DNA from: Candidatus Sulfomarinibacter sp.
Lineage (GTDB): Bacteria > Acidobacteriota > Thermoanaerobaculia > Thermoanaerobaculales > Sulfomarinibacteraceae
Length of the DNA stretch: 64,000 bases
NCBI GenBank assembly: GCA_041560205.1
Contig: JBFFBV010000014.1
Coordinates: 3,811-67,810 of the forward strand
Direction: 5' to 3'
This document shows positions 1 through 64,000 of the stretch, one piece after another. Both the position numbers and the translations under genes were made by a program. Under the pieces are notes generated by a model, which was not told where the DNA came from, ran no database searches, and saw only the letters and a list, made by a program, of their open reading frames with translations. How positions within the stretch are numbered: the first letter of the stretch is position 1; each line of letters begins with the position of its first letter.

Positions 1-544
1 GGGCGCAGCGCCTGCACAGATTGCAGCGGTAGGAGAGCTCGATCAGGCGCGCCACGACCTCCCAGTTGAGGTCAATGTCGCCGTGGACCTTGGGTGACTC
101 CTTCTTGACGTACTTGAAGTAGATCCGGCGCAGGATCTCGGAGCGGTAGATCGGACGGTAGAGCTCGTTCTCGCCGCTCTCTTCATAGATGGGACAGGCG
201 TCGGAGCAGGTCTGGCAGTGGGCGCAGTGCTCCATCGACATCTCGAAGGGCTGCAGGAAGGCCCAGTTGTCATCGGTGCTCATGCACTTTTCGAGGCCAC
301 TCAGAAAACCTTGGACGAGGCGGTCTTCCTCCTCCTTCGACTTCGGCTTGGGGATATTGACCGCGATGGTGTCGTCGAGCACGACGTACTTTTCGCGCGC
401 CTCATCCGTGAGCTGCGCGAACGGCGGCTCCTCGTCGAGCTTGTCGAACGGCGGCGGCAGCGGGATCTGCTCGAGCGGATTGATATGAGCCAGCGGCTGG
501 CCCGGGTTCTTGGCGATGTCTTTCACGCTGTCCGGTTGTCTCAT
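1..544 (-). CDS. Fe-S cluster-binding oxidoreductase, HdrD/DsrK-like (5' part only; gene continues past left edge)
   Basis: Own translation of minus strand from ATG at 544 (ATGA overlap with stop of upstream gene): MRQPDSVKDIAKNPGQPLAHINPLEQ...MSMEHCAHCQTCSDACPIYEE...LSYRCNLCRRCA. Has ferredoxin-type CxxCxxCxxxCP plus a second CxxCxxC. Absent from ORF track because no stop lies in the window. Confidence 0.6.
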   Translation of the reverse strand, partial: MRQPDSVKDIAKNPGQPLAHINPLEQIPLPPPFDKLDEEPPFAQLTDEAREKYVVLDDTIAVNIPKPKSKEEEDRLVQGFLSGLEKCMSTDDNWAFLQPFEMSMEHCAHCQTCSDACPIYEESGENELYRPIYRSEILRRIYFKYVKKESPKVHGDIDLNWEVVARLIELSYRCNLCRRCA

Positions 545-1491
545 TTGCTCTCTACCTCCGGCTCCTCAGTAGCTACGTCGAGCCAGGTCTTCTTACCGTC
601 GCCCTTGATGTGCTCGGCGGGCCACGAGATCGGCCGATGGAGCAGTTCTTCGATCACCTTCTCCTCCTTGCCGCCGCGCAGGTTCGGATCGTCCTTCCAG
701 CGGATCGCGTGGTAGGCGAAGTACTTGCCGACGAAGTGCGACATGTGGGTGGTCGGGATGTAGGCCGTCAGCAGTGACAGCAGCACCACAGACAGCATGA
801 GCAGCAGCACGCCGGTACCGCTGCCCAACGATGCCATATTGAATGTCGCGAGGTTGGCGACGAATGCCGAAACCAAAGAAAAGTCGCGGTCGTAACCGAT
901 GAAGGTAACCAACGCGACGCCAAAGGCGACGATGAAGAACACCAAGTTGAAGTAGTCCGCAGGCGCCGTGTAGTCTCTCAGCTCACGACTCCTGCGCCGC
1001 AGGAAGAGGCCGGTTGCCCCGAGGATGCCGAGCACGAGTCCCGCGCCGCCAAGCCACGGGGCCACGAAGCCGATCACGTTGTTGACCGGGGTCGCCACAC
1101 CCACCGGCAACAGGGCGCCAACGATACCACCGACCAGCAGCAGGATCGTTGTGGCGGCGACCAGGTAGAGCCCGAAGTGGAAGGGAAACGAGCGTGTCCA
1201 GAGCTTCTGGTTGTGCTCCCTGAGGGCGACCAGGAAGAGGATCTCCGGAACCATCACCTTGAACTCCCCGAGGAGGGACACCTCGCGTTTTTTCTTCCAC
1301 CAGTCGCTCTCCTCGAGGTAGGAGCCGCCGTAGGCCGCGCGTCCCCCTCCCTCGTGAGCCACCGGGTAGAGCTCCCATCTCAGATGCATCGGCATCTTCG
1401 ACCAGAAGACGAATCGCGCAGCGACCGCAATCAGGAAGAAAACGATGCCGAGGTAGGCGATGACGTAGACGAGAGTAGTCATCAATATCAC
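541..1491 (-). CDS. NarI/DsrM-like polytopic membrane (putative heme b) subunit
   Basis: 316-aa ORF with multiple hydrophobic helices and loop 'MPMHLRWELYPVAHE'. Translationally coupled (ATGA) to the downstream HdrD-like Fe-S gene, the usual DsrMK/HdrDE-type pairing. SD GAGAGG (1497-1492) fits ATG at 1482 better than GTG at 1491. Confidence 0.5.
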   Translation of the reverse strand: MILMTTLVYVIAYLGIVFFLIAVAARFVFWSKMPMHLRWELYPVAHEGGGRAAYGGSYLEESDWWKKKREVSLLGEFKVMVPEILFLVALREHNQKLWTRSFPFHFGLYLVAATTILLLVGGIVGALLPVGVATPVNNVIGFVAPWLGGAGLVLGILGATGLFLRRRSRELRDYTAPADYFNLVFFIVAFGVALVTFIGYDRDFSLVSAFVANLATFNMASLGSGTGVLLLMLSVVLLSLLTAYIPTTHMSHFVGKYFAYHAIRWKDDPNLRGGKEEKVIEELLHRPISWPAEHIKGDGKKTWLDVATEEPEVESK

Positions 1492-1504
1492 CTCTCAAAT
1501 CGAG

Positions 1505-1510
1505 ATTATA
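1505..1510 (-). promoter_or_regulatory. -10 box TATAAT (minus strand) for the 541-1491 operon
   Basis: Plus-strand attata = perfect TATAAT on minus strand, about 8 nt upstream of the SD, inside a lower-GC 319-nt intergenic region. Confidence 0.35.
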
Positions 1511-1810
1511 GAACCAATTTCGGCTCTTGAAATAGCATATCGGCCACAAGGGACCTTTCGAACACCGGACGGTGAACAGCTCTTGCGCGCAGCACTTCGG
1601 TCGTCAATTCGCAATTTTTATTCCCTAGTGAACTGCTCGGGTTTCAGCCGATCTGGTTGCCACGAAACACTTTGGCCCCTTCTCCAAAACTTGGGCAGCA
1701 CAGAAGATCGAAACCATCCGATCGGTATCGAGCGTGTGAACGAGATCCTGTCGCAGGCGCTAGGGTCTTCGACCCTCTCAAGGATCGTTACGTGGAGGTA
1801 ACCGTTGTCC

Positions 1811-2554
1811 TCACCGATCGGCGGAGGTCTCGTCGTCGAGGTACCTCTTTCGGACCCAACCGGGGATGAGTGACAGCAACACGAAAAACAGTGCCGCGAC
1901 ACCGAGGTACCAGAGCGTCTTCCCGAAATCCCCGGTGCGGACCGAGCCGGCGGCGAAGTTGTAGGCGATGGTCGCCGGGAGCATGCAGGGCAGAGTCACG
2001 AGGACATAGGTCTTGAGCGGGATGTCGGTCAGGCCGTAGACATAGTTCTGGACGTTGAATGGAAAGACCGGCACCAACCGCGTCACCATCAACATCCGCC
2101 AGCCCATGCGCCGCACCCCCTCGTCGATCTTTCTGAGGCCCGGGTTCTTCTGCACCATGCCTTCGACTGACTCACGTGCGGCGTAACGTCCGATGAGAAA
2201 GGCTGCGATGGCTCCGAGGTTGGCCCCGACGGTCGTCCAGACCGAGCCCCACACGGCTCCGAAGATCAGACCTCCGGCGATGGTCATCGCCAGACCCGGG
2301 AGGAAGAGGACACTGGCGACGATCCACAGCAGGACAAAGATCGCGGGAGCCCACCATCCGAGATCCGAGAACCAGGCCTCGAGTTGGTCGATGTTGTCGA
2401 CCGTCAGCAACTCGAACAGGCCCATCCTCCATGCGACCGTCACACCCACGGCGATCGCCACGAGGGCCAGAGGCAGCTTCCACTTGCCCCCTTGCCGTCC
2501 CTCCTCATCGCCCCGGGCGGCCTGTTTCATCACAGCGATCTCCGTTTTCGACAC
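1811..2554 (-). CDS. TVP38/TMEM64 (DedA-related) family membrane protein
   Basis: 247 aa, multi-TM, 'LFLPGLAMTIAGGLIFG...VTRLVPVFPFNVQNYVYGLT' typical of the SNARE-associated/TVP38 family. GTG start preceded by GAGGAGGA. Confidence 0.7.
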   Translation of the reverse strand: MSKTEIAVMKQAARGDEEGRQGGKWKLPLALVAIAVGVTVAWRMGLFELLTVDNIDQLEAWFSDLGWWAPAIFVLLWIVASVLFLPGLAMTIAGGLIFGAVWGSVWTTVGANLGAIAAFLIGRYAARESVEGMVQKNPGLRKIDEGVRRMGWRMLMVTRLVPVFPFNVQNYVYGLTDIPLKTYVLVTLPCMLPATIAYNFAAGSVRTGDFGKTLWYLGVAALFFVLLSLIPGWVRKRYLDDETSADR

Positions 2555-2681
2555 CTCGTCCTCCTCGAACGGCCCGTGCCGTCATGAAGGACTTGTCCGT
2601 GACACCCCGGGTGGTAACCGGCAGAGCCACGGCCCCGAGTCGTTTTGTTCCAGCCAGGATGAGCTCACTGCTCCCCGAGGG

Positions 2682-3824
2682 TCACGGTTCTTCGCCCCTC
2701 AAGAGCCGCTCGACCAGCGCGGGAAACCACGATCCGTCCGGAACCTGAATCATCCAGCCGTTGAGGTAATAGGTCGGCGTCGCTCGAACCCCCACCATCT
2801 GCCCCAGACTCATCTGCCGGTGGACCCCGTCGATCGAAGGTGGCCGGAGATAGCACTCGCGAAACGCGGCGTCATCGAGACCGCGACCCGCGATGAAATC
2901 GATCGAAGTCGGTGTCACCAGAGAGACCTCCATCTCCCGCTGCAAGCTGTAAAAGGTCTCCTTGAAGGGGATCAGGGCTTGAGGATCCTGCAGCCCAACG
3001 CACCAGGAGGCGGTGGCGGCTCGGAATGCCCACGGGTGGATCTGGATCAGCGGATAACTCACCATGCCGTGGCGCACCTTGCCCGCGTTCTTTTTGAGGA
3101 CCATGTTGACAAGCGGCCATTTCCCCTTGCACGCGGGGCACTCGAGGTCCGAAAATTCGACGATCTCGAGGGGAGCGTTTTCGCCGGATTCGGTGTCCCA
3201 GACGACGAGGTTGCTCTCGGCCAACATCCGCCGCCGATAGGCCACCGGGTCTTCGCTGAGCGGCATCTCGGTACTGATGACCAGGTATTTTCCGTCCGAG
3301 GAGACTGCCGCCTGTCGCCGATACGTGCCGTAGCCGCTGTCGATCTTCAGATACATCGGGATCAGCGCACCAGGGCGACGCGGTCCGACATTCCACTCGA
3401 TCTCGACCTTCATGCCCATGCTCGCCTTGAGCGCTTCAGGAATGAAGCCCGACAAAAACGTGCGCAGCGCGTCCGGGCTGCCACCGGCATCTTGAAAGGG
3501 CGGCAGCTCGCCGACGCTGCCGAGCCAGATCCTATCGGCGACCTCGTCGACGAGCATCGTCGGCTTGCCGGTCAACACCTTGCTCGCGCAGGTACGCTCC
3601 ACCTCGATGCGACGGTAGGACCCAGAGGCGGTCAGAAATCGTTCGTTCGAAACGAGCTTGAACACCGAGTTCGGGTACCAGGCGACGGCCCGCTGGACGT
3701 AGCGCATGACCTTCGGCGCCGGTTCCGGTGCGGGTGGGTCCTCGCTCTGCGCCCACAGCGGAACGGCGAGAACCAACAGCAACCCTGGGCACGCACCCAA
3801 CAAATGACGCAGTCTCATCCTCAT
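2682..3824 (-). CDS. secreted DsbA-family thioredoxin-fold protein
   Basis: Signal peptide (LLLVLAVPLWAQS). C-terminal domain has 'EFSDLECPACKGKWP' (CxxC) and 'RATPTYYLNG', as in DsbA-like thiol:disulfide oxidoreductases. Confidence 0.65.
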   Translation of the reverse strand: MRMRLRHLLGACPGLLLVLAVPLWAQSEDPPAPEPAPKVMRYVQRAVAWYPNSVFKLVSNERFLTASGSYRRIEVERTCASKVLTGKPTMLVDEVADRIWLGSVGELPPFQDAGGSPDALRTFLSGFIPEALKASMGMKVEIEWNVGPRRPGALIPMYLKIDSGYGTYRRQAAVSSDGKYLVISTEMPLSEDPVAYRRRMLAESNLVVWDTESGENAPLEIVEFSDLECPACKGKWPLVNMVLKKNAGKVRHGMVSYPLIQIHPWAFRAATASWCVGLQDPQALIPFKETFYSLQREMEVSLVTPTSIDFIAGRGLDDAAFRECYLRPPSIDGVHRQMSLGQMVGVRATPTYYLNGWMIQVPDGSWFPALVERLLRGEEP

Positions 3825-3841
3825 TCACATCTCCCAACCAA

Positions 3842-3850
3842 AGTGTAGCA
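3842..3850 (-). promoter_or_regulatory. extended -10-like TGCTACACT upstream of 2682-3824
   Basis: Minus-strand TGCTACACT followed by GGGAGA SD and ATG. Member of the recurrent TGCTACAnT motif (see findings). Confidence 0.35.
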
Positions 3851-3869
3851 GCGGCGGTGGGGGCAAATT

Positions 3870-4925
3870 TTACTCGGGCGCCTCGGTCACTTCTTCTTCT
3901 GCCTCTGGTGTGGCCGCTGCGTCAGACCCCGGCAGCAGCCCCAGCGCCTCACGCAGCTTGACCTCGACCTCGCCTGCGACGTCCTGGTTCTCGCTCAAGA
4001 ACTGTCGCGCGGCCTCACGGCCCTGGCCGATCCGGGTGTCGCCGTAGGAGTACCAGGACCCCGACTTCTGGACCAGCCGGTGCTCCACCCCGAGATCGAG
4101 GAGCTCGCCGGTTAGGGAAATGCCCTCGCCGTACAGGATGTCGAACTCGGCGACCTTGAAGGGCGCGGCGACCTTGTTCTTGGCAACCTTTGCCTTGGTG
4201 CGATTGCCGACCACCTTGTCGCCCTGTTTGATGGAGCTCGTCCGCCGGATATCGATGCGAACCGACGAGTAGAACTTGAGGGCGCGGCCTCCGGTCGTGG
4301 TCTCGGGGTTGCCGAACATGACGCCGATCTTCTCCCGCACCTGGTTGATGAAGATCAGGCTCGTGTTCGATTTGGAGACGATTCCTGCGAGCTTGCGCAG
4401 CGCCTGCGACATCAGTCGTGCCTGCAATCCCATCTGCGCGTCGCCCATGTCTCCCTCGAGCTCCGACCGGGGCACCAGCGCGGCCACCGAGTCGACCACG
4501 ATGGCGTCCACCGAACCGGAGCGGATCAGCGTCTCCGCAATCTCGAGCGCCTGCTCACCGAAGTCGGGCTGCGAGATCAACAACTCTTCGAGGTTGACCC
4601 CGAGGTTGCCGGCGTAATCGGGATCCAGAGCGTGCTCGGCGTCAATGAACGCGACCAACCCGCCGGCCTTCTGGGCGTTGGCGATGATGTGGAGGGCGAG
4701 CGTCGTCTTGCCCGACGATTCCGGACCGTAGATCTCGATGACCCGCCCCCGCGGAACGCCGCCGATTCCGAGCGCCGCATCGAGGGTCAGCGAACCCGTC
4801 GGGATCACGTTGACCCGCACCTGGGGCTTCTCGCCCAGGCGCATCAGCGAGCCCTTTCCGAACTGACGCTCGATCTGACCGATGGCGGTCTCCAATGCCT
4901 TCACTTTGTCGGCCTTCTGATTCAT
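3870..4925 (-). CDS. recA: recombinase RecA
   Basis: 351 aa. '[23 protein letters not shown]', Walker A '[13 protein letters not shown]', '[38 protein letters not shown]'. Confidence 0.97.
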
Positions 4926-5301
4926 CAGAATCTCCTTACTGCGGATGCAGCGTGGTGGGACGCGACCATCCTAGGTGGCTCCGAAGCACACGTCAAGATC
5001 CCCGGTTTCGGGGCCCTGAGCCGACGCCGGGCGAGAGCTATGTGACCCCGCGTCACCGACATTCTCCACCCGCAGCACGGGCGCCCCGGACGGCGAAGGA
5101 AGTGCATCGGAGACGAGCACTCCGTCCCTCGGACGAGACATCATGTCCAGACAAGCGGACACCTTGTGTCCCCGACGGGAGCCGCTGCAAACGGGCGGAG
5201 GGATGCCGATAGGAAGCGGCGTGGTCCCTCCTCAGTTCGCTGAGCCCTGCTCCGCGCAATCAACCTGGTGACGCAGGAAGCTGACACGACCCGCTGATCG
5301 A

Positions 5302-5820
5302 TCAGTCGACCGGGTATTGCTCGTCGTAGACCTTGATCACTGCGTCCGTGATGTTGGCCCCGTCGGCCACGTAGACGAGCGGCTGTGCGTTGAGCACAAA
5401 GATCGCGTCGAATCCGTTCGCCTCAGCGTACTCGCTGGCAACGCTCCCCACCCTGGTCGCCACCTGGGAGAGGAACTCGTTCTGCTTGCTCTCGAGGTCG
5501 CGGTTGAAGGCTCTCCCCGCATCCTCGAAATCGCGCCGCGCCTGCACGAGATCTCGCTCGAGCTGCGAAATGGCATCTGCCGACGCGATCGTACGCTGGG
5601 TGTTGAGCTGTTGGGTCAGCTCGGCCACGCGGTTCCGCATCGTTTCAAGCTCCTGCCGCTTGGGGCCGGCCCACGCCTCCAAGGCCTGAAGCTGACGTTG
5701 GCCCTCCTTGACCGATGCCACCGCCCGTTCCGCATCGAGGAAGCCAATGTTTCCGGCTGCCGCCGGCAGGGCGGCGCAGATCGCCAGCAGGACGATGATC
5801 GATCGCATGATGAGTCGCAT
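5302..5820 (-). CDS. OmpH/Skp-family periplasmic chaperone
   Basis: Start moved to ATG at 5820 (GGAGGTG SD 4 nt upstream). Has a signal peptide 'MRSIIVLLAICAALPAAAG' and a coiled-coil core with 'FLDAERAV...'. The C-terminus 'ANGFDAIFV...VYVADGANITDAVIKVYD' is typical of Skp. Confidence 0.75.
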   Translation of the reverse strand: MRLIMRSIIVLLAICAALPAAAGNIGFLDAERAVASVKEGQRQLQALEAWAGPKRQELETMRNRVAELTQQLNTQRTIASADAISQLERDLVQARRDFEDAGRAFNRDLESKQNEFLSQVATRVGSVASEYAEANGFDAIFVLNAQPLVYVADGANITDAVIKVYDEQYPVD

Positions 5821-5884
5821 TGCCACCTCCCGACCCGCTCGCGCACCCTGTCGTGCGTCCCGAGCAGGCTCGAATCGACCGCGG

Positions 5885-5893
5885 ATTGTAGCA
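5885..5893 (-). promoter_or_regulatory. extended -10-like TGCTACAAT for skp-like gene
   Basis: Minus-strand TGCTACAAT about 60 nt upstream of ATG 5820. Back-to-back with the plus-strand copy at 5966. Confidence 0.4.
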
Positions 5894-5965
5894 CGCCGAG
5901 GCACCGTTCCCGTGCGATGGCTCCGGCCGCGGGATCGAGACGCCAGGGTCGGCACGGGTCGTGCA

Positions 5966-5974
5966 TGCTACAGT
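5966..5974 (+). promoter_or_regulatory. extended -10-like TGCTACAGT, candidate promoter of the 6045-16200 operon
   Basis: Plus-strand TGCTACAGT about 70 nt upstream of ATG 6045. No other promoter-like element seen before 16200. Confidence 0.4.
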
Positions 5975-6044
5975 TCGGAATGACCCTCCAACGGCGTCGA
6001 GTTGCCATATCGAGAGGGTCGGAGCCGACAGAGAGACCAGACCT

Positions 6045-6890
6045 ATGCCGAGCAACGATCAGAAGCTCATATTCGCCGCGGTAGCCGCCCTGCTGGCGGT
6101 CGCTCTCGGGTGCACGTCCAGCGGTCCCAGCACCTCGCAGGCGCCTCCCGAGACCCCGGAGAGGAAGCCGCCGGCGACCGGTGCTACCGGTGGAGAGCAG
6201 GGCGAACAGGGGCGGGACGGCGGCGGCCAGGGTGGCGGCGGCACGGGCAGCGGCGCGAGTGGCGGTGAAGGATCCGAAGGATCGTCTTCGGGGCAAGATG
6301 GAGCGGCAGGCGGCGCCGGGGATTCAGCGACCGAGGGTGGGGCGTCACACCAGAGCGCTTCCGGTGGTGCCGGCCAGCCCGGCGGTTCTCCGGCCGGAAG
6401 TCAGCGTCCGGCAGGCTCCCCCACCACGGGCGACGAGGCGGCCTCCACGCTCGACGACAGGCTCAAGGGGTCGCTCGAGGAATTCGATCAACAGATGCGC
6501 GAAGAGATGGAACGCCTGGCCGAAGAAAAGGAGGCCGCAGAGGTTGCCGGCGAGCGCGCCTCCGGCAGTGAGGCGGGCTCTGCAAGCGCTTCGAGCGGGG
6601 GAGCTTCCGGAGAGTCGAGCGCCGGGAACCGATCGGCATCGGGCGGCACGGATGGGAGTGCGGAGGAGGGGGGCGATTCAGCCGGCTCCGTCGGTGGCTC
6701 GGGGCCGGGAGCATCCGGATCGGACCGGGTGCCGGCCGACGTCGGTGATGGATCAGACGACGACATCGTAGCTCGCCAGCTCCGCGAGGCCGCGATGGCC
6801 GAGGACGACCCGGAGCTGAGGGCGAAGCTGTGGGAGGAGTACCGCCGGTACAAGGCCTCGCTCGGCGCCTCGGGCAAGGACGGTGCCTGA
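6045..6890 (+). CDS. lipoprotein with long Gly/Ser/Ala/Glu-rich disordered region
   Basis: Start moved to ATG 6045. Lipobox 'LLAVALGC'. Has a low-complexity core and a conserved-looking helical tail 'DDDIVARQLREAAMAEDDPELRAKLWEEYRRYK'. Confidence 0.5.
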   Translation: MPSNDQKLIFAAVAALLAVALGCTSSGPSTSQAPPETPERKPPATGATGGEQGEQGRDGGGQGGGGTGSGASGGEGSEGSSSGQDGAAGGAGDSATEGGASHQSASGGAGQPGGSPAGSQRPAGSPTTGDEAASTLDDRLKGSLEEFDQQMREEMERLAEEKEAAEVAGERASGSEAGSASASSGGASGESSAGNRSASGGTDGSAEEGGDSAGSVGGSGPGASGSDRVPADVGDGSDDDIVARQLREAAMAEDDPELRAKLWEEYRRYKASLGASGKDGA

Positions 6891-8155
6891 TGCGACACCG
6901 GATCGGTCGACGTCGATGGCCAGTCACGGGGACGGTCCTGGCTCTTCTCCTCGGGAGCGGCTGCGCCTCGCAAAATCCCTCGGGGACAGCATCCGTGCCC
7001 GCGATTCAGGCGGCGCAGGAAATTCCTCGAGAACAACTTTTGGACGTCGGCGTCACGGTCTTCGACCCCGGCTTGCCGCCCGAAGGTCAGCCGGTGCCCG
7101 AAGACGTCTTTCCGGAGCTGCGCAAGGCGGAGGCCAGGTTCCAGGCCATCCAGCTGATGGAAACCATACAGAGCACCGGCCAGTGGGGCGCAGTCCGCGT
7201 TCTCCCGGCGGGGCACGGCACGACCGATCTCAGGGTGTCGGGAACGATCCTGCTGTCCACCGGTCTCAAGCTCGCCCTCGACATCCGTGCGGTGGACTCA
7301 CGAGGTAAGGTCTGGCTCGAGCGACGTTACCGAGCTCAGGCCGACGATCTGGCGTATATGGGCAGTGGGATCGAGAGGCGCGACCCCTTCCAGTCGATCT
7401 ACAACGAGATCTCCAACGACCTCCTCGAGGTCCGGACCAAGCTTCGCGCAGGCGAGCCGCAGGAGATCCGACAGGTCTCGAGGCTTCTCTTCGCCGCTGA
7501 TCTCGCGCCCGATATCTTCGAGGGCTATCTGACCACAAACACGAAGGGGCGGACGATCGTCAAGCGGCTGCCGGCGCGCGGCGACCCGATGATCTCGCGG
7601 GTCGACACCATCCGGGCGAGTGAAAACCTCTTCATCGACACCCTCGACCAAAACTACGCCTCGTTCTTCGCCACGATGGAGGAGCCGTACGGGAGCTGGC
7701 GCAAGTACACCTACGAGGAGGAAAAGGCCTACAAGGCGCTCAAACGCAAGGCCTTGACGCAACAGATCCTGGGTGGTCTGGCGATCCTCGGCGCCGCCCT
7801 CGCGGACCCCGGTTCGCCTGCAGCGTCGGTTGCCCGCGACGCCGCCATGATCGGCGGCATGGCCGCCATCCACGCCGGAATCGCGACCTCCAAGGAAGCC
7901 AAGATCCACGCCGAGGCGATCCGCGAGCTCGCCGCGTCGGTGGAGACCGAGCTCGAACCCGTCGTCATCGAGGTCAAGGGTCAGACCCTGCGCCTCTCGG
8001 GCTCTGCCGAGACCCAGTACGAGGAGTGGCGACGTCTGCTGCGCGAGATCTGGGCCACCGAGACCGGTCTGCCCGTGGATCCCAACCAGCCCGGTGCGAC
8101 CGTGGGCGGTGCGGCAGGCGCCAGCTCTGTGAACGACCCTCCGGGCTTGCGGTAG
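6890..8155 (+). CDS. lipoprotein, unknown function
   Basis: ATGA overlap with previous gene. 'VLALLLGSGCASQ' lipobox. Globular N-domain and C-terminal Gly/Ala-rich hydrophobic helix. Confidence 0.55.
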   Translation: MRHRIGRRRWPVTGTVLALLLGSGCASQNPSGTASVPAIQAAQEIPREQLLDVGVTVFDPGLPPEGQPVPEDVFPELRKAEARFQAIQLMETIQSTGQWGAVRVLPAGHGTTDLRVSGTILLSTGLKLALDIRAVDSRGKVWLERRYRAQADDLAYMGSGIERRDPFQSIYNEISNDLLEVRTKLRAGEPQEIRQVSRLLFAADLAPDIFEGYLTTNTKGRTIVKRLPARGDPMISRVDTIRASENLFIDTLDQNYASFFATMEEPYGSWRKYTYEEEKAYKALKRKALTQQILGGLAILGAALADPGSPAASVARDAAMIGGMAAIHAGIATSKEAKIHAEAIRELAASVETELEPVVIEVKGQTLRLSGSAETQYEEWRRLLREIWATETGLPVDPNQPGATVGGAAGASSVNDPPGLR

Positions 8156-8158
8156 GCG

Positions 8159-9256
8159 ATGGACGGAGGCAGGCACAAACCACAGCTGCAGCCCCCGCCA
8201 CGCGTGCCCGCAGCGGGGGGGGCCGACCCGGGGGCCGGTTCCAAACAACCAGGGGCGCGGACCGGCATGCAAGCCATGCGTATCGCCGCAATCGCCGCCA
8301 TGGTCCTCGCATTGATCTTCGTCTTCGTGGTCCTTCCGCGATGGCAGGAAGGGCGACAGGATCGTCTGAGGGATTCAGCCGGGCTCAAGCCGTCGCCCAA
8401 TCCACGGACACCGATTCAAGACGCGGGTCGACCCCTTCCGCCTGTGGAATCCACTCCTCTGGAGCCCAGTTCGCCACCGACTGCCACCACTACCCCGGCG
8501 CCGACACCCTACCGCCCGCCTCGGGAGAACCCGCAGCGCCAACAGTCGGCCGCCGAGCGTCAGTTCGTCGATGCCATGTCCGACGGTCTCGCGGCGCTCG
8601 AGCAACGGCAGTGGCAGGCCGCAACCGACGCCTTCGAGCGCGCGTCGCGGCTGCGCCCGGAGGCACCCGAGGTTACTGATGGGCTTGCCCGTGCGAAGGC
8701 GGGCCAGCGCTTGGAAACCATCGCCGACGGTCTCCGGCGAGCGCAATCGCTCGAGCAGCGCGAAGCGTGGCGGGAGGCCGAATCGACCTACTCGGCGGTG
8801 TTGGCGATCGATCCCGAGTCCGCGCCCGCCCTCGCAGGACAGCGCAGGACCGAGGCGCGGGCCGCTCTCGACGAGAAGCTCGAGTATCACATCGCCAACC
8901 CGGCCCGCCTCACCAACGAGGACGTCTTTGCTGACGCCTCCTCGGCCCTCGACGAGGCGATGGAGACCCTTCCGAGTGGGCCTCGGCTCGAATCGCAGGT
9001 CGGCCGTCTCGAGGCCCTCCTCGAAGAGGCTTCGACGCCGGTGCCGGTCGTCCTGGAGTCGGACGCGCTGACCGAGGTCGTGGTGTATCGCTTCGGCCGC
9101 CTGGGCACCTTCATCCGTCACGAGATCAGTCTCAAACCAGGTACCTACACCGTGGTCGGGAGCCGCAACGGCTTTCGCGACGTGCGCCTCCAGCTGGTCG
9201 TCAATCCCGGGTCTCCACCCGAGCCACTCGTGGTACGGTGCACGGAAGGTTTATGA
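8159..9256 (+). CDS. membrane-anchored protein with TPR-like helical repeats and C-terminal beta-sandwich
   Basis: TM helix 'IAAIAAMVLALIFVFVVL' (alternative start ATG 8267), Pro-rich linker, and TPR-like 'WQAATDAFERASRLRPEAPE...WREAESTYSAVLAIDPESAPA'. The tail is PEGA/CarboxypepD_reg-like: 'LKPGTYTVVGSRNGFRDVRLQLVV'. Confidence 0.5.
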   Translation: MDGGRHKPQLQPPPRVPAAGGADPGAGSKQPGARTGMQAMRIAAIAAMVLALIFVFVVLPRWQEGRQDRLRDSAGLKPSPNPRTPIQDAGRPLPPVESTPLEPSSPPTATTTPAPTPYRPPRENPQRQQSAAERQFVDAMSDGLAALEQRQWQAATDAFERASRLRPEAPEVTDGLARAKAGQRLETIADGLRRAQSLEQREAWREAESTYSAVLAIDPESAPALAGQRRTEARAALDEKLEYHIANPARLTNEDVFADASSALDEAMETLPSGPRLESQVGRLEALLEEASTPVPVVLESDALTEVVVYRFGRLGTFIRHEISLKPGTYTVVGSRNGFRDVRLQLVVNPGSPPEPLVVRCTEGL

Positions 9257-11679
9257 ACATTCTGGTGACCAGCGAGATCGGTGGGCGCCGCCACGTCTAC
9301 GCCGAGGACGACCTGCCCTTGAGCGTGGGAGGGGCCTCCTGCCACGTCGCGCTGCCCGGCCTCGCCGACGAGAGCACGGTCGCTTACCTTGGCCACGAGG
9401 ACGGCGAGCCCTTCATCCAACCGGCGGAGAAGATCCCGGCGGCGACGCCACTGAGCTGCAACGGCGTGCCACTCACCGCGTCACGGTGGTTGGGTGACGG
9501 CGACGAGATCGGCGTCGGCTACAGCCGAATTCGCTTCGAGATTTCCGGCGACACCGTCCGCATCACCGCCGTCGGCAGCGCGGCGGAAGAGCCGCCGCAT
9601 GCCTCGACGGAGGAACCCGACTCGTCAAAGGCAGCGTCGAAAGAGCGGGTCATCGATGCGGCAGACTTCCGGCCGAGGTGGCAAACACCGCCAAAGGGCT
9701 CGAGGCTGATGGTGCGCCCACGCTCGGTGCTCGTGTTTGCGGTCATCGCGCTGCTTGCATTCGGCGCGTGGTTCGTACTCACGGCACATGCCGTCCGCGT
9801 CGAGACCGAGCCCCCGGCCGACTCGATCGAGATCCGGGGCGCTTGGCTCAGGCCGAAGATCGGTGGCAGCTATCTCCTGCGTCCCGGATCCTACACGCTC
9901 CGTGCGGAGCTCGAGGGCTATCGCGGCCTCACCGCGCAACTCGAGGTCGACTCCGACACCCCATCGGTGGTGGGTTATGTCCTCGAGCCGCTGGGCGGGT
10001 TGCTGTCGGTATTTTCGGAACCGGTCGACGGTGCCGACATCAGCATCGACGGCACCGCGTCCGGCACCACCCCGGCGAGGGATATCGAGCTCGGCGCGGG
10101 TGACCACGAGGTCGAGATCACGGCGCCGCTTCATCTGCCCTACCGGACCACCCTCCGCTTCGAGCCGGGCGATCCGCCACGCGAGCTCACGGCCGAGCTG
10201 GTGCCCAATTGGGCGCCGATCACCGTGGCCAGCTCTCCGACAGGCGCCTCCGTCTCGATGGACGGAATCGGCATGGGATCGACACCACTGGAGGGGCGGG
10301 TCGAGGCCGGTGAGCGGGTTCTCGAGATCCGGCGGCCGGGTTTCAAGCCATCGGTTCGGCGTTTCGCCGTGACCGCTGGCGAGGCGATCGACCTCGGGAC
10401 CGTTCAGCTCGTGCCCGAGGACGGGCAGCTGGCAGTGGTCTCCGATCCTCCTGGGGCCACCGTGACCCTCAACGGCACCTTTCGGGGCACGACCCCAATC
10501 GAGCTCGAACTGGCACCGGGGCCGAATTACGAGATCACGGTCTCCAAAGCTGGCCACGCCACCTTCACCACCGAGGTCGGAATCTCATCGACACAGCGGA
10601 CGGAAGTGCGGGCCGAGCTCGATATGCTGACGGGCGCCGTCACGATCAGCTCACGGCCGCCTCGCGCCGAAATCCTCATCGATGGCATGGTGGTCGGCAC
10701 CACCGACCAGACCCTCGAGCTGGATGCCCGCCCTCACCAGGTGGAGGTCCGGCGGGAGGGTTACCTTCCCTTCCGTACCGTCCTCACACCCGAGCCCGGC
10801 CTGACTCAGGCGGTTCACGCGGAGCTCAAGGAAGCGGGCCCGGCAGGACTCGCCGCGGCCATCCAGACCCCCCAGGGAGGACAGTTGGTACTCGTGGGCC
10901 CGGGGCGCTTCACGATGGGCGCAGCTCGCCGCGAGCCGGGTCGACGCGCCAACGAGGTTCTGCGCGAGGTTGAAATCACCCGCCCCTTCTATCTCGGCAC
11001 GCGGGAGGTCACCAACAAGGAGTTCCGCGAGTTCCGCGCCGCGCACCGCTCGGGTTCAGCCGGCAGCTTCAACTTGGAGATCGACCATCACCCGGTTGTC
11101 AACATCACCTGGGACGATGCCGCGAGGTACTGCAATTGGCTTTCGGAACGCGCAGGCCTGCCGCCCGTCTACGTCGAGAGGGGCGGCACCATGCTCGCCC
11201 GCACTCCGTTGCCTCAAGGGTTCCGGCTGCCGACCGAGGCCGAGTGGGCCTGGGCCGCCCGCTATCCCGATTCGGCAACGGCTCGCAAGTACGCCTGGGG
11301 AGATGCTCTTCCGGTGCCTTCCGAAGCCGGCAACTACGGAGATTCGACGGGGATGTCGGTGCTGGGCGAAGCCCTTCCCAGCTACCGTGACGGCTACGGA
11401 GCCACCGCCCCGGCCGGCAGCTTCCAGGCGAACCCACTCGGGCTCTACAACCTCGGCGGTAACGTCTCGGAATGGGTCAACGATTTCTACACCGTCACAC
11501 CGACGCCGCCGAAGGAGGTCGCAAAGGACCCCATGGGACCTTCGGAGGGGGCGTACCATGTCATCAGAGGTGCGAGCTGGATGGATACCAAGATGACCGA
11601 GCTCAGGCTCAGCTATCGCGACTACGGCTACGGGGCGCGGCCCGACGTCGGTTTTCGCATCGCGCGCAGCGCGCAGTAA
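9253..11679 (+). CDS. FHA - TM - 5x PEGA - FGE-sulfatase (SUMF1/GldK-like) domain protein
   Basis: ATGA overlap at 9253. N-terminal FHA pattern 'LPLSVGGASCHVALPG...NGVPL...LGDGDEIGVGYSRIRF', then TM 'VLVFAVIALLAFGAWFVL'. Five repeats follow of the type 'ISIDGTASGTTP...LGAGDHEVEI'. C-terminus: 'RFTMGA...RPFYLGTREVTNKEF...HPVVNITWDDAARYCNWLS...RLPTEAEWAWAAR...GNVSEWVND...IRGASW'. Confidence 0.8.
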   Translation: MNILVTSEIGGRRHVYAEDDLPLSVGGASCHVALPGLADESTVAYLGHEDGEPFIQPAEKIPAATPLSCNGVPLTASRWLGDGDEIGVGYSRIRFEISGDTVRITAVGSAAEEPPHASTEEPDSSKAASKERVIDAADFRPRWQTPPKGSRLMVRPRSVLVFAVIALLAFGAWFVLTAHAVRVETEPPADSIEIRGAWLRPKIGGSYLLRPGSYTLRAELEGYRGLTAQLEVDSDTPSVVGYVLEPLGGLLSVFSEPVDGADISIDGTASGTTPARDIELGAGDHEVEITAPLHLPYRTTLRFEPGDPPRELTAELVPNWAPITVASSPTGASVSMDGIGMGSTPLEGRVEAGERVLEIRRPGFKPSVRRFAVTAGEAIDLGTVQLVPEDGQLAVVSDPPGATVTLNGTFRGTTPIELELAPGPNYEITVSKAGHATFTTEVGISSTQRTEVRAELDMLTGAVTISSRPPRAEILIDGMVVGTTDQTLELDARPHQVEVRREGYLPFRTVLTPEPGLTQAVHAELKEAGPAGLAAAIQTPQGGQLVLVGPGRFTMGAARREPGRRANEVLREVEITRPFYLGTREVTNKEFREFRAAHRSGSAGSFNLEIDHHPVVNITWDDAARYCNWLSERAGLPPVYVERGGTMLARTPLPQGFRLPTEAEWAWAARYPDSATARKYAWGDALPVPSEAGNYGDSTGMSVLGEALPSYRDGYGATAPAGSFQANPLGLYNLGGNVSEWVNDFYTVTPTPPKEVAKDPMGPSEGAYHVIRGASWMDTKMTELRLSYRDYGYGARPDVGFRIARSAQ

Positions 11680-11692
11680 TTGGAGACGAGAC

Positions 11693-11905
11693 ATGAAACC
11701 GATCAACCGATTCCTCATCATGCTTGGACTGGTGCTCGTTGTGACGGCCCTGCTGGGCACGGATGGACCGACGCCGGATGCCGGGGCCTCACCGCAGGAG
11801 GCCTCCGAGGCCGAGCAATCGACGACCGAGGAGCCGCTGCCGGAATTTCAACCCAGTGAACGGCTGCCCGCGGACAGTGCGGTCGCGTTTCCGACCGACA
11901 TCTGA
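11693..11905 (+). CDS. small secreted/membrane-anchored acidic protein
   Basis: 70 aa, N-terminal hydrophobic helix 'FLIMLGLVLVVTALLG', acidic Pro-rich tail. Sits 13 nt after the previous stop and 7 nt before the next start. Confidence 0.4.
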   Translation: MKPINRFLIMLGLVLVVTALLGTDGPTPDAGASPQEASEAEQSTTEEPLPEFQPSERLPADSAVAFPTDI

Positions 11906-11912
11906 GGCAAGC

Positions 11913-12749
11913 ATGCGTCGCACCGATACTGTCGATTTCGTTTTCCAGCTGGCGTCACTCGTTGTCGCCCTGATCATCGTCCACGCGTTCTACGTGACCT
12001 TGGTGCGACCGCGAGCTGACGCATTCTCCGCCGAGCAGGCGGCCCTGATGGCGGCCGATCCCGAGTACGTCCAGGAGCGCTCGGTGTGGGTGATCGTACG
12101 CGACTTCGAGCAGGAGGCGTGCTTCGTGCTGATGCTGTGGGCGATGGCGATCATGGCCTCCAAAGGATTGACCACGGCGCGCGAAAGCCAGCTCCTCGAG
12201 GCCGACCTGGTGCCGGTGGCGGACGGCGTACGCATCCTTCCTGAAGACTCGCGCGAGTACGCGCGCCAGGTCGAGGCCCTTCCCGCCAGTCAGCGTCGGC
12301 TCCTCCTGCCGAGGGTGGTGCTGTCCGCCTTGAGACGATTCGGTGCCACCGGCAGCATCCAGGACGCCTCGGACACGGCCCACAGCACCGCCGAGACCGA
12401 GGCGGAGCGGCTCGACTCCGAGCTGGCCATGGTGCGCTACATCGCGTGGGCCATTCCCTCGATAGGATTCATCGGCACCGTACGCGGCATCGGTGCCGCT
12501 CTCGGCCAGGCCCACCGGGCGGTCGAAGGAGACATCACGGGCGTGACACGAAACCTCGGCGTCGCCTTCAATTCGACCTTTGTCGCCCTGTTGATCTCGA
12601 TCGTCCTGATGTTCCTCCTTCACCAGCTCCAGCTGCGGCAAGAACGTCTGGTTCTCGACACCGAGGCGTACGTGGACTCGCATCTCATCCGCCATCTCCA
12701 GGCAAGCGCCGCTCAACCGAATCAGACCCAGCGCGGCGCCACGAGCTGA
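11913..12749 (+). CDS. MotA/TolQ/ExbB-family proton-channel protein
   Basis: Start moved to ATG 11913. C-terminal signature 'IAWAIPSIGFIGTVRGIGAALG...GVAFNSTFVALLISIVLMFLLHQL' matches the MotA_ExbB TM3-TM4 pattern, with two further N-terminal TM helices. Confidence 0.8.
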   Translation: MRRTDTVDFVFQLASLVVALIIVHAFYVTLVRPRADAFSAEQAALMAADPEYVQERSVWVIVRDFEQEACFVLMLWAMAIMASKGLTTARESQLLEADLVPVADGVRILPEDSREYARQVEALPASQRRLLLPRVVLSALRRFGATGSIQDASDTAHSTAETEAERLDSELAMVRYIAWAIPSIGFIGTVRGIGAALGQAHRAVEGDITGVTRNLGVAFNSTFVALLISIVLMFLLHQLQLRQERLVLDTEAYVDSHLIRHLQASAAQPNQTQRGATS

Positions 12750-12754
12750 GCGCC

Positions 12755-14101
12755 GTGAAGCAATCGGCCATCGCCCTCGAGTTGGTAGACGCCGGGCTCC
12801 AGTTCGTGAGCTCGCGAGGGCAGATCTCCAGGCCGAGCCCGGGGCTCGCCCTGGTCGAAGGCGGGGAGCTGGCGGTGGGGCTCGACGCCGAGGCTGTCGC
12901 GCGTCTCAAACCACGGCGTCTCCACAGCCGGTTCTGGCAGGACCTCGGCACCGACTCGCTGGGTCGTCCGTTCCCCGCGTATCTGAGGACCGCGGATCTC
13001 GCGCATGCCCACCTCAAGGCGACGTGGGAAGCGGACGGCGGGGACGCCGAGGAGGTCATCGTCGCGGTGCCCGGTTGCTACACCGAGGACCAGCTCTCCC
13101 TGATCTTGGGTATCGCCAGGGAGCTGGCGATCCCAGTGAGCGGTCTGGTTGACGCTGCCGTTGCCTCGGCCGCAGACCGGGAGGTCGCACCTCATTGCCT
13201 CCACCTCGACCTTCAGCTCCACCGCGCGGTGCTGACGGTGCTCGAGCACGGTGAGGAGATCACCCGTACGACCGTCCGCGTAGAGCCGCGCGTCGGTCTG
13301 CTCGGTCTTCGCGATCTCTGGGCGCGTGTCATCGCCCAGACATTCGTGCGCGCCACCCGCTTCGATCCACTCCACCTCGCGGCAACGGAACAGGTGCTTT
13401 ACGCGCAACTGGCGGCCCACCTGGAGGCGCTCATCGAAGGTGATTCGACCCAGGTAAGAATCGCATCAGGTGGACGGCAGCACGTCATCGAGCTGGAACA
13501 AGGCCGCATCGTCGATGCCGCTGCACCCGCGTACGAAACTCTTTCGACGGTGGTGAACGACCACTTGGACCCGGATAGCACCACCTTGCTGCTCAGCCAT
13601 CGTGCGGCCGCGCTGCCCGGGCTCGTCCAGCACGTCGAAGAGCGCACCAGTGCCACCGTCATCGTCCTTCATCCCGCCGCCGCCGGGAGCGGCGCGCTCG
13701 CCCACGCCGACGGGATCCGGTCGCCGGGGCCATCGGTGGCCTTCGTGACGCACCTTCCCGGCCTCGACGCGAGGCCGCCGGGCCCGGTCACCGTGCCAGT
13801 CACACCGCCGCTCGAGGACGGCCGCCATCTGCCCACCCACCTCGTCCTCGAGGGGGTGGCCCACCGGATCGAATCCAACCTGCTGATCCTGCTCCCCGAA
13901 GGCATCGAACGGGCGGAACAGGGTGAAGGCGCGACGACCGTCCGCCGCCTCGCCGGGCAGGCCGTACTCGAGGCCCCGGCCGAGGCCGGGGTGACCCTCA
14001 ACGGCGAGCCCATCGAGGGAAGGACGGCGCTGGCGCCGGGGGACCGACTTCGCCTGGCCGCTTCCGATGGGGAAATCCTCGTCGTGACCATGTCGGAGTG
14101 A
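12755..14101 (+). CDS. degenerate Hsp70/actin-fold (ASKHA) protein with C-terminal FHA domain
   Basis: GTG 12755, 5 nt after the motA-like stop. Hsp70-like blocks are 'VIVAVPGCYTEDQLSLILGIARELAIPVSGLVDAAVASA', 'LHLDLQLHRAVLTVLE' (the GGG loop is replaced) and 'LLLSHRAAALPGLVQHVEE' (the GGS loop is replaced). C-terminal FHA-like: 'HLVLEGVAHRI...VTLNGEPIEGRTALAPGDRLRL'. Confidence 0.6.
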   Translation: MKQSAIALELVDAGLQFVSSRGQISRPSPGLALVEGGELAVGLDAEAVARLKPRRLHSRFWQDLGTDSLGRPFPAYLRTADLAHAHLKATWEADGGDAEEVIVAVPGCYTEDQLSLILGIARELAIPVSGLVDAAVASAADREVAPHCLHLDLQLHRAVLTVLEHGEEITRTTVRVEPRVGLLGLRDLWARVIAQTFVRATRFDPLHLAATEQVLYAQLAAHLEALIEGDSTQVRIASGGRQHVIELEQGRIVDAAAPAYETLSTVVNDHLDPDSTTLLLSHRAAALPGLVQHVEERTSATVIVLHPAAAGSGALAHADGIRSPGPSVAFVTHLPGLDARPPGPVTVPVTPPLEDGRHLPTHLVLEGVAHRIESNLLILLPEGIERAEQGEGATTVRRLAGQAVLEAPAEAGVTLNGEPIEGRTALAPGDRLRLAASDGEILVVTMSE

Positions 14102-14104
14102 CCC

Positions 14105-15196
14105 GTGCGCGCGCGAAGTGTCACGCCCGTCGGACTGTCGTTTTTGGACGCGATGACCTGTGGATTGGGGGCGGTGATCCTCCTCTTCATGATTATCAAC
14201 GCGGCGGTTCGGGACCACTCGGTCCAGGTCACCAGCGATCTCCAGGCCGAGGTCAATCGGCTCGAGCGCGAGGTCCTGGAGGGTCACCGCAATCTGGTGG
14301 AGCTCCGCAATTCGATCCGCGAAACCGACGAGGAGCGGGTCCTGACCCAGGGTCTGGCGCTACGGTTGATCGAGAGCCTCGAGCTGATCCGTGTCGAGCT
14401 CGCGACCTTCGAGGCCTCGACTCTCGCCCGCCGCGAGCACATCAATCAGCTGCAGTCCGACCTGCGTTCGCTCGAGGAGGACGCTCGCCGCCTGTCGGCG
14501 TCGCTGCCGTCCGACGAGACGCCCGGAGACCGGGTCCGCGTCCACATCGGCGACGGTGACCGCCAGTACCTCACCGGGCTCAAGGTCGGTGGCAACCGGA
14601 TCCTTTTTCTCGTCGATGCGTCGGCGAGCATGCTCGGAAGCACGATCGTCAACGTCATCCGGCGCCGCAATCTGCCCGACAAGGACAAGGTGCGCGCCGC
14701 CAAGTGGCGACAGGCGTTGGCCACCGTCGACTGGCTCTCGACCCAGATTCCGCGAGACAGCCGATTCCAGATCTACGCCTTCAACACCACCGCCAGGCCG
14801 GTGGTGCCCGACAGCGGCGGGCAGTGGCTGGACGGTTCCGATCGCGAGGTTCTCGACGATGCTGTCGGATACATGAAAGAGGTCGTACCCGCCGACGGTA
14901 CGAGCCTGTTCCATGCCTTCGCGGCGATCTCGGAGCTCAACCCGAGACCCGACAACATCATGCTCCTGACAGACGGTCTGCCGACCGTGGGGAAGAACCC
15001 GGCACGCACCACCACGATCTCGGCCCGCCAGCGCTCGAAGCTCTTCAACCGCGCCGTCGAACAGGTGCCGCCCGGCATTCCTGTCAACGTGATCCTCTTG
15101 CCGATGGAGGGTGACCCAATGGCGGCCAGCGCCTTTTGGAAGCTGGCCATCGGCTCCCGGGGTTCGTTCATGAGCATTGCGGAGGACTGGCCGTGA
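14105..15196 (+). CDS. ExbD/TolR-like TM helix - coiled coil - VWA domain protein (paralogue 1)
   Basis: N-terminus 'RARSVTPVGLSFLDAMTCGLGAVILLFMII', then a heptad-rich segment of about 100 aa. The VWA domain has MIDAS 'LFLVDASASM', 'ADGTSL' and 'MLLTDGLPT'. Confidence 0.75.
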   Translation: MRARSVTPVGLSFLDAMTCGLGAVILLFMIINAAVRDHSVQVTSDLQAEVNRLEREVLEGHRNLVELRNSIRETDEERVLTQGLALRLIESLELIRVELATFEASTLARREHINQLQSDLRSLEEDARRLSASLPSDETPGDRVRVHIGDGDRQYLTGLKVGGNRILFLVDASASMLGSTIVNVIRRRNLPDKDKVRAAKWRQALATVDWLSTQIPRDSRFQIYAFNTTARPVVPDSGGQWLDGSDREVLDDAVGYMKEVVPADGTSLFHAFAAISELNPRPDNIMLLTDGLPTVGKNPARTTTISARQRSKLFNRAVEQVPPGIPVNVILLPMEGDPMAASAFWKLAIGSRGSFMSIAEDWP

Positions 15197-16200
15197 GGCG
15201 CGCACGTCGGGATCTCCAGGTCTTCTCGCTGTCGTTCCTGGACGTCGTCTGCTGCGGCTTCGGCGCCATCATCCTCCTGCTCGTCCTGACCAAGTTGGGC
15301 GAGCCGCAGGCGATCGAGGAAGCCCGTCGAGACCTCGACCGCCTGCTCATCGAGCTCGAGGCCGAGCTCTATGAAATCCGGGGCGAAACCGCGATTCTCG
15401 ACCGCCGGCTGCAGTCGAAGGTGGAGCAGCTGTCGGAGGAGCAGAGCCACATCGCGCGCCTGCGCGGCGATCTTTCGGAGCTCAGGGGAGAGTTCGCTGC
15501 CAGCGAGGAGCTGTCCGAGGTCCAGGACATCCTCGAGGGTCGCATGCTGGCTGCTCAACAGCAGCTCACCGAAGAGATGCGGAGGCTGCTCGAACAGAGC
15601 CGGCGACGCCGGGAACCAGAAGCGATGGTCGGCGGCATTCCGGTCGACAGCGAGTACATCATCTTCGTCATCGACACCTCGGGGTCCATGTTCCACTACG
15701 CCTGGCCCGCGGTTGTCCAAAAAATGACGCAGGTTCTCGACACCTACCCGCGGGTCAAGGGCCTACAGGTCGTGAACGACATGGGCCAGTACATGTACTC
15801 CCAGTACGCGGGGAAGTGGATCCCGGACACGCCCGGGCGCCGCAAAGCGGTGATCGCCCGGCTGCGCTCCTGGAGCGTGTTTTCGAACTCGAGCCCGGTC
15901 GAAGGCATCAACCGCGCCATCCGCACCTTCGCCAGCCCGGACTACCGAATCTCCATCTACGTTTTCGGCGACGAGTTCACCGGCACCTCGATCGATGAGG
16001 TCGTGCGCGAGGTCGACCGCCTCAACACCCGGGGCAGTGACGGGGAGCGCCGGGTCAGAATCCATGCCGTCGGCTTCCCGACCGTGTTCTCGGTCGCCGG
16101 TGCCGGACAACACACCGGGGTCCGCTTCGCCACATTGATGCGGATCCTCTGCCGCCGCAACGACGGCACCTTCGTGGGCCTCAACTCGACGAGCCCCTAG
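15193..16200 (+). CDS. ExbD/TolR-like TM helix - coiled coil - VWA domain protein (paralogue 2)
   Basis: GTGA overlap at 15193-15196. N-terminus 'RRARRDLQVFSLSFLDVVCCGFGAIILLLVL', a coiled coil, and a VWA domain with 'IIFVIDTSGSM'. Confidence 0.75.
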   Translation: MRRARRDLQVFSLSFLDVVCCGFGAIILLLVLTKLGEPQAIEEARRDLDRLLIELEAELYEIRGETAILDRRLQSKVEQLSEEQSHIARLRGDLSELRGEFAASEELSEVQDILEGRMLAAQQQLTEEMRRLLEQSRRRREPEAMVGGIPVDSEYIIFVIDTSGSMFHYAWPAVVQKMTQVLDTYPRVKGLQVVNDMGQYMYSQYAGKWIPDTPGRRKAVIARLRSWSVFSNSSPVEGINRAIRTFASPDYRISIYVFGDEFTGTSIDEVVREVDRLNTRGSDGERRVRIHAVGFPTVFSVAGAGQHTGVRFATLMRILCRRNDGTFVGLNSTSP

Positions 16201-16244
16201 CTTCATCCCCTGTCCGTCGATCAGCTTGAATTTGAGCAAGAGAT

Positions 16245-16409
16245 CCACGATGCAAGATACACGTCCATCCACCCCCACTCACGGACGCGCTTGATTCTTT
16301 TTGAAACCCGAATCCTGCATCCGGGTGTGCGGGCGGGTGGGTGCATCTTGTATCCGGGTGGGTGGACGGGCGGGTGCATCTTGGATCTGGGTCGTCGGGC
16401 GGGTCGGGG
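16245..16409. repeat. composite inverted/tandem repeat element (core GATGCAAGATACA / TGCATCTTGTATCC), copy 1
   Basis: One reverse-orientation unit (16245-16285), an AT-richer spacer, then three imperfect direct units of about 32 nt (16314-16409). TGCATCTTGTATCC lies at 16342-16355. Confidence 0.7.
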
Positions 16410-16415
16410 GGTACA

Positions 16416-17159
16416 ATGGGAGGAGTGAACGAATCTCAATCCAACCCCGACCCGATCCGGCTGTTGGTTGTCGAGGATGACGCGCCACTCGCCGATGGCC
16501 TCTGTCGCAACCTCGAGCTCGAGGGATTCGCGGTCCACCACCTGGGCACCGGCGAGGCGGCCCTGGTCGAGCTCGCCGAGCCGACGGCACAGTTCGAGCT
16601 GCTGATTCTCGACATCATGCTCCCCGGCATCGACGGCTTCGAAGTGTGCCGCCGCCTCCGCGGCGACGACAACCTCATTCCGATCCTCTTCCTCACCGCC
16701 CGCGGCAGCGATGCGGACCGCATCCTCGGCCTCCAGCTCGGAGCGGACGACTACTTGACGAAGCCTTTCCTGGTCGAGGAGCTCGTCCTGCGGGTGCGCG
16801 GAATCCTGCGACGGGCCGAATGGTCCCGCACCCCCGCCCGAACCGGACCGGTGGTGCAGGTCGGCACGAGCGAGGTGGATCTGAACACGATGCGGGCCAG
16901 CACGCCAGCGGGCGCCGTCGCGCTCACCGAGCGCGAGGTGATGCTTGTCCGTTTCTTTTCAGAGAACGACGGCCGCGTCCTGACGCGTGGTGAGCTGCTC
17001 GAGCGGGTGTGGGGATACACCTTCGACACCTCGACCCGGACGCTCGACACCTTCGTCCATCGCCTCCGCAAGCACTTCGAGGAGGACCCGCGACACCCGC
17101 TTCACTTCCACACCGTCCGCGGAGTGGGCTACCGGTTCACCTCCGAACCCGAGGAATGA
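16416..17159 (+). CDS. OmpR/PhoB-family response regulator (orphan)
   Basis: 'IRLLVVEDDAPLADGL...LLILDIMLPGIDGFEVCRRLR...PILFLTARG...LGADDYLTKPF', then a wHTH 'LTEREVMLVRFF...LTRGELLERVWGY...RTLDTFVHRLRKHF...TVRGVGYRF'. Confidence 0.9.
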   Translation: MGGVNESQSNPDPIRLLVVEDDAPLADGLCRNLELEGFAVHHLGTGEAALVELAEPTAQFELLILDIMLPGIDGFEVCRRLRGDDNLIPILFLTARGSDADRILGLQLGADDYLTKPFLVEELVLRVRGILRRAEWSRTPARTGPVVQVGTSEVDLNTMRASTPAGAVALTEREVMLVRFFSENDGRVLTRGELLERVWGYTFDTSTRTLDTFVHRLRKHFEEDPRHPLHFHTVRGVGYRFTSEPEE

Positions 17160-17215
17160 TGTTCTTCTGCGGTTTTCGAATTCCACTTCTGACGCGCGAC
17201 CGAGCAGAAAAAGAA

Positions 17216-17365
17216 CCACGATACAAGATGCAAAATACACGGCCGCCCTCACGCACAATTCCGACGGTGGCACGTCCGAGGGGACGGTCGCTCGGATCCT
17301 GCATCTTGTATCCGGGTGAATGGTTGGGCGGGTGCATCTTGTATCCCGGAACCGACGGACGCGTG
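17216..17365. repeat. composite inverted repeat element, copy 2
   Basis: GATACAAGATGCA at 17220-17232 (reverse orientation), a spacer, then TGCATCTTGTATCC at 17300-17313 and 17333-17346. Confidence 0.7.
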
Positions 17366-17387
17366 GTATCTCTTCGCGCGTTCCTGG

Positions 17388-18506
17388 CTACGGAACTTTT
17401 TCGATCCCAAGGTCCTTCATCTTCCGCCACAGCGTGACACGGGAGATGCCGACCCGATCGGCCGCCTCCTGCATGCGCCAACCGCAGCGCTCGAGCACCT
17501 CACGGAGCAGCCGTTCCTCGAGTGCGGCCATCGGTTTCGGCGCCTTCAGCAGCTCGTCGACGAGGGCCGTCCCGTATCCGTCCACTGGCAGATGCTCCTC
17601 GTCGACACGATCTCCAGCCGCGGCCAGGGCGGAGGTGAGGACCCTCTCGAGCTCTTCGAAACCGCGGTCTCTCGCCAGCCGGGTCATCCTCTCGAGGGCA
17701 GCGGGAACGATCCGGGTGCGCGGGGCGAGCTCTTCCACCCACCTGACGATGATGCGTGACAGATCGCCCTCGAAATCCCCGGCCGACGGCAGTTCGAGAA
17801 TCTCGAAGTTCGTCCAATCCGGAACTGTCTCCGACGCGACGACAACTCGCCAACCCTCTGGGCCATTCGAGGCGAGGAGGCTTTCGGCAGCGTCGTTGCA
17901 GGCGTAGATTGTTCCCGGAGGCCAGGGATTGATGAGGTCCCAGCTCCCCGCCCAGGTGCAGAACAAGTTCTCCGGCATGCCGGAAATACGATGCATCGCG
18001 CGCGCGACATCGCGGCAGACCGGGGGCTCGCCGACCAGACAGACATCCGCTTGCGACCGAGCCAAAGCAGTGACTCGTTCCCGCAGTGCACCGGCAAGCG
18101 ACGATGAACCGGCCATGAACAGGCCCGGGTCCGGCTCGGTGGGTCGCAAGATCTCGACCGCACCTCGAAATGCGCCATCCTCGTCGGACAGGGGGATGAC
18201 CGTGATTCTGAGCGGCAATGCTCGCCCGTCCACGGTGTTGTAGACGGTGGCGAAATCTTCGACTCGATCGAGGTCATTCACGAGGGCAAAGGTCAGGGGA
18301 CAGGCGTTCTCGCAATCGACGCCTTGCGTCGTCAGCTTGCAGCGGCCGCCGATCTCGCGCCCTTGCTCGTAGCCCAGGAGGCGACGGGCCGCGTCGTTGA
18401 CGTGGAGGAGGATGCGCTGATGATCGAGGACGATGACGGCCTCTCCGAGGTGATCGAGCACCTCGACCCAGTCCGCGCTGATCAGACTCCGATTCTCCTG
18501 AACCAC
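17388..18506 (-). CDS. PAS-domain regulator with degenerate AAA+ (bEBP-like) core and Fis-type HTH
   Basis: N-terminal PAS 'VLDHLGEAVIVLDHQRILLHVNDAARRLLGY'. The central domain is 'CLVGEPPVCRDVARAMH', where the Walker A GxxGxGK is lost. C-terminal 'CGWRMQEAADRVGISRVTLWRKMKDLGI'. Confidence 0.7.
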   Translation of the reverse strand: MVQENRSLISADWVEVLDHLGEAVIVLDHQRILLHVNDAARRLLGYEQGREIGGRCKLTTQGVDCENACPLTFALVNDLDRVEDFATVYNTVDGRALPLRITVIPLSDEDGAFRGAVEILRPTEPDPGLFMAGSSSLAGALRERVTALARSQADVCLVGEPPVCRDVARAMHRISGMPENLFCTWAGSWDLINPWPPGTIYACNDAAESLLASNGPEGWRVVVASETVPDWTNFEILELPSAGDFEGDLSRIIVRWVEELAPRTRIVPAALERMTRLARDRGFEELERVLTSALAAAGDRVDEEHLPVDGYGTALVDELLKAPKPMAALEERLLREVLERCGWRMQEAADRVGISRVTLWRKMKDLGIEKVP

Positions 18507-18565
18507 GCCTTTATAACAGCGCGAAAGTTGCAGTTATTCGCTGTTCTCTGCAGATTAACGGCTTC

Positions 18566-18784
18566 TCAGCGCTCGATCTCGAAGCCTTCCTCGGGTTCGG
18601 GCTCGGCTTCGGTGAAATAGAGTGCAGTGTGCGCGATCGGCAGGAACATGACGTGGGTCTTACCCTTGATGGGGACCTCGACCTGGTAGTAGCCGTGGTC
18701 CGTGACTGAAACGAGCGTCCCGATGGTTCCTTTGGCGTCGATCAGAGGACAGTAGAATGAAACCTTCCCGGGAATTTCCATCAC
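18566..18784 (-). CDS. small hypothetical protein (72 aa)
   Basis: Good SD (GGAAAGGAG), codon usage consistent with neighbours, 59 nt upstream of the PAS regulator on the same strand. No family recognised. Confidence 0.45.
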   Translation of the reverse strand: MMEIPGKVSFYCPLIDAKGTIGTLVSVTDHGYYQVEVPIKGKTHVMFLPIAHTALYFTEAEPEPEEGFEIER

Positions 18785-18805
18785 GGACTCCTTTCCAGTC
18801 GATCA

Positions 18806-18814
18806 ATTTTATCA
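18806..18814 (-). promoter_or_regulatory. extended -10 TGATAAAAT for 18566-18784
   Basis: Minus-strand TGATAAAAT about 22 nt upstream of the start codon, just ahead of the SD. Confidence 0.35.
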
Positions 18815-19034
18815 CTGGTGTCCGGACTCGGTCCTCGCGAATCCTGCTTCAACGCGAGCTACTCCCGACGCGCTTCCGAGGAGCGTCACCGCCGACGATG
18901 TTTGGCCTTGGCACGAAGGCCACATCGAAAGCGTCATGCCACAATCGTCACCAGTGGCACGTCCACGAACGCGATCGTCTGGGTGCTCTCAACACGCTTG
19001 GTGGATGCGCCTCCGGTGAGCGGGGTGGAGACCG

Positions 19035-20429
<1,395 letters not shown>

Positions 20430-20433
20430 GTCA

Positions 20434-23795
<3,362 letters not shown>

Positions 23796-23859
23796 TATCG
23801 CCCACTCTCACAGTGTCGTCTCGGAGGGATTTGGCGAGTCAGTGCACACGACAGTCGGC

Positions 23860-24897
23860 TCAGCCATCGACGGACAGCACGATCTTAGCAAATTGCTCTG
23901 CCTGCTCCATTCTCTCGTAGGCCATGCGGCCCTCGCTCAAGGGGAGAACCGTATCAATCACCGGTCGAAGATGGTGCGTTGCGACGGCACTCAGCAGCTC
24001 GCGCCAATCGCTTCGGGATCCCATCGTCGAGCCGATGATGCTGAGCTGGTTCCAGAAGATCAATCGAATCTCTTCGACCGGCTTCGGTCCCGACGTGGCT
24101 CCGCAGGTCACGATACGGCCTCCCTTGGCGGCCGCCTTCAACGATTGCATCCACGTTGCCTCGCCGACTGAGTCGACCACCACGTCGGCGCCACGCTTCC
24201 CGGTCAATCCGCGCACACCGCGGGCCACCTGGTCATCAGACGCCAACACCTCATCGGCGCCCAACTCGACCGCCCGGCGGAGCTTTTCTTCGCTCCGCGA
24301 GGTCACGATCACGCGCGCTCCAACAAGCTTGGCGAGCTGCAAACAGGCCATCGACACGCCGCCACCGATGCCGTGGATCAGGACCGTCTCACCCGGACGC
24401 AGGCTGCCGCGGTTGATCAACATCCGCCACGCCGTGAGGTGCGCGAGACCGAGCGCCGCCGACTCCTCCCACGACAGATGTCCGGGCCGCGGACCGAGCG
24501 ACTCGGCGGCCACCACGACGGCTTCGGCAAAGGTCCCATCCGAGTGCTCTCCCAACACACCGAAGCGGACACACAGGCTCTGTTGACCGGCGAGACAGTA
24601 CTCGCACTGGCCGCAGGACAGGCCCGGGTCGAAGATGACCTCGGCACCTTCTTCGACGCCCTCGACGCCGTCCCCCACGGCGTCCACCACGCCGGCGCCG
24701 TCAGCGCCTCCGATGTGGGGCAAGCCGATCGGGATGCCCGGCATTCCGTTCAGGACGAAGAGATCGAGGTGATTGAGCGCAGCGCACTGCAACCGCACCC
24801 GCACCTCTCCGCGGCGCGGCTCCGGTTCCGGACGCTCACCAAAGAGAAGCCTGTCGGTTCCTCCGTGCTCTTCGAAGTAGAGTGCTTTCAATTCCAC
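23860..24897 (-). CDS. zinc-type alcohol dehydrogenase / quinone oxidoreductase (MDR family)
   Basis: 'GEVRVRLQCAALNHLD', 'CGQCEYCLAGQQSLC', Rossmann 'VLIHGIGGGVS'. Confidence 0.8.
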   Translation of the reverse strand: MELKALYFEEHGGTDRLLFGERPEPEPRRGEVRVRLQCAALNHLDLFVLNGMPGIPIGLPHIGGADGAGVVDAVGDGVEGVEEGAEVIFDPGLSCGQCEYCLAGQQSLCVRFGVLGEHSDGTFAEAVVVAAESLGPRPGHLSWEESAALGLAHLTAWRMLINRGSLRPGETVLIHGIGGGVSMACLQLAKLVGARVIVTSRSEEKLRRAVELGADEVLASDDQVARGVRGLTGKRGADVVVDSVGEATWMQSLKAAAKGGRIVTCGATSGPKPVEEIRLIFWNQLSIIGSTMGSRSDWRELLSAVATHHLRPVIDTVLPLSEGRMAYERMEQAEQFAKIVLSVDG

Positions 24898-24920
24898 CTC
24901 CGAGATGGCGGTATTCTAAC

Positions 24921-24990
24921 CCGTGCCCGTCTCCGTCTCCGTCTCCGAGGATCTGCGCCTGGCATTACGGGCACGGAAACGGAAAAACAC
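24921..24990. repeat. hexanucleotide repeat block (CCGTCT)n with flanking 9-bp inverted repeat
   Basis: CCGTGCCCGTCTCCGTCTCCGTCTCCG, then CGGGCACGG (reverse complement of CCGTGCCCG), then GAAACGGAAAAAC. Related to the blocks at 27941 and 47498. Confidence 0.6.
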
Positions 24991-25011
24991 AAAACCCCGC
25001 CGAGGCGGGGT
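24983..25011 (-). terminator. rho-independent terminator of 25039-26694
   Basis: Minus strand: ACCCCGC-CTCG-GCGGGGT followed by TTTGTGTTTTT, 27 nt after the stop codon. Confidence 0.75.
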
Positions 25012-25038
25012 TCTGCGGTTCCACGGGTGGAAAAAGAT

Positions 25039-26694
25039 TCAGGGACTCTGGTTGTCGAGCACGAAGCGGCGCTGGCCTACGATGTTGCGTCCGCCGCGGC
25101 GATCTTCGGTCCACACGACGAGAATGTGCTCACCATCAGCCAAGTTGGCCGCAATGGTGTCGAGTTCATATCTGAATCCCGCAGTGGAGGTAAAAATCGG
25201 CGGCATCCACGGATACAGTTCATCGAGGTCCGGCGTCGAAATCCCGAGCTCGGCAAATCCGATCAACACGCCATCCACCCAAATCTCGACCTCGTCAATC
25301 CTCAGGGAGTCGATCGCGAAGCCGGTCACCTCGACCGTGCCCGCAACCAGCTCCATGTGCTCAGGCGTCCAGATATCGCCCCACGAAGGCCGGTCGGCAT
25401 CGTCGTTACAATCGAAGATGACCGGCAGCTGCGCGATATCTATGACGTTGTTTTCGCGGTCGCCAGCCCGAACCTTGAACAGGTGCAGCCCCTGGCTGTA
25501 ACCCCTTGACAGCAGCAGATAGTCGACATCCACCAGGAACGAAAACCCGGCGTGCTTCGAATTCGGAACATCGACGTAGAGCCGGTGAACGTCCATCCGC
25601 TCGTGACCGTAATATCTGAAATCCCAGTCAGCGGGCTCCCAATAAAAGCTGCCCTCGTTGGTATCGGCAATGATGTTACCGTCGAGGAGGAGCTGAACGT
25701 AGGCGACGCCACCCATATCGGTACGAGACCCGACGTCGAGGGCCCAACCGACGACCATCTCCATTTCTTCCGCGGGGTCGAACACATCACCCGACCACGG
25801 TGGAAGTTGCCCGTTTTCCTCTTCTTCACAGTCGTCGCCGTACATGACGTAGTTGTCGATCGGCCAGTCAATCCCTCCGAAGGGCGGCAGGTTGGATCCG
25901 GTGTTGAAGGTCTGGACAAACCGGCGTCCTATGATCCGTGAGGCACCCTCGTTGTCGACCACGCGCACGGCCAGAACGTGAATCCCGTTGTTGAGGACGG
26001 TTGTATTGAGCATACGGATGAACCCTGCGTACTCGGCGTCCGGATCACTCGGGAAACGGTTGCCGACGTCGGGCCGATGGACACCCGTGACGGCGTTACC
26101 CATCGCCAGGCCGTCGACCATGATCTCGACGTAGGCCACTTCCTCGTCGTCGAGCGCCCAACCGGTGACCGGGAAGACACCGTTCATCGGCTGGTTCGTG
26201 CCGGGCAGCTCGAGCTCGCCGAGCGGCGCCTGGTTCAAGTCGTTGTCGATGGTGATGGATCGCAGGCCGTAATCCTGGACAGTCGAGTCGCTGAAGGTGA
26301 CACGCATGAACAGTGTGTGGACCCCATCGGAATAGGCCTCTGAGTCGAAAGAGGTCGCAAAACCCGGACGCGCGTAGGGCGTCCCCGCGTACCACGGGTA
26401 GGCCTGGAGAATGTCGTAGCGCGGTTGATTCATATCGGCCGTCGCCACGAACTCGTCATCGACGTAGAGGTCGATCTTGCTCACCAATGCCTTGTCCCAT
26501 TGACAGGAGTGCCACGTCCACTGGGGCCCGCACTGCTGACCGTCGTCGACGATGAAACCGTTGACCTCGACGAGTCCGAATACCGTCGCCCCATCCGCCG
26601 GCGTGTCAAGCCAGAAAATGGTATCCGCAACCGCGCTTATCGGCAGCAGGAGAGTCAGTAGTACAAGCGCCCCGACGGATCCTTTGTAACGCAT
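25039..26694 (-). CDS. secreted protein with four tandem Ig-like/beta-sandwich repeats
   Basis: Signal peptide 'ALVLLTLLLPISAVA'. Repeated module 'P..G..V.G...V.GWA(F)..D....V..VE(I)..VDG', for example 'VFPVTGWALDDEEVAYVEIMVDGLAMGNA' and 'VEVTGFAIDSLRIDEVEIWVDGVLIG'. Strong SD AGGAGGA. Confidence 0.6.
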   Translation of the reverse strand: MRYKGSVGALVLLTLLLPISAVADTIFWLDTPADGATVFGLVEVNGFIVDDGQQCGPQWTWHSCQWDKALVSKIDLYVDDEFVATADMNQPRYDILQAYPWYAGTPYARPGFATSFDSEAYSDGVHTLFMRVTFSDSTVQDYGLRSITIDNDLNQAPLGELELPGTNQPMNGVFPVTGWALDDEEVAYVEIMVDGLAMGNAVTGVHRPDVGNRFPSDPDAEYAGFIRMLNTTVLNNGIHVLAVRVVDNEGASRIIGRRFVQTFNTGSNLPPFGGIDWPIDNYVMYGDDCEEEENGQLPPWSGDVFDPAEEMEMVVGWALDVGSRTDMGGVAYVQLLLDGNIIADTNEGSFYWEPADWDFRYYGHERMDVHRLYVDVPNSKHAGFSFLVDVDYLLLSRGYSQGLHLFKVRAGDRENNVIDIAQLPVIFDCNDDADRPSWGDIWTPEHMELVAGTVEVTGFAIDSLRIDEVEIWVDGVLIGFAELGISTPDLDELYPWMPPIFTSTAGFRYELDTIAANLADGEHILVVWTEDRRGGRNIVGQRRFVLDNQSP

Positions 26695-26746
26695 TGCGAT
26701 TCCTCCTTAGGACCGAAGTTCCGGGTAGGCATTTACACTCTTAATT

Positions 26747-26775
26747 ATGATATACCAAGGCATATCTACGGTCAA
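26747..26775 (-). promoter_or_regulatory. sigma70-type promoter TTGACC-17 nt-TATCAT
   Basis: Minus strand -35 TTGACC (26775-26770) and -10 TATCAT (26752-26747), within a conspicuously AT-rich 190-nt intergenic island. Confidence 0.4.
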
Positions 26776-26886
26776 ATAAAAGAAGCAAAATGAATATCTT
26801 TGGGCCCGCAAGTCTCTCAAAAGATGCATATGAACTTACATTCTCCGTGACGTAGATCACCGAATGTATCGACAAACCGGATTGGA

Positions 26887-27867
26887 TTATTCGGTGGACC
26901 TTTTTGCCAATTCCTCGGCGTGAATGCGCGCGGATTTCGCCAGAGCTTCGAGATCATATCCTCCTTCGAGAATAGAAAAAACACGGCCTTCGGCCCAGCG
27001 CTGGGCTGCGTCGACCGCAGCTGCGGTCAAGCGGGCAAAGCCCGATTCCGAAAGGCACATACCGCCCAAAGGGTCATCCATGTGACCATCGAAACCGGCC
27101 GACAGGATGATCGCAGACGGTCGAAGACGGTGGCACATCTCGTCCAGCGCGTCCTCGAAAGCGGTGCAAAAAACGTCGCTGTCCGCGCCACCGGCCAGCG
27201 GTACATTTCGGGTCGTTCCGCGGCCCTCTCCCTCGCCGACCTCGTCGGCACCCCCACCACCAGGAAAGGCCGGATATCGGTGAACTGAAACGAAACCGAC
27301 ATCGCCTCGCGAATAGAAATATTGTTGCGTCCCGTCACCGTGGAGCGCCCCGAAGTCGGCAATCACCACCGGCCGATTCCAGCTCCGGACCACGACCTCG
27401 GCCGCCAGAGCAACCGAGTTGAAGAAACAGTAACCCGCTGCGCTCTCACGACGCGCGTGGTGGGCCGGTGGGCGGACGACGATGAAGGCGCGTGCCAGCC
27501 GACCGTTCACCAGATCGAGGGCCGCTTGCATGGCCAGGCCCGCGGCCGCGACCGCGGCATCAAAGGTCCCGGACGATACGCTGCAGTCGTGCGAGTCGAG
27601 CCACCCGCTTCCCGCCACCGAAGCCTCTCGGACACCTTCGATGTACGCCGGGTCGTGGATCCACGCCAGGGTGCCGATGGTGTCCTCATCCGGAGGGAGC
27701 GGGCTCTCTCTGTCCACCACCCAGCGACCGTCGACGCGCGCGCTCAGCGCGTCGAGAATCACCCGTGCACGCTCCGGTGTCTCCGGATGGCCGAGCCCGG
27801 GCTTGTGCTCGAGGCACCGCGGGTGCGAGCGCACGGTCAACGGCAAGTCAGCGTGATTTCCCATCAC
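26887..27867 (-). CDS. histone deacetylase-family protein (acetoin utilisation/acetylpolyamine amidohydrolase-like)
   Basis: 'HPETPERARVILDAL', 'RPPAHHARRESAAGYCFFNSVALAA', 'DFGALHGDGTQQYF', 'ILSAGFDGHMDDPLGGM'. Confidence 0.85.
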   Translation of the reverse strand: MMGNHADLPLTVRSHPRCLEHKPGLGHPETPERARVILDALSARVDGRWVVDRESPLPPDEDTIGTLAWIHDPAYIEGVREASVAGSGWLDSHDCSVSSGTFDAAVAAAGLAMQAALDLVNGRLARAFIVVRPPAHHARRESAAGYCFFNSVALAAEVVVRSWNRPVVIADFGALHGDGTQQYFYSRGDVGFVSVHRYPAFPGGGGADEVGEGEGRGTTRNVPLAGGADSDVFCTAFEDALDEMCHRLRPSAIILSAGFDGHMDDPLGGMCLSESGFARLTAAAVDAAQRWAEGRVFSILEGGYDLEALAKSARIHAEELAKRSTE

Positions 27868-27940
27868 ACCGCCATGATAGCGAATGGCTCGATGCCACGC
27901 TTCTCCTGCTCTCCGATCCTCTGGCCCACGAGTTCAATTC

Positions 27941-27972
27941 GGGATCGGGATCGGGAACGGGATCGGGATCGG
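27941..27972 (+). repeat. G-tract hexanucleotide repeat (GGGATC/GGGAAC)5
   Basis: GGGATCGGGATCGGGAACGGGATCGGGATCGG lies in the divergent promoter region between 27867(-) and 28039(+). Confidence 0.8.
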
Positions 27973-28022
27973 ACACCCATCCGAAAGCAACTCGAAGGTG
28001 GAGTTGTGGGGCCGACAACAGA

Positions 28023-28031
28023 TGCTACTCT
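28023..28031 (+). promoter_or_regulatory. extended -10-like TGCTACTCT; predicts a leaderless transcript for 28039
   Basis: TGCTACTCT ends 7 nt before ATG 28039, and there is no SD. Confidence 0.35.
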
Positions 28032-28038
28032 AGGGGCG

Positions 28039-29067
28039 ATGGCGAAGAAGGCGGTCCGAATCGGTGTTTCCTTGGCCCTGATGGTCATACTGCTGGCCGT
28101 TTTTCTGTGGAATGTCGATTTCGCGGAGGTCGGACGGTCGCTCGCGGGCGCCGACTTCCGGTTGCTCGTCACCGCTTCGTTGGTCGCCATCCTGGCCTAC
28201 TGGATGCGCGCTCTCCGGTGGCAGTTCATCCTCCGCCCGGTCGGCCGCGTGCGACTCTCCAGCGTGTTGCTGACCACCGCCGTCGGCTATGCCGCACTCT
28301 CGCTGCTGCCGGCGAGGATGGGCGACCTGATCAGGCCCCTGCTGCTCGCCAGGCGAGAGAAGATCCCCGTGTCCGCAAGCCTCGCGTCGATTCTCACCGA
28401 GAGAGTCTTCGACCTCTGGTCGGTGGTGCTCTTCTTTCTCGTCTTCATCGTGTGGCCGCCGAGCATGCCGAATCTCGACGCGCAGGCGAAACGGAGCCTC
28501 GAGGTTTTGTCGCTGAGTGGGTACGTCGTCGGTGCCGGACTCCTGATCGGCACGCTCATTCTGCTCGGTCTCTTCCGGTACCAGGAACCTTTCGTCGAAC
28601 TCCTCACCCGCCCGGTCGGATGGATCAAATCATCGTGGCGGCAGCCGGCCACCAATTTCTTCAACCACTTTCTGGACGGTCTGCGGGTTTTGAAGCGGCC
28701 CCGCGACCTCCTGGTCACGACCGTCGCCTCGATCATCATGTGGTACGTCATCTGCTGGCAGGTGCGTTTCACACTGCTCGCCTTCGACATCGACTTGCCG
28801 CTGCGAGCGGCCTACCTCATCGTCACCATGGCGGTGATCGGGCTGGCCGTGCCCACGCCGGGAGGGGTCGGCGGTTTTCACAAGGCCACCCAGGTAGGAA
28901 TGACGCTATTCTTCGGCATCGGCCTCAACCAGGCGACCGGAATCGCCATCGCCTATCACGCCATCTGTTTCGTCCCGATCACGATCATCGGCTTGCTCTG
29001 CCTTCCCCTCCTCGGAGTCAATCTGCGTGAGGTCGAGGCCGCGCCCTCCGAGGCTGAAGCCGGATGA
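28039..29067 (+). CDS. flippase-like / lysylphosphatidylglycerol-synthase TM-region family (UPF0104) membrane protein
   Basis: Start moved to ATG 28039. 'FLWNVDFAEVGRSLAGADFRLL...YWMRALRWQFIL...LLPARMGDLIRP...ILTERVFD', about 8 TM helices. Confidence 0.7.
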   Translation: MAKKAVRIGVSLALMVILLAVFLWNVDFAEVGRSLAGADFRLLVTASLVAILAYWMRALRWQFILRPVGRVRLSSVLLTTAVGYAALSLLPARMGDLIRPLLLARREKIPVSASLASILTERVFDLWSVVLFFLVFIVWPPSMPNLDAQAKRSLEVLSLSGYVVGAGLLIGTLILLGLFRYQEPFVELLTRPVGWIKSSWRQPATNFFNHFLDGLRVLKRPRDLLVTTVASIIMWYVICWQVRFTLLAFDIDLPLRAAYLIVTMAVIGLAVPTPGGVGGFHKATQVGMTLFFGIGLNQATGIAIAYHAICFVPITIIGLLCLPLLGVNLREVEAAPSEAEAG

Positions 29068-29540
29068 ACTGCCCCTTCTGCGGCGACTCCGACAATCGGG
29101 TCGTGGACTCCCGCGACGTGCGCTCGGGATCCGAGGTCCGTCGTCGTCGCGAGTGCTCGGAGTGCGGCCAGCGGTTCACCACCTATGAGCGGGTTGACGA
29201 ACTGCCGACGACCGTCGTCAAACGTGACGGCCGTCGCGAAAATTTCGACCGCGAAAAGCTGTTGACCGGGCTCCTGCGGGCGTGCGAAAAGAGGCCCGTC
29301 CCCCGCCGCGAGCTGGTGGCGATCGTCGACTCCGTCGAGTCGACGCTGGCGGCGCGCGATGTCCGAGAGATGTCCACCGAGGAGATCGGCAACAAGGTCA
29401 TCGAGGAGCTGCGCCGGCTCGACCAGGTCGCATACGTGCGCTTCGCGTCTGTCTACAGGAGGTTCGAGGACGTCAACCAGTTCATGGACGAGCTCAAGCA
29501 TCTGCTCATCAAGGAGCAGAATTCAGATCACGATCGATGA
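29064..29540 (+). CDS. nrdR: transcriptional repressor NrdR
   Basis: 'MNCPFCGDSDNRVVDSR...RRRRECSECGQRFTTYERV' zinc ribbon plus an ATP-cone. Confidence 0.95.
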   Translation: MNCPFCGDSDNRVVDSRDVRSGSEVRRRRECSECGQRFTTYERVDELPTTVVKRDGRRENFDREKLLTGLLRACEKRPVPRRELVAIVDSVESTLAARDVREMSTEEIGNKVIEELRRLDQVAYVRFASVYRRFEDVNQFMDELKHLLIKEQNSDHDR

Positions 29541-31900
29541 CGAACCACCCGGACTTTCCTGACCCCGAGCTGCCTCCACAGGAAGCGATCAGCATCCCCG
29601 ACGTGCTGCCCGTGATGGCGCTGAGGGATGCCGTGCTCTTTCCCTTCGCCATCATCCCGCTCACCGTCGGCCGTGACATGTCGGTGCGAGCGGTCGACGA
29701 GGCACTGTCCGGTAACAGGCTCGTGCTGGTTTTGACCCAACAGGACCCCCAGGCCGAGCACCCCGAGCCGGAGGAGCTGTATCAGACGGGATGCGTCGCA
29801 CTCATCATGCGCATGCTCAAGCTACCGGACGGCACCATTCGCATTCTCATCCAGGGGCTTTCACGCGCACGAGTCGACTATTTCACCCGCACCGAACCCT
29901 CGCTCGAGGCAAGGCTGACCACGATCGACGAACCCGAAACGGGACAGGAAGAGCTCGAGGCCAAGGCCTTCGTTCGTTCGATCAAACAGGGACTCGAACG
30001 GGTCAGTACCCTCGGCAAACAGATCTCCCCGGAGGTCATCCTCATCACCTCGAACCTCGAGGACCCGCTGCGGCTGGCGGATCTCGCGGCCTCCAACCTC
30101 GGACTGGAGGTGGCCGACGCCCAGGCGGTGCTCGAAACCAACGAGGCCATGCCGAGGCTTCGCCGGGTCCATGAGCTCCTCGAAAAGGAGCTCGCACTCG
30201 CTGAGATGCAGGATCAGATCTCGACCCAGGTCCGGGGAGAGATCGACCGCAACCAGCGCGAGTTCCTCCTCCGCCAGCAGCTGCGGACGATCCAGCAGGA
30301 GCTCGGCGAGGTCGACGACGTCGAACACGAGATCGAGGCGTATCGCGAAAAGGCGACGGCGGTCGGGCTCAGCCAGGAAGCGCGGGAAGCGGTGGATCGC
30401 CAGCTCCGCCGGCTTGCCACCATGCACCCCGAAAGCGCCGAGTCCTCGGTCGCGAGGACCTGGCTTGACTGGATGACCTCACTCCCCTGGGCCACGATCA
30501 GCGAGGACAATCTCGACATCGCTGCCGCCCGCGCGATTCTCGACGAGGACCACTTCGACCTCGAAAAGGTCAAGGAGCGGATTCTCGAGTTCCTCGCGGT
30601 TCGGCAGCTCCGACCGGAGAGCAAGGGCCCGATTCTCTGTTTCGTCGGCCCACCCGGCGTCGGCAAAACCTCGCTCGGCCGCTCGATCGCCCGCGCTATG
30701 GGCCGTGAGTTCGTCCGGTCCTCCCTCGGCGGGGCCCGTGACGAAGCCGAAATCCGTGGCCACCGGCGTACCTATGTCGGCGCGCTGCCCGGGCGCATCA
30801 TCCAAGGCCTCTCCCAGGCCGGGACCTCGAACCCGGTGTTCATGCTCGACGAGGTCGACAAGCTCGGCGCCGATGTTCGCGGCGACCCGTCGTCCGCCCT
30901 CCTCGAGGTCCTCGATCCCGAACAGAACGACTCTTTTCGGGACCACTACCTGGGCGTGGTGTACGACCTCTCGAAAGTGCTCTTCATCGCCACCGGGAAT
31001 GTCACCGAGACCATCCAACCGGCCTTTCTCGACCGCATGGAGGTGATCCGGCTCTCGGGCTACACCGAGGAAGAGAAGCTCGAAATCGCACGCCGTCACC
31101 TCATCCCCCGCCAGATCGAGGAGAACGGTCTCTCTGCAAAAGGGCTCGAGTTCACCACTGCGGCCCTCAGGCGGCTGGTGGCCGAATACACGCGCGAGGC
31201 CGGTTTGAGAAATCTCGAGCGCGAGATCGGCTCGGTCTGCCGCAAGGTGGCCGTCGGGGTGGCCGAGGGCAGGCGTCCCCTGCGTCGAATCAACCCGTCG
31301 ACCGTCGAGCGGCTGCTCGGCCCGGCACGGCATCTGACGGACCGCCCCTTGGTGGAGGACCGAATCGGTGTCGCCACGGGTCTCGCGTACACACCCTTTG
31401 GCGGTGATGTTCTGCTCGTCGAGGCGATTCCGCTGAAGGGCAAAGGAGACCTCAAGCTGACCGGCTCGCTGGGCGAGGTCATGAAGGAGTCGGCGACCGC
31501 AGCGTTGTCTCTCGCCAGGGCGCGGGCCAACGGGCTCGGAATCGCCGACGGCTTCTTCGCCGATCGATCCCTGCACGTCCACGTGCCGGCGGGCGGGGTT
31601 CCCAAGGACGGGCCCTCTGCCGGCGCCACCATTCTGTCGGCGATCGTCTCGGCCGCTTCCGGTCGCCCCGTGCGCCACGACCTCGCCATGACCGGAGAGA
31701 TCACCCTCCGCGGCGACGTGCTGCCGGTCGGCGGGATCAAGGAGAAGGTCCTCGCGGCCCTGCGGGCTGGCATCACCGAGATTCTCCTGCCGGCGGAGAA
31801 CGAGCGTGACCTGGTGGACCTCCCACCGGCCGCTCGCAAAAAGCTGGATTTCGTTTTTGTGAACACCGTGGACGAGGTGCTGCAGGCGGCATTGCGCTGA
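29537..31900 (+). CDS. lon: ATP-dependent protease Lon
   Basis: ATGA overlap with nrdR. LON N-domain '[23 protein letters not shown]'. Walker A '[15 protein letters not shown]'. Protease '[16 protein letters not shown]...[19 protein letters not shown]'. Confidence 0.95.
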
Positions 31901-32033
31901 AGGAAGGCGTGAGGCTTGGGCCCGGGGCTCGAGGAAGCTCGCGCCTCTCCCGAGAAAGGCAGTCCTCAGGACTCAAGCCCCAAGCCCGGGCTGGGTGGGC
32001 GGCGGATATACTTGATTGCCAGTTGGAGGTGAG

Positions 32034-32987
32034 ATGACGGAACGAAAACGTGCTCTCGTGACCGGTGGCGCGGGCTTCCTCGGGTCACACCTGTGTGGGC
32101 GTTTGCTGGACGAAGGCCTCGAAGTGGTGTGCATGGACAATCTCATCACCGGCACGCTCGACAACATCGAGAGCAATTTCGGCCGTGACGGTTTCACTTT
32201 CGTCCACCACGACGTCACCAACTTCATTCACGTCCCGGGAGAACTCGATTTCATCCTCCACTTCGCCTCACCCGCGTCGCCTATCGACTACCTCAAGCTG
32301 CCGATCCAGACCCTCAAGGTCGGGTCGCTGGGAACCCACAAAGCTCTTGGTCTCGCGAAGTCCAAGGGGGCACGTTTCCTGCTCGCATCGACCTCCGAGG
32401 TCTACGGCGACCCGCTCGTCCACCCGCAGCCCGAGCATTACTGGGGCAACGTCAACCCCGTCGGGCCACGCGGCGTCTACGACGAAGCCAAGCGATTCGC
32501 CGAGGCCATCACCATGGCCTATCACCGCCACCACGGAGTCGATACGCGCATTGTCCGCATCTTCAACACCTACGGCCCACGCATGCGGACCGGAGACGGC
32601 CGGGTCGTACCGACCTTCATCTGCCAGGCACTGGCGGGCAAGCCTCTGACCGCCTTTGGAGACGGATCACAGACGCGTTCCTTCTGTTTCGTCGCCGACC
32701 TCATCGAGGGTATCTGGCGGCTGCTCAACTCGGACCACGTCGATCCGATGAACATCGGCAACCCCTCCGAGATGACGGTCCTCGAGTTCGCCGAGGAGAT
32801 CATCCGAATCACGGGCTCGGCGTCGGAGGTTGTCTTTGAAACGTTGCCGGTTGACGACCCCAAGGTCCGGCAGCCCGACATCTCGCGCGCACGTGAGGTC
32901 CTCGGTTGGGAGCCCCGGGTCTCCCTCGCCGATGGGCTCCAAGAGACGGTGGAGTACTTCTCGAACGGTCCAGAGCTGGCCGAGTGA
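32034..32987 (+). CDS. UDP-glucuronate decarboxylase (UDP-xylose synthase)-type SDR
   Basis: ATG 32034 after GGAGGTGAG. '[15 protein letters not shown]', '[36 protein letters not shown]', '[12 protein letters not shown]'. Confidence 0.85.
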
Positions 32988-33027
32988 TCCATCAAAAACA
33001 GAACGCGCTTCGAGATTCGGCGAGTGA

Positions 33028-33100
33028 GGTGCCACCCTTCGCGTTGTCGTTGGCGCGCTGCTGTTGACCACTCGTTGATGACAATGCGAAGAGTGGCACC
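33028..33100. terminator. 15-bp inverted repeat in convergent gap (possible bidirectional terminator)
   Basis: GGTGCCACCCTTCGC (33028-33042) pairs with GCGAAGAGTGGCACC (33086-33100) with 1 mismatch. The loop is long at 43 nt and there is no U-tract. Confidence 0.25.
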
Positions 33101-33126
33101 GGTGTCGTCGACGCGGACCATGCGCG

Positions 33127-34428
33127 TCAGGGTGCGATGTCTTCAGCAGTGCCCACAATGAGATCCAAGGCATCGACCGCTTCGGTTCCGATCGTGAACG
33201 CTTCGCGGATACGGCCGGCGAGGCGATCCTCATCGACCTCGCGCTCACCCAGGAGCAACGTGGCCAGTGACTGACCGGCCTCGACCGGATCGCCGATGCG
33301 GGCGTGGATCAGGACACCCGCCCCGTGCGCGAGCTCATCGTCCACGCGGCGCCTCCCGGCGCCGACCTCTGCGGCGACCCTGCCAAGATCCTCTCCGTCA
33401 CAGCCCGTTACGAAGCCCGCTGTCGGTGCTGGCACCTCGATGGTGGATCGTGGGCGGGCCAGCTTCTCGGGGTCGGGATCACCTCCATGCGCCACGGTGA
33501 TGCGTTCCCAGGCGGCGAGGGCAGCGCCGTCGGCAAGTGCCATCTCCAAGGCCTTCTCGGCCTCGTCCGCGGTCCGTCCCTGGAGAACCATCGCCTCACG
33601 GCACAGCCTCAGCGTCACGTTGCGCAGGCGTGCGTCGCCGCCGCCCGAGAGCACCGCCAGCGCCTCCCGTACCTCGCACGCCGTGCCGAGGGCCGGCCCG
33701 AGCGGCTGATTCATGTCGGTGATCAGGGCCTCGCAGCGCACTCCGGTGTCGACCGCCACCTGCCGCAGCGCCACCGCCAGCTCACGAGCCGACTCCATCG
33801 TCTTGCGGAACGCACCCGTGCCCCATTTGACATCGAGGATCAAGGCTGCCGCTCCGAGGGCGAGTTTTTTCGACATGATCGACCCGACGATCAGCGGCAG
33901 CGAGGGCACCGTCGCCGTCACGTCGCGAAGTGCGTAGAGCCTGCGGTCGGCTGGTGCGATGTCGTCGGTCTGGGCAATGATTGCAGCACCGCATCCGTCG
34001 ATCAGAGCCATCGTCTCGTCCCGGTCGCGGGTCGAGTCCCATCCCGGCACGGCATCGAGCTTGTCCAGCGTCCCCTGAGAATGGCCGAGACCCCGTCCCG
34101 CCATCATCGCCACCGGCACCCCGACCGCGGCCAGCATCGGCGCAAGCATCAGCGAGACGGTGTCGCCGACACCACCGGTCGAGTGCTTGTCCACGACCTC
34201 GGGACGATCGGATGCGAGATGCCACGCCTCGCCCGAGGCCAGCATGTCCTCGGTCAGCCAGCGGGTCTCGTCCGGGCCCATTCCGTTGCAGCAGATGGCC
34301 ATGAGCATGGCCGCGAGCTGCTCGGGCGGTAGCGAGCCGTCACTCGCTCCGCGCACGAAGGCCGCCACCTGCTCGCGGGCCAGGGCACCGCCGTCACGTT
34401 TCTCGGCGATGGCCTCGACGAAGCTCAC
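33127..34428 (-). CDS. thymidine / pyrimidine-nucleoside phosphorylase
   Basis: 'IAEKRDGGAL', 'DKHSTGGVGD', 'MMAGRGLGHSQGTLDKLDAVPGW', 'SIMSKKLA'. Confidence 0.9.
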   Translation of the reverse strand: MSFVEAIAEKRDGGALAREQVAAFVRGASDGSLPPEQLAAMLMAICCNGMGPDETRWLTEDMLASGEAWHLASDRPEVVDKHSTGGVGDTVSLMLAPMLAAVGVPVAMMAGRGLGHSQGTLDKLDAVPGWDSTRDRDETMALIDGCGAAIIAQTDDIAPADRRLYALRDVTATVPSLPLIVGSIMSKKLALGAAALILDVKWGTGAFRKTMESARELAVALRQVAVDTGVRCEALITDMNQPLGPALGTACEVREALAVLSGGGDARLRNVTLRLCREAMVLQGRTADEAEKALEMALADGAALAAWERITVAHGGDPDPEKLARPRSTIEVPAPTAGFVTGCDGEDLGRVAAEVGAGRRRVDDELAHGAGVLIHARIGDPVEAGQSLATLLLGEREVDEDRLAGRIREAFTIGTEAVDALDLIVGTAEDIAP

Positions 34429-34442
34429 CCGGGGCTCTCCGG

Positions 34443-35135
34443 CTAGCCGAGCTCGGCCAGACGTTGGCGGGCGCCGGCCAGGTATGGCGACTCCGGAAAC
34501 TCCTCGACCAGCGTCTCGAAATAGGACCTGGCCTTTTCGGGCTGTCCCTCTTCCACCAAGAGCTCGCCCAATCGATAGAGGGCCGCATCACGCGGCAGCC
34601 CGGCTTTTTGGCCGGCTGCCATGGCTTCGAGCTCGGTCGCCACCTCGGTGCCCTGACCCGAGGCGATCCGGAGATTGATGAGGTCGAGATTGGCGAGGCG
34701 ACCGACGAGGTCGTCACCGTGCTTCTGTGCCAGCTCGACCAGCGCGGTCCTCGCTTCATCGGTCTGGCCACGACTCAGGGCGATGCGCGCGAGGTAGAGC
34801 CTGGCCACATCGGCCTGCTCGGATCGCCCGTAGCTGTCGATCACCTGCTGAAACTCGGCCTCGGCCGCCTCGAGATCACCGGCCGGCACCACCGAGCCCG
34901 CAGCGGCGTCACCTTCGAAGGTCTTGGTCGCGTGGTAGAGAAGCAACGACGCGTCATCAGTACGGGCACCCATCCAGCCGTTGATCGCCCACCACAGAAG
35001 CGCGACCACACAGACCCCGGCAATCCCGGCCGCGAGCGGCCTGGCATTGTCCGCGATCCAACGAAAGATCACCTCCGCCGCGGAGACGAACTCGTCGTCC
35101 TTCTTGAGTTGTTTTCGGGTTATCCGACGTCCCAT
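34443..35135 (-). CDS. membrane-anchored TPR protein (YfgM-like)
   Basis: 'ITRKQLKKDDEFVS', a single TM 'LAAGIAGVCVVALLWWAI', then TPR-like repeats. Confidence 0.55.
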   Translation of the reverse strand: MGRRITRKQLKKDDEFVSAAEVIFRWIADNARPLAAGIAGVCVVALLWWAINGWMGARTDDASLLLYHATKTFEGDAAAGSVVPAGDLEAAEAEFQQVIDSYGRSEQADVARLYLARIALSRGQTDEARTALVELAQKHGDDLVGRLANLDLINLRIASGQGTEVATELEAMAAGQKAGLPRDAALYRLGELLVEEGQPEKARSYFETLVEEFPESPYLAGARQRLAELG

Positions 35136-35186
35136 TCAGCTCCTCCTGCCGCACTCACCGTGCACTCCGGGCGTACGGGGAATCCA

Positions 35187-35195
35187 ACTGTAGCA
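35187..35195 (-). promoter_or_regulatory. extended -10-like TGCTACAGT for 34443-35135 / 33127-34428
   Basis: Minus-strand TGCTACAGT about 50 nt upstream of ATG 35135. Confidence 0.35.
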
Positions 35196-35259
35196 CGCGA
35201 GGCTCATTGCGTCGCGAGTATGCGTCGATTCTCGTGTTCAGTCGCCGGTTGCTCTCGCC

Positions 35260-36138
35260 TCAGGGCGCCGGCGCATCTTCCTCCGGGGACTGAAGATCAA
35301 GCTGCTGCAAAAGCGGAAAAGCACCCGCAGCGGTCTGGTCGAGGCCGAGAGGAGCAATCGTTACCCATCCGCCGGCGAGGGCGTGTGAGTCCGCACCCGG
35401 CGTCGTCTCTTTCGGCGGCTTCCAGCGACTCGTGTACCAGCGGGTGCCGTCGGAATCGGCGCGCGCCAGCACGTAGCGCGCCTCCTCGGATAGATCGAGT
35501 GCCATGCGGGCGACTCGATACCCTCGGATGGCCGCCGTGTCGACCGGCACGTTGACGTTGAGATAGACACCCGGCGGCAGACCGTTGTCGCGCACGGCGT
35601 CGATCACCGGTTTGGCCCACCTGGCCGCAGACACGAAATCGGGTTGCGGATCGGCCCAATTGAGCTGGAGGGAGACGGCAATCGATGGGATCCCGGCATA
35701 GGCGCCCTCGCGAGCAACCGCCACGGTTCCCGAGGTCCACGCACCGAGCCCGTCGTTTTCGCCACGATTGATGCCCGAGATCACCAGATCCGGCGAGTCG
35801 TCCACGAGCAGCGCGGTGAGGGCGATGCGGGCAACCGTGGCGGGCGTTGCATCGACCGACCACGCCGTACAACCGGCCACCGCCTGGTGCTGGACCACTT
35901 TGATCTCGCTTCGAGTAATCAGCCCGTGGCCCGACACGCTTTGCTGCTGCGCCGGAGCCACCACCGTCACTCGGTACGTGGGGTCGGCGGCGATCACAGC
36001 CGCGATCGCATCGAGGCCCGGCGATTCGATGCCGTCATCGTTGGCGACGAGGACGTGGGTGGGATCGGCGGCGGATGCCGGTGGTGCCGCGAAGATCAGG
36101 GTCAAAATCAGGCAGGTCAGGAATCGTTGAGCAATCAT
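35260..36138 (-). CDS. surE: 5'/3'-nucleotidase SurE (with signal peptide)
   Basis: 'VLVANDDGIESPGLDAIA', 'QQSVSGHGLT', 'VISGINRGENDGLGAWTSGTVAVAREG'. N-terminal 'LILTLIFAAPPASA'. Confidence 0.8.
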   Translation of the reverse strand: MIAQRFLTCLILTLIFAAPPASAADPTHVLVANDDGIESPGLDAIAAVIAADPTYRVTVVAPAQQQSVSGHGLITRSEIKVVQHQAVAGCTAWSVDATPATVARIALTALLVDDSPDLVISGINRGENDGLGAWTSGTVAVAREGAYAGIPSIAVSLQLNWADPQPDFVSAARWAKPVIDAVRDNGLPPGVYLNVNVPVDTAAIRGYRVARMALDLSEEARYVLARADSDGTRWYTSRWKPPKETTPGADSHALAGGWVTIAPLGLDQTAAGAFPLLQQLDLQSPEEDAPAP

Positions 36139-36336
36139 CGCGCCTCCAAATAGTCCGGGGAGTTTACATCAGGATCTGGGTCGCGGTCGCTCGAAGCCAC
36201 AGCAGGTGCCACCGCTGACGATGTTTCCTCCTGAGCGACTTGTCGACATTCGAGTGACTACTGCGGAAAATCGTCACCAGTGGCACCATGCCCTGCCGAA
36301 TGGGGCGCGATACACTTTGCGCACAAGGAGGCCGCA

Positions 36337-36459
36337 ATGGAGGAGTACTCGCTGACACTTGGCGCGCACCTGCTGCTGTGGGCCTTTCCGCTGGCGCTGG
36401 CAGTCTTGGTGATCGTGGAAAACCTCCTCGATGCCCGCACCAAGGAGGACGGATCATGA
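36337..36459 (+). CDS. small membrane protein (40 aa) coupled to symporter
   Basis: Own translation: MEEYSLTLGAHLLLWAFPLALAVLVIVENLLDARTKEDGS. AAGGAGG SD 6 nt upstream, and ATGA overlap with the symporter start at 36456. Confidence 0.45.
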   Translation: MEEYSLTLGAHLLLWAFPLALAVLVIVENLLDARTKEDGS

Positions 36460-38081
36460 CGACGGTGGAGGGCTCGACCCTCACCACCGTCGCCGGAGTC
36501 ATGATCGTCTATCTTGGCGTGCTCCTGTTCATCGGCTGGCGAGCGGCGCGGAGGACCCACGGCGGTGAGGATTTTCACCTCGCCGGCCGCTCTCTCGGTG
36601 CCTGGTCTGCGGGCATCTCCTCGACCGCGAGCTCGGAATCGGGCTGGGTCACCCTCGGCGCGGTCGGCATGACCTTCACCTACGGCGTGTCCGGCCTCTG
36701 GTACGCCCCGGGCTGTCTCCTCGGCTATCTCGTCAACGTCTATCTTGTCGCGCCGCGGCTCCGCCCGCTCTCCGCGGGCCAGGGCTCAGTCACCCTCACC
36801 GACGTCATCACCCGTCGTTGGGGCGACCCCCGCAACGTGCTCCGTCTGACCTCGACCGCCATCATCCTGGTGTGCATGATGGGCTACGTGGCGGCCCAGA
36901 TGACCGCCGCCGGCAAGGCTTTCTCCTCGTCCCTCGGTCTGGAGGGCAGGGGCGGATATGTCCTCGGGGTCGTGATCGGCGCGGCCGTCATCATCCTCGT
37001 CACCTCGCTCGGTGGTTTCCGCGCCGTTGCCTGGACCGATCTTTTCCAGGGGCTGCTGGTGGCAACGGCCCTGATTGCGCTCCCGCTGTACGCCATCGCT
37101 CGTCTCGGAGGCTTCGGTGCGCTCGTTCAGGGTCTCGGAGCAATCGACTCCGACTTCCTCAGCGCCGGAGGGGGCCGGCTCGGTCCCGCCCTTTGGGGAT
37201 TCATCATCGGCCAGCTGGGCATCGGTCTCGGCTACCCCGGAATGCCCCACGTCATCACCCGCTACATGGCCGCCAGGGACGATCGCGAGGTCCAGAAATT
37301 GCAGGTGATCGCCATGTTTTGGGGCCTGGCGGTCTTCTACGGAGCCGGGCTCGTCGGCCTTGTCGGACGCGTCATGCTGCCCGGGCTCGCCGACGGCGAG
37401 CAGGCGTTGATGGCGCTCGCCTTACAGCTCGTCCACCCGGTGCTCGCCGGCCTCCTGCTGGCAGCGGTCATCTCGGCCATCCTTTCCACCGTCTCGTCAC
37501 AGCTGCTGGTGGCAGCCTCGGCGGTGTCCTACGATGTCGTCGAGGAAACTCTCGGCCAGGCGAGCGACGACCGCCGCAGCCTCGTCCTCGGTCGCTGGAC
37601 GGTTGCGGCCGTCGGGCTCATCGGAATCCTGGTCGCGCTCACCGAGGTGCGCCTGGTCTTTTGGTTCGTCCTCTTCGCCTGGTCGGGGCTCGGCGCGGCC
37701 TTCGCGCCATTGATTCTGCTCGCTCTGACGAAGCGCGGCGTCAACCGCCACGGAGCGCTGGCGGCGATGCTGACCGGCACGGGCGTCACCGTCGCGTGGA
37801 AGCTGGGGCGAGACGCCGCCTCGAATCCTGAAGGCTTTGCACGCGTGTGGTGGATCTCGCTGATCGCAGCGGCCGCCATCCTCCTCCTCGGGAGCTTCAC
37901 CAAGACATTCGAGCGGGGCGACCAGATCTCGGTCGTGGCCGCCGCGGCGTTGACCATCATCAGCTGGTGGCTCGTCCAGAGGTGGGGCCTGTCAAATCTC
38001 TACGAGCTCGTCCCGGCATTCTTCCTCGCCGGCTTCGCCGCGTTGGCAGTGAGTGCACTCACCCGACCCTCGGATTTTTGA
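36456..38081 (+). CDS. sodium:solute symporter (SSS family, PutP/PanF-like)
   Basis: Start moved to ATG 36456. 'EDFHLAGRSLGAWSAGISSTASSESGWVTLGAVG', about 13 TM helices, 'GGFRAVAWTDLFQG'. Confidence 0.85.
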   Translation: MTTVEGSTLTTVAGVMIVYLGVLLFIGWRAARRTHGGEDFHLAGRSLGAWSAGISSTASSESGWVTLGAVGMTFTYGVSGLWYAPGCLLGYLVNVYLVAPRLRPLSAGQGSVTLTDVITRRWGDPRNVLRLTSTAIILVCMMGYVAAQMTAAGKAFSSSLGLEGRGGYVLGVVIGAAVIILVTSLGGFRAVAWTDLFQGLLVATALIALPLYAIARLGGFGALVQGLGAIDSDFLSAGGGRLGPALWGFIIGQLGIGLGYPGMPHVITRYMAARDDREVQKLQVIAMFWGLAVFYGAGLVGLVGRVMLPGLADGEQALMALALQLVHPVLAGLLLAAVISAILSTVSSQLLVAASAVSYDVVEETLGQASDDRRSLVLGRWTVAAVGLIGILVALTEVRLVFWFVLFAWSGLGAAFAPLILLALTKRGVNRHGALAAMLTGTGVTVAWKLGRDAASNPEGFARVWWISLIAAAAILLLGSFTKTFERGDQISVVAAAALTIISWWLVQRWGLSNLYELVPAFFLAGFAALAVSALTRPSDF

Positions 38082-38140
38082 ACGCTCGGGTTGTCCGGGT
38101 TGCGAAGAGCAGAACGCCGGAAAGAGCGGCAAGGACCTTT

Positions 38141-38410
38141 TTCAGCGGCAGCACTCAGGCACCGCTTCAGTCTTCAACGAAAGGGTTGTTGAACGGGTGA
38201 CGGCTTCGCCTGTCGCCGTCCCTGAGTGCTGCCCCCGCTCACTGAACCTGCATTCTGCCGCTGATTCTGATCGCTGCACCCATGCTCAACGGGTGCATCT
38301 GCCGTCGTTCAGCGGCTCCATGGATTTGTGGGACCATTCGTAGAACGTCCTCCAAGGGGATTACCGAAATGTAACGCCAGATCGGGGGTTACTGACGCCC
38401 AGAGGGCGTC
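38141..38410. other. gene-free region with nested perfect stems (candidate structured RNA; strand unknown)
   Basis: A 13-bp stem (38147-38159/38221-38233) encloses two 6-bp hairpins (38173-78/38188-93 and 38199-204/38215-20). An 8-bp stem (38257-64/38309-16) encloses a 7-bp hairpin (38275-81/38291-97). A further hairpin lies at 38394-38400/38404-38410. Confidence 0.3.
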
Positions 38411-38559
38411 GTGACTCGCCGCCGCCAGCGTGCAGGCAATGGCTGACCCCACTCCACCCTTCCCTCTCAGCCGTTGCCTGCGGGTCGCTGCCAGCGGCGA
38501 GTTCACGCCCCGGGCTATCCATCTGTCGCCTCTCAGGGGCTTTTTGAGAGCCGACGGTC

Positions 38560-39993
38560 TTAGCGTTCGCGAGGCGGGGGGGTCATGCCGAAGGACAGGC
38601 GGACGTAGTTGCTGGCCTCCGACTGGAACTCCGCGAGGCGAGTGGAATCGGCGTTGACCACCAGCCCGTGCCGATCGAGGTTGGGATTCCGGCAAAAGCC
38701 CTCGAGGGGCACGCCGCCGACGCCGGTCTCGAGATAAAAGGCCACCGTCGGTGAGACCTTTGCAGCGCCGGCGAGCTCACGGCACTTCACCGACAGCCGC
38801 GGGTTGGCGTACATCGAACCCTCCCAGTCGAAACCTTCTGGATCGGGCAGGAGCGGCTGATGATCGTCGAAGAACTCGCCGTGGCGCTCGAAGGCCGCCG
38901 CCATCAAGAGGCGGCGTCTCCGCTGCAGGTGGCGACCGATCCGAGTCTGGAGTTGAATCCGGTTGCTCGCCACCTCCTCGTCACCGAGCGCGAAGGGAGC
39001 GAGGAGGGACATCATCACCGCCTGCATGACGTTGGACGGACCCGCCATGATGTTCTGGGCGTAGCGGACGATCCCGTCACGCACGGCCGGCGAACGGGTC
39101 AGGATGGCGCCGGACCGGAGGCCCGTGACACCGTGGGTCTTCGACAAGGAGTCGATGAAGAGCACGGCCTCGGCGTAGCGAGAATCTTCGCCGTACCACG
39201 CGAGGAGCTCCCGGTACCGCGGGTGGAGCCGCACATATACCGAGTCGAGGATGATCGCCGCATGGGGCCAGCGGTCGAGCACCGCGTCGACAAAGGCGCG
39301 AAGTTGTTCGGGCGGCCAGGTGAGCCCGGTCGGGTTGTTGATCGGCATCAGATAGACGCCATCGATGTCGACGTCGTCGGGCACCTGGTCGAGGTCTGCA
39401 GCCGAGGGGTCCATATTCGGTTGGCCAGGCGGCAGTAAGTAGACCTTCATCCCCTGCAGGGCCATCTGATCCATCGGGCACGAGAAGGTCGGGATCGGCA
39501 CCAGCACGGTCGCCGGGCCGTTCACGCCGACCCGGTTGCGACGCGCCTCGGCGACCCCCAAGAGCGATGCCTGGAGCGCCTGGTTGGCGCCGTGGAAGAC
39601 GATGATCTCCGGTGGGGACTGAGGCTCGTTTTTGAACTCGATCCCCAGCTGCGTGGACCACAGCCCGCCCCAGGCCCTTGTGACCGCCGGAAAGCCTATC
39701 GAATCCAAGTTGTAGCCGAGAGGGTGCGGGCTGAGCTGGTTCAGCCAGCCCTCGATATGCTGGAAGGCCGCATGCAGCATGCTCTGCCAATCGTGGTGGA
39801 GATTCGGGTCCTCGGGGTCGTCCTCGGGGACCGTCCGCCAGTCGAGATCGCCAATGGCCGACGCGAGGTCGTCGTATCCCTTCGCCCGCATCGCACTCAC
39901 GGTGCGGCTCATCAAGCGAATGGGAGCGCTGGCGAAAGCAGCTTCGAAGGAGTTGAAGACCTCCATCCGGACCTCACGTTCGGTCTGCGCCAT
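38560..39993 (-). CDS. PLP-dependent aminotransferase (class I/II fold)
   Basis: 'YLMPINNPTGLTW', 'ILDSVYV', 'DSLSKTHGVTGLRSG' (Lys-containing SxSK motif). Confidence 0.65.
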   Translation of the reverse strand: MAQTEREVRMEVFNSFEAAFASAPIRLMSRTVSAMRAKGYDDLASAIGDLDWRTVPEDDPEDPNLHHDWQSMLHAAFQHIEGWLNQLSPHPLGYNLDSIGFPAVTRAWGGLWSTQLGIEFKNEPQSPPEIIVFHGANQALQASLLGVAEARRNRVGVNGPATVLVPIPTFSCPMDQMALQGMKVYLLPPGQPNMDPSAADLDQVPDDVDIDGVYLMPINNPTGLTWPPEQLRAFVDAVLDRWPHAAIILDSVYVRLHPRYRELLAWYGEDSRYAEAVLFIDSLSKTHGVTGLRSGAILTRSPAVRDGIVRYAQNIMAGPSNVMQAVMMSLLAPFALGDEEVASNRIQLQTRIGRHLQRRRRLLMAAAFERHGEFFDDHQPLLPDPEGFDWEGSMYANPRLSVKCRELAGAAKVSPTVAFYLETGVGGVPLEGFCRNPNLDRHGLVVNADSTRLAEFQSEASNYVRLSFGMTPPPRER

Positions 39994-40063
39994 AGCACCC
40001 CCTCTCGGATAGCCTGCATGGTACTCGGCGCCTCTTCGAGCGGCAAGGGAGCTCGGTCGGACC

Positions 40064-40963
40064 CTAACGCGGGGGATCGGTCGGCTGAGACTGCAAGGCT
40101 CTTTCGCGAAGGCGCTCCAGAAAGGCCCGCTCTTTGGGGGTCAGCGTGTGGGGACCGGTGGTTTCGATCTTGACGCGGATACGCTCGAACTCCCGAGCCT
40201 CGTCGGGCGTCAACGTGGGAACCCTGACCTCTGCACGCGGCCGCCGCATGGCCGGTATCGGATAGGTGTCGCGCAGGTAAAGGAAGTAGATCAGCGCGCC
40301 AGCCAGCGCCCCACCGAGGTGCGCCCCATGGCCGATCGGCAGTCCGCCGCCGCGGCCCTGCGCCAAGAGACCCCACAGGTCGAGACCGACGAAGAGGAGG
40401 ACGCCGGCCAGGGCCGGCACCGGCACGATGCCGAAGAGCAGAATGCGGTGACGGGGAAAATGAAGGGCGTAGGCGACGAGCAGCCCGCTGACCGCACCCG
40501 ACGCGCCCAGCGCCGGGATATCGCTGTTGCCGAGGAGAAAGGTCGACACCAGACAGTGACTGAGCGACGCCACCACGGCCGCTGCAAGGTAGAAGAGCAC
40601 GAACACCCTCGTGCCCCACAGCTGCTCCAAAACAGTACCGAAGCTCCACAGGACGAAGAGATTGATGGCCGCATGCCAGAGCTCGCTGTGAGAGAAGGCT
40701 GCCGTGATCAAGGTCCATATCAAACCGTGCTCGAGGTGGGTCGTGCTGACCAGGAAGTTGGTGACCATCACGTCGCCGAGACCGGGAACGAGTGCTGCCG
40801 CCTGCCAGGCCAGAAAGACGAGCACGTTGAGGCCGATGATGACCGACACGGCCGGCGTCCGCGGGCGGCGCGGCCGAGGCGGCGGCCGGTTCGGCGCTTC
40901 TTCTCGAGGCTCGTACGGGGCATTCATCGGTGCCGCATTATGGCACGGGAGCATCGCGGTCAT
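40064..40963 (-). CDS. rhomboid-family intramembrane serine protease
   Basis: 'WTLITAAFSHSELWHAAINL', catalytic 'GASGAVSGLL' and 'HGAHLGGALAG'. The start may be an internal ATG (40927). Confidence 0.85.
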   Translation of the reverse strand: MTAMLPCHNAAPMNAPYEPREEAPNRPPPRPRRPRTPAVSVIIGLNVLVFLAWQAAALVPGLGDVMVTNFLVSTTHLEHGLIWTLITAAFSHSELWHAAINLFVLWSFGTVLEQLWGTRVFVLFYLAAAVVASLSHCLVSTFLLGNSDIPALGASGAVSGLLVAYALHFPRHRILLFGIVPVPALAGVLLFVGLDLWGLLAQGRGGGLPIGHGAHLGGALAGALIYFLYLRDTYPIPAMRRPRAEVRVPTLTPDEAREFERIRVKIETTGPHTLTPKERAFLERLRERALQSQPTDPPR

Positions 40964-40982
40964 TCGTGGTAGCCTCGAAGAA

Positions 40983-41870
40983 ATGATTGGAGGTCGGGCC
41001 GTGAAAGCTCTTCATGGTTTTTCCCTCGTCACGTTGGTCTTCATCTGGGCCGCGCTGTCGTCCGGGTCAGAGCTCGGAGACCGGCTCGATCGCGAGCTCA
41101 AGGGCGGTTGGGGCGTGCTCGAGGTGGAGGTCTACTCGGCGTGCTCGGGCACCTACTCCGACAACCAGCTGAGCGCAGCGGGCGTGGCCTCGAAGGCACC
41201 CCATTACTTTTCCCCCGGCGAGCTGGTCAAGATCGACAACGTCAAGGTCAAGAAGCAACGGGTCGACCTCATGCTGACCCTCTCCGAACCGATTCGAGTC
41301 TCGCGTATGGACGGACCCTTCGAGCTCTTCGACCAACGCCCGTGCAAGGCACAACTCATGGTGCTGGTGCCGCGCGAGATGGTGAAGAGCAAGGATAGCG
41401 AGGGGCTCCTGGCCCAAGTGAGACGCCACATCAGCCTGTACCCTTCTCACGATGAAGCACAGCTCTCGGACAACTGGAATGGCCGCGAGATGGAACCGCT
41501 GCCGGAGGGCTACGAAGAGACCCTGCAACGCCACGCGGTGTGGAAGGCCGAGCAAACCAACGCGGCCGTCCGCCAGGGAATCGACTTCGCCCTCGGCGAA
41601 GCGGCGGAGGCGGCCGAAGGGCTTGACGACGACGACGACTACCTGGCGGGCTTCGGAGAAGGGTCGGAGAAGATGTCGGAGTTTTCGGTCACCAGCTGCG
41701 ACCTGTTGCTGAGTGCATCGCTCGCCTCCTATCGCAAGAGGGCGCCCAAAGATCGTTCGCGGAGCTTCGAGGATGGGTGGGACGACGGCCAGAAGCTCGT
41801 CTTCCACGTCCTCGTCGCCGAGCGGCTGCGGTCCTGTCTCGTCCCCGTGCCGCCCGAGCCCGCACCATGA
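40983..41870 (+). CDS. hypothetical secreted protein
   Basis: Signal-like 'LVTLVFIWAALSSG'. Alternative GTG start at 41001 after GGAGG. No family recognised. Acidic stretch 'EGLDDDDDY'. Confidence 0.5.
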   Translation: MIGGRAVKALHGFSLVTLVFIWAALSSGSELGDRLDRELKGGWGVLEVEVYSACSGTYSDNQLSAAGVASKAPHYFSPGELVKIDNVKVKKQRVDLMLTLSEPIRVSRMDGPFELFDQRPCKAQLMVLVPREMVKSKDSEGLLAQVRRHISLYPSHDEAQLSDNWNGREMEPLPEGYEETLQRHAVWKAEQTNAAVRQGIDFALGEAAEAAEGLDDDDDYLAGFGEGSEKMSEFSVTSCDLLLSASLASYRKRAPKDRSRSFEDGWDDGQKLVFHVLVAERLRSCLVPVPPEPAP

Positions 41871-42649
41871 TCGTCGCCGGCATCCAGTTCGACATCGCCT
41901 GGGAGGACCCGGACGAGAACTTCAGAAGGGTCGAGCCGCTCGCCGAACACGCCGCGGCTTCAGGTGCTGCGATCCTCGTCCTGCCCGAGATGTTCGCCAC
42001 CGGCTTTTCGATGCGCGCCGAAGAGACGGCCCTGCACGCCGAAGCCATCCACGCCTTCCTGGCCGATCTGGCAAAGACGCACGGCCTGTGGGTCATCGGT
42101 GGATATGCGGAGCGCGGAGAGCACCGGCCGGCCAACGCCTGCACGGTCATCGCGCCGAACGGCGGCGAGGCTCTCCACTACCGCAAGATTCACCCCTTCT
42201 CGCTGGCAGGCGAGCACCATCACTTCGAAGCGGGCGAGGTGCTGCACACAGTCGAGATCTCGGGCGTGCGGGTGACCCCGCTCGTGTGTTACGACCTCCG
42301 TTTTCCCGAGCTCTTCCGCGTGGCGGCAGATGGCACCGACCTCTTCGTGGTCATCGCCAACTGGCCCTCGCGCCGGGCCCACGCCTGGCGCACCCTGCTC
42401 GCGGCCCGCGCGATCGACGACCAGGCATGGGTCCTGGGGGTCAACCGGGTGGGCAAGGCCGAGGGCCATCTGCACGAAGGCGACACCGCGCTCATCGATC
42501 CCTGGGGCGAGGTGGTGGCGACCCTCGCCAATGAGACTGGCGTCGTGTCTGGCAAAGTCGACGCGGAAATCGTACGCACGGCCCGAGAGCGTTTCCGCTT
42601 TCTCGAGGACCGTCGACCCGAGCTCTACCGTCGCCTCGAGGATGATTGA
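41867..42649 (+). CDS. carbon-nitrogen hydrolase (nitrilase superfamily)
   Basis: ATGA overlap at 41867. 'ILVLPEMFATGF' (catalytic Glu), 'YRKIHPF' (Lys), 'VCYDLRFPE' (Cys). Confidence 0.85.
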   Translation: MIVAGIQFDIAWEDPDENFRRVEPLAEHAAASGAAILVLPEMFATGFSMRAEETALHAEAIHAFLADLAKTHGLWVIGGYAERGEHRPANACTVIAPNGGEALHYRKIHPFSLAGEHHHFEAGEVLHTVEISGVRVTPLVCYDLRFPELFRVAADGTDLFVVIANWPSRRAHAWRTLLAARAIDDQAWVLGVNRVGKAEGHLHEGDTALIDPWGEVVATLANETGVVSGKVDAEIVRTARERFRFLEDRRPELYRRLEDD

Positions 42650-42770
42650 CCCGCCCACCCATCCACCCAGATACACGATCCAAGATACACGTTCCACCCA
42701 CCCTCACTCTCGATTGACGGTCGAGGAGGACGCTTCGTCATCGGTCCTGTATCTTGTATCTTGCATCCGT
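42650..42770. repeat. composite inverted repeat element, copy 3
   Basis: CCACCC-rich reverse units with GATCCAAGATACA (42677-42689), a spacer, then TGTATCTTGTATCTTGCATCC (42748-42768). Confidence 0.65.
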
Positions 42771-42857
42771 TCAGAGTTATGAGCTCGCACCGAAGGACAG
42801 CCTTTCCGCAGCGGGGAATACTCGAAGCGACAGCTGCGCTAAGCTGATGGGAGAGTC

Positions 42858-43271
42858 ATGACGACGACAGTCACGGTCAAGGTCTACTTCGAGGCGGCGC
42901 ACCGGCTTCACAATTCCGATCAATCGGATGACTGGAACCGGGAGGTCTTCGGCAAGTGCAACAACCCGCACGGGCACGGCCACAATTACGTGATCGAAGC
43001 CGTGGTGAGCGGTGAGCCGGAACCCACGAGCGGCTATCTGATCGATATGAAGGACCTCAAGGCGGTGCTCAGCCGCACGGTTGTCGACCACGTCGACCAT
43101 CGCCACCTCAACATCGAGGTGGAGTGGCTGTCAGGCCTGATCCCGACCGCCGAGAACCTCGCCCGGGTCTTCTTCGAGCGGGTCGAAGCGGAGCTGCCCG
43201 ATGGCGTCGAGCTCGTCGCGCTGACCGTGCACGAGACCGAGCGCAATTCAGCGACGTTTTCGCGTTCCTAG
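42858..43271 (+). CDS. queD: 6-carboxy-5,6,7,8-tetrahydropterin synthase QueD
   Basis: 'VKVYFEAAHRL...CNNPHGHGHNYVIEAVVSGE...GYLIDMKDLK...DHRHLN'. Confidence 0.9.
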   Translation: MTTTVTVKVYFEAAHRLHNSDQSDDWNREVFGKCNNPHGHGHNYVIEAVVSGEPEPTSGYLIDMKDLKAVLSRTVVDHVDHRHLNIEVEWLSGLIPTAENLARVFFERVEAELPDGVELVALTVHETERNSATFSRS

Positions 43272-43292
43272 GGTGCCCCTTAGAACTCACAA

Positions 43293-43835
43293 CTAGGCGA
43301 TCGCGGAGCCGTTGCTGAGATACTCCTTGAGCACCGGCTCGAGACCGGTCCAGAAGTCGGCGTCGGCAACCATCAGCGTCGCCAGATACACCAGCGCTTC
43401 ACGGCCTTCGGAGGCAGCCAGCTCGCGACCCGCCTTTTCCACCGTGGCCGCGTCCGGGCCTTCAAAGTCGTCGGGGAGATCGAGGGCGCCGTTGTCGTGC
43501 GGCAGGCCGACAGCATCGAGGAACCCGACCATCAGAGGCCGCCGCTGATCCATATGCAGGTGGAAGAGGTATTGAAAAAGCACCGTTTCCGGCAGGCCGT
43601 CCGCCAGACGAACCAGGCGGCCGGCAACCTTTTCGGCCGAAAGCTGTCGAACGGACTGCTGTCGGAATTTGAGCTCCGCCGCCAATGCCATTTCGAGGGC
43701 TGACCGGCTCTCGCGGTCGGCGCCGTTCCAGAAGCCGACAGCCGCAGCCTTCTTTTCGTCGTCATCCATCAGGTCCCAGACCGCATAGGGGCCACGGCTC
43801 TCGACCGCATCCAGCAAGGTCGTCACATCAGACAT
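43293..43835 (-). CDS. hypothetical protein
   Basis: 180-aa ORF with a helical, acidic composition and neighbour-consistent codon usage. No family recognised. Confidence 0.45.
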   Translation of the reverse strand: MSDVTTLLDAVESRGPYAVWDLMDDDEKKAAAVGFWNGADRESRSALEMALAAELKFRQQSVRQLSAEKVAGRLVRLADGLPETVLFQYLFHLHMDQRRPLMVGFLDAVGLPHDNGALDLPDDFEGPDAATVEKAGRELAASEGREALVYLATLMVADADFWTGLEPVLKEYLSNGSAIA

Positions 43836-43898
43836 CGCTCACCTCCACATCGAAGCCACAGCCTAACTCAAAAATACAGATTTGAGATCCGAATTGGA

Positions 43899-44978
43899 TC
43901 AGACCTTGTATTCGCCGTCGTCGATGACGGCGACGCGCTGCCCATCCTGGTGGACGAGGACCGCGCGCTCCACCTGCACCGGGTTTCCCGCCGCATAGAC
44001 GATGTCCTGGTGGATCACCGACTCCGGGCTCGAGAAGTCTTCGACCCCGACCACACCACCGAGATGGTCCGAGCGGCCGAATGCCCAGTGAAAGCCCGCC
44101 TTCTCGTCCTCGAGGACCTCACCGGTGACCTCGGCCTTGTCATTGACCCCGAAGGCGACCTCGGCGATGTTGGCGCGCGCAGGATCGGCGTCGAAGAAGG
44201 CAGCGTAGCGCTCCGCCACCGGACCCTCGCCCTCGACGACGACAACTGTGTTGGCCACCACGTGGAAGAGGACGAGTTCGTCATCCTCGACCACCGGGAT
44301 CGTCCCCGCCGTCCACGACGGCACGGCCTCGAACTCGCCCTCGTACGGCACGACAAAGGTCTCTCCCGACGGCAGGTTGATGATGCGATCACCCTCCTTG
44401 CCCCTGGGCAGGAAGCCGTCGTCCATCTCCGCTGACCGATGGCGCAGGTCGAACCAGCACCGGTGTCCAGTGGAGAACAAGACCTCGCACAGGACCGCAC
44501 CGTCCATGACGTCGAAAATGGCCCTGCAGCGCGCCGCGACCTTCGAGTAATCGGCCGCGAGCGCGGTCGACTCCATCCGTTCCTCGACACCGGGCATCGA
44601 GGCCGCGCGGAAATCGTCCTCTGATTCGGCGAGCTTGGCGAGTGGCGCGGTGGCGGAGAACTCGGTCATGGCGATGACCAGGGTCGAGGCCTTCAGGGCA
44701 TCGAGGAGGTCGACCTCGTGGTCCCCGAGCGTGCCCTTCGGCGGCAAGTCGGCGTTGTTTGCGCCCGTAGCCTCGAAGGAGAGGATGGGCTGGACGCTGA
44801 ACTCGCGTTCGGCCGCGAGCTCTTCCATCGAGCCGCGCCACCGTTCGGCCATCTTGCGCCGTTCGGACCACCCTTGGTGATCGGGCACCTCGTCGCGCGG
44901 GAGATCGATCGCAAAGGTCACGACCTCGCCGGGTTGCGGATCGAAAACGTCGGCCAAGAGTTTTTTGACATCCAACAT
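43899..44978 (-). CDS. aminopeptidase-like protein (M29/aminopeptidase T-like, tentative)
   Basis: C-terminal 'IAEVAFGVND...LEDEKAGFHWAFGRSDHLGG...VIHQDIVY' resembles the M29 'GT.H.A.G......H.D' block. The call is weak. Confidence 0.4.
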   Translation of the reverse strand: MLDVKKLLADVFDPQPGEVVTFAIDLPRDEVPDHQGWSERRKMAERWRGSMEELAAEREFSVQPILSFEATGANNADLPPKGTLGDHEVDLLDALKASTLVIAMTEFSATAPLAKLAESEDDFRAASMPGVEERMESTALAADYSKVAARCRAIFDVMDGAVLCEVLFSTGHRCWFDLRHRSAEMDDGFLPRGKEGDRIINLPSGETFVVPYEGEFEAVPSWTAGTIPVVEDDELVLFHVVANTVVVVEGEGPVAERYAAFFDADPARANIAEVAFGVNDKAEVTGEVLEDEKAGFHWAFGRSDHLGGVVGVEDFSSPESVIHQDIVYAAGNPVQVERAVLVHQDGQRVAVIDDGEYKV

Positions 44979-45046
44979 GGTTCACTCCATTCAGTCGCTG
45001 GCGCGCAGAATTGTACTCCTGCGGCCGCGGTATTATCCTGCGCTTC

Positions 45047-45982
45047 ATGACAGACACAGAAATTACCGCCGCAGTTGTCGGAACCGGCCACCTCGGGCGC
45101 CATCACGTTCGCATTCTCGCAGGGATGGAAGGGGTCCGCTGTATCGGTGCCTTCGACACGGACCGCGACCGGCTTGCCGAGATCACCTCCGAGCACGGTG
45201 TGCCGGCACTTGATGCCGTCGATGGCGCATCGGCGGCCGACGCCGTGGTGGTGGCTACTCCGACGGTCAACCACCGCGAGATCGCGGGCGCACTGCTGGG
45301 CTCGGGATGCCACGTTCTGGTCGAAAAGCCGATCACCGCGACCGTCGCAGAAGCCGAGGAGCTGATCGCACTCGCAGAGCAATCGTCGCGAGTGCTCGCT
45401 GTCGGCCACGTCGAGTATCACAACCCCGCCGTCCAGGCGGCTCTCGGTCTCGCCGACGGCGTGCGCTACCTCGAGTCGCAGCGCCTCTCCCCCTTCACCG
45501 CCAGGTCGGTCGACGTCGACGTGATCCTGGATCTGATGATCCATGATCTCCAGATCACCCTCGCCGTGGCGGGCGAGCAGCCGTCGGAGATCCGGGCGGT
45601 CGGCGTTCCGGTCCTGACTGACAAGGTCGATCTGTGCCACGCCTGGGTGGAGTTTCCGGGCGGACTGGTGGCCAATCTCACGGCCAGCCGAGTGTCGTCG
45701 GAGCGGATCCGCAAGCTCCGCCTCTTCGCACGTGAGTCCTACTTCTCGATCGACTATGCCGAGCAAAGCGTGTCGTCGGCGCAGCTCGTCCGCGGAGAGA
45801 GCGGGACCGAGATCGCCCCGCGATTGGTGGAGGTCGTCAAAGACGAACCGCTCAAGGCCGAGCTCGAGGCCTTTGTCGGCGCCTGCCGAGGCGAGGAGAC
45901 TCCGATCGTCGACGGCCGCACCGGAGCTGCCGCGCTGGCAGCCGCCATCACCGTCCGCGAGTGCGTCGAGCAACGTGAGTGA
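45047..45982 (+). CDS. Gfo/Idh/MocA-family oxidoreductase
   Basis: Start moved to ATG 45047. 'AAVVGTGHLGRHH', 'VVVATPTVNHREIA...GCHVLVEKP'. Confidence 0.85.
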   Translation: MTDTEITAAVVGTGHLGRHHVRILAGMEGVRCIGAFDTDRDRLAEITSEHGVPALDAVDGASAADAVVVATPTVNHREIAGALLGSGCHVLVEKPITATVAEAEELIALAEQSSRVLAVGHVEYHNPAVQAALGLADGVRYLESQRLSPFTARSVDVDVILDLMIHDLQITLAVAGEQPSEIRAVGVPVLTDKVDLCHAWVEFPGGLVANLTASRVSSERIRKLRLFARESYFSIDYAEQSVSSAQLVRGESGTEIAPRLVEVVKDEPLKAELEAFVGACRGEETPIVDGRTGAAALAAAITVRECVEQRE

Positions 45983-46004
45983 CACATCCCGATAAGGGGG
46001 ACCG

Positions 46005-47456
46005 ATGAGGCCGAAGTTTCAACAGCTTGACGAGGATCTCGCCGACGCGATCATCAGCGAAGCCAAGACGGTGCTCGCCGAGGTGGGGATCGACATTGCC
46101 GACGGGGAGACAAAGGAGCTCCTCGCAGATCACGGTGCGGGGGTGGACGGCGACGGTCGGGTACGCATCGCCGACACCATGGTCGAAGCCGCGCTCGACT
46201 CGGCACCGCCTGCCTTCTCCTTGTATGACGTGATGGGAGAGGAAACCCACCGCTTCGAAGGCAATCGCACCCACTTCACGCCGGGGTCTGCGGCCATCAA
46301 CATCCTCGACCGGGAGTCCGGAGAAATTCGCTCCGCCGTGACCAGCGATCTGGTGGCCCTCGCCAAGCTGGTGAGTGGCCTGGATCGGTATGACGCCCAG
46401 AGCACGGCCTTGGTGTCATCGGACGTCCCCGAGGCCATCTCGGACAGCTATCGCCTCTTTCTCGGGTTGCTCCACTGCGAAAAGCCGGCGGTCACCGGCG
46501 CCTTCACCATTGAAGGCTTCGAAGTCATTCGCGATTTGTTGTTGGCGGTGCGCGGTTCCGCCGAGGAGCTGGCGGCGCGACCCGTGGCGATGCTCACCTG
46601 TTGCCCGACCGCCCCGCTCCGGTGGACCGACGAAGGCAACCGCAACCTGATCGACTGCGCCCGACTCCGCATCCCGGTCGAAATCATCCCGGTTCCCCTG
46701 ACCGGCTTCATGGCCCCGGTGACACTCGTCGGCACCCTGATCCAGCACACCGCCGAGGTGCTCTCCGGAGTCGTCATCGCCCAACTCGTCCAGCCCGGCA
46801 CCCCAGTGCTCTTTGGCGGCTCACCGGCGATTTTCGACGTGCGCTTCGAGACGACGCCCATGGGTGCGATCGAAACGACCATGTTGACCTGCGCCGCGGC
46901 CGAGATCGGACGACGCCTCGGCCTGCCGACCCAGGGCTACATCTCGCTGTCCGACTCCAAGGCCCTCGACGCCCAGGCCGGGCTCGAGACCGGCATCGGC
47001 GCGACCCTGGCTGCCCTCACCGGACTCGACAACGTCTCCGGACCCGGGATGCTCGATTTCGAGAGCTGCCAGAGCCTCGAGAAGCTGGTCGTCGACCACG
47101 AGATCTGCCTGATGACGGACAGGGTGCTGGCTGGCATCGAGCCGCGAGACGATTTCCCGTCCAAGGGCCTCTTCGAGGAGCTGCTGGCCGAAAAGCACCT
47201 GTTGATTGCGGACCACACCCGTCGCCACCTTCGCTCCGAGCTCACCTTTCCGGGGCCCGTGATCGACCGGACCAGCCGCGCGAGGTGGCTCGAGGAAGGT
47301 TCGAAGACCCTCGGCGAAAATGCGGCGAAGGAGGTCGATCGCATCATCGGCGAGTTCACACCGAGCCGGATCGGCGACGACGCCAGAAAGAACCTCGACG
47401 AGGTGATGACCGCCGCCGCCAAGGCCGCAGGGATGGACGCGCTCCCGGAGCGATAG
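46005..47456 (+). CDS. MttB-superfamily methyltransferase (non-pyrrolysine member)
   Basis: 483 aa, continuous ORF with no in-frame TAG. 'TCCPTAPLRWTDE', 'PVPLTGFMAPVTLVGTL', 'GGSPAIFDVRFETTPMGAIET', 'SLSDSKALDAQAGLE'. Confidence 0.8.
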   Translation: MRPKFQQLDEDLADAIISEAKTVLAEVGIDIADGETKELLADHGAGVDGDGRVRIADTMVEAALDSAPPAFSLYDVMGEETHRFEGNRTHFTPGSAAINILDRESGEIRSAVTSDLVALAKLVSGLDRYDAQSTALVSSDVPEAISDSYRLFLGLLHCEKPAVTGAFTIEGFEVIRDLLLAVRGSAEELAARPVAMLTCCPTAPLRWTDEGNRNLIDCARLRIPVEIIPVPLTGFMAPVTLVGTLIQHTAEVLSGVVIAQLVQPGTPVLFGGSPAIFDVRFETTPMGAIETTMLTCAAAEIGRRLGLPTQGYISLSDSKALDAQAGLETGIGATLAALTGLDNVSGPGMLDFESCQSLEKLVVDHEICLMTDRVLAGIEPRDDFPSKGLFEELLAEKHLLIADHTRRHLRSELTFPGPVIDRTSRARWLEEGSKTLGENAAKEVDRIIGEFTPSRIGDDARKNLDEVMTAAAKAAGMDALPER

Positions 47457-47497
47457 GCCGTCCCGCGACGGCCGTCGAGCCACGGATCTGGGGGATT

Positions 47498-47548
47498 CGT
47501 CCCCGTCCCCGTCCCCGTTTCCCGTTCCCGTTCCCGTTCCCGTTTCCC
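47498..47548 (-). repeat. G-tract hexa/heptanucleotide repeat (GGGAAC/GGGGAC)n
   Basis: Minus strand: GGGAAACGGGAACGGGAACGGGAACGGGAAACGGGGACGGGGACGGGGAC, eight G3-4 tracts with 3-4 nt loops, in the convergent gap between 47456(+) and 47646(-). Confidence 0.85.
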
Positions 47549-47645
47549 ACGGAAAGGAAGTCACACGTTGTGGATAGGAACACCTCCACCAATCTCATTC
47601 ATCTCATGCTGTGAATGGGCAACCGGGGACGGAGCCGGGAACGAG

Positions 47646-48233
47646 TCAAGCGCGCCCCATCAGCTGTGATCTCTCGACCGGCGGGAGATCGTCCCAAGCG
47701 CCGGCGAGCCAGGCGACGCCTTCGAGAAAGGCCCGCGCGCGATCGGTGTTGGGGCACACAGAGCGCACCAGCTTCCAGAACTCGGGCGAGTGGTTGAGGT
47801 GGACGGTATGCGCGAGCTCGTGCGCGACCACCGCTTCGAGCACCCAGGGCGGCATCTGACGGAGCGCCGCGTTGAGGCGGACGATCCCGGTCTGGCGGCT
47901 ATAGCTCCCCCACTGCGATGTCTGGTTGGTCACGAATCGCACTTCGGTGACCTGAGGCGGTTCCGGGAAACGCTCCGCTGTCTTGCGAGCAATCGCTTCG
48001 GCCCTGCCGTCAGCGTTGAGGGCCTCAGCACGGGACCTGCGCACGAGACGCCGGGCGAGCTGGACGATCGTCTCCTCGAGCTCTCCTGACGGGACCCGGT
48101 GGGGGGCGCTGACCGAGAGAGTCCTCCCGTGGAGACGGGCATTGATGTTTTTCACCCGTTTGCGCACGACCTTCAGCTCGAGGGTCAAACCGTCGACTTC
48201 CAGAATGCGTACATCATTCGCCATGGCCAGCAT
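47646..48233 (-). CDS. YgjP-like (DUF45/M48-type) zinc metallopeptidase
   Basis: 'VVAHELAHTVHLNHSPEFWKLV' (HExxH plus NHSxxFW). Start at ATG 48233 or 48224. Confidence 0.75.
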   Translation of the reverse strand: MLAMANDVRILEVDGLTLELKVVRKRVKNINARLHGRTLSVSAPHRVPSGELEETIVQLARRLVRRSRAEALNADGRAEAIARKTAERFPEPPQVTEVRFVTNQTSQWGSYSRQTGIVRLNAALRQMPPWVLEAVVAHELAHTVHLNHSPEFWKLVRSVCPNTDRARAFLEGVAWLAGAWDDLPPVERSQLMGRA

Positions 48234-48270
48234 GCTACCCGAACGCGCTACACTCAGCCCGGAGCACCTG

Positions 48271-50676
48271 GTGAGAGAATCGAGCTTTTCCGGCAATTTC
48301 CGCAGACTCGTGGCTGGTGTGGTGCTCGTTCTCGTTGCGGCCGCCCCACCCGCGTTGGCGGACTACTGGTACGAACACTACGAGAACGCGAAGTCCGCTC
48401 TCGACAGCGGCAATTGGAGCCGAGCCGTCGAGGAGCTGCAACAGGCGCTGGAGCGCAAGGGGGACTCCGGCGCGCGGGTGCGCTACTACGGCATGAAGGT
48501 CCGCGAGTACTTCCCCTACCTCAAGCTCGGCATCGCCTACTTTCAGCTCGGACAGTACGAAGCGGCGTTGCAGGCCTTTCAAACCGAGGAGCAGCTGGGC
48601 GCGATCGAGGCCTCGGAGTCCGACTACGCGGAGCTCAGGCGTTACCGGACTCTGGCTCTCGAAGCACTCCTGGAAGCTGCGCAGGCCGAGGAAGAGCGCA
48701 TCGCCCAAATCGTACGTGAAAGCCTCCGCGACGCCGAGATTCTCGAAGGGCAGGGACGGCTACCCGAGGCGATGGAGGCTCTCGGCAAGGGCCTCGCCGT
48801 CGATCCCGAGAACCAGGAGGCCGTCGCCAAGATGGGCGAGCTGCGGACCGAGGTCGTCCGCCGCGACCGTGAACGAGCCGACACGGCTCGAGCGCGAGAA
48901 CTCCTCACTCGGGGGCGGACGCTCCTCGACGAGGAAGACTATTCCGAGGCCTCCAGCCTCTTCCGCCAGGCACTCGAGATTCGCCCGAGCCCGGAAGCCC
49001 AGGACCTCTTCGATCAGGCCCGTGCCGCGCTTCTGGCAGAGATTCAGGCCGAGGAAGACGCCGAAGCGAGGCAGGAGGCGATTAGCTCTGGCCTGAGAAT
49101 GGCCCGGGAGCTCGAGTCCAACGGACGCTTCGACGAGGCCCTCGGCCGGCTCCAGCCAGTGCTCGCCGCGGATCCACAGAATAGAGATGCGCTGGCCCTT
49201 CAGCAACGAATCCTCAGAGGGCAGCAGCTCTCCGCGGAGGAGGCCTCTCTCGCCCGCGCGATCGCGGAAGCGCGGGCCGAGTTCACCGCTGGCAGTTTCG
49301 AAACTGCGATCTCGGCCGCGAACTTCGCCCTCGCCATCGATCCCGGGAATGCCGAAGCGCTCGATGTGGTCCGCGATTCCTACGGTCAGATCAGTCGCCG
49401 GTTGCTCGGTTCACGGACCGTCGAAAACCTCCCGCCTGCAATCCGCTTCGCCGATTTCAGGACCGAACGGGATGACGGCTCCTGGGCCCAACTGGTGCAG
49501 AGGCCGGACTTTCGTCTCAGCGGCGTGGTCATCGACACCTCGCCGGTCGAGGTTCAATTCGAGGCAACGGCCGATCGCGAGATCTCGGGAACCAGCACCA
49601 GCCAACCGATGGGCGACATCTACATCACCGAGTTCGCCCTCGACGATCTCCTCGCCGACGGCGAAACGACCTACCTGCTGTACGCGACCGACAACGGCGG
49701 CCGGACCACCATGTCGGAGTACACGGTCATCTACTCGCCACCCTTTTATCGGTCCCTTTGGTTCCAGCTGTTCGTCGCATCGATACCGATTGTGGTGCTC
49801 ACCGCGGTGTGGAGCCAGCGCCTTCGAAGGCGGCGGCAACTCATGAAGCGCCGTTTCAATCCCTTTATCGCCGGAGCCCCGGTACTCGACACCGACATGT
49901 TCTTCGGACGAGACCAGCTCGTCGAGCGCATCCTCCAGACCATCCACAACAACAGCCTCCTCCTGTACGGAGAGCGGCGAATCGGCAAAACCTCGCTCCA
50001 ACACCAGCTCATGCGACGACTGAAACAGCTCGACGACCCGCAGTACGATTTTTTCCCGGTCTATGTCGACCTGCAGGGCACGCCGGAGTCGCAGTTCTTC
50101 GCGACCCTCGCGGAAGACGTCTTTCACGAGCTCGCACCCGTGCTCGATGGAATGAGGCCGGGGGACGGGCTGCCCGATAAAACGGACTACGGTTACCGCG
50201 AGCTGGTCGCCGACCTTCGTCGGGTGATCAAGGCGCTCGAGGCAAGGACCTCCAAAAAGGTCAAGCTCGTGCTGCTGATCGACGAGGTCGACGAGCTCAA
50301 CGCCTACGACCCGCGGATCAACCAGCGGCTGCGAAGTCTGTTCATGAAGAGCTTTGCCGAAAACCTCGTAGCGGTTGTTTCCGGGGTGGAGATCCGCAAG
50401 CAGTGGGACAAGGAAGGCAGTCCCTGGTACAACTTCTTCGAGGAGATCGAGGTGACGCCGATCGACCGTGACGACGCGGTCGAGCTGATCACACGACCCA
50501 TCGGCGGCGTGTTCAAGGTCGATCAAAATGTCATCGACCGGATCATCGAGCTCACCGATCGCAAGCCCTACCGCGTCCAGCGGCTCTGTATCGCCCTCGT
50601 CAACCGCATGTACGAGCAGGGTCGGCGGCAGATCACGATCGCCGATGTGGAAACCGTCGCCGGAAACGACCCGTGA
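48271..50676 (+). CDS. type-A ATPase cassette 1: signal/TM - periplasmic TPR array - beta domain - TM - P-loop ATPase
   Basis: Start uncertain: GTG 48271 after GGAG, or ATG 48223/48232, both of which collide with the divergent gene. The protein has 'LVAGVVLVLVAAAPPALA', about 400 aa of TPR, and TM 'LWFQLFVASIPIVVLTAVW'. ATPase motifs: 'NPFIAGAPVLDTDMFFGRDQL', Walker A 'GERRIGKTS', Walker B 'LVLLIDEVDE', and 'EGSPWYNFFEEI'. Confidence 0.75.
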   Translation: MRESSFSGNFRRLVAGVVLVLVAAAPPALADYWYEHYENAKSALDSGNWSRAVEELQQALERKGDSGARVRYYGMKVREYFPYLKLGIAYFQLGQYEAALQAFQTEEQLGAIEASESDYAELRRYRTLALEALLEAAQAEEERIAQIVRESLRDAEILEGQGRLPEAMEALGKGLAVDPENQEAVAKMGELRTEVVRRDRERADTARARELLTRGRTLLDEEDYSEASSLFRQALEIRPSPEAQDLFDQARAALLAEIQAEEDAEARQEAISSGLRMARELESNGRFDEALGRLQPVLAADPQNRDALALQQRILRGQQLSAEEASLARAIAEARAEFTAGSFETAISAANFALAIDPGNAEALDVVRDSYGQISRRLLGSRTVENLPPAIRFADFRTERDDGSWAQLVQRPDFRLSGVVIDTSPVEVQFEATADREISGTSTSQPMGDIYITEFALDDLLADGETTYLLYATDNGGRTTMSEYTVIYSPPFYRSLWFQLFVASIPIVVLTAVWSQRLRRRRQLMKRRFNPFIAGAPVLDTDMFFGRDQLVERILQTIHNNSLLLYGERRIGKTSLQHQLMRRLKQLDDPQYDFFPVYVDLQGTPESQFFATLAEDVFHELAPVLDGMRPGDGLPDKTDYGYRELVADLRRVIKALEARTSKKVKLVLLIDEVDELNAYDPRINQRLRSLFMKSFAENLVAVVSGVEIRKQWDKEGSPWYNFFEEIEVTPIDRDDAVELITRPIGGVFKVDQNVIDRIIELTDRKPYRVQRLCIALVNRMYEQGRRQITIADVETVAGNDP

Positions 50677-52583
50677 GCGCCGCGCAGGCAAACCCGTTCG
50701 TCGTGGGCCAGTGGGTCAGAGGCGACCGATTCTATGGGCGAGGTGCGCTGATCGAGGAGATCCTCGAGGGCCCTCGAAACTCGCTCTGGGTGCTCGGGAC
50801 GCGGCGCGTCGGGAAGACCTCGCTGCTCAAGCAGCTCGAGCACCTGACGTCGATGGACGGCCAGAACTACCTCCCCATTTTCTGGGATTTCCAGGGGGCC
50901 GATGACCCCGACGAACTCAACTTCACGTTTTCGGACGCCCTGCTCGACGCCGAGGAGCGCCTCGACGCGATTGGAGTCGAGGTTTCCGAACTCCAGTTCG
51001 AGGATCTCTTCACCTCGATGGGAAAGCTCCGTCGTAGGCTTCGTAGCCTTGGGCGTTCGCTTCTTTTGTTGTGTGACGAGGTCGAAGAAATCCTCAACCT
51101 CCACCGTCAGGATCCGGCGCTCCTCCGCAAGCTCCGTCGCGCCATGCAGTCTCAGGACGGCGTTCGTTCGGTGCTCACCTCGTCGGTGCGGTTGTGTGAT
51201 CTCGCAGAGCAACGGGACGACACCTCGCCCTTTCTCCACGGTTTCAGCCCGCCGCTCTACATCGCCGGTCTCTCCGACGAGGAGGCGATGGCGCTGGTTC
51301 GACAGGACAACTGGCCCTCGCCTGCCCGTCCCGCCATCGACGAAAAGGACGCTGTCGAGATCTGCCGCCGCTGCGACAGGCATCCCTATCTGACGCAGCT
51401 CGTCTGCAAACGTCTGATCGACACCGGTGACCTCGAAGAGGCTTGCCATCAGGTCGCCTCGGACCGCATGATCAGTTACTTCTTCTCGGTCGACTTCGAT
51501 CTCTTGTCGGTGACAGAGAAAACAGTTCTCCGGTTGATCGCCGAGCAGGGGTCGGCGACCGAAGCGTCGCTGCATGCCGTCATGCAGGCCGACACGGCGG
51601 ATCGAGATGACGCGCTGCAACGGTTGGAGAACCTCGGTTTCATCGGTTGTGATGACGATCGCAACTACGTGCTGCCGAGCTTCTTCCTTCGCCGCTGGCT
51701 CGAGGATCTCGCTGAGACCGAGCCGGCTCCTCAATCTGATTCGCTCCACGAGGACCCGACGATTTCGGTGCAGACCGTCGACAACCGCTACACGCTGCAC
51801 GAGGAGATCGGCAGGGGAGCCACCGGCAGCGTCTACAAGGCGCGCGATGCAGTGCTCGACACCTGGGTGGCGGTCAAGCTGTTGAAGCCGGAGTACGCCG
51901 CCAACCGTGAGGCGCTCGATCGGGTTCGACAGGAAATCCTCTTGTCACGGGACATCGCCCACCCCAACATCCTCCGCGTCTACCACCTCGGCACGTCCGA
52001 AGGCGGGACCTACATCACCATGCAGTGGATCCGGGGCGAAACCCTTGCGGACGTGATCGCAGCGCGCGGAGCACTGCCGATCGCGCAAGCCTTGTCCGTC
52101 GCCGAGAAGCTTGCCTCGGCGTTGGCGGCCGCCCATGAACGCCAGATCCTCCACCGCGACATCAAACCAGGCAATATCCTGATCGACTCGGACGGTGAAC
52201 CGTACCTCGCCGATTTCGGACTCGCTCGACTGATCGGGGGCCAAGGCGTCACCCGGCACGGCGTTTTCGTCGGCACGCCCCACTACTCCTCGCCGGAGCA
52301 GGTCGCACTCGAAGAGCTCGACGAGCGTTCCGACATCTACTCCCTGGGTCTGGTCATCTTCGAGATGGCGACCGGTCGCCGGCCCTTCGAAGCCGACACG
52401 GTGCCCGAGATCCTGGCCATGCAGCGCAGCGAGCCCCCACCGGATCCGGCAACGATTGCGCCCAAGATACCGGGCGAGCTGGCGGCGATCGTGCTGCGCT
52501 GCCTGGCCAAAGACCCCGCGGAGCGGATCGCCACCGCGGTGGAGCTCAAGGAGGCGCTTCGCCGCGTCGCCGATGATCTTTGA
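50673..52583 (+). CDS. type-B ATPase cassette 1: P-loop ATPase fused to Ser/Thr protein kinase
   Basis: GTGA overlap with the type-A gene. ATPase motifs 'NPFVVGQWVRGDRFYGR', 'GTRRVGKTS', 'LLLLCDEVEE'. Kinase motifs 'GRGATGSVYKA', 'VAVKLL', 'HRDIKPGNIL', 'DFGLAR', 'GTPHYSSPEQ'. Confidence 0.85.
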   Translation: MSAAQANPFVVGQWVRGDRFYGRGALIEEILEGPRNSLWVLGTRRVGKTSLLKQLEHLTSMDGQNYLPIFWDFQGADDPDELNFTFSDALLDAEERLDAIGVEVSELQFEDLFTSMGKLRRRLRSLGRSLLLLCDEVEEILNLHRQDPALLRKLRRAMQSQDGVRSVLTSSVRLCDLAEQRDDTSPFLHGFSPPLYIAGLSDEEAMALVRQDNWPSPARPAIDEKDAVEICRRCDRHPYLTQLVCKRLIDTGDLEEACHQVASDRMISYFFSVDFDLLSVTEKTVLRLIAEQGSATEASLHAVMQADTADRDDALQRLENLGFIGCDDDRNYVLPSFFLRRWLEDLAETEPAPQSDSLHEDPTISVQTVDNRYTLHEEIGRGATGSVYKARDAVLDTWVAVKLLKPEYAANREALDRVRQEILLSRDIAHPNILRVYHLGTSEGGTYITMQWIRGETLADVIAARGALPIAQALSVAEKLASALAAAHERQILHRDIKPGNILIDSDGEPYLADFGLARLIGGQGVTRHGVFVGTPHYSSPEQVALEELDERSDIYSLGLVIFEMATGRRPFEADTVPEILAMQRSEPPPDPATIAPKIPGELAAIVLRCLAKDPAERIATAVELKEALRRVADDL

Positions 52584-52586
52584 TCT

Positions 52587-53936
52587 TTAAAAGCTGTAGA
52601 TCGCCGACAGGGCGAAGACGTCGGCATCATCCGAAAAATCAGCGCCGATATCGATCTGCAGACGCCTCAACGCAAGCCCGGCACCGACACTGAGGTGCAG
52701 CTGGTCCTTGCCCGGCGGATACAGGGCACGGTCGAAAGGATCCTCGCCGATGAATCTGAATCGGTGGTCGGGGTCGCGCCACAGGCCCACACGGAGCGCG
52801 ACGCCCGGGCTCGTCTCAATGAAGAGGTATTCGAGCCCGAATCGCAGCTCATTGCCATCCTCCAGGGCGATGAACCTCGTATCGATCTGCTCCGAGTCGA
52901 GGGACTCCATGATGACCGAGTACTCCACGCGATCCCACTCGAAGCCAACCGTGACAGCGCCGCTCGGAGATCGGTAGGCGATCCCCAGCCCCCAGACATC
53001 CGGGATCGAGATATGCTGCCCCGAAAGGCCGCCGAGATCCGTCCCCTCTGGTTCCCAGTGCGCCGGCCCGGCACGGTTTTCGATGGTGTACTCGAAATCC
53101 GGTCCCTGCCGATAGACGCCACCGAGCCGCCAATCCTCGGCGAAACGCCACAAAAAGCCGGCGCTGATTCCCCAGGCCGAACTATCACTCACGAACTGGC
53201 CGCTCAAAAATAACCGGTCGGCGAGAAAGGAATTGGCTTCCCAAAAGGTTTCTGGGTACCGGTCCATGAGGTATGCCAATCCCGAAACATCGATGGATCC
53301 GACAAAATACGAAACACCGAGGCCGACGCTGAGAGACTCACTCAGCTCGACGGCACCCGCGATCCCGTTGTTGATGATCTCGAAGTCGGTCGTCGTGATC
53401 TGGTCGATCTCGCGCCGAGTGCCGCCCTCAGCGGCATCACCGAAGAGACCATTGAGCTCCGTGCGCACCGCGAAGTCGGCCAACTGGTGACGATAGACGG
53501 CCAGAGACCATTTTCTGCCAGGGTAGACGAAGGAAAGAAAGGACACTCCGGAGGTCGTATCTTCCGAGAGCCCGGTTCGAAGACCACTAACGGTGTCGAT
53601 ACCGTAACCGGTCGGCGCCCCCAAAGCCCGCCCCCCCGCCGTGTAGGAGGTTTCGTACTGGCGGCGCCTCAGCTCGAGGGAGATTTCGGGGCGCAGGAGC
53701 TGGACGAGACCGGCCGGGTTGGCGAAAGCGGCGGTGGCGTCGTCGGCCAGGGCGACGAAGGCTCCCGCGAGTCCCATGCTCCGCGCACCCGGGTTGGAGA
53801 AGCTGAACTCGAGCGAAGGCGGCGCCTCCTGCGCCCAAGTGAAAGCAGGGATCAGCACCACCACGAGGGCGAGGACGGCGCCCGTAACGCGCCGTTCCAC
53901 AACGAGATCCGTTTTCCACCTGCGAGCGCCAGTCAT
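52587..53936 (-). CDS. outer-membrane beta-barrel, FadL/TodX/PorV-like (paralogue 1)
   Basis: Signal peptide, 'FSFSNPGARSMGLAGAFVALADDATAAFANPAGL', alternating beta pattern, C-terminal '...ALSAIYSF'. An alternative GTG start at 53900 aligns better with paralogue 2. Confidence 0.65.
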   Translation of the reverse strand: MTGARRWKTDLVVERRVTGAVLALVVVLIPAFTWAQEAPPSLEFSFSNPGARSMGLAGAFVALADDATAAFANPAGLVQLLRPEISLELRRRQYETSYTAGGRALGAPTGYGIDTVSGLRTGLSEDTTSGVSFLSFVYPGRKWSLAVYRHQLADFAVRTELNGLFGDAAEGGTRREIDQITTTDFEIINNGIAGAVELSESLSVGLGVSYFVGSIDVSGLAYLMDRYPETFWEANSFLADRLFLSGQFVSDSSAWGISAGFLWRFAEDWRLGGVYRQGPDFEYTIENRAGPAHWEPEGTDLGGLSGQHISIPDVWGLGIAYRSPSGAVTVGFEWDRVEYSVIMESLDSEQIDTRFIALEDGNELRFGLEYLFIETSPGVALRVGLWRDPDHRFRFIGEDPFDRALYPPGKDQLHLSVGAGLALRRLQIDIGADFSDDADVFALSAIYSF

Positions 53937-53943
53937 CGGGGAG

Positions 53944-53952
53944 ATCCTAGCA
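53944..53952 (-). promoter_or_regulatory. extended -10-like TGCTAGGAT upstream of barrel paralogue 1
   Basis: Minus strand TTTTCCGCGTGCTAGGAT. The homologous block TTTTCCCCGTGCTACGAT lies upstream of paralogue 2. Confidence 0.35.
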
Positions 53953-54047
53953 CGCGGAAAAGCTTCACGAGACCCTCATCACGACCTCAGGATTCCATCA
54001 AGCGGTATCCTCCTCGGCGAGCCACATTCGATGGTGAGGGGGACGTG

Positions 54048-56615
54048 ATGCATCGAATCCTGAAGATCGCGGCGCTCGCCATGGCAGTCCTCGTGACGGC
54101 AGCACCGGTCTCGGCGCAGAGGCGGTGGACCGTCACCGGCCTTGATGTTCCAGAGCTCGCCGCCGTAGACGAGATGATGCAGGACATCATGATGGGTTAC
54201 GGCATCCGAGGGAGCACGGTAGCCATCGTCAAAGACGGCCGCCTCGTGTACGCACGTGGATTCACCTGGGATCAGCCCAATGTCGAGCCCGTCCAACCCA
54301 CCACCCTCTTCCGCATCGGCAGCATCAGCAAATCGATCACCTCGGTCGCCATTCACCAGCTCATCGAGCAGGGTGCGCTCACCCATAACACACCGGTGAT
54401 GTCGATCATCGACCTCGAGCCACTCTGGGGAACTCCGACGAACCCTCGGCTCGATTCAACAACGGTAGATCACCTGCTGACCCACACCAGTGGCATGTAC
54501 TCGCTGGACAATATCTACACCGTGGCGGGTATCGTCGCCGCCGCGCACGGTGTCGAGCCGCCACCGACCAAGCAGGAGGTCATTTCATACATCATCGCAC
54601 GGTCGTTCCTCTTCGAACCCGGAACCTCCTGGGACTACAATAATTACGGCTACATCATGCTCGGCATGCTGGCCGAGCGGATCACCGGTCTCGATTTCCC
54701 AGAATATGTCTTCGAAAACGTCTTTCGTCCGGTGGGCGTGAGCCGTGTGCGGATGCCGCACACCCTCCGTGTCGACCTCGCTCCCACCGAGACAACCTAT
54801 GACGGCGTCGAAGGCGATCCGTACGCGACAATCGCCGAGCACGCCTTTGCAGCCGGCCTCATGGTGATGGCGGCACCCGACCTGGCGCGCCTCTACTCCG
54901 CCCTCTTCGATTTCCCCGACGCGAGCGGTCTGCTCGAGCCTGCCACCATCGACGAGATGCTTTCGATACCCTTTCCCGCAGCCGAGGAGCTGGGATACGG
55001 GCGCGGCTGGTTCAACGAGGACTTCTTCGTCAACTCGGGTCACACCGTCGGCTGGCTCACGAACCCGAATGACCACCTCCGGATTCACGCTCACAGTGGA
55101 GGCGGCGCCGGTGTCCACACCCTCGCCCTGTGGCGCTCGGACGGCATCGTCCTCGTCTGGTTCACCAACAAGGACCCGGTGATCCCGACCCTCGACTTTC
55201 CGGAAATCACTTCGTGGCCCGAGCACGATCTCTGGGAGTCCGTGGGTATCTCACTGGAACCCGTTGGCTCGGCGCCAGTCGAATCCTGGATCCCCGCCGT
55301 CGCCCACATGAACGGGGTCGGTGACAGTGCCTGGCGTTCCGACGTCGGTCTGCTCAACCGTTCATCCGGCACCAACCAGGTTCGTCTGCGATACCACCTC
55401 GAGAACGGATTCACCGATCGTGAACTCGAGCTGGCCGCAGGTGAGTCGCGTGTTATTTCGGACATTGTCGGGTCCTTCGGAGAGAACGGCTTCGGTCCCC
55501 TCCAGGTCTTTTCGTCAGATGCCCTCACCGCAACCTCGAGAACCTATGACCAGTCTCCACACGGCACATTCGGCCAGTCTCTCGACGGCGTCACCGCCAC
55601 TGGAGGGCTCGAGGGTGGTGAGTCGGTCGTGCTCATGCAGCTCCGCGAGGACGATTCCGCGAGATCAAACATCGGCATTCACAACCAGTGGCGGCGTTCT
55701 GCTCGGGTCGCGCTCGAGTTCTATGATGCCAACGGCACCCTGGTCACCGCTCACAGTCGTGAGATCCCCGGCCAGAGCACCGTCCAGATCGACCGCCCCT
55801 TCCGAAGCCTCGGCGGTCGCAGTGACATCGATTCCGGCTATTGTGTGATCACCGTCAGCTCCGGCCAGGACATCTACGTTTACGCTACGGTCATCGACAA
55901 CGCCACCGACGATCCCACAGCGGTACCGATGAAGAGTGGAACCGGCCACTCCCGACAATGGATCGCCGCCGCAGCACACCTTCGGGGTGCCCACGGCAGC
56001 GTGTGGAGGACCGACCTCGGCCTGCTCAACCGGTCCGCCGCGCCTGCCGTGGCCGAGATCACGTTTCGCCGCGACGACGGCGAACACGCCTCGGTCACTG
56101 TCGACGTCATGGCTGGCCAGCAGCTCGTCATCGACGACGTGGTTGCGCGACTGGGCATGACCGGGTCGGGCGCCATCGAGATCTCTTCCGACCGACCCCT
56201 CATGGCGAGCTCCCGCACCTTCAATGCTGCCGCCGAGGGCACCTTCGGCCTCTTTCTCGACGGCGTCCCTGACGAAAGTGCGGCCTACGCGGGTGACACG
56301 GTGTGGCTGGCCCAGCTGCGGCAAAGCGACGTCTTTCGCACGAACATCGGCATCTCCAACAACGGGGACTCAAACGCCAGAGTTCGGATTCACCTCTATG
56401 ACTCCACGGGTGCCGAGCTCGGCTCCCGCGTTCGAGATCTCGACCCGGGAGCCTGGCTTCAGTTCCAGGAGCCTTTTGCTTTGATCGGGGCTCGCAACAA
56501 CATCGAAGCTGGGTACGCGCGAATCGAGATCGAGTCTGGGCAGAGGGTCATCACCTACGCGTCGGTGATCGACAACGCGACCAACGACGGCACGGCCATC
56601 ACGATGAAGAGGTGA
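54048..56615 (+). CDS. secreted serine hydrolase (beta-lactamase/PBP-like fold) with two C-terminal 218-aa repeats
   Basis: Start moved to ATG 54048 (signal 'IAALAMAVLVTAAPVSA'). 'FRIGSISKSITS' (SxxK) and 'LLTHTSGM'. Tandem repeats at 55286-55937 and 55959-56612. Confidence 0.8.
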   Translation: MHRILKIAALAMAVLVTAAPVSAQRRWTVTGLDVPELAAVDEMMQDIMMGYGIRGSTVAIVKDGRLVYARGFTWDQPNVEPVQPTTLFRIGSISKSITSVAIHQLIEQGALTHNTPVMSIIDLEPLWGTPTNPRLDSTTVDHLLTHTSGMYSLDNIYTVAGIVAAAHGVEPPPTKQEVISYIIARSFLFEPGTSWDYNNYGYIMLGMLAERITGLDFPEYVFENVFRPVGVSRVRMPHTLRVDLAPTETTYDGVEGDPYATIAEHAFAAGLMVMAAPDLARLYSALFDFPDASGLLEPATIDEMLSIPFPAAEELGYGRGWFNEDFFVNSGHTVGWLTNPNDHLRIHAHSGGGAGVHTLALWRSDGIVLVWFTNKDPVIPTLDFPEITSWPEHDLWESVGISLEPVGSAPVESWIPAVAHMNGVGDSAWRSDVGLLNRSSGTNQVRLRYHLENGFTDRELELAAGESRVISDIVGSFGENGFGPLQVFSSDALTATSRTYDQSPHGTFGQSLDGVTATGGLEGGESVVLMQLREDDSARSNIGIHNQWRRSARVALEFYDANGTLVTAHSREIPGQSTVQIDRPFRSLGGRSDIDSGYCVITVSSGQDIYVYATVIDNATDDPTAVPMKSGTGHSRQWIAAAAHLRGAHGSVWRTDLGLLNRSAAPAVAEITFRRDDGEHASVTVDVMAGQQLVIDDVVARLGMTGSGAIEISSDRPLMASSRTFNAAAEGTFGLFLDGVPDESAAYAGDTVWLAQLRQSDVFRTNIGISNNGDSNARVRIHLYDSTGAELGSRVRDLDPGAWLQFQEPFALIGARNNIEAGYARIEIESGQRVITYASVIDNATNDGTAITMKR

Positions 56616-56656
56616 CCCGCATGGCACGGCACAGCGACGACAGCAGGAGGCGCACG

Positions 56657-56791
56657 ATGGAAACTCCGCATCAGGGTAACGCATCACCATTTACGGGCGC
56701 AGGCGAACCGCGTTCCGGTGACATCGCGATCACGGTCTTGACCGCCTTCATTCTGCTCGTCGTGCTGGTCGTCGTCGCGATCCTCGCTTAG
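56657..56791 (+). CDS. small tail-anchored membrane protein (44 aa, tentative)
   Basis: Own translation: METPHQGNASPFTGAGEPRSGDIAITVLTAFILLVVLVVVAILA. AGGAGG SD 6 nt upstream. The stop overlaps the convergent barrel gene by 4 nt. Confidence 0.3.
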   Translation: METPHQGNASPFTGAGEPRSGDIAITVLTAFILLVVLVVVAILA

Positions 56792-58143
56792 AAGCTGTAA
56801 ATCGCCGACAGAGAGAAGGTATCGACAGGGTCCGACAAGTCCGCGGCGAGATCGATCTGAAACGTGCTGAAGGCGAGACCCAGACCCAGCGCCACGTGGA
56901 CTTCATTCACCCCGGGCTGGAAGAGGGCCCTGTGTTCGGGATCATCACTGGTGCTGCGAAATCGATGATCGGGATCAATCCACACACCGGCCCTGAGAGC
57001 GAGCAAGGGCCGGCTGGCGAGAAATGCGTACTCGGCGCCGAGCCGGAGCTCGTCTCCGTCATCGGCGACGAGCGAGATCGTGAGATCGAGATCGGGGTCG
57101 AGGCTCTCGATCACCTCGGCATCGAAGCTCGCAAAGATCGAGGAGTACTCGATACGGTCCCACTCGAACCCGACGGTGAGCGCGCCGTCCGACGATCTGT
57201 ACGCGAGGCCGAGTCCATAGACATCGGGGAACTGCATCGGTGTCGCGATCGTGAAGACCGTCGCGCCCGGGAAAAAAGTCGGGTCGAGAAACTGCGCAAG
57301 CGCCCCAGCCTGAGCGTCGTACACCACCCTGAACTCGGGCGCCTGGCGGTAAAAACCACCGAGGCTCCAGTTCTCGGCGAAGCCCCAGAGGAGACCCGCG
57401 CTCAGACCCCAGTCCGTATCGTCGGTCGCCATTGCACCATTGGCAATTTGGCGCTCGGGCAGGTAGGAGGTCGGGCTGAAGAAGCTCTGCAGCGTGTCTT
57501 CGTCGTAGATCGCCCACTCGTAGGGGGCATCGAGCCGTCCGCGAAAGTAAACCACACCGATCCCGAGGCTGAAATGATCACTCAGCCGATAGGCACCGGC
57601 GACGCCGTAGCTGACGATCTCGAGCTCGGTCGACCACCTGCGGTCGATCTCGCGCGAGGGCAGGCCGGTCGCGGAATCGGTGTGGAAGAGCCCCTGAGTC
57701 CCCGTCTGGGCCCGAAAGTTCGCCAAGCGGTGCGTGTACGCCGCGATGGACCACTTCCCCTTCGGATAGACAAAGGACAGGAATGACAGACCGGTCAGCT
57801 GTTCTTCCGAGACGGCCGACCGGAGACCGTCGACGGTGTCGAGGCCGATGCCGGTCGGTTCGCCGTCATACCGGCCCCCTTCGATGTACGGCGTCGAATA
57901 CCGCCAGTGGCGGAGCTCCGCCGAGATCTCGAGGGAGGCGAGCTGCACCAATCCCGCCGGATTGGCGAAAGCGGCTGTTGCGTCATCGGCGAGGGCGACA
58001 AAGGCTCCGCCGAGACCGAGACTGCGCGCTCCCGGGTTCGAAAAGCTGAACTCGAAGGTGGGCGGGGTCTCCTGGCCGGTAGCTGTCGCAGGAGCGACCA
58101 CCATTCCCAACGCAAGCACAAAAATGGCTTGGCGTGCGTTCAT
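56788..58143 (-). CDS. outer-membrane beta-barrel, FadL/TodX/PorV-like (paralogue 2)
   Basis: Start moved to ATG 58143 (MNARQAIFVLALGMVVAPATA). 'FEFSFSNPGARSLGLGGAFVALADDATAAFANPAGL' and C-terminal '...SLSAIYSF'. Confidence 0.65.
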   Translation of the reverse strand: MNARQAIFVLALGMVVAPATATGQETPPTFEFSFSNPGARSLGLGGAFVALADDATAAFANPAGLVQLASLEISAELRHWRYSTPYIEGGRYDGEPTGIGLDTVDGLRSAVSEEQLTGLSFLSFVYPKGKWSIAAYTHRLANFRAQTGTQGLFHTDSATGLPSREIDRRWSTELEIVSYGVAGAYRLSDHFSLGIGVVYFRGRLDAPYEWAIYDEDTLQSFFSPTSYLPERQIANGAMATDDTDWGLSAGLLWGFAENWSLGGFYRQAPEFRVVYDAQAGALAQFLDPTFFPGATVFTIATPMQFPDVYGLGLAYRSSDGALTVGFEWDRIEYSSIFASFDAEVIESLDPDLDLTISLVADDGDELRLGAEYAFLASRPLLALRAGVWIDPDHRFRSTSDDPEHRALFQPGVNEVHVALGLGLAFSTFQIDLAADLSDPVDTFSLSAIYSF

Positions 58144-58190
58144 TGTGCGACCCGAGATCGAAGCTGCACCGCCATGGCTCCAACTCGGGA

Positions 58191-58199
58191 ATCGTAGCA
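58191..58199 (-). promoter_or_regulatory. extended -10-like TGCTACGAT upstream of barrel paralogue 2
   Basis: Minus-strand TGCTACGAT 47 nt upstream of ATG 58143. Confidence 0.35.
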
Positions 58200-58285
58200 C
58201 GGGGAAAACCCTCATCGGATCCTCATCTCAACCTCAAGTCTCCCGGCATCCCACGCCCTAGCTTGGTGAGGGAAGGGAGGACCCT

Positions 58286-58987
58286 ATGAACAACAGGTTT
58301 CCGAATCAGGTCTTCGCGGTGGCTGTGATCACGTTCTTCACCGTCATGGCATCACTGCCGGGGACCACCTCCGCCGAAGATGATCCGTGGAAAGCGCAGC
58401 TTGCTGACGGTGATCGGTGGATGGTCCGCTTCGCCGCGGTTTTGATGAACCCGAGCGGAAGTGAGGTGAATGTCGCCGGTACCGACGATCAATACTCCTA
58501 TGACGGCAAGAACGGCTACGGTTTCGCGATCGATTTCGAGTACCGCGCTGCCCGTCGACTCGGCATCGATTTTGGCGTGATCTCCGCGTCGCCCGGCATC
58601 GATGTCACCGTCGAAGATGAGTTTGCGAGCGTCTCTGCGGAGGCCGACATCAGACTCACACCGATCTATGCCGCCGCCAATATCTATCTCACCCCGGAGG
58701 GCCGTTTCAATCTCTACATCGGACCCATCTTGGCCTACGTCATCTATGAAAGCTTCGAGCTCAACTCCGGCCCCGGTCAGAGTGAACGGTTCAGCACCGA
58801 GGACGGCTTCGGATACGGCGCCGTGTTGGGTCTGGACATCGAGGTCGGAAGCGGAAAATGGTTCCTCAATACGGCCATCAGGTATCTCGACACCACACTC
58901 GAAGCAGCTCCGCGTGATGACGATGGCGTCGGAAAGGCGGACCTCAACCCGACAATCTTCAGCTTCGGCTTCGGCGTCAGGTTTTGA
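58286..58987 (+). CDS. OmpW-family outer-membrane protein
   Basis: Signal peptide 'FTVMASLPGTTSA', 8-strand-sized beta pattern, C-terminal 'FSFGFGVRF'. Confidence 0.65.
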   Translation: MNNRFPNQVFAVAVITFFTVMASLPGTTSAEDDPWKAQLADGDRWMVRFAAVLMNPSGSEVNVAGTDDQYSYDGKNGYGFAIDFEYRAARRLGIDFGVISASPGIDVTVEDEFASVSAEADIRLTPIYAAANIYLTPEGRFNLYIGPILAYVIYESFELNSGPGQSERFSTEDGFGYGAVLGLDIEVGSGKWFLNTAIRYLDTTLEAAPRDDDGVGKADLNPTIFSFGFGVRF

Positions 58988-59087
58988 TCCCCTGGCTCTG
59001 TTTTCCATCGGGGCCCGGCGGCGCGCTGGGCCTCGACCCGTTCTCCCGGGCACCGATCCCGGGACACGACCCGACAGGACCTTCGGC

Positions 59088-59807
59088 ATGAATGTCGTTC
59101 GCACCCCGCTGCGCTCCCTGCTCGGCCTCTTCCGAGTCCTCGGGAGGGAGGCGCAGGAGAAGCCGCCTTCGCCACCGACGACCTCCGGTGGATCTGGCGG
59201 GGAGGACCGCGAGCGCCTGATCCTCCGCATCCTCAGTACGCTCCGCAACAACAGCATCCTCCTGTGCGGCACGACTGGCAGCGGCAAGACCTCGATCCTT
59301 CTCGAGCTCAAGGATCGTCTCGCGGCCGGCGGGGATCCTGCGACGGTATTCTTTCCGGCCTACGTCAATCTCGAGGGCGTGCCCGAGCAGCTGCTCTTCG
59401 CGACGGTCGCCGATGCGGTTCTCGAGCAGCTCGACTTCGCGCCGCCGAGCAAGGTCGAACGCTTCGGCGCGGACTACGGGCACCGAGAGCTTGTCGGCGA
59501 CTTCCGAGCGGTCATCCGGACGCTCAAGCAATCGAGCCCCAGATCGGCCAGGCTCGTTCTCCTAGTCGATCACATCGACGAGCTCAACACCTATGACCCA
59601 CGGACGACCCAACGCGTCCGAGGTCTCTTCATGACGGGTCTCGATGGAGTCCTCGTGATGGTGGCAACCGCGGTCGAGATCGACAAGCGCTGGGAGCAGG
59701 AGGGGAGCCCCTGGTACAACTTCTTCGAGGAGATCGGCCTCCCCGAGCCGCCGAGCACGGATGCGGACCCGGACGAAGGCCGGGATACAATGGCGCGGAA
59801 TGAATGA
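59088..59807 (+). CDS. type-A ATPase cassette 2: minimal P-loop ATPase
   Basis: Start moved to ATG 59088. Walker A 'GTTGSGKTS', Walker B 'LVLLVDHIDE', shared 'EGSPWYNFFEEI'. Lacks the N-terminal sensor and the C-terminal lid of cassette 1. Confidence 0.7.
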   Translation: MNVVRTPLRSLLGLFRVLGREAQEKPPSPPTTSGGSGGEDRERLILRILSTLRNNSILLCGTTGSGKTSILLELKDRLAAGGDPATVFFPAYVNLEGVPEQLLFATVADAVLEQLDFAPPSKVERFGADYGHRELVGDFRAVIRTLKQSSPRSARLVLLVDHIDELNTYDPRTTQRVRGLFMTGLDGVLVMVATAVEIDKRWEQEGSPWYNFFEEIGLPEPPSTDADPDEGRDTMARNE

Positions 59808-61275
59808 ACAACCCGCGATCGAAGGGGCCCCTGCCGGCGACTTCAGGCTTGCGGACTGGCTGGTCCAGCCGAGCCTCAACCGACTTACCAGCGACGACCG
59901 GGTCATCCAGCTCGAACCCAAGCTGATGGACGTGCTGGTCTACCTGGCTCGGAACGCCGGGCGGGTGGTTTCGAAGCATGAGATCACAGACGCCGTGTGG
60001 CCCGAGGTGTTCATCACCGAATCGGTCATCACCCGTTCGATCGCTGGGCTGCGGCGCGCCTTTACAGACGACGTCAAGAATCCGAAGTTCATCGAGACGA
60101 TTTCGAAGCGCGGCTATCGTTTGATCGCCGAAATTCGTCCGATTTCGATCGAGGCGAGCCGGCGCTTCGGTCACCAAGAGCGGACGCCGGCCGGTTCTTC
60201 AGAAGCGTCAGCGGCAGCCGTTCCCTTCGTCGTCGGACAGTGGGTCCGGGGCGAAACCTTTTACGGACGGACTTCCGTTATCGACGAGGTCCTCCGAGGC
60301 AACCGCAACTGGTTGTGGCTGCTCGGGACCCGGAGGATCGGCAAGACCTCGGTGCTCAAGGAGCTCGAGCACCGCGCCCTGAGCTCGCCCGATCTCGGTT
60401 TCCTGCCGGTCTTCTGGGACCTCCAGGGTGCGGACCGACCGGAAGAGCTCCACCGCGACTTCGCCGACGCGCTCCTCGACGCCGAAGAACGCTTCAGCGA
60501 CCACGGTATCGCCCTCTCCGACGTCCAATCGGACGATCTCTTCGAATCTCTCGGGCACATCCGCCGCACCCTGCTGACGAAAGACCTCCGTCTCCTGCTG
60601 CTCTGCGACGAGGTCGAGGAGCTGATCCAGCTCCAACGCAAGGACCCGTCGCTGCTTCGCAAGCTCCGCAGGGCGCTGCACTCGCGGGACGGCATCCGTT
60701 CGGTGCTTGCATCGAGCGTGCGCCTGTGGAAGCTCGCCGAGCCCGACGAGGACACCTCCCCGTTTCTCGATGGATTCACGCCACCGCTGACCATCGGATC
60801 GTTGGAGCCTGAAGCCGCCCGAAACCTCGTCCGGCAGAGCCAGCTGCCCGAGGCGTCGCGCCCCGATTTCAGCGATCAGGAGGTCGAGCGAATCCGCGAA
60901 CTCTGCGGCAACCACCCGTACCAGATCCAGCTCTTGTGCCGGCGTGCGCTCGACCGTGGAGATCTCGACGAAGCCATCGACGACGTCGCTCACGATCGAG
61001 CGGTCGGGTTTTTCTTTTCCGTCGACTTCGGACTTCTCGGCGACACGGACCGCACCGTCCTCCACATTCTCGCCGGGGAGGATCACGCACCACTCGAAGC
61101 CGTCCAAGGCCAACTTGAGGACCAGCCAGATGCCGTCGCGACCAGCCTCACAATGCTGGAGAGCCTGGGTCTGGTCGGTCAGGGTATCGACGGAGGTTTT
61201 GCCGTCACGAGCCACTTCCTGCGCCGGTGGCTGCGCGAGGCAAACCCCGAATCGCCGGCCTCACCGAAAGCCTGA
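59800..61275 (+). CDS. type-B ATPase cassette 2: OmpR/CadC-type wHTH fused to P-loop ATPase
   Basis: 8-nt overlap (ATGAATGA) with the type-A gene. wHTH: 'FRLADWLVQPSLNRL...LEPKLMDVLVYLARNAGRVVSKHEI...VWPEVFITESVITRSIAGLRRAF...ISKRGYRL'. ATPase: 'PFVVGQWVRGETFYGR', 'GTRRIGKTS', 'LLLLCDEVEE'. Confidence 0.8.
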   Translation: MNEQPAIEGAPAGDFRLADWLVQPSLNRLTSDDRVIQLEPKLMDVLVYLARNAGRVVSKHEITDAVWPEVFITESVITRSIAGLRRAFTDDVKNPKFIETISKRGYRLIAEIRPISIEASRRFGHQERTPAGSSEASAAAVPFVVGQWVRGETFYGRTSVIDEVLRGNRNWLWLLGTRRIGKTSVLKELEHRALSSPDLGFLPVFWDLQGADRPEELHRDFADALLDAEERFSDHGIALSDVQSDDLFESLGHIRRTLLTKDLRLLLLCDEVEELIQLQRKDPSLLRKLRRALHSRDGIRSVLASSVRLWKLAEPDEDTSPFLDGFTPPLTIGSLEPEAARNLVRQSQLPEASRPDFSDQEVERIRELCGNHPYQIQLLCRRALDRGDLDEAIDDVAHDRAVGFFFSVDFGLLGDTDRTVLHILAGEDHAPLEAVQGQLEDQPDAVATSLTMLESLGLVGQGIDGGFAVTSHFLRRWLREANPESPASPKA

Positions 61276-61305
61276 ACACGACGCCTCAGAAATCGAAGTG
61301 GTGGG

Positions 61306-62118
61306 TCACTCCGCGGGCACCCAGTTCGCCCGCGCGTGGGTGCGGCGAAAGCCGTAGCGTTCGATGTTGTGGAAGGAGTGCTGCGCGTCACCGTCGGCCG
61401 CTTCGCCGGTCGAGGTCGCGAAAGCCGTGCACCCCTTCGCGATGCCGTCGGCGAGACGACGGGAGATGACCGCGCCCTGGCTGCCCCGGCGCCGGAACTC
61501 GGGCAGCGTGGCCGCCCAGTCGAGCCACGCGACACCGTCGTGGACCCGCATTGCGCCGCAACCGGCAGGGACACCGCCGTCAAAGCTCAGATAGATGTGC
61601 CACCCTGCACGGCCGACAAGCCCGGCCAACACCGGGGTCCATTCCTCGTCGAGCTCGAAGCCAATCGCCGCGATACGCCCGAAATCGCTTGCGTGCTCCG
61701 CACCGATCTCGCGCACCTCGAGGTCCGAACGTGGCTCGGGCGCGGGTTCCGTTCCACGCGTGAATTTGGCCCACGCACGGTGGTAGGGCTTGAGACCCGT
61801 GTCCGTGAGCCACTGTTCGAGTCCCTCGGGCCGTGCGTCCGGGTCAAGCTGCAGAAAGTAACGGCTCACACCCGCCACGCGGTACCTTTCGACGATCGTC
61901 TCGACGGTTGTCCGGGCTGCGGGGCGATCCACGCCGAGACCGACCACGCGGTTGACCAAGATCGATGGTCTTGCGGAGGCCATCGATAGCAGGACCCCGT
62001 TCACCACTTCCAGCGCGAGCCCGAGCCGCTCCCGGCTGGCAGCCGGGGCGGCGCGGTGGAGATCGGCGAGGGCCGCCCGCTCGGCGGCCTCCGCCTGAAT
62101 TGTGGAATGAACGGTCAT
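61306..62118 (-). CDS. GNAT-family N-acetyltransferase
   Basis: Start moved to ATG 62118. C-terminal acetyl-CoA motif 'LPEFRRRGSQGAVISRRLADG' and 'HNIERYGF'. Confidence 0.75.
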   Translation of the reverse strand: MTVHSTIQAEAAERAALADLHRAAPAASRERLGLALEVVNGVLLSMASARPSILVNRVVGLGVDRPAARTTVETIVERYRVAGVSRYFLQLDPDARPEGLEQWLTDTGLKPYHRAWAKFTRGTEPAPEPRSDLEVREIGAEHASDFGRIAAIGFELDEEWTPVLAGLVGRAGWHIYLSFDGGVPAGCGAMRVHDGVAWLDWAATLPEFRRRGSQGAVISRRLADGIAKGCTAFATSTGEAADGDAQHSFHNIERYGFRRTHARANWVPAE

Positions 62119-62398
62119 CAGGCAGCCCTCTCGCTCACCGGCCTTTGGCCGCCAGACGACGAAAGGACCGAGCGCAAGACCTGGATCCAAGGCCAGTATG
62201 CGGGAGCGCCGCCGGCCTCCCAACAGCGTCCCCAGTGAACCGGCATCTCCCGCTCCAGTGCCAGCGCGGCGATCTCTTCAGCCAAACGGCTCTGCCGATG
62301 CCGGGCTCACCGGTCACCAGCCAGACTCCGCCCCGGCCCTCGGCCGCCTCATCGAGCCCCTTGACCAGCTCGGCCTGCTCGCGAGCCCGCCCGATCAT
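62118..62398 (-). pseudogene. frameshifted, truncated N-terminal remnant of an AAA_16/LuxR-type STAND ATPase
   Basis: MIGRAREQAELVKGLDEAAEGRGGVWLVTGEPGIG, then the frame breaks. Restoring one A in GGC-A(A)G-AGC (near 62292) gives GKSRLAEEIAALALEREMPVHWGRCWEAGGAPAYWPWIQVLRSVL. That frame stops at TGATG, overlapping the GNAT start. Confidence 0.5.
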
Positions 62399-62484
62399 CG
62401 TTGCAGAGCCGCCCGCTTCTTCCGTCGCCAATTCACCTCGACCGCCCCATCGTTTCGACTGAGTCTGAAAATCGATCTGGTGGA

Positions 62485-62493
62485 AGTGTAGCA
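62485..62493 (-). promoter_or_regulatory. extended -10-like TGCTACACT upstream of the ATPase remnant/GNAT
   Basis: Minus-strand TGCTACACT about 90 nt upstream of ATG 62398. Confidence 0.3.
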
Positions 62494-62554
62494 AGCTTGC
62501 ACATCCTCGAGCTGCACCGATAGGATGCTGCTGTCCCGACAAAGGAGGCCGATC

Positions 62555-63502
62555 ATGCCATTCTGCCGACGGACGGTGCCGTTCAAATCCGTGCTGGCGG
62601 TCACCCTCGTGACCCTGCTCGCGGTCTCATCGCTACCCGCAGGAACTGCCGACGGGAAGGCGGAAAAAAAGCTCCTCATCCGCTGCGACGACGTCGGCAT
62701 GTCGCACACGGTGAACTCGGCGGTGCGCGAGCTCATCGAGTCCGGCCTGCCCTTTTCCGCCTCCGTCATGATCGCCTGCCCCTGGTACCTGGAAGCGGTC
62801 GAAATTCTCAAAGCCAATCCGCAGATCGGCGTCGGTATCCACCTCACCCTCAACTCGGAGTGGCAGCACTACAAATGGGGTCCGGTGCTGGGCGCGGCCA
62901 AGGTTCCGTCGCTGGTCGACCGGAACGGGCACTTCTACGCCTCGGAGGCGGAGTTCGCGGCGGCGAAGGCCAGCCTCGAAGAGGTCGAGATGGAGCTGCG
63001 CGCTCAGATCGAGCGTGCCCTGACCGCCGGCCTGCGGGTCGACTACCTGGACTATCACATGCTGACCGCCGTCTCGACGCCCGAGCTGCGCACGATCGTC
63101 GAAAAGCTGGCGTCCGAGTACGGTCTCGGGCTGTCCCGGTACTTCGGCGAATCCTCGGTCTCGATCTGGGCGGATGCACCTGCCGACAAGCTGACGAGCC
63201 TTCTGAGCCACACGCGAGACATCCGACCGGGTCTCAACATGCTGGTCATTCACCTCGGGATGGAGACGCCTGAGATGGTGGCGATGGTCGACACCAACTA
63301 CGAGGAGGATCCTTACCGGGTCGCCATCCACCGTCAGGCCGAGCTTGACGCCGTCACCTCGCCGGCCTTTCAAAGGGCACTCGAGAACGCCGGTATTGAG
63401 CTCACGACCTATCAGGAGATCATTGCCGAGATGGGGCTCGAATCGATGACCCCGCCCGACGACCTCACGAGCTACGAATCGAGCTTCGTCGCGGAAGAGT
63501 GA
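62555..63502 (+). CDS. ChbG/HpnK (YdjC-like) carbohydrate deacetylase, secreted
   Basis: ATG 62555 after AAAGGAGG. Signal peptide, then 'LLIRCDDVGMSHTVNSA', 'GIHLTLNSEW', 'VDYLDYHM'. Confidence 0.8.
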   Translation: MPFCRRTVPFKSVLAVTLVTLLAVSSLPAGTADGKAEKKLLIRCDDVGMSHTVNSAVRELIESGLPFSASVMIACPWYLEAVEILKANPQIGVGIHLTLNSEWQHYKWGPVLGAAKVPSLVDRNGHFYASEAEFAAAKASLEEVEMELRAQIERALTAGLRVDYLDYHMLTAVSTPELRTIVEKLASEYGLGLSRYFGESSVSIWADAPADKLTSLLSHTRDIRPGLNMLVIHLGMETPEMVAMVDTNYEEDPYRVAIHRQAELDAVTSPAFQRALENAGIELTTYQEIIAEMGLESMTPPDDLTSYESSFVAEE

Positions 63503-63613
63503 ATCGCGAGCCCTCAGCAACTGGTGGTCAGCCCTCAGCCGTCATCTTTGAGCTCCCCCACGCACCCAGGGAGTTTTTGACTGCCGACTGCTGATTGCTG
63601 ATGGCCGACAGCT

Positions 63614-64000
63614 TCAGTCGCCGGCAAGGCGAAGCATTTCGCCGCCAGCGAGGAGGAAGGCGCCGGTGCCGTACTCCATGCTGTCGTCGGCGGTGACCGA
63701 TCGCGGGTCGTAGCCGATCTGCTGCACCCATCCGAGACGTCCGTCGGCCTGCTGCGCCCACACCAGGCCTTCCCACGCCTTGCGAACCGCCGGCATGAAG
63801 CCGTCGCGATCCAGCAACCCGCTGTTCACCCCCCACGCCAGGCCGAAGGTGAAGAAACCGGTACCGCTCGACTCCGGAATCGGGAACTCCTCAGGGTCGA
63901 GGAGGCTCGATCGCCACAGACCGTCCCCACCCTGGACCACAGCCAGTGCCGCGGCCATGTCGCGAAAGAGCTCCTCGTAGCGCGGCCGATCCGGATAGTC
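63614..64000 (-). CDS. glycoside hydrolase family 88/105 (unsaturated glucuronyl/rhamnogalacturonyl hydrolase-like), 3' part; continues past right edge
   Basis: 'GLWRSSLLDPEEFPIPESSGTGFFTFGLAWGVNSGLLD...GRLGWVQQIGYDP...YGTGAFLLAG'. The reading frame stays open to position 64000 (DYPDRPRYEELFRD upstream of the listed Met). Confidence 0.75.
   Translation of the reverse strand, partial: DYPDRPRYEELFRDMAAALAVVQGGDGLWRSSLLDPEEFPIPESSGTGFFTFGLAWGVNSGLLDRDGFMPAVRKAWEGLVWAQQADGRLGWVQQIGYDPRSVTADDSMEYGTGAFLLAGGEMLRLAGD

Follow-up and report, generated by a model that had tools for sequence, protein, structure and literature searches.

A Predicted Receptor ATPase Paired with an ATPase–Kinase Fusion beside Outer-Membrane Channel Genes in Candidatus Sulfomarinibacter

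Results

The window analyzed here is a stretch of 64,000 nucleotides from Candidatus Sulfomarinibacter. Two of its open reading frames, A1 and B1, are found where the initial annotation had placed them (Table 1). The start chosen there for A1 (GTG 48271) is the position at which the N-termini of homologues align; the NCBI start (ATG 48232) gives a protein of 814 amino acids. The Pfam match also confirms the divergent peptidase reported beside A1, and the synteny map described below shows this neighbor to be conserved only in Sulfomarinibacteraceae-type loci. Translational coupling of A1 and B1 had been proposed as well, and is borne out by the GTGA overlap between the two genes and by other genomes: of 48 co-directional pairs with A before B, 35 overlap by NTGA, often with GAGG 4–5 nt upstream. 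By way of this conserved overlap, A1 and B1 are predicted to be co-translated. Further downstream, the small protein measures 42–43 amino acids at other loci, FadL2 probably starts near 58143, and orthologues of the OmpW-like protein are annotated as OMP_b-brl/OmpW.

Table 1. Features of the A1/B1 locus and of its neighbors, in coordinates of the window.
Feature	Coordinates	Strand	Basis or detail
YgjP-like HExxH metallopeptidase	47646..48233	-	Pfam YgjP-like, 86.6 bits; divergent from A1
A1, receptor ATPase	48271..50676	+	801 aa; ORF, Pfam TPR families and nSTAND1, homologues, AF2 model
A1 signal peptide (residues 1–30; ...APPALA/DYWYEHY, cut between A and D)	48271..48360	+	hydropathy, conserved site
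A1 periplasmic TPR/long-helix array	48364..49404	+	Pfam TPR, invariant columns, Foldseek
A1 periplasmic beta-sandwich (residues 390–488)	49438..49734	+	AF2 secondary structure, conserved block
A1 TM helix (residues 495–516), then RLRRRRQLMKRR	49753..49854	+	hydropathy, K/R count
A1 cytoplasmic A-type ATPase	49855..50673	+	Pfam nSTAND1, AAA_22, ATPase_2; PDB 2qen match
A1 motif FFGRD	49900-49914
A1 Walker A GERRIGKTS	49969-49995
A1 Walker B LLIDEVDE	50272-50295
A1 motif SPWYNFFEEI, then lid with KPY motif	50419-50448
GTGA start/stop overlap A1–B1	50673..50676	+	B1 GTG at 50673 over A1 TGA 50674-50676
B1, B-type ATPase module fused to Ser/Thr kinase	50673..52583	+	636 aa; ORF, Pfam, homologues
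B1 B-module (NBD, helical lid, winged helix)	50673..51722	+	AF2, Foldseek, weak winged-helix matches
B1 motif FYGRG	50730-50744
B1 Walker A GTRRVGKTS	50796-50822
B1 Walker B LLLLCDEVEE	51060-51089
B1 HPY motif	51378-51398
B1 winged helix	about 51474-51707
B1 Hanks-type kinase domain	51789..52535	+	Pkinase, 175 bits
B1 kinase G-loop GRGATGSV	51810-51833
B1 kinase VAVK	51867-51878
B1 kinase HRDIKPGN	52152-52175
B1 kinase DFG	52212-52220
B1 kinase SPEQ	52290-52301
FadL-family outer-membrane protein 1 (FadL1)	52587..53936	-	Pfam Toluene_X, 37.7 bits; convergent with B1; conserved neighbor
TGATG-N6-TGAGG-N6-TGAGG-N6-TGAAG, then TTTTCCGCGTGCTAGGAT	53963..54000	-	upstream of FadL1, in FadL1/beta-lactamase-fold divergent region
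Beta-lactamase-fold serine hydrolase, duplicated C-terminal domain	54048..56615	+	855 aa; Pfam Beta-lactamase, 164 bits; conserved neighbor
Small protein with C-terminal TM helix	56612..56791	+	hydropathy, synteny
FadL-family outer-membrane protein 2 (FadL2)	56788..58215	-	Pfam Toluene_X, 45.9 bits
Perfect TGAGG-N6-TGAGG-N6-TGAGG, then TTTTCCCCGTGCTACGAT	58210..58236	-	upstream of FadL2, in FadL2/OmpW divergent region
OmpW-like outer-membrane protein	58286..58987	+	NCBIfam OmpW, E 4e-9, below cut-off
A2, short soluble paralogue of A1 ATPase	59088..59807	+	BLASTP, 48% identity to A1, E 3e-58
B2, CadC/OmpR-type winged helix + B-module	59800..61275	+	Pfam Trans_reg_C, 61 bits; start overlaps A2 stop

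Pfam, hydropathy, a conserved cleavage site and an AF2 model all agree with the receptor topology previously ascribed to A1. Pfam finds TPR_1 (59.9 bits, cut-off 27.8) and further TPR families across residues 37–376, followed by nSTAND1 (39.5 bits, cut-off 27.1) across residues 540–792. The hydropathy profile contains exactly two hydrophobic segments, residues 10–32 and 495–518, the second of which is directly followed by a stretch with 8 K/R among 16 residues. The first ends in a small-x-small site and is followed by an invariant D-Y-W-Y-E-H-Y in 26 homologues, an arrangement that fits cleavage by signal peptidase I and therefore places the TPR array outside. The first unit of this array is highly conserved (GDSGARVRxYGMKVxxYFPYLKLGIAY) and its best Foldseek matches are TPR superhelices; the beta-sandwich contains the conserved block NIPPAIRF...GVVIDxSPV...ATD. 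The ATPase matches PDB entry 2qen (E 6e-5), and its motifs are invariant across 26 homologues. In the AF2 model of A1 (pLDDT 77.6), helices (32–378) precede the beta-sandwich (390–488), a TM helix (496–525) and an alpha/beta ATPase (573–800); the AF2 models in this analysis are of moderate confidence only (pTM values of 0.54 and 0.32), and the Walker A region of A1 is poorly modelled. Sequence and model predict that A1 begins with a signal peptide that is cleaved off, exposes its TPR array and beta-sandwich to the periplasm, and continues across a single TM helix into an intact STAND/ORC-like P-loop ATPase in the cytoplasm.

The N-terminal ATPase of B1 matches ATPase_2 and nSTAND1 weakly, below the Pfam cut-offs. 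Its AF2 model (pLDDT 73) finds its best fold matches in 2qen, ORC/Cdc6 (ORC2), plant NLRs and MalT, and its winged helix gives weak MarR-type matches. A and B modules are 25% identical, and the two NTPases are indeed of distinct, if related, types. The kinase domain (residues 373–621; Pkinase E 2.5e-51) is intact as initially described, with every catalytic motif present and catalytic residues at least 98% conserved among 115 full-length homologues. No other open reading frame in the window matches this domain at E ≤ 1e-3, in keeping with the initial description of B1 as the sole Ser/Thr kinase there. By hydropathy B1 has no TM segment, and it has no extracellular domain.

A paralogous pair, A2/B2, which did not form part of the initial finding, lies 6.5 kb downstream of A1/B1. 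By sequence and orthologue alignment A2 is degenerate: its Walker B motif reads LLVDHIDE without the catalytic Glu, and the lid is missing. The N-terminal part of B2 matches CadC (E 7e-30), and its module is 53% identical to that of B1 (E 8e-118, BLASTP). Hydropathy reveals no TM segment in B2.

In a synteny map of 72 species-level loci from Acidobacteriota and Woeseiaceae, the A-type receptor is accompanied by a B-type module and by FadL-like genes for outer-membrane proteins. FadL-like and OmpW-like genes adjoin A/B nearly always. As its output, B carries either a kinase or an OmpR/CadC-type winged helix, or it has none. The gene order is A, B-kinase, FadL, hydrolase, small protein, FadL, OmpW, A2, winged-helix-B. 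Thermoanaerobaculaceae have A, B-only, OmpW, winged-helix-B and FadL; in Woeseiaceae, A is divergent from winged-helix-B and FadL, and the kinase is absent. Two further loci (L057 and L065) are without kinase and FadL1 and keep A, A2 and winged-helix-B. The wider B-module family carries Pkinase (19 of 86 members), Trans_reg_C (13), ECF sigma (3–4), FHA (2) or SpoIIE (1) outputs. Across these regulatory outputs the module acts like a portable switch. More distant relatives are fused to TIR, SIR2 and CHAT effectors, so the module serves conflict systems as well.

The TGAGG repeats have an 11-bp period; they are also next to the gene for the beta-lactamase-fold hydrolase and to the operon of OmpW, A2 and B2. 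The window contains three matches where 0.25 are expected, all of them upstream of FadL genes. In 1.17 Mb of loci the repeat occurs 27 times: 19 matches precede FadL genes, and another 7 lie between genes of the cluster; a search in Woeseiaceae did not find it. About 18 nt after the third repeat follows a −10-like hexamer (TAcGAT). Repeats followed by a −10 element are the layout used by PhoB/OmpR-type activators. From this circumstantial evidence we propose the repeat as a candidate operator for B2. Another OmpR-type regulator is encoded in the window (16341-17156), but it is not syntenic at related loci.

The initial annotation had also considered a functional link, conceivable but purely inferential, between B1 and two FHA domains encoded at 6–16 kb. 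This part did not hold. Pfam detects no FHA domain in the products of 9253-11679 and 12755-14101 even at E ≤ 5, and assigns four PEGA domains and an FGE-sulfatase domain to the former; the FHA-like stretches that inspection by eye reveals are degenerate and lack the canonical GR/SxxH residues. Homologues of the operon are absent within 10 kb of all 72 related loci, and with no such co-occurrence the link fails, at least locally.

Discussion

The A1/B1 pair looks like part of a signaling system by which marine-sediment bacteria control the outer-membrane channels that admit oily compounds. As a form of STAND-type signaling this system would be new; no curated family and no paper covers it. We favor, with moderate confidence, an account that makes A1 the sensor and B1 one output arm of a conserved relay across the envelope, in which two paralogous STAND/ORC-like ATPase modules would regulate the uptake of hydrophobic substrates. 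The cue would be periplasmic, most probably a hydrophobic substrate or the condition of the FadL/OmpW channels. It would alter how the A1 ATPase, depending on nucleotide, associates with the B-module, and this association would activate the B1 kinase. B2 would bind the TGAGG repeats and govern the hydrolase gene together with those for FadL and OmpW. A phospho-signaling branch would be provided by B1 which, given that the paralogous A and B modules can take each other's place, may modulate the A2/B2 arm through phosphorylation or partner exchange. Gene coupling and paralogy are the grounds on which we infer a physical interaction between A and B.

The order of events could also be reversed, as in FecA-FecR-FecI: the FadL-like barrels would be the sensors, and the A1 TPR array would touch their periplasmic face and relay occupancy to B1/B2. 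FadL-like genes are the most constant A/B neighbors in every lineage, also where TGAGG repeats were not found. TPR arrays are protein–protein interaction modules, which suits such a contact, and the periplasmic part of A1, with about 460 residues and long helices, is large enough to span much of the periplasm. The contact itself is putative, however, and the repeats upstream of both FadL genes make these genes at least also regulated targets, so that we regard this order as unlikely. It overlaps with the favored account and differs only in which component senses first.

B1 may instead serve an unrelated target, since the kinase is missing in some lineages. A1/B1 would then sense an envelope cue and phosphorylate distant proteins, such as the FHA-like ones at 6–16 kb, and adjacency to FadL and B2 would reflect shared ancestry rather than function. 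Bacterial Hanks kinases are often pleiotropic, the A/A2/B2/FadL set does without a kinase in L057, L065 and Woeseiaceae, and FHA domains do occur in the B-module family. Yet the proteins named lack FHA by Pfam, their operon is missing from every related neighborhood, and the similarity of the B1 and B2 modules argues for a common partner, which makes an independent pathway quite improbable. Still less probable is an anti-phage system in which A1/B1 form an nSTAND-type immune pair, the TPR array sensing the invader and the kinase acting as effector, as in kinase-based defense. In its favor, A1 exceeds the cut-off for nSTAND1, a family whose definition comes from conflict systems (PMC10907252); the PADLOC kinase models PD-T4-6 and mad6 match the kinase domain of B1, and distant B-module relatives bear TIR, SIR2 and CHAT domains. 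The PADLOC matches, however, extend over no more than the generic kinase domain. None of the defense families matches A2, B2 or the ATPase modules, and Pfam finds no nuclease, TIR or protease effector in the A1/B1 cluster. A periplasmic sensor is also ill-placed for cytoplasmic phage components. Full-length homologues of A1 from different Acidobacteriota classes are 55–82% identical, periplasmic sensor domain included, unlike fast-evolving immune sensors; together with 59–82% identity among B1 homologues, this conservation argues for a housekeeping sensor and not for an arms-race gene. Defense genes are patchy and island-like, whereas the FadL/OmpW/winged-helix synteny is stable in 72 species.

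Comparison with Known Systems

With STAND regulators (MalT, AfsR, GutR) and the ORC/Cdc6-like PF01637 ATPases of archaea, the modules share the core of NBD, helical lid and winged helix, an hhGR motif before the P-loop, intact Walker A/B motifs, fusion of this core to DNA-binding or other outputs, and TPR repeats as sensor. Here, however, the TPR sensor resides on a separate, membrane-anchored paralogue facing the periplasm, two distinct ATPase types form a coupled pair, and B1, A2 and B2 score below the cut-off of every curated family model. In AfsK/AfsR of Streptomyces, a Ser/Thr kinase acts on a regulator that combines an OmpR-type winged helix with a STAND ATPase. The present system likewise encodes a kinase of the Hanks type together with a winged-helix regulator of the OmpR family that has a STAND-like ATPase, which by analogy suggests kinase-to-regulator signaling. 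In contrast to AfsK/AfsR, the kinase itself bears the ATPase module of the regulator, B1 reaches 78.6 bits against the AfsK model (cut-off 1300), B2 has neither a BTAD domain nor TPRs, and nothing there corresponds to A1, the receptor ATPase in the membrane.

The Hanks domain is shared with the receptor kinases PknB and PknK (B1 against PknB_PASTA_kin: 293 bits, kinase domain only), but in the present case a separate protein supplies the receptor. PknK joins a kinase to a STAND ATPase; in B1 this order is reversed. ToxR/CadC regulators and FecA-FecR-FecI resemble our system in that a periplasmic signal, here proposed, controls a CadC-type winged-helix activator, and in the genetic link to an outer-membrane channel. 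Unlike ToxR/CadC, B2 of the window has no TM segment by hydropathy, whereas the winged-helix-B protein of Woeseiaceae carries C-terminal TM helices; transmission would proceed through ATPase modules rather than along a single polypeptide or through an anti-sigma factor. The nSTAND1 NTPases of conflict systems (Kaur, Burroughs, Iyer and Aravind; used in PMC10907252) are similar in that A1 surpasses the gathering score and distant B-module family members carry TIR, SIR2 and CHAT domains. In place of effectors or effector-associated adaptor domains, the genes described here combine regulatory outputs, a kinase and a winged helix, with conserved orthologous synteny to transport genes.

Architecture and Topology of the Receptor A1

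The membrane receptor ATPase A1 and the ATPase–kinase fusion B1 appear to be the visible half of a conserved, previously undescribed two-ATPase signalling system. In source databases these proteins carry the names "hypothetical protein" and "TPR repeat protein". The initial annotation had described a TPR array, a TM helix and a P-loop NTPase in A1 and an ATPase–kinase fusion in B1, and the open reading frames, Pfam searches, hydropathy and AF2 models all bear this out. Full-length homologues occur in many Acidobacteriota MAGs (55–82% identity for A1, 59–82% for B1).

Residues 37–376 of A1 match several TPR families of Pfam (TPR_1: 59.9 bits, cut-off 27.8; TPR_2: 51.4 bits, cut-off 27). The AF2 model (pLDDT 77.6) consists of a helical array (32–378) in which TPR hairpins are interspersed with helices of about 40 residues, a beta-sandwich (390–488), a TM helix (496–525) and an alpha/beta ATPase (573–800). 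Its TPR scores exceed the Pfam cut-offs and its fold is an alpha-solenoid, so A1 qualifies as a TPR repeat protein. Foldseek searches with the full model returned TPR superhelices as best matches; the hits were generic TPR proteins, and none classified the beta-sandwich.

Kyte–Doolittle analysis identifies exactly two hydrophobic segments, residues 10–32 and 495–518, the second of which is followed by RLRRRRQLMKRR with Lys or Arg at 8 of 16 positions. In 26 homologues (55–81% identity) the first segment ends in a small-x-small motif (ALA, VWA, ASA and similar), as predicted by the -3/-1 rule for signal peptidase I, and then continues with the invariant sequence D-Y-W-Y-E-H-Y. Hydropathy, the small-x-small site and the layout of the AF2 model therefore place the TPR array and the beta domain in the periplasm and the ATPase in the cytoplasm, regardless of signal-peptide cleavage. 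The same alignment contains a set of invariant residues in the first periplasmic unit (W33, Y34, H36, Y37, G64-D65-S66-G67, R69, R71, Y73-G74-M75 and Y80-F81-P82-Y83), which by its conservation looks like a putative binding site.

NCBI places the start of A1 at ATG 48232 (814 aa). Because the N-termini of several homologues coincide exactly with GTG 48271, sequence comparison favours this codon, which the initial annotation had also chosen. The divergent YgjP-like HExxH peptidase gene reported there was recovered as well (86.6 bits). Since its start (48233 or 48224) lies at most ~40 nt from that of A1, the promoters of the two genes are either inside coding regions or the transcripts are leaderless. 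Further upstream lies an MttB-family methyltransferase homologue (237 bits), presumably a non-pyrrolysine member since its reading frame is uninterrupted; together with a GFO/IDH/MocA oxidoreductase, it forms a conserved upstream neighbourhood in Sulfomarinibacteraceae.

Coordinates of the features discussed, in the window or in numbered related loci from other genomes
Feature	Source	Position	Strand
PEGA/FGE-sulfatase protein	window	9238-11679	
MotA/ExbB-like protein	window	11763-12749	
ORF of the Hsp70/actin-like protein as searched with Pfam (no match)	window	12446-14098	
Hsp70/actin-like middle region (by eye)	window	12755-14101	
Two vWA-like proteins	window	14105-16200	
MttB homologue	window	46005-47456	
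YgjP-like peptidase	window	47646-48233	-
ORF containing A1	window	47983-50676	+
A1, receptor ATPase	window	48271-50676	+
B1, ATPase–kinase fusion	window	50673-52583	+
FadL1	window	52587-53936	-
Hydrolase (beta-lactamase fold)	window	54048-56615	+
Small TM protein	window	56612-56791	
Small TM protein	L001	14011-14142	
Small TM protein	L002	11392-11520	
Small TM protein	L004	14092-14223	
FadL2	window	56788-58215	-
OmpW-like protein	window	58286-58987	+
A2, short ATPase	window	59088-59807	
B2, winged helix + B-module	window	59800-61275	
Woeseiaceae-type loci	L036	9635-11491 and 7755-9395	
Kinase-less cluster	L057	2018-11059	
Kinase-less cluster	L065	1232-11053	

The B1 Kinase and Its Coupling to A1

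Residues 373–621 of B1 match Pkinase (175 bits, E 2.5e-51, cut-off 31.7) and contain all catalytic motifs (GRGATGSV, VAVK, RQEI, HRDIKPGN, DFG and SPEQ), which are at least 98% conserved among 115 full-length homologues. By score and motifs B1 is a Hanks-type (eukaryote-like) Ser/Thr protein kinase with predicted activity. As claimed initially, it is the only such kinase in the window: no other open reading frame matches its kinase domain. Neither B1 nor B2 contains a hydrophobic segment by Kyte–Doolittle analysis. The proposed translational coupling of A1 and B1 also held up, since the TGA of A1 and the GTG of B1 overlap as GTGA, and an NTGA overlap joins the A gene to the following B gene in 35 of 48 related pairs. 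In the remaining pairs B mostly starts within a few nucleotides of the A stop. GAGG is frequent 4–5 nt upstream of the B start.

The ATPase Modules

The cytoplasmic domain of A1 and the N-terminal 350 residues of B1 are homologous yet distinct (25% identity, E 6e-15). Residues 540–792 of A1 match the P-loop NTPase family nSTAND1 (PF20703) with 39.5 bits and, more weakly, AAA_22, ATPase_2, AAA_16 and NACHT; residues 18–170 of B1 give ATPase_2 and nSTAND1 matches below threshold. Formal nSTAND1 membership is limited to A1 because B1 (22.3 bits), A2 (23.9) and B2 (18.6) fall short of the threshold of 27.1 bits. The threshold of ATPase_2 (PF01637, 33.2 bits) is not reached by A1 (31.1), B1 (26.3) or B2 (21.8), despite the best structural match, 2qen, being itself a PF01637 protein. 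NCBIfam contains no model that matches A1, B1, A2 or B2 at its cut-off.

STAND NTPases, as Leipe, Koonin and Aravind reportedly described them in 2004, combine a P-loop with intact Walker A and acidic Walker B motifs, an hhGR(E/D) motif before the P-loop, and a helical lid with a GxP-type motif followed by a winged helix. Walker A and B are intact in A1 (GERRIGKTS, LLIDEVDE) and B1 (GTRRVGKTS, LLLLCDEVEE) and invariant among homologues. Both proteins carry an hhGR motif N-terminal to the P-loop (A1: FFGRD, 544–548; B1: FYGRG, 20–24) with invariant G and R, and both lids contain (K/H)PY. In B1 this lid motif reads (G/D)xHPY and precedes a probable winged helix, recognised by its MarR-type matches; in A1 it reads KPY, with no winged helix after it.

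The folds nearest to an AF2 model of B1 residues 1–350 (pLDDT 73) are 2qen (E 2e-9), archaeal and eukaryotic ORC/Cdc6, plant NLRs (RPP1, Roq1) and MalT. TM-scores for the ORC, MalT and NLR matches are only 0.3–0.4 because the domain arrangement differs. Matches to PDB sequences were marginal throughout (for A1, 2qen at E 6e-5; for B1, MarR-type winged helices at E about 0.1). The model thus predicts for the B1 module the core of NBD, lid and winged helix that is common to ORC/Cdc6 and STAND proteins.

A Second ATPase Pair in a Conserved Gene Cluster

Downstream of B1 the window encodes a second pair of such ATPases. The short ATPase A2 and the A1 ATPase are paralogues (48% identity, E 3e-58); A2 ends just past SPWYNFFEEI, an invariant motif that A1 also has. 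B2 consists of a CadC/OmpR-type winged helix (CadC E 7e-30) and a paralogue of the B1 module (53% identity over 351 residues, E 8e-118). The A2 Walker B is without its catalytic Glu in 11 of 11 orthologues (D-H or D-G for D-E; the window and related loci L004, L006-L008, L010, L011, L053, L055, L057 and L065), and Walker A is also decayed in L004, L010 and L011. By these substitutions A2 looks like a non-catalytic partner subunit, a pseudo-ATPase.

Three contigs with B1 homologues share one gene order: A, B-kinase, a FadL-like outer-membrane protein, a beta-lactamase-fold protein, a 43-aa protein, a second FadL-like protein, an OmpW-like protein, the short ATPase and a protein with Trans_reg_C and ATPase domains. 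The window holds every gene of this series. The small protein has a TM helix at its C-terminus and is 42–43 aa long elsewhere; its gene is conserved immediately 3' of the beta-lactamase-fold gene or 5' of FadL2. The beta-lactamase-fold protein (855 aa) is extended at its C-terminus by ~470 residues that form two similar halves, WIPAVAHMNGVGDSAWRSDVGLLNRS... and WIAAAAHLRGAHGSVWRTDLGLLNRS..., with no Pfam match for either. Both FadL-like proteins show a weak N-terminal PorV/PorQ match (32 bits, cut-off 90) that probably reflects only a common N-terminal plug motif.

The initial annotation had called conceivable a link of B1 to two proteins of an operon at 6–16 kb (9253-11679 and 12755-14101) thought to contain FHA domains. 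This link is rejected: in neither protein (searched as 9238-11676 and 12446-14098) does Pfam report FHA or Yop-YscD_cpl, even at E<=5, the stretches that appear FHA-like by eye lack canonical pThr-binding residues, and homologues of the operon lie within 10 kb of B homologues in 0 of 72 loci. The first protein contains four PEGA domains and an FGE-sulfatase domain; the second, with no Pfam match, has a middle region that by eye looks Hsp70/actin-like. The operon (6000-16200), which also encodes a MotA/ExbB-like and two vWA-like proteins, is an unusual combination in its own right. The local partners of B1 (FadL, OmpW, A2/B2 and others) form a far better-supported context.

Distribution and Variation of Outputs

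A B-module profile, searched against a single genome of each species, gave the 72 loci, in which domains were mapped with phmmer on all six-frame open reading frames. The nearest loci belong to Ca. Sulfomarinibacteraceae (77–78% identity), which makes this family the probable origin of the window, others to further Thermoanaerobaculia, Holophagae, Vicinamibacteria and Polarisedimenticolia, as well as to Woeseiaceae and other Gammaproteobacteria MAGs. The A-type receptor gene almost always adjoins a B-module gene and at least one FadL-like gene, while the output varies. Most Acidobacteriota have A followed by B-kinase. Thermoanaerobaculaceae have either A, B-only, OmpW, winged-helix-B and FadL or winged-helix-B, A, B-only and FadL; in L024, L058 and L060, A is followed by B-only and the B-kinase is separate. 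Woeseiaceae encode A divergently from winged-helix-B, then FadL, without a kinase. Two thermoanaerobaculial loci, L057 and L065, retain A, hydrolase, FadL2, A2 and winged-helix-B and lack the kinase and FadL1; their hydrolase gene directly follows A. Because the output differs among these loci, the kinase counts as one output arm among several, and some lineages can do without it. The Woeseiaceae winged-helix-B protein is extended at its C-terminus by a TM-helix-containing segment that starts ELKRRNVVRVGIAYVVVAW, and in L036 a gene for a 546-aa lipoprotein-like protein lies between winged-helix-B and the divergent A.

Against 1.84 billion cluster representatives, the B-module profile matched 302 clusters at E<=1e-30 and 1410 at E<=1e-10. 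Pfam domains fused to the module in 86 long members include Pkinase (19), Trans_reg_C (13), ECF sigma (3–4), SIR2 (3), CHAT, TIR and FHA (2 each) and SpoIIE (1), with regulatory outputs on nearer relatives and conflict-system effectors on remoter ones. From this variety we conclude that the module is a portable switch.

A Candidate Operator Upstream of the FadL Genes

The upstream regions of FadL1 and FadL2 share an element of ~50 nt, cTGAGG-N6-TGAGG-N6-TGAGG-gTTTTCCcCGTGCTAcGAT. The window contains three copies of the triple repeat (up to 2 mismatches), each of them upstream of FadL1 or FadL2 (expected 0.25; 0 of 100 shuffles reached 3). The related loci (1.17 Mb) contain 27 matches with at most 1 mismatch, among them 19 upstream of FadL genes, four in the A–hydrolase intergenic region of L057 and L065, and three between B-only and OmpW in L066, L068 and L070. 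The period of 11 bp and the spacing of ~18 nt from the third repeat to a TAcGAT hexamer recall the layout of PhoB/OmpR-type activator sites. Winged-helix-B is the sole DNA-binding protein conserved in these clusters, and we infer that B2 binds the TGAGG repeats and thereby regulates FadL1 together with the hydrolase, and FadL2 together with OmpW–A2–B2.

The Woeseiaceae winged helix is more divergent and the TGAGG element was not found there; a search for pentamer repeats with a 10–11 bp period upstream of FadL found none in Woeseiaceae or in several other Acidobacteriota. Aligned Woeseiaceae upstream regions contain a different conserved element, CCCTATTGAG, and GTAgGcAGAnCTCCCTATTGAGCG with its variants replaces the TGAGG repeats ~20–40 nt upstream of FadL genes in L035, L039, L040, L047, L049, L050 and L073. 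Consensus scans for sigma-70 promoters and terminators across 47.4–61.6 kb gave nothing above chance.

Proposed Mechanism and Alternatives

The analysis establishes the architecture and topology of the proteins, their paralogy and conserved motifs, the coupling and synteny of the genes, and the repeat element; the following scheme would connect them. The A and B modules may associate via their ATPase domains like oligomerising ORC/Cdc6 and STAND proteins. A periplasmic cue, probably a hydrophobic compound admitted by FadL/OmpW, or else the channel state, would alter this association, and the resulting clustering would activate B1. B2 would act at the TGAGG sites. In the weakest step, B1 might modulate A2/B2 through phosphorylation or partner exchange.

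Other arrangements deserve consideration. In a cell-surface-signalling variant FadL would serve as the sensor, which is compatible with most of the data, and B1 may instead belong to a kinase pathway whose targets are distant and unrelated. That the pair serves defence is unlikely: matches to PADLOC-DB 2.0 are restricted to the generic kinase domain of B1, apart from one A1 match at 21 bits, with none for A2 or B2; the cluster contains no effector, its sensor is conserved and its synteny is stable.

The A/B pair may, in a reading that is possible rather than probable, form an undescribed transmembrane signalling class. In this class a single-pass receptor with a STAND/ORC-like ATPase as its cytoplasmic domain would relay a periplasmic signal through nucleotide-dependent hetero-oligomerisation with a paralogous ATPase module that bears an interchangeable output (Ser/Thr kinase, OmpR/CadC winged helix or ECF sigma factor), and would here control outer-membrane channels for hydrophobic compounds via a TGAGG direct-repeat operator. 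Such a system could be tested directly through the predicted operator, A2 as a degenerate subunit, and the variants that naturally lack a kinase.

At least ~70 species of Acidobacteriota and Woeseiaceae, groups abundant in marine sediments, have conserved the system. Given its link to FadL and OmpW channels and to a serine hydrolase, it may govern the uptake of lipids or other hydrophobic organic matter in these bacteria.

Comparison with Known Systems

Literature searches on nSTAND1, on STAND ATPases with kinase, winged-helix, FadL, TPR or transmembrane parts, and on Sulfomarinibacter turned up no account of this system. Bacterial signals are known to cross the inner membrane by only a handful of routes, namely two-component histidine kinases, chemoreceptors, anti-sigma/ECF pairs, receptor Hanks kinases and ToxR-like regulators. 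A STAND/ORC-like ATPase transmitter acting on an output-bearing paralogous ATPase, if true, would add one more. ToxR/CadC-like regulators unite winged helix, TM segment and periplasmic sensor in one polypeptide; the winged helix of B2 matches CadC (104 bits, cut-off 400), but B2 has no such membrane segment. The AfsK/AfsR system pairs an AfsK-equivalog kinase with a regulator of the SARP type (OmpR winged helix and BTAD) that has NB-ARC and TPR. B1 reaches 78.6 bits with the AfsK model (cut-off 1300) and no BTAD or TPR was detected in B2, which sets the pair apart from both components. For a possible modulation of A2/B2 by B1, AfsK/AfsR is nevertheless the closest analogy, and an analogy only.
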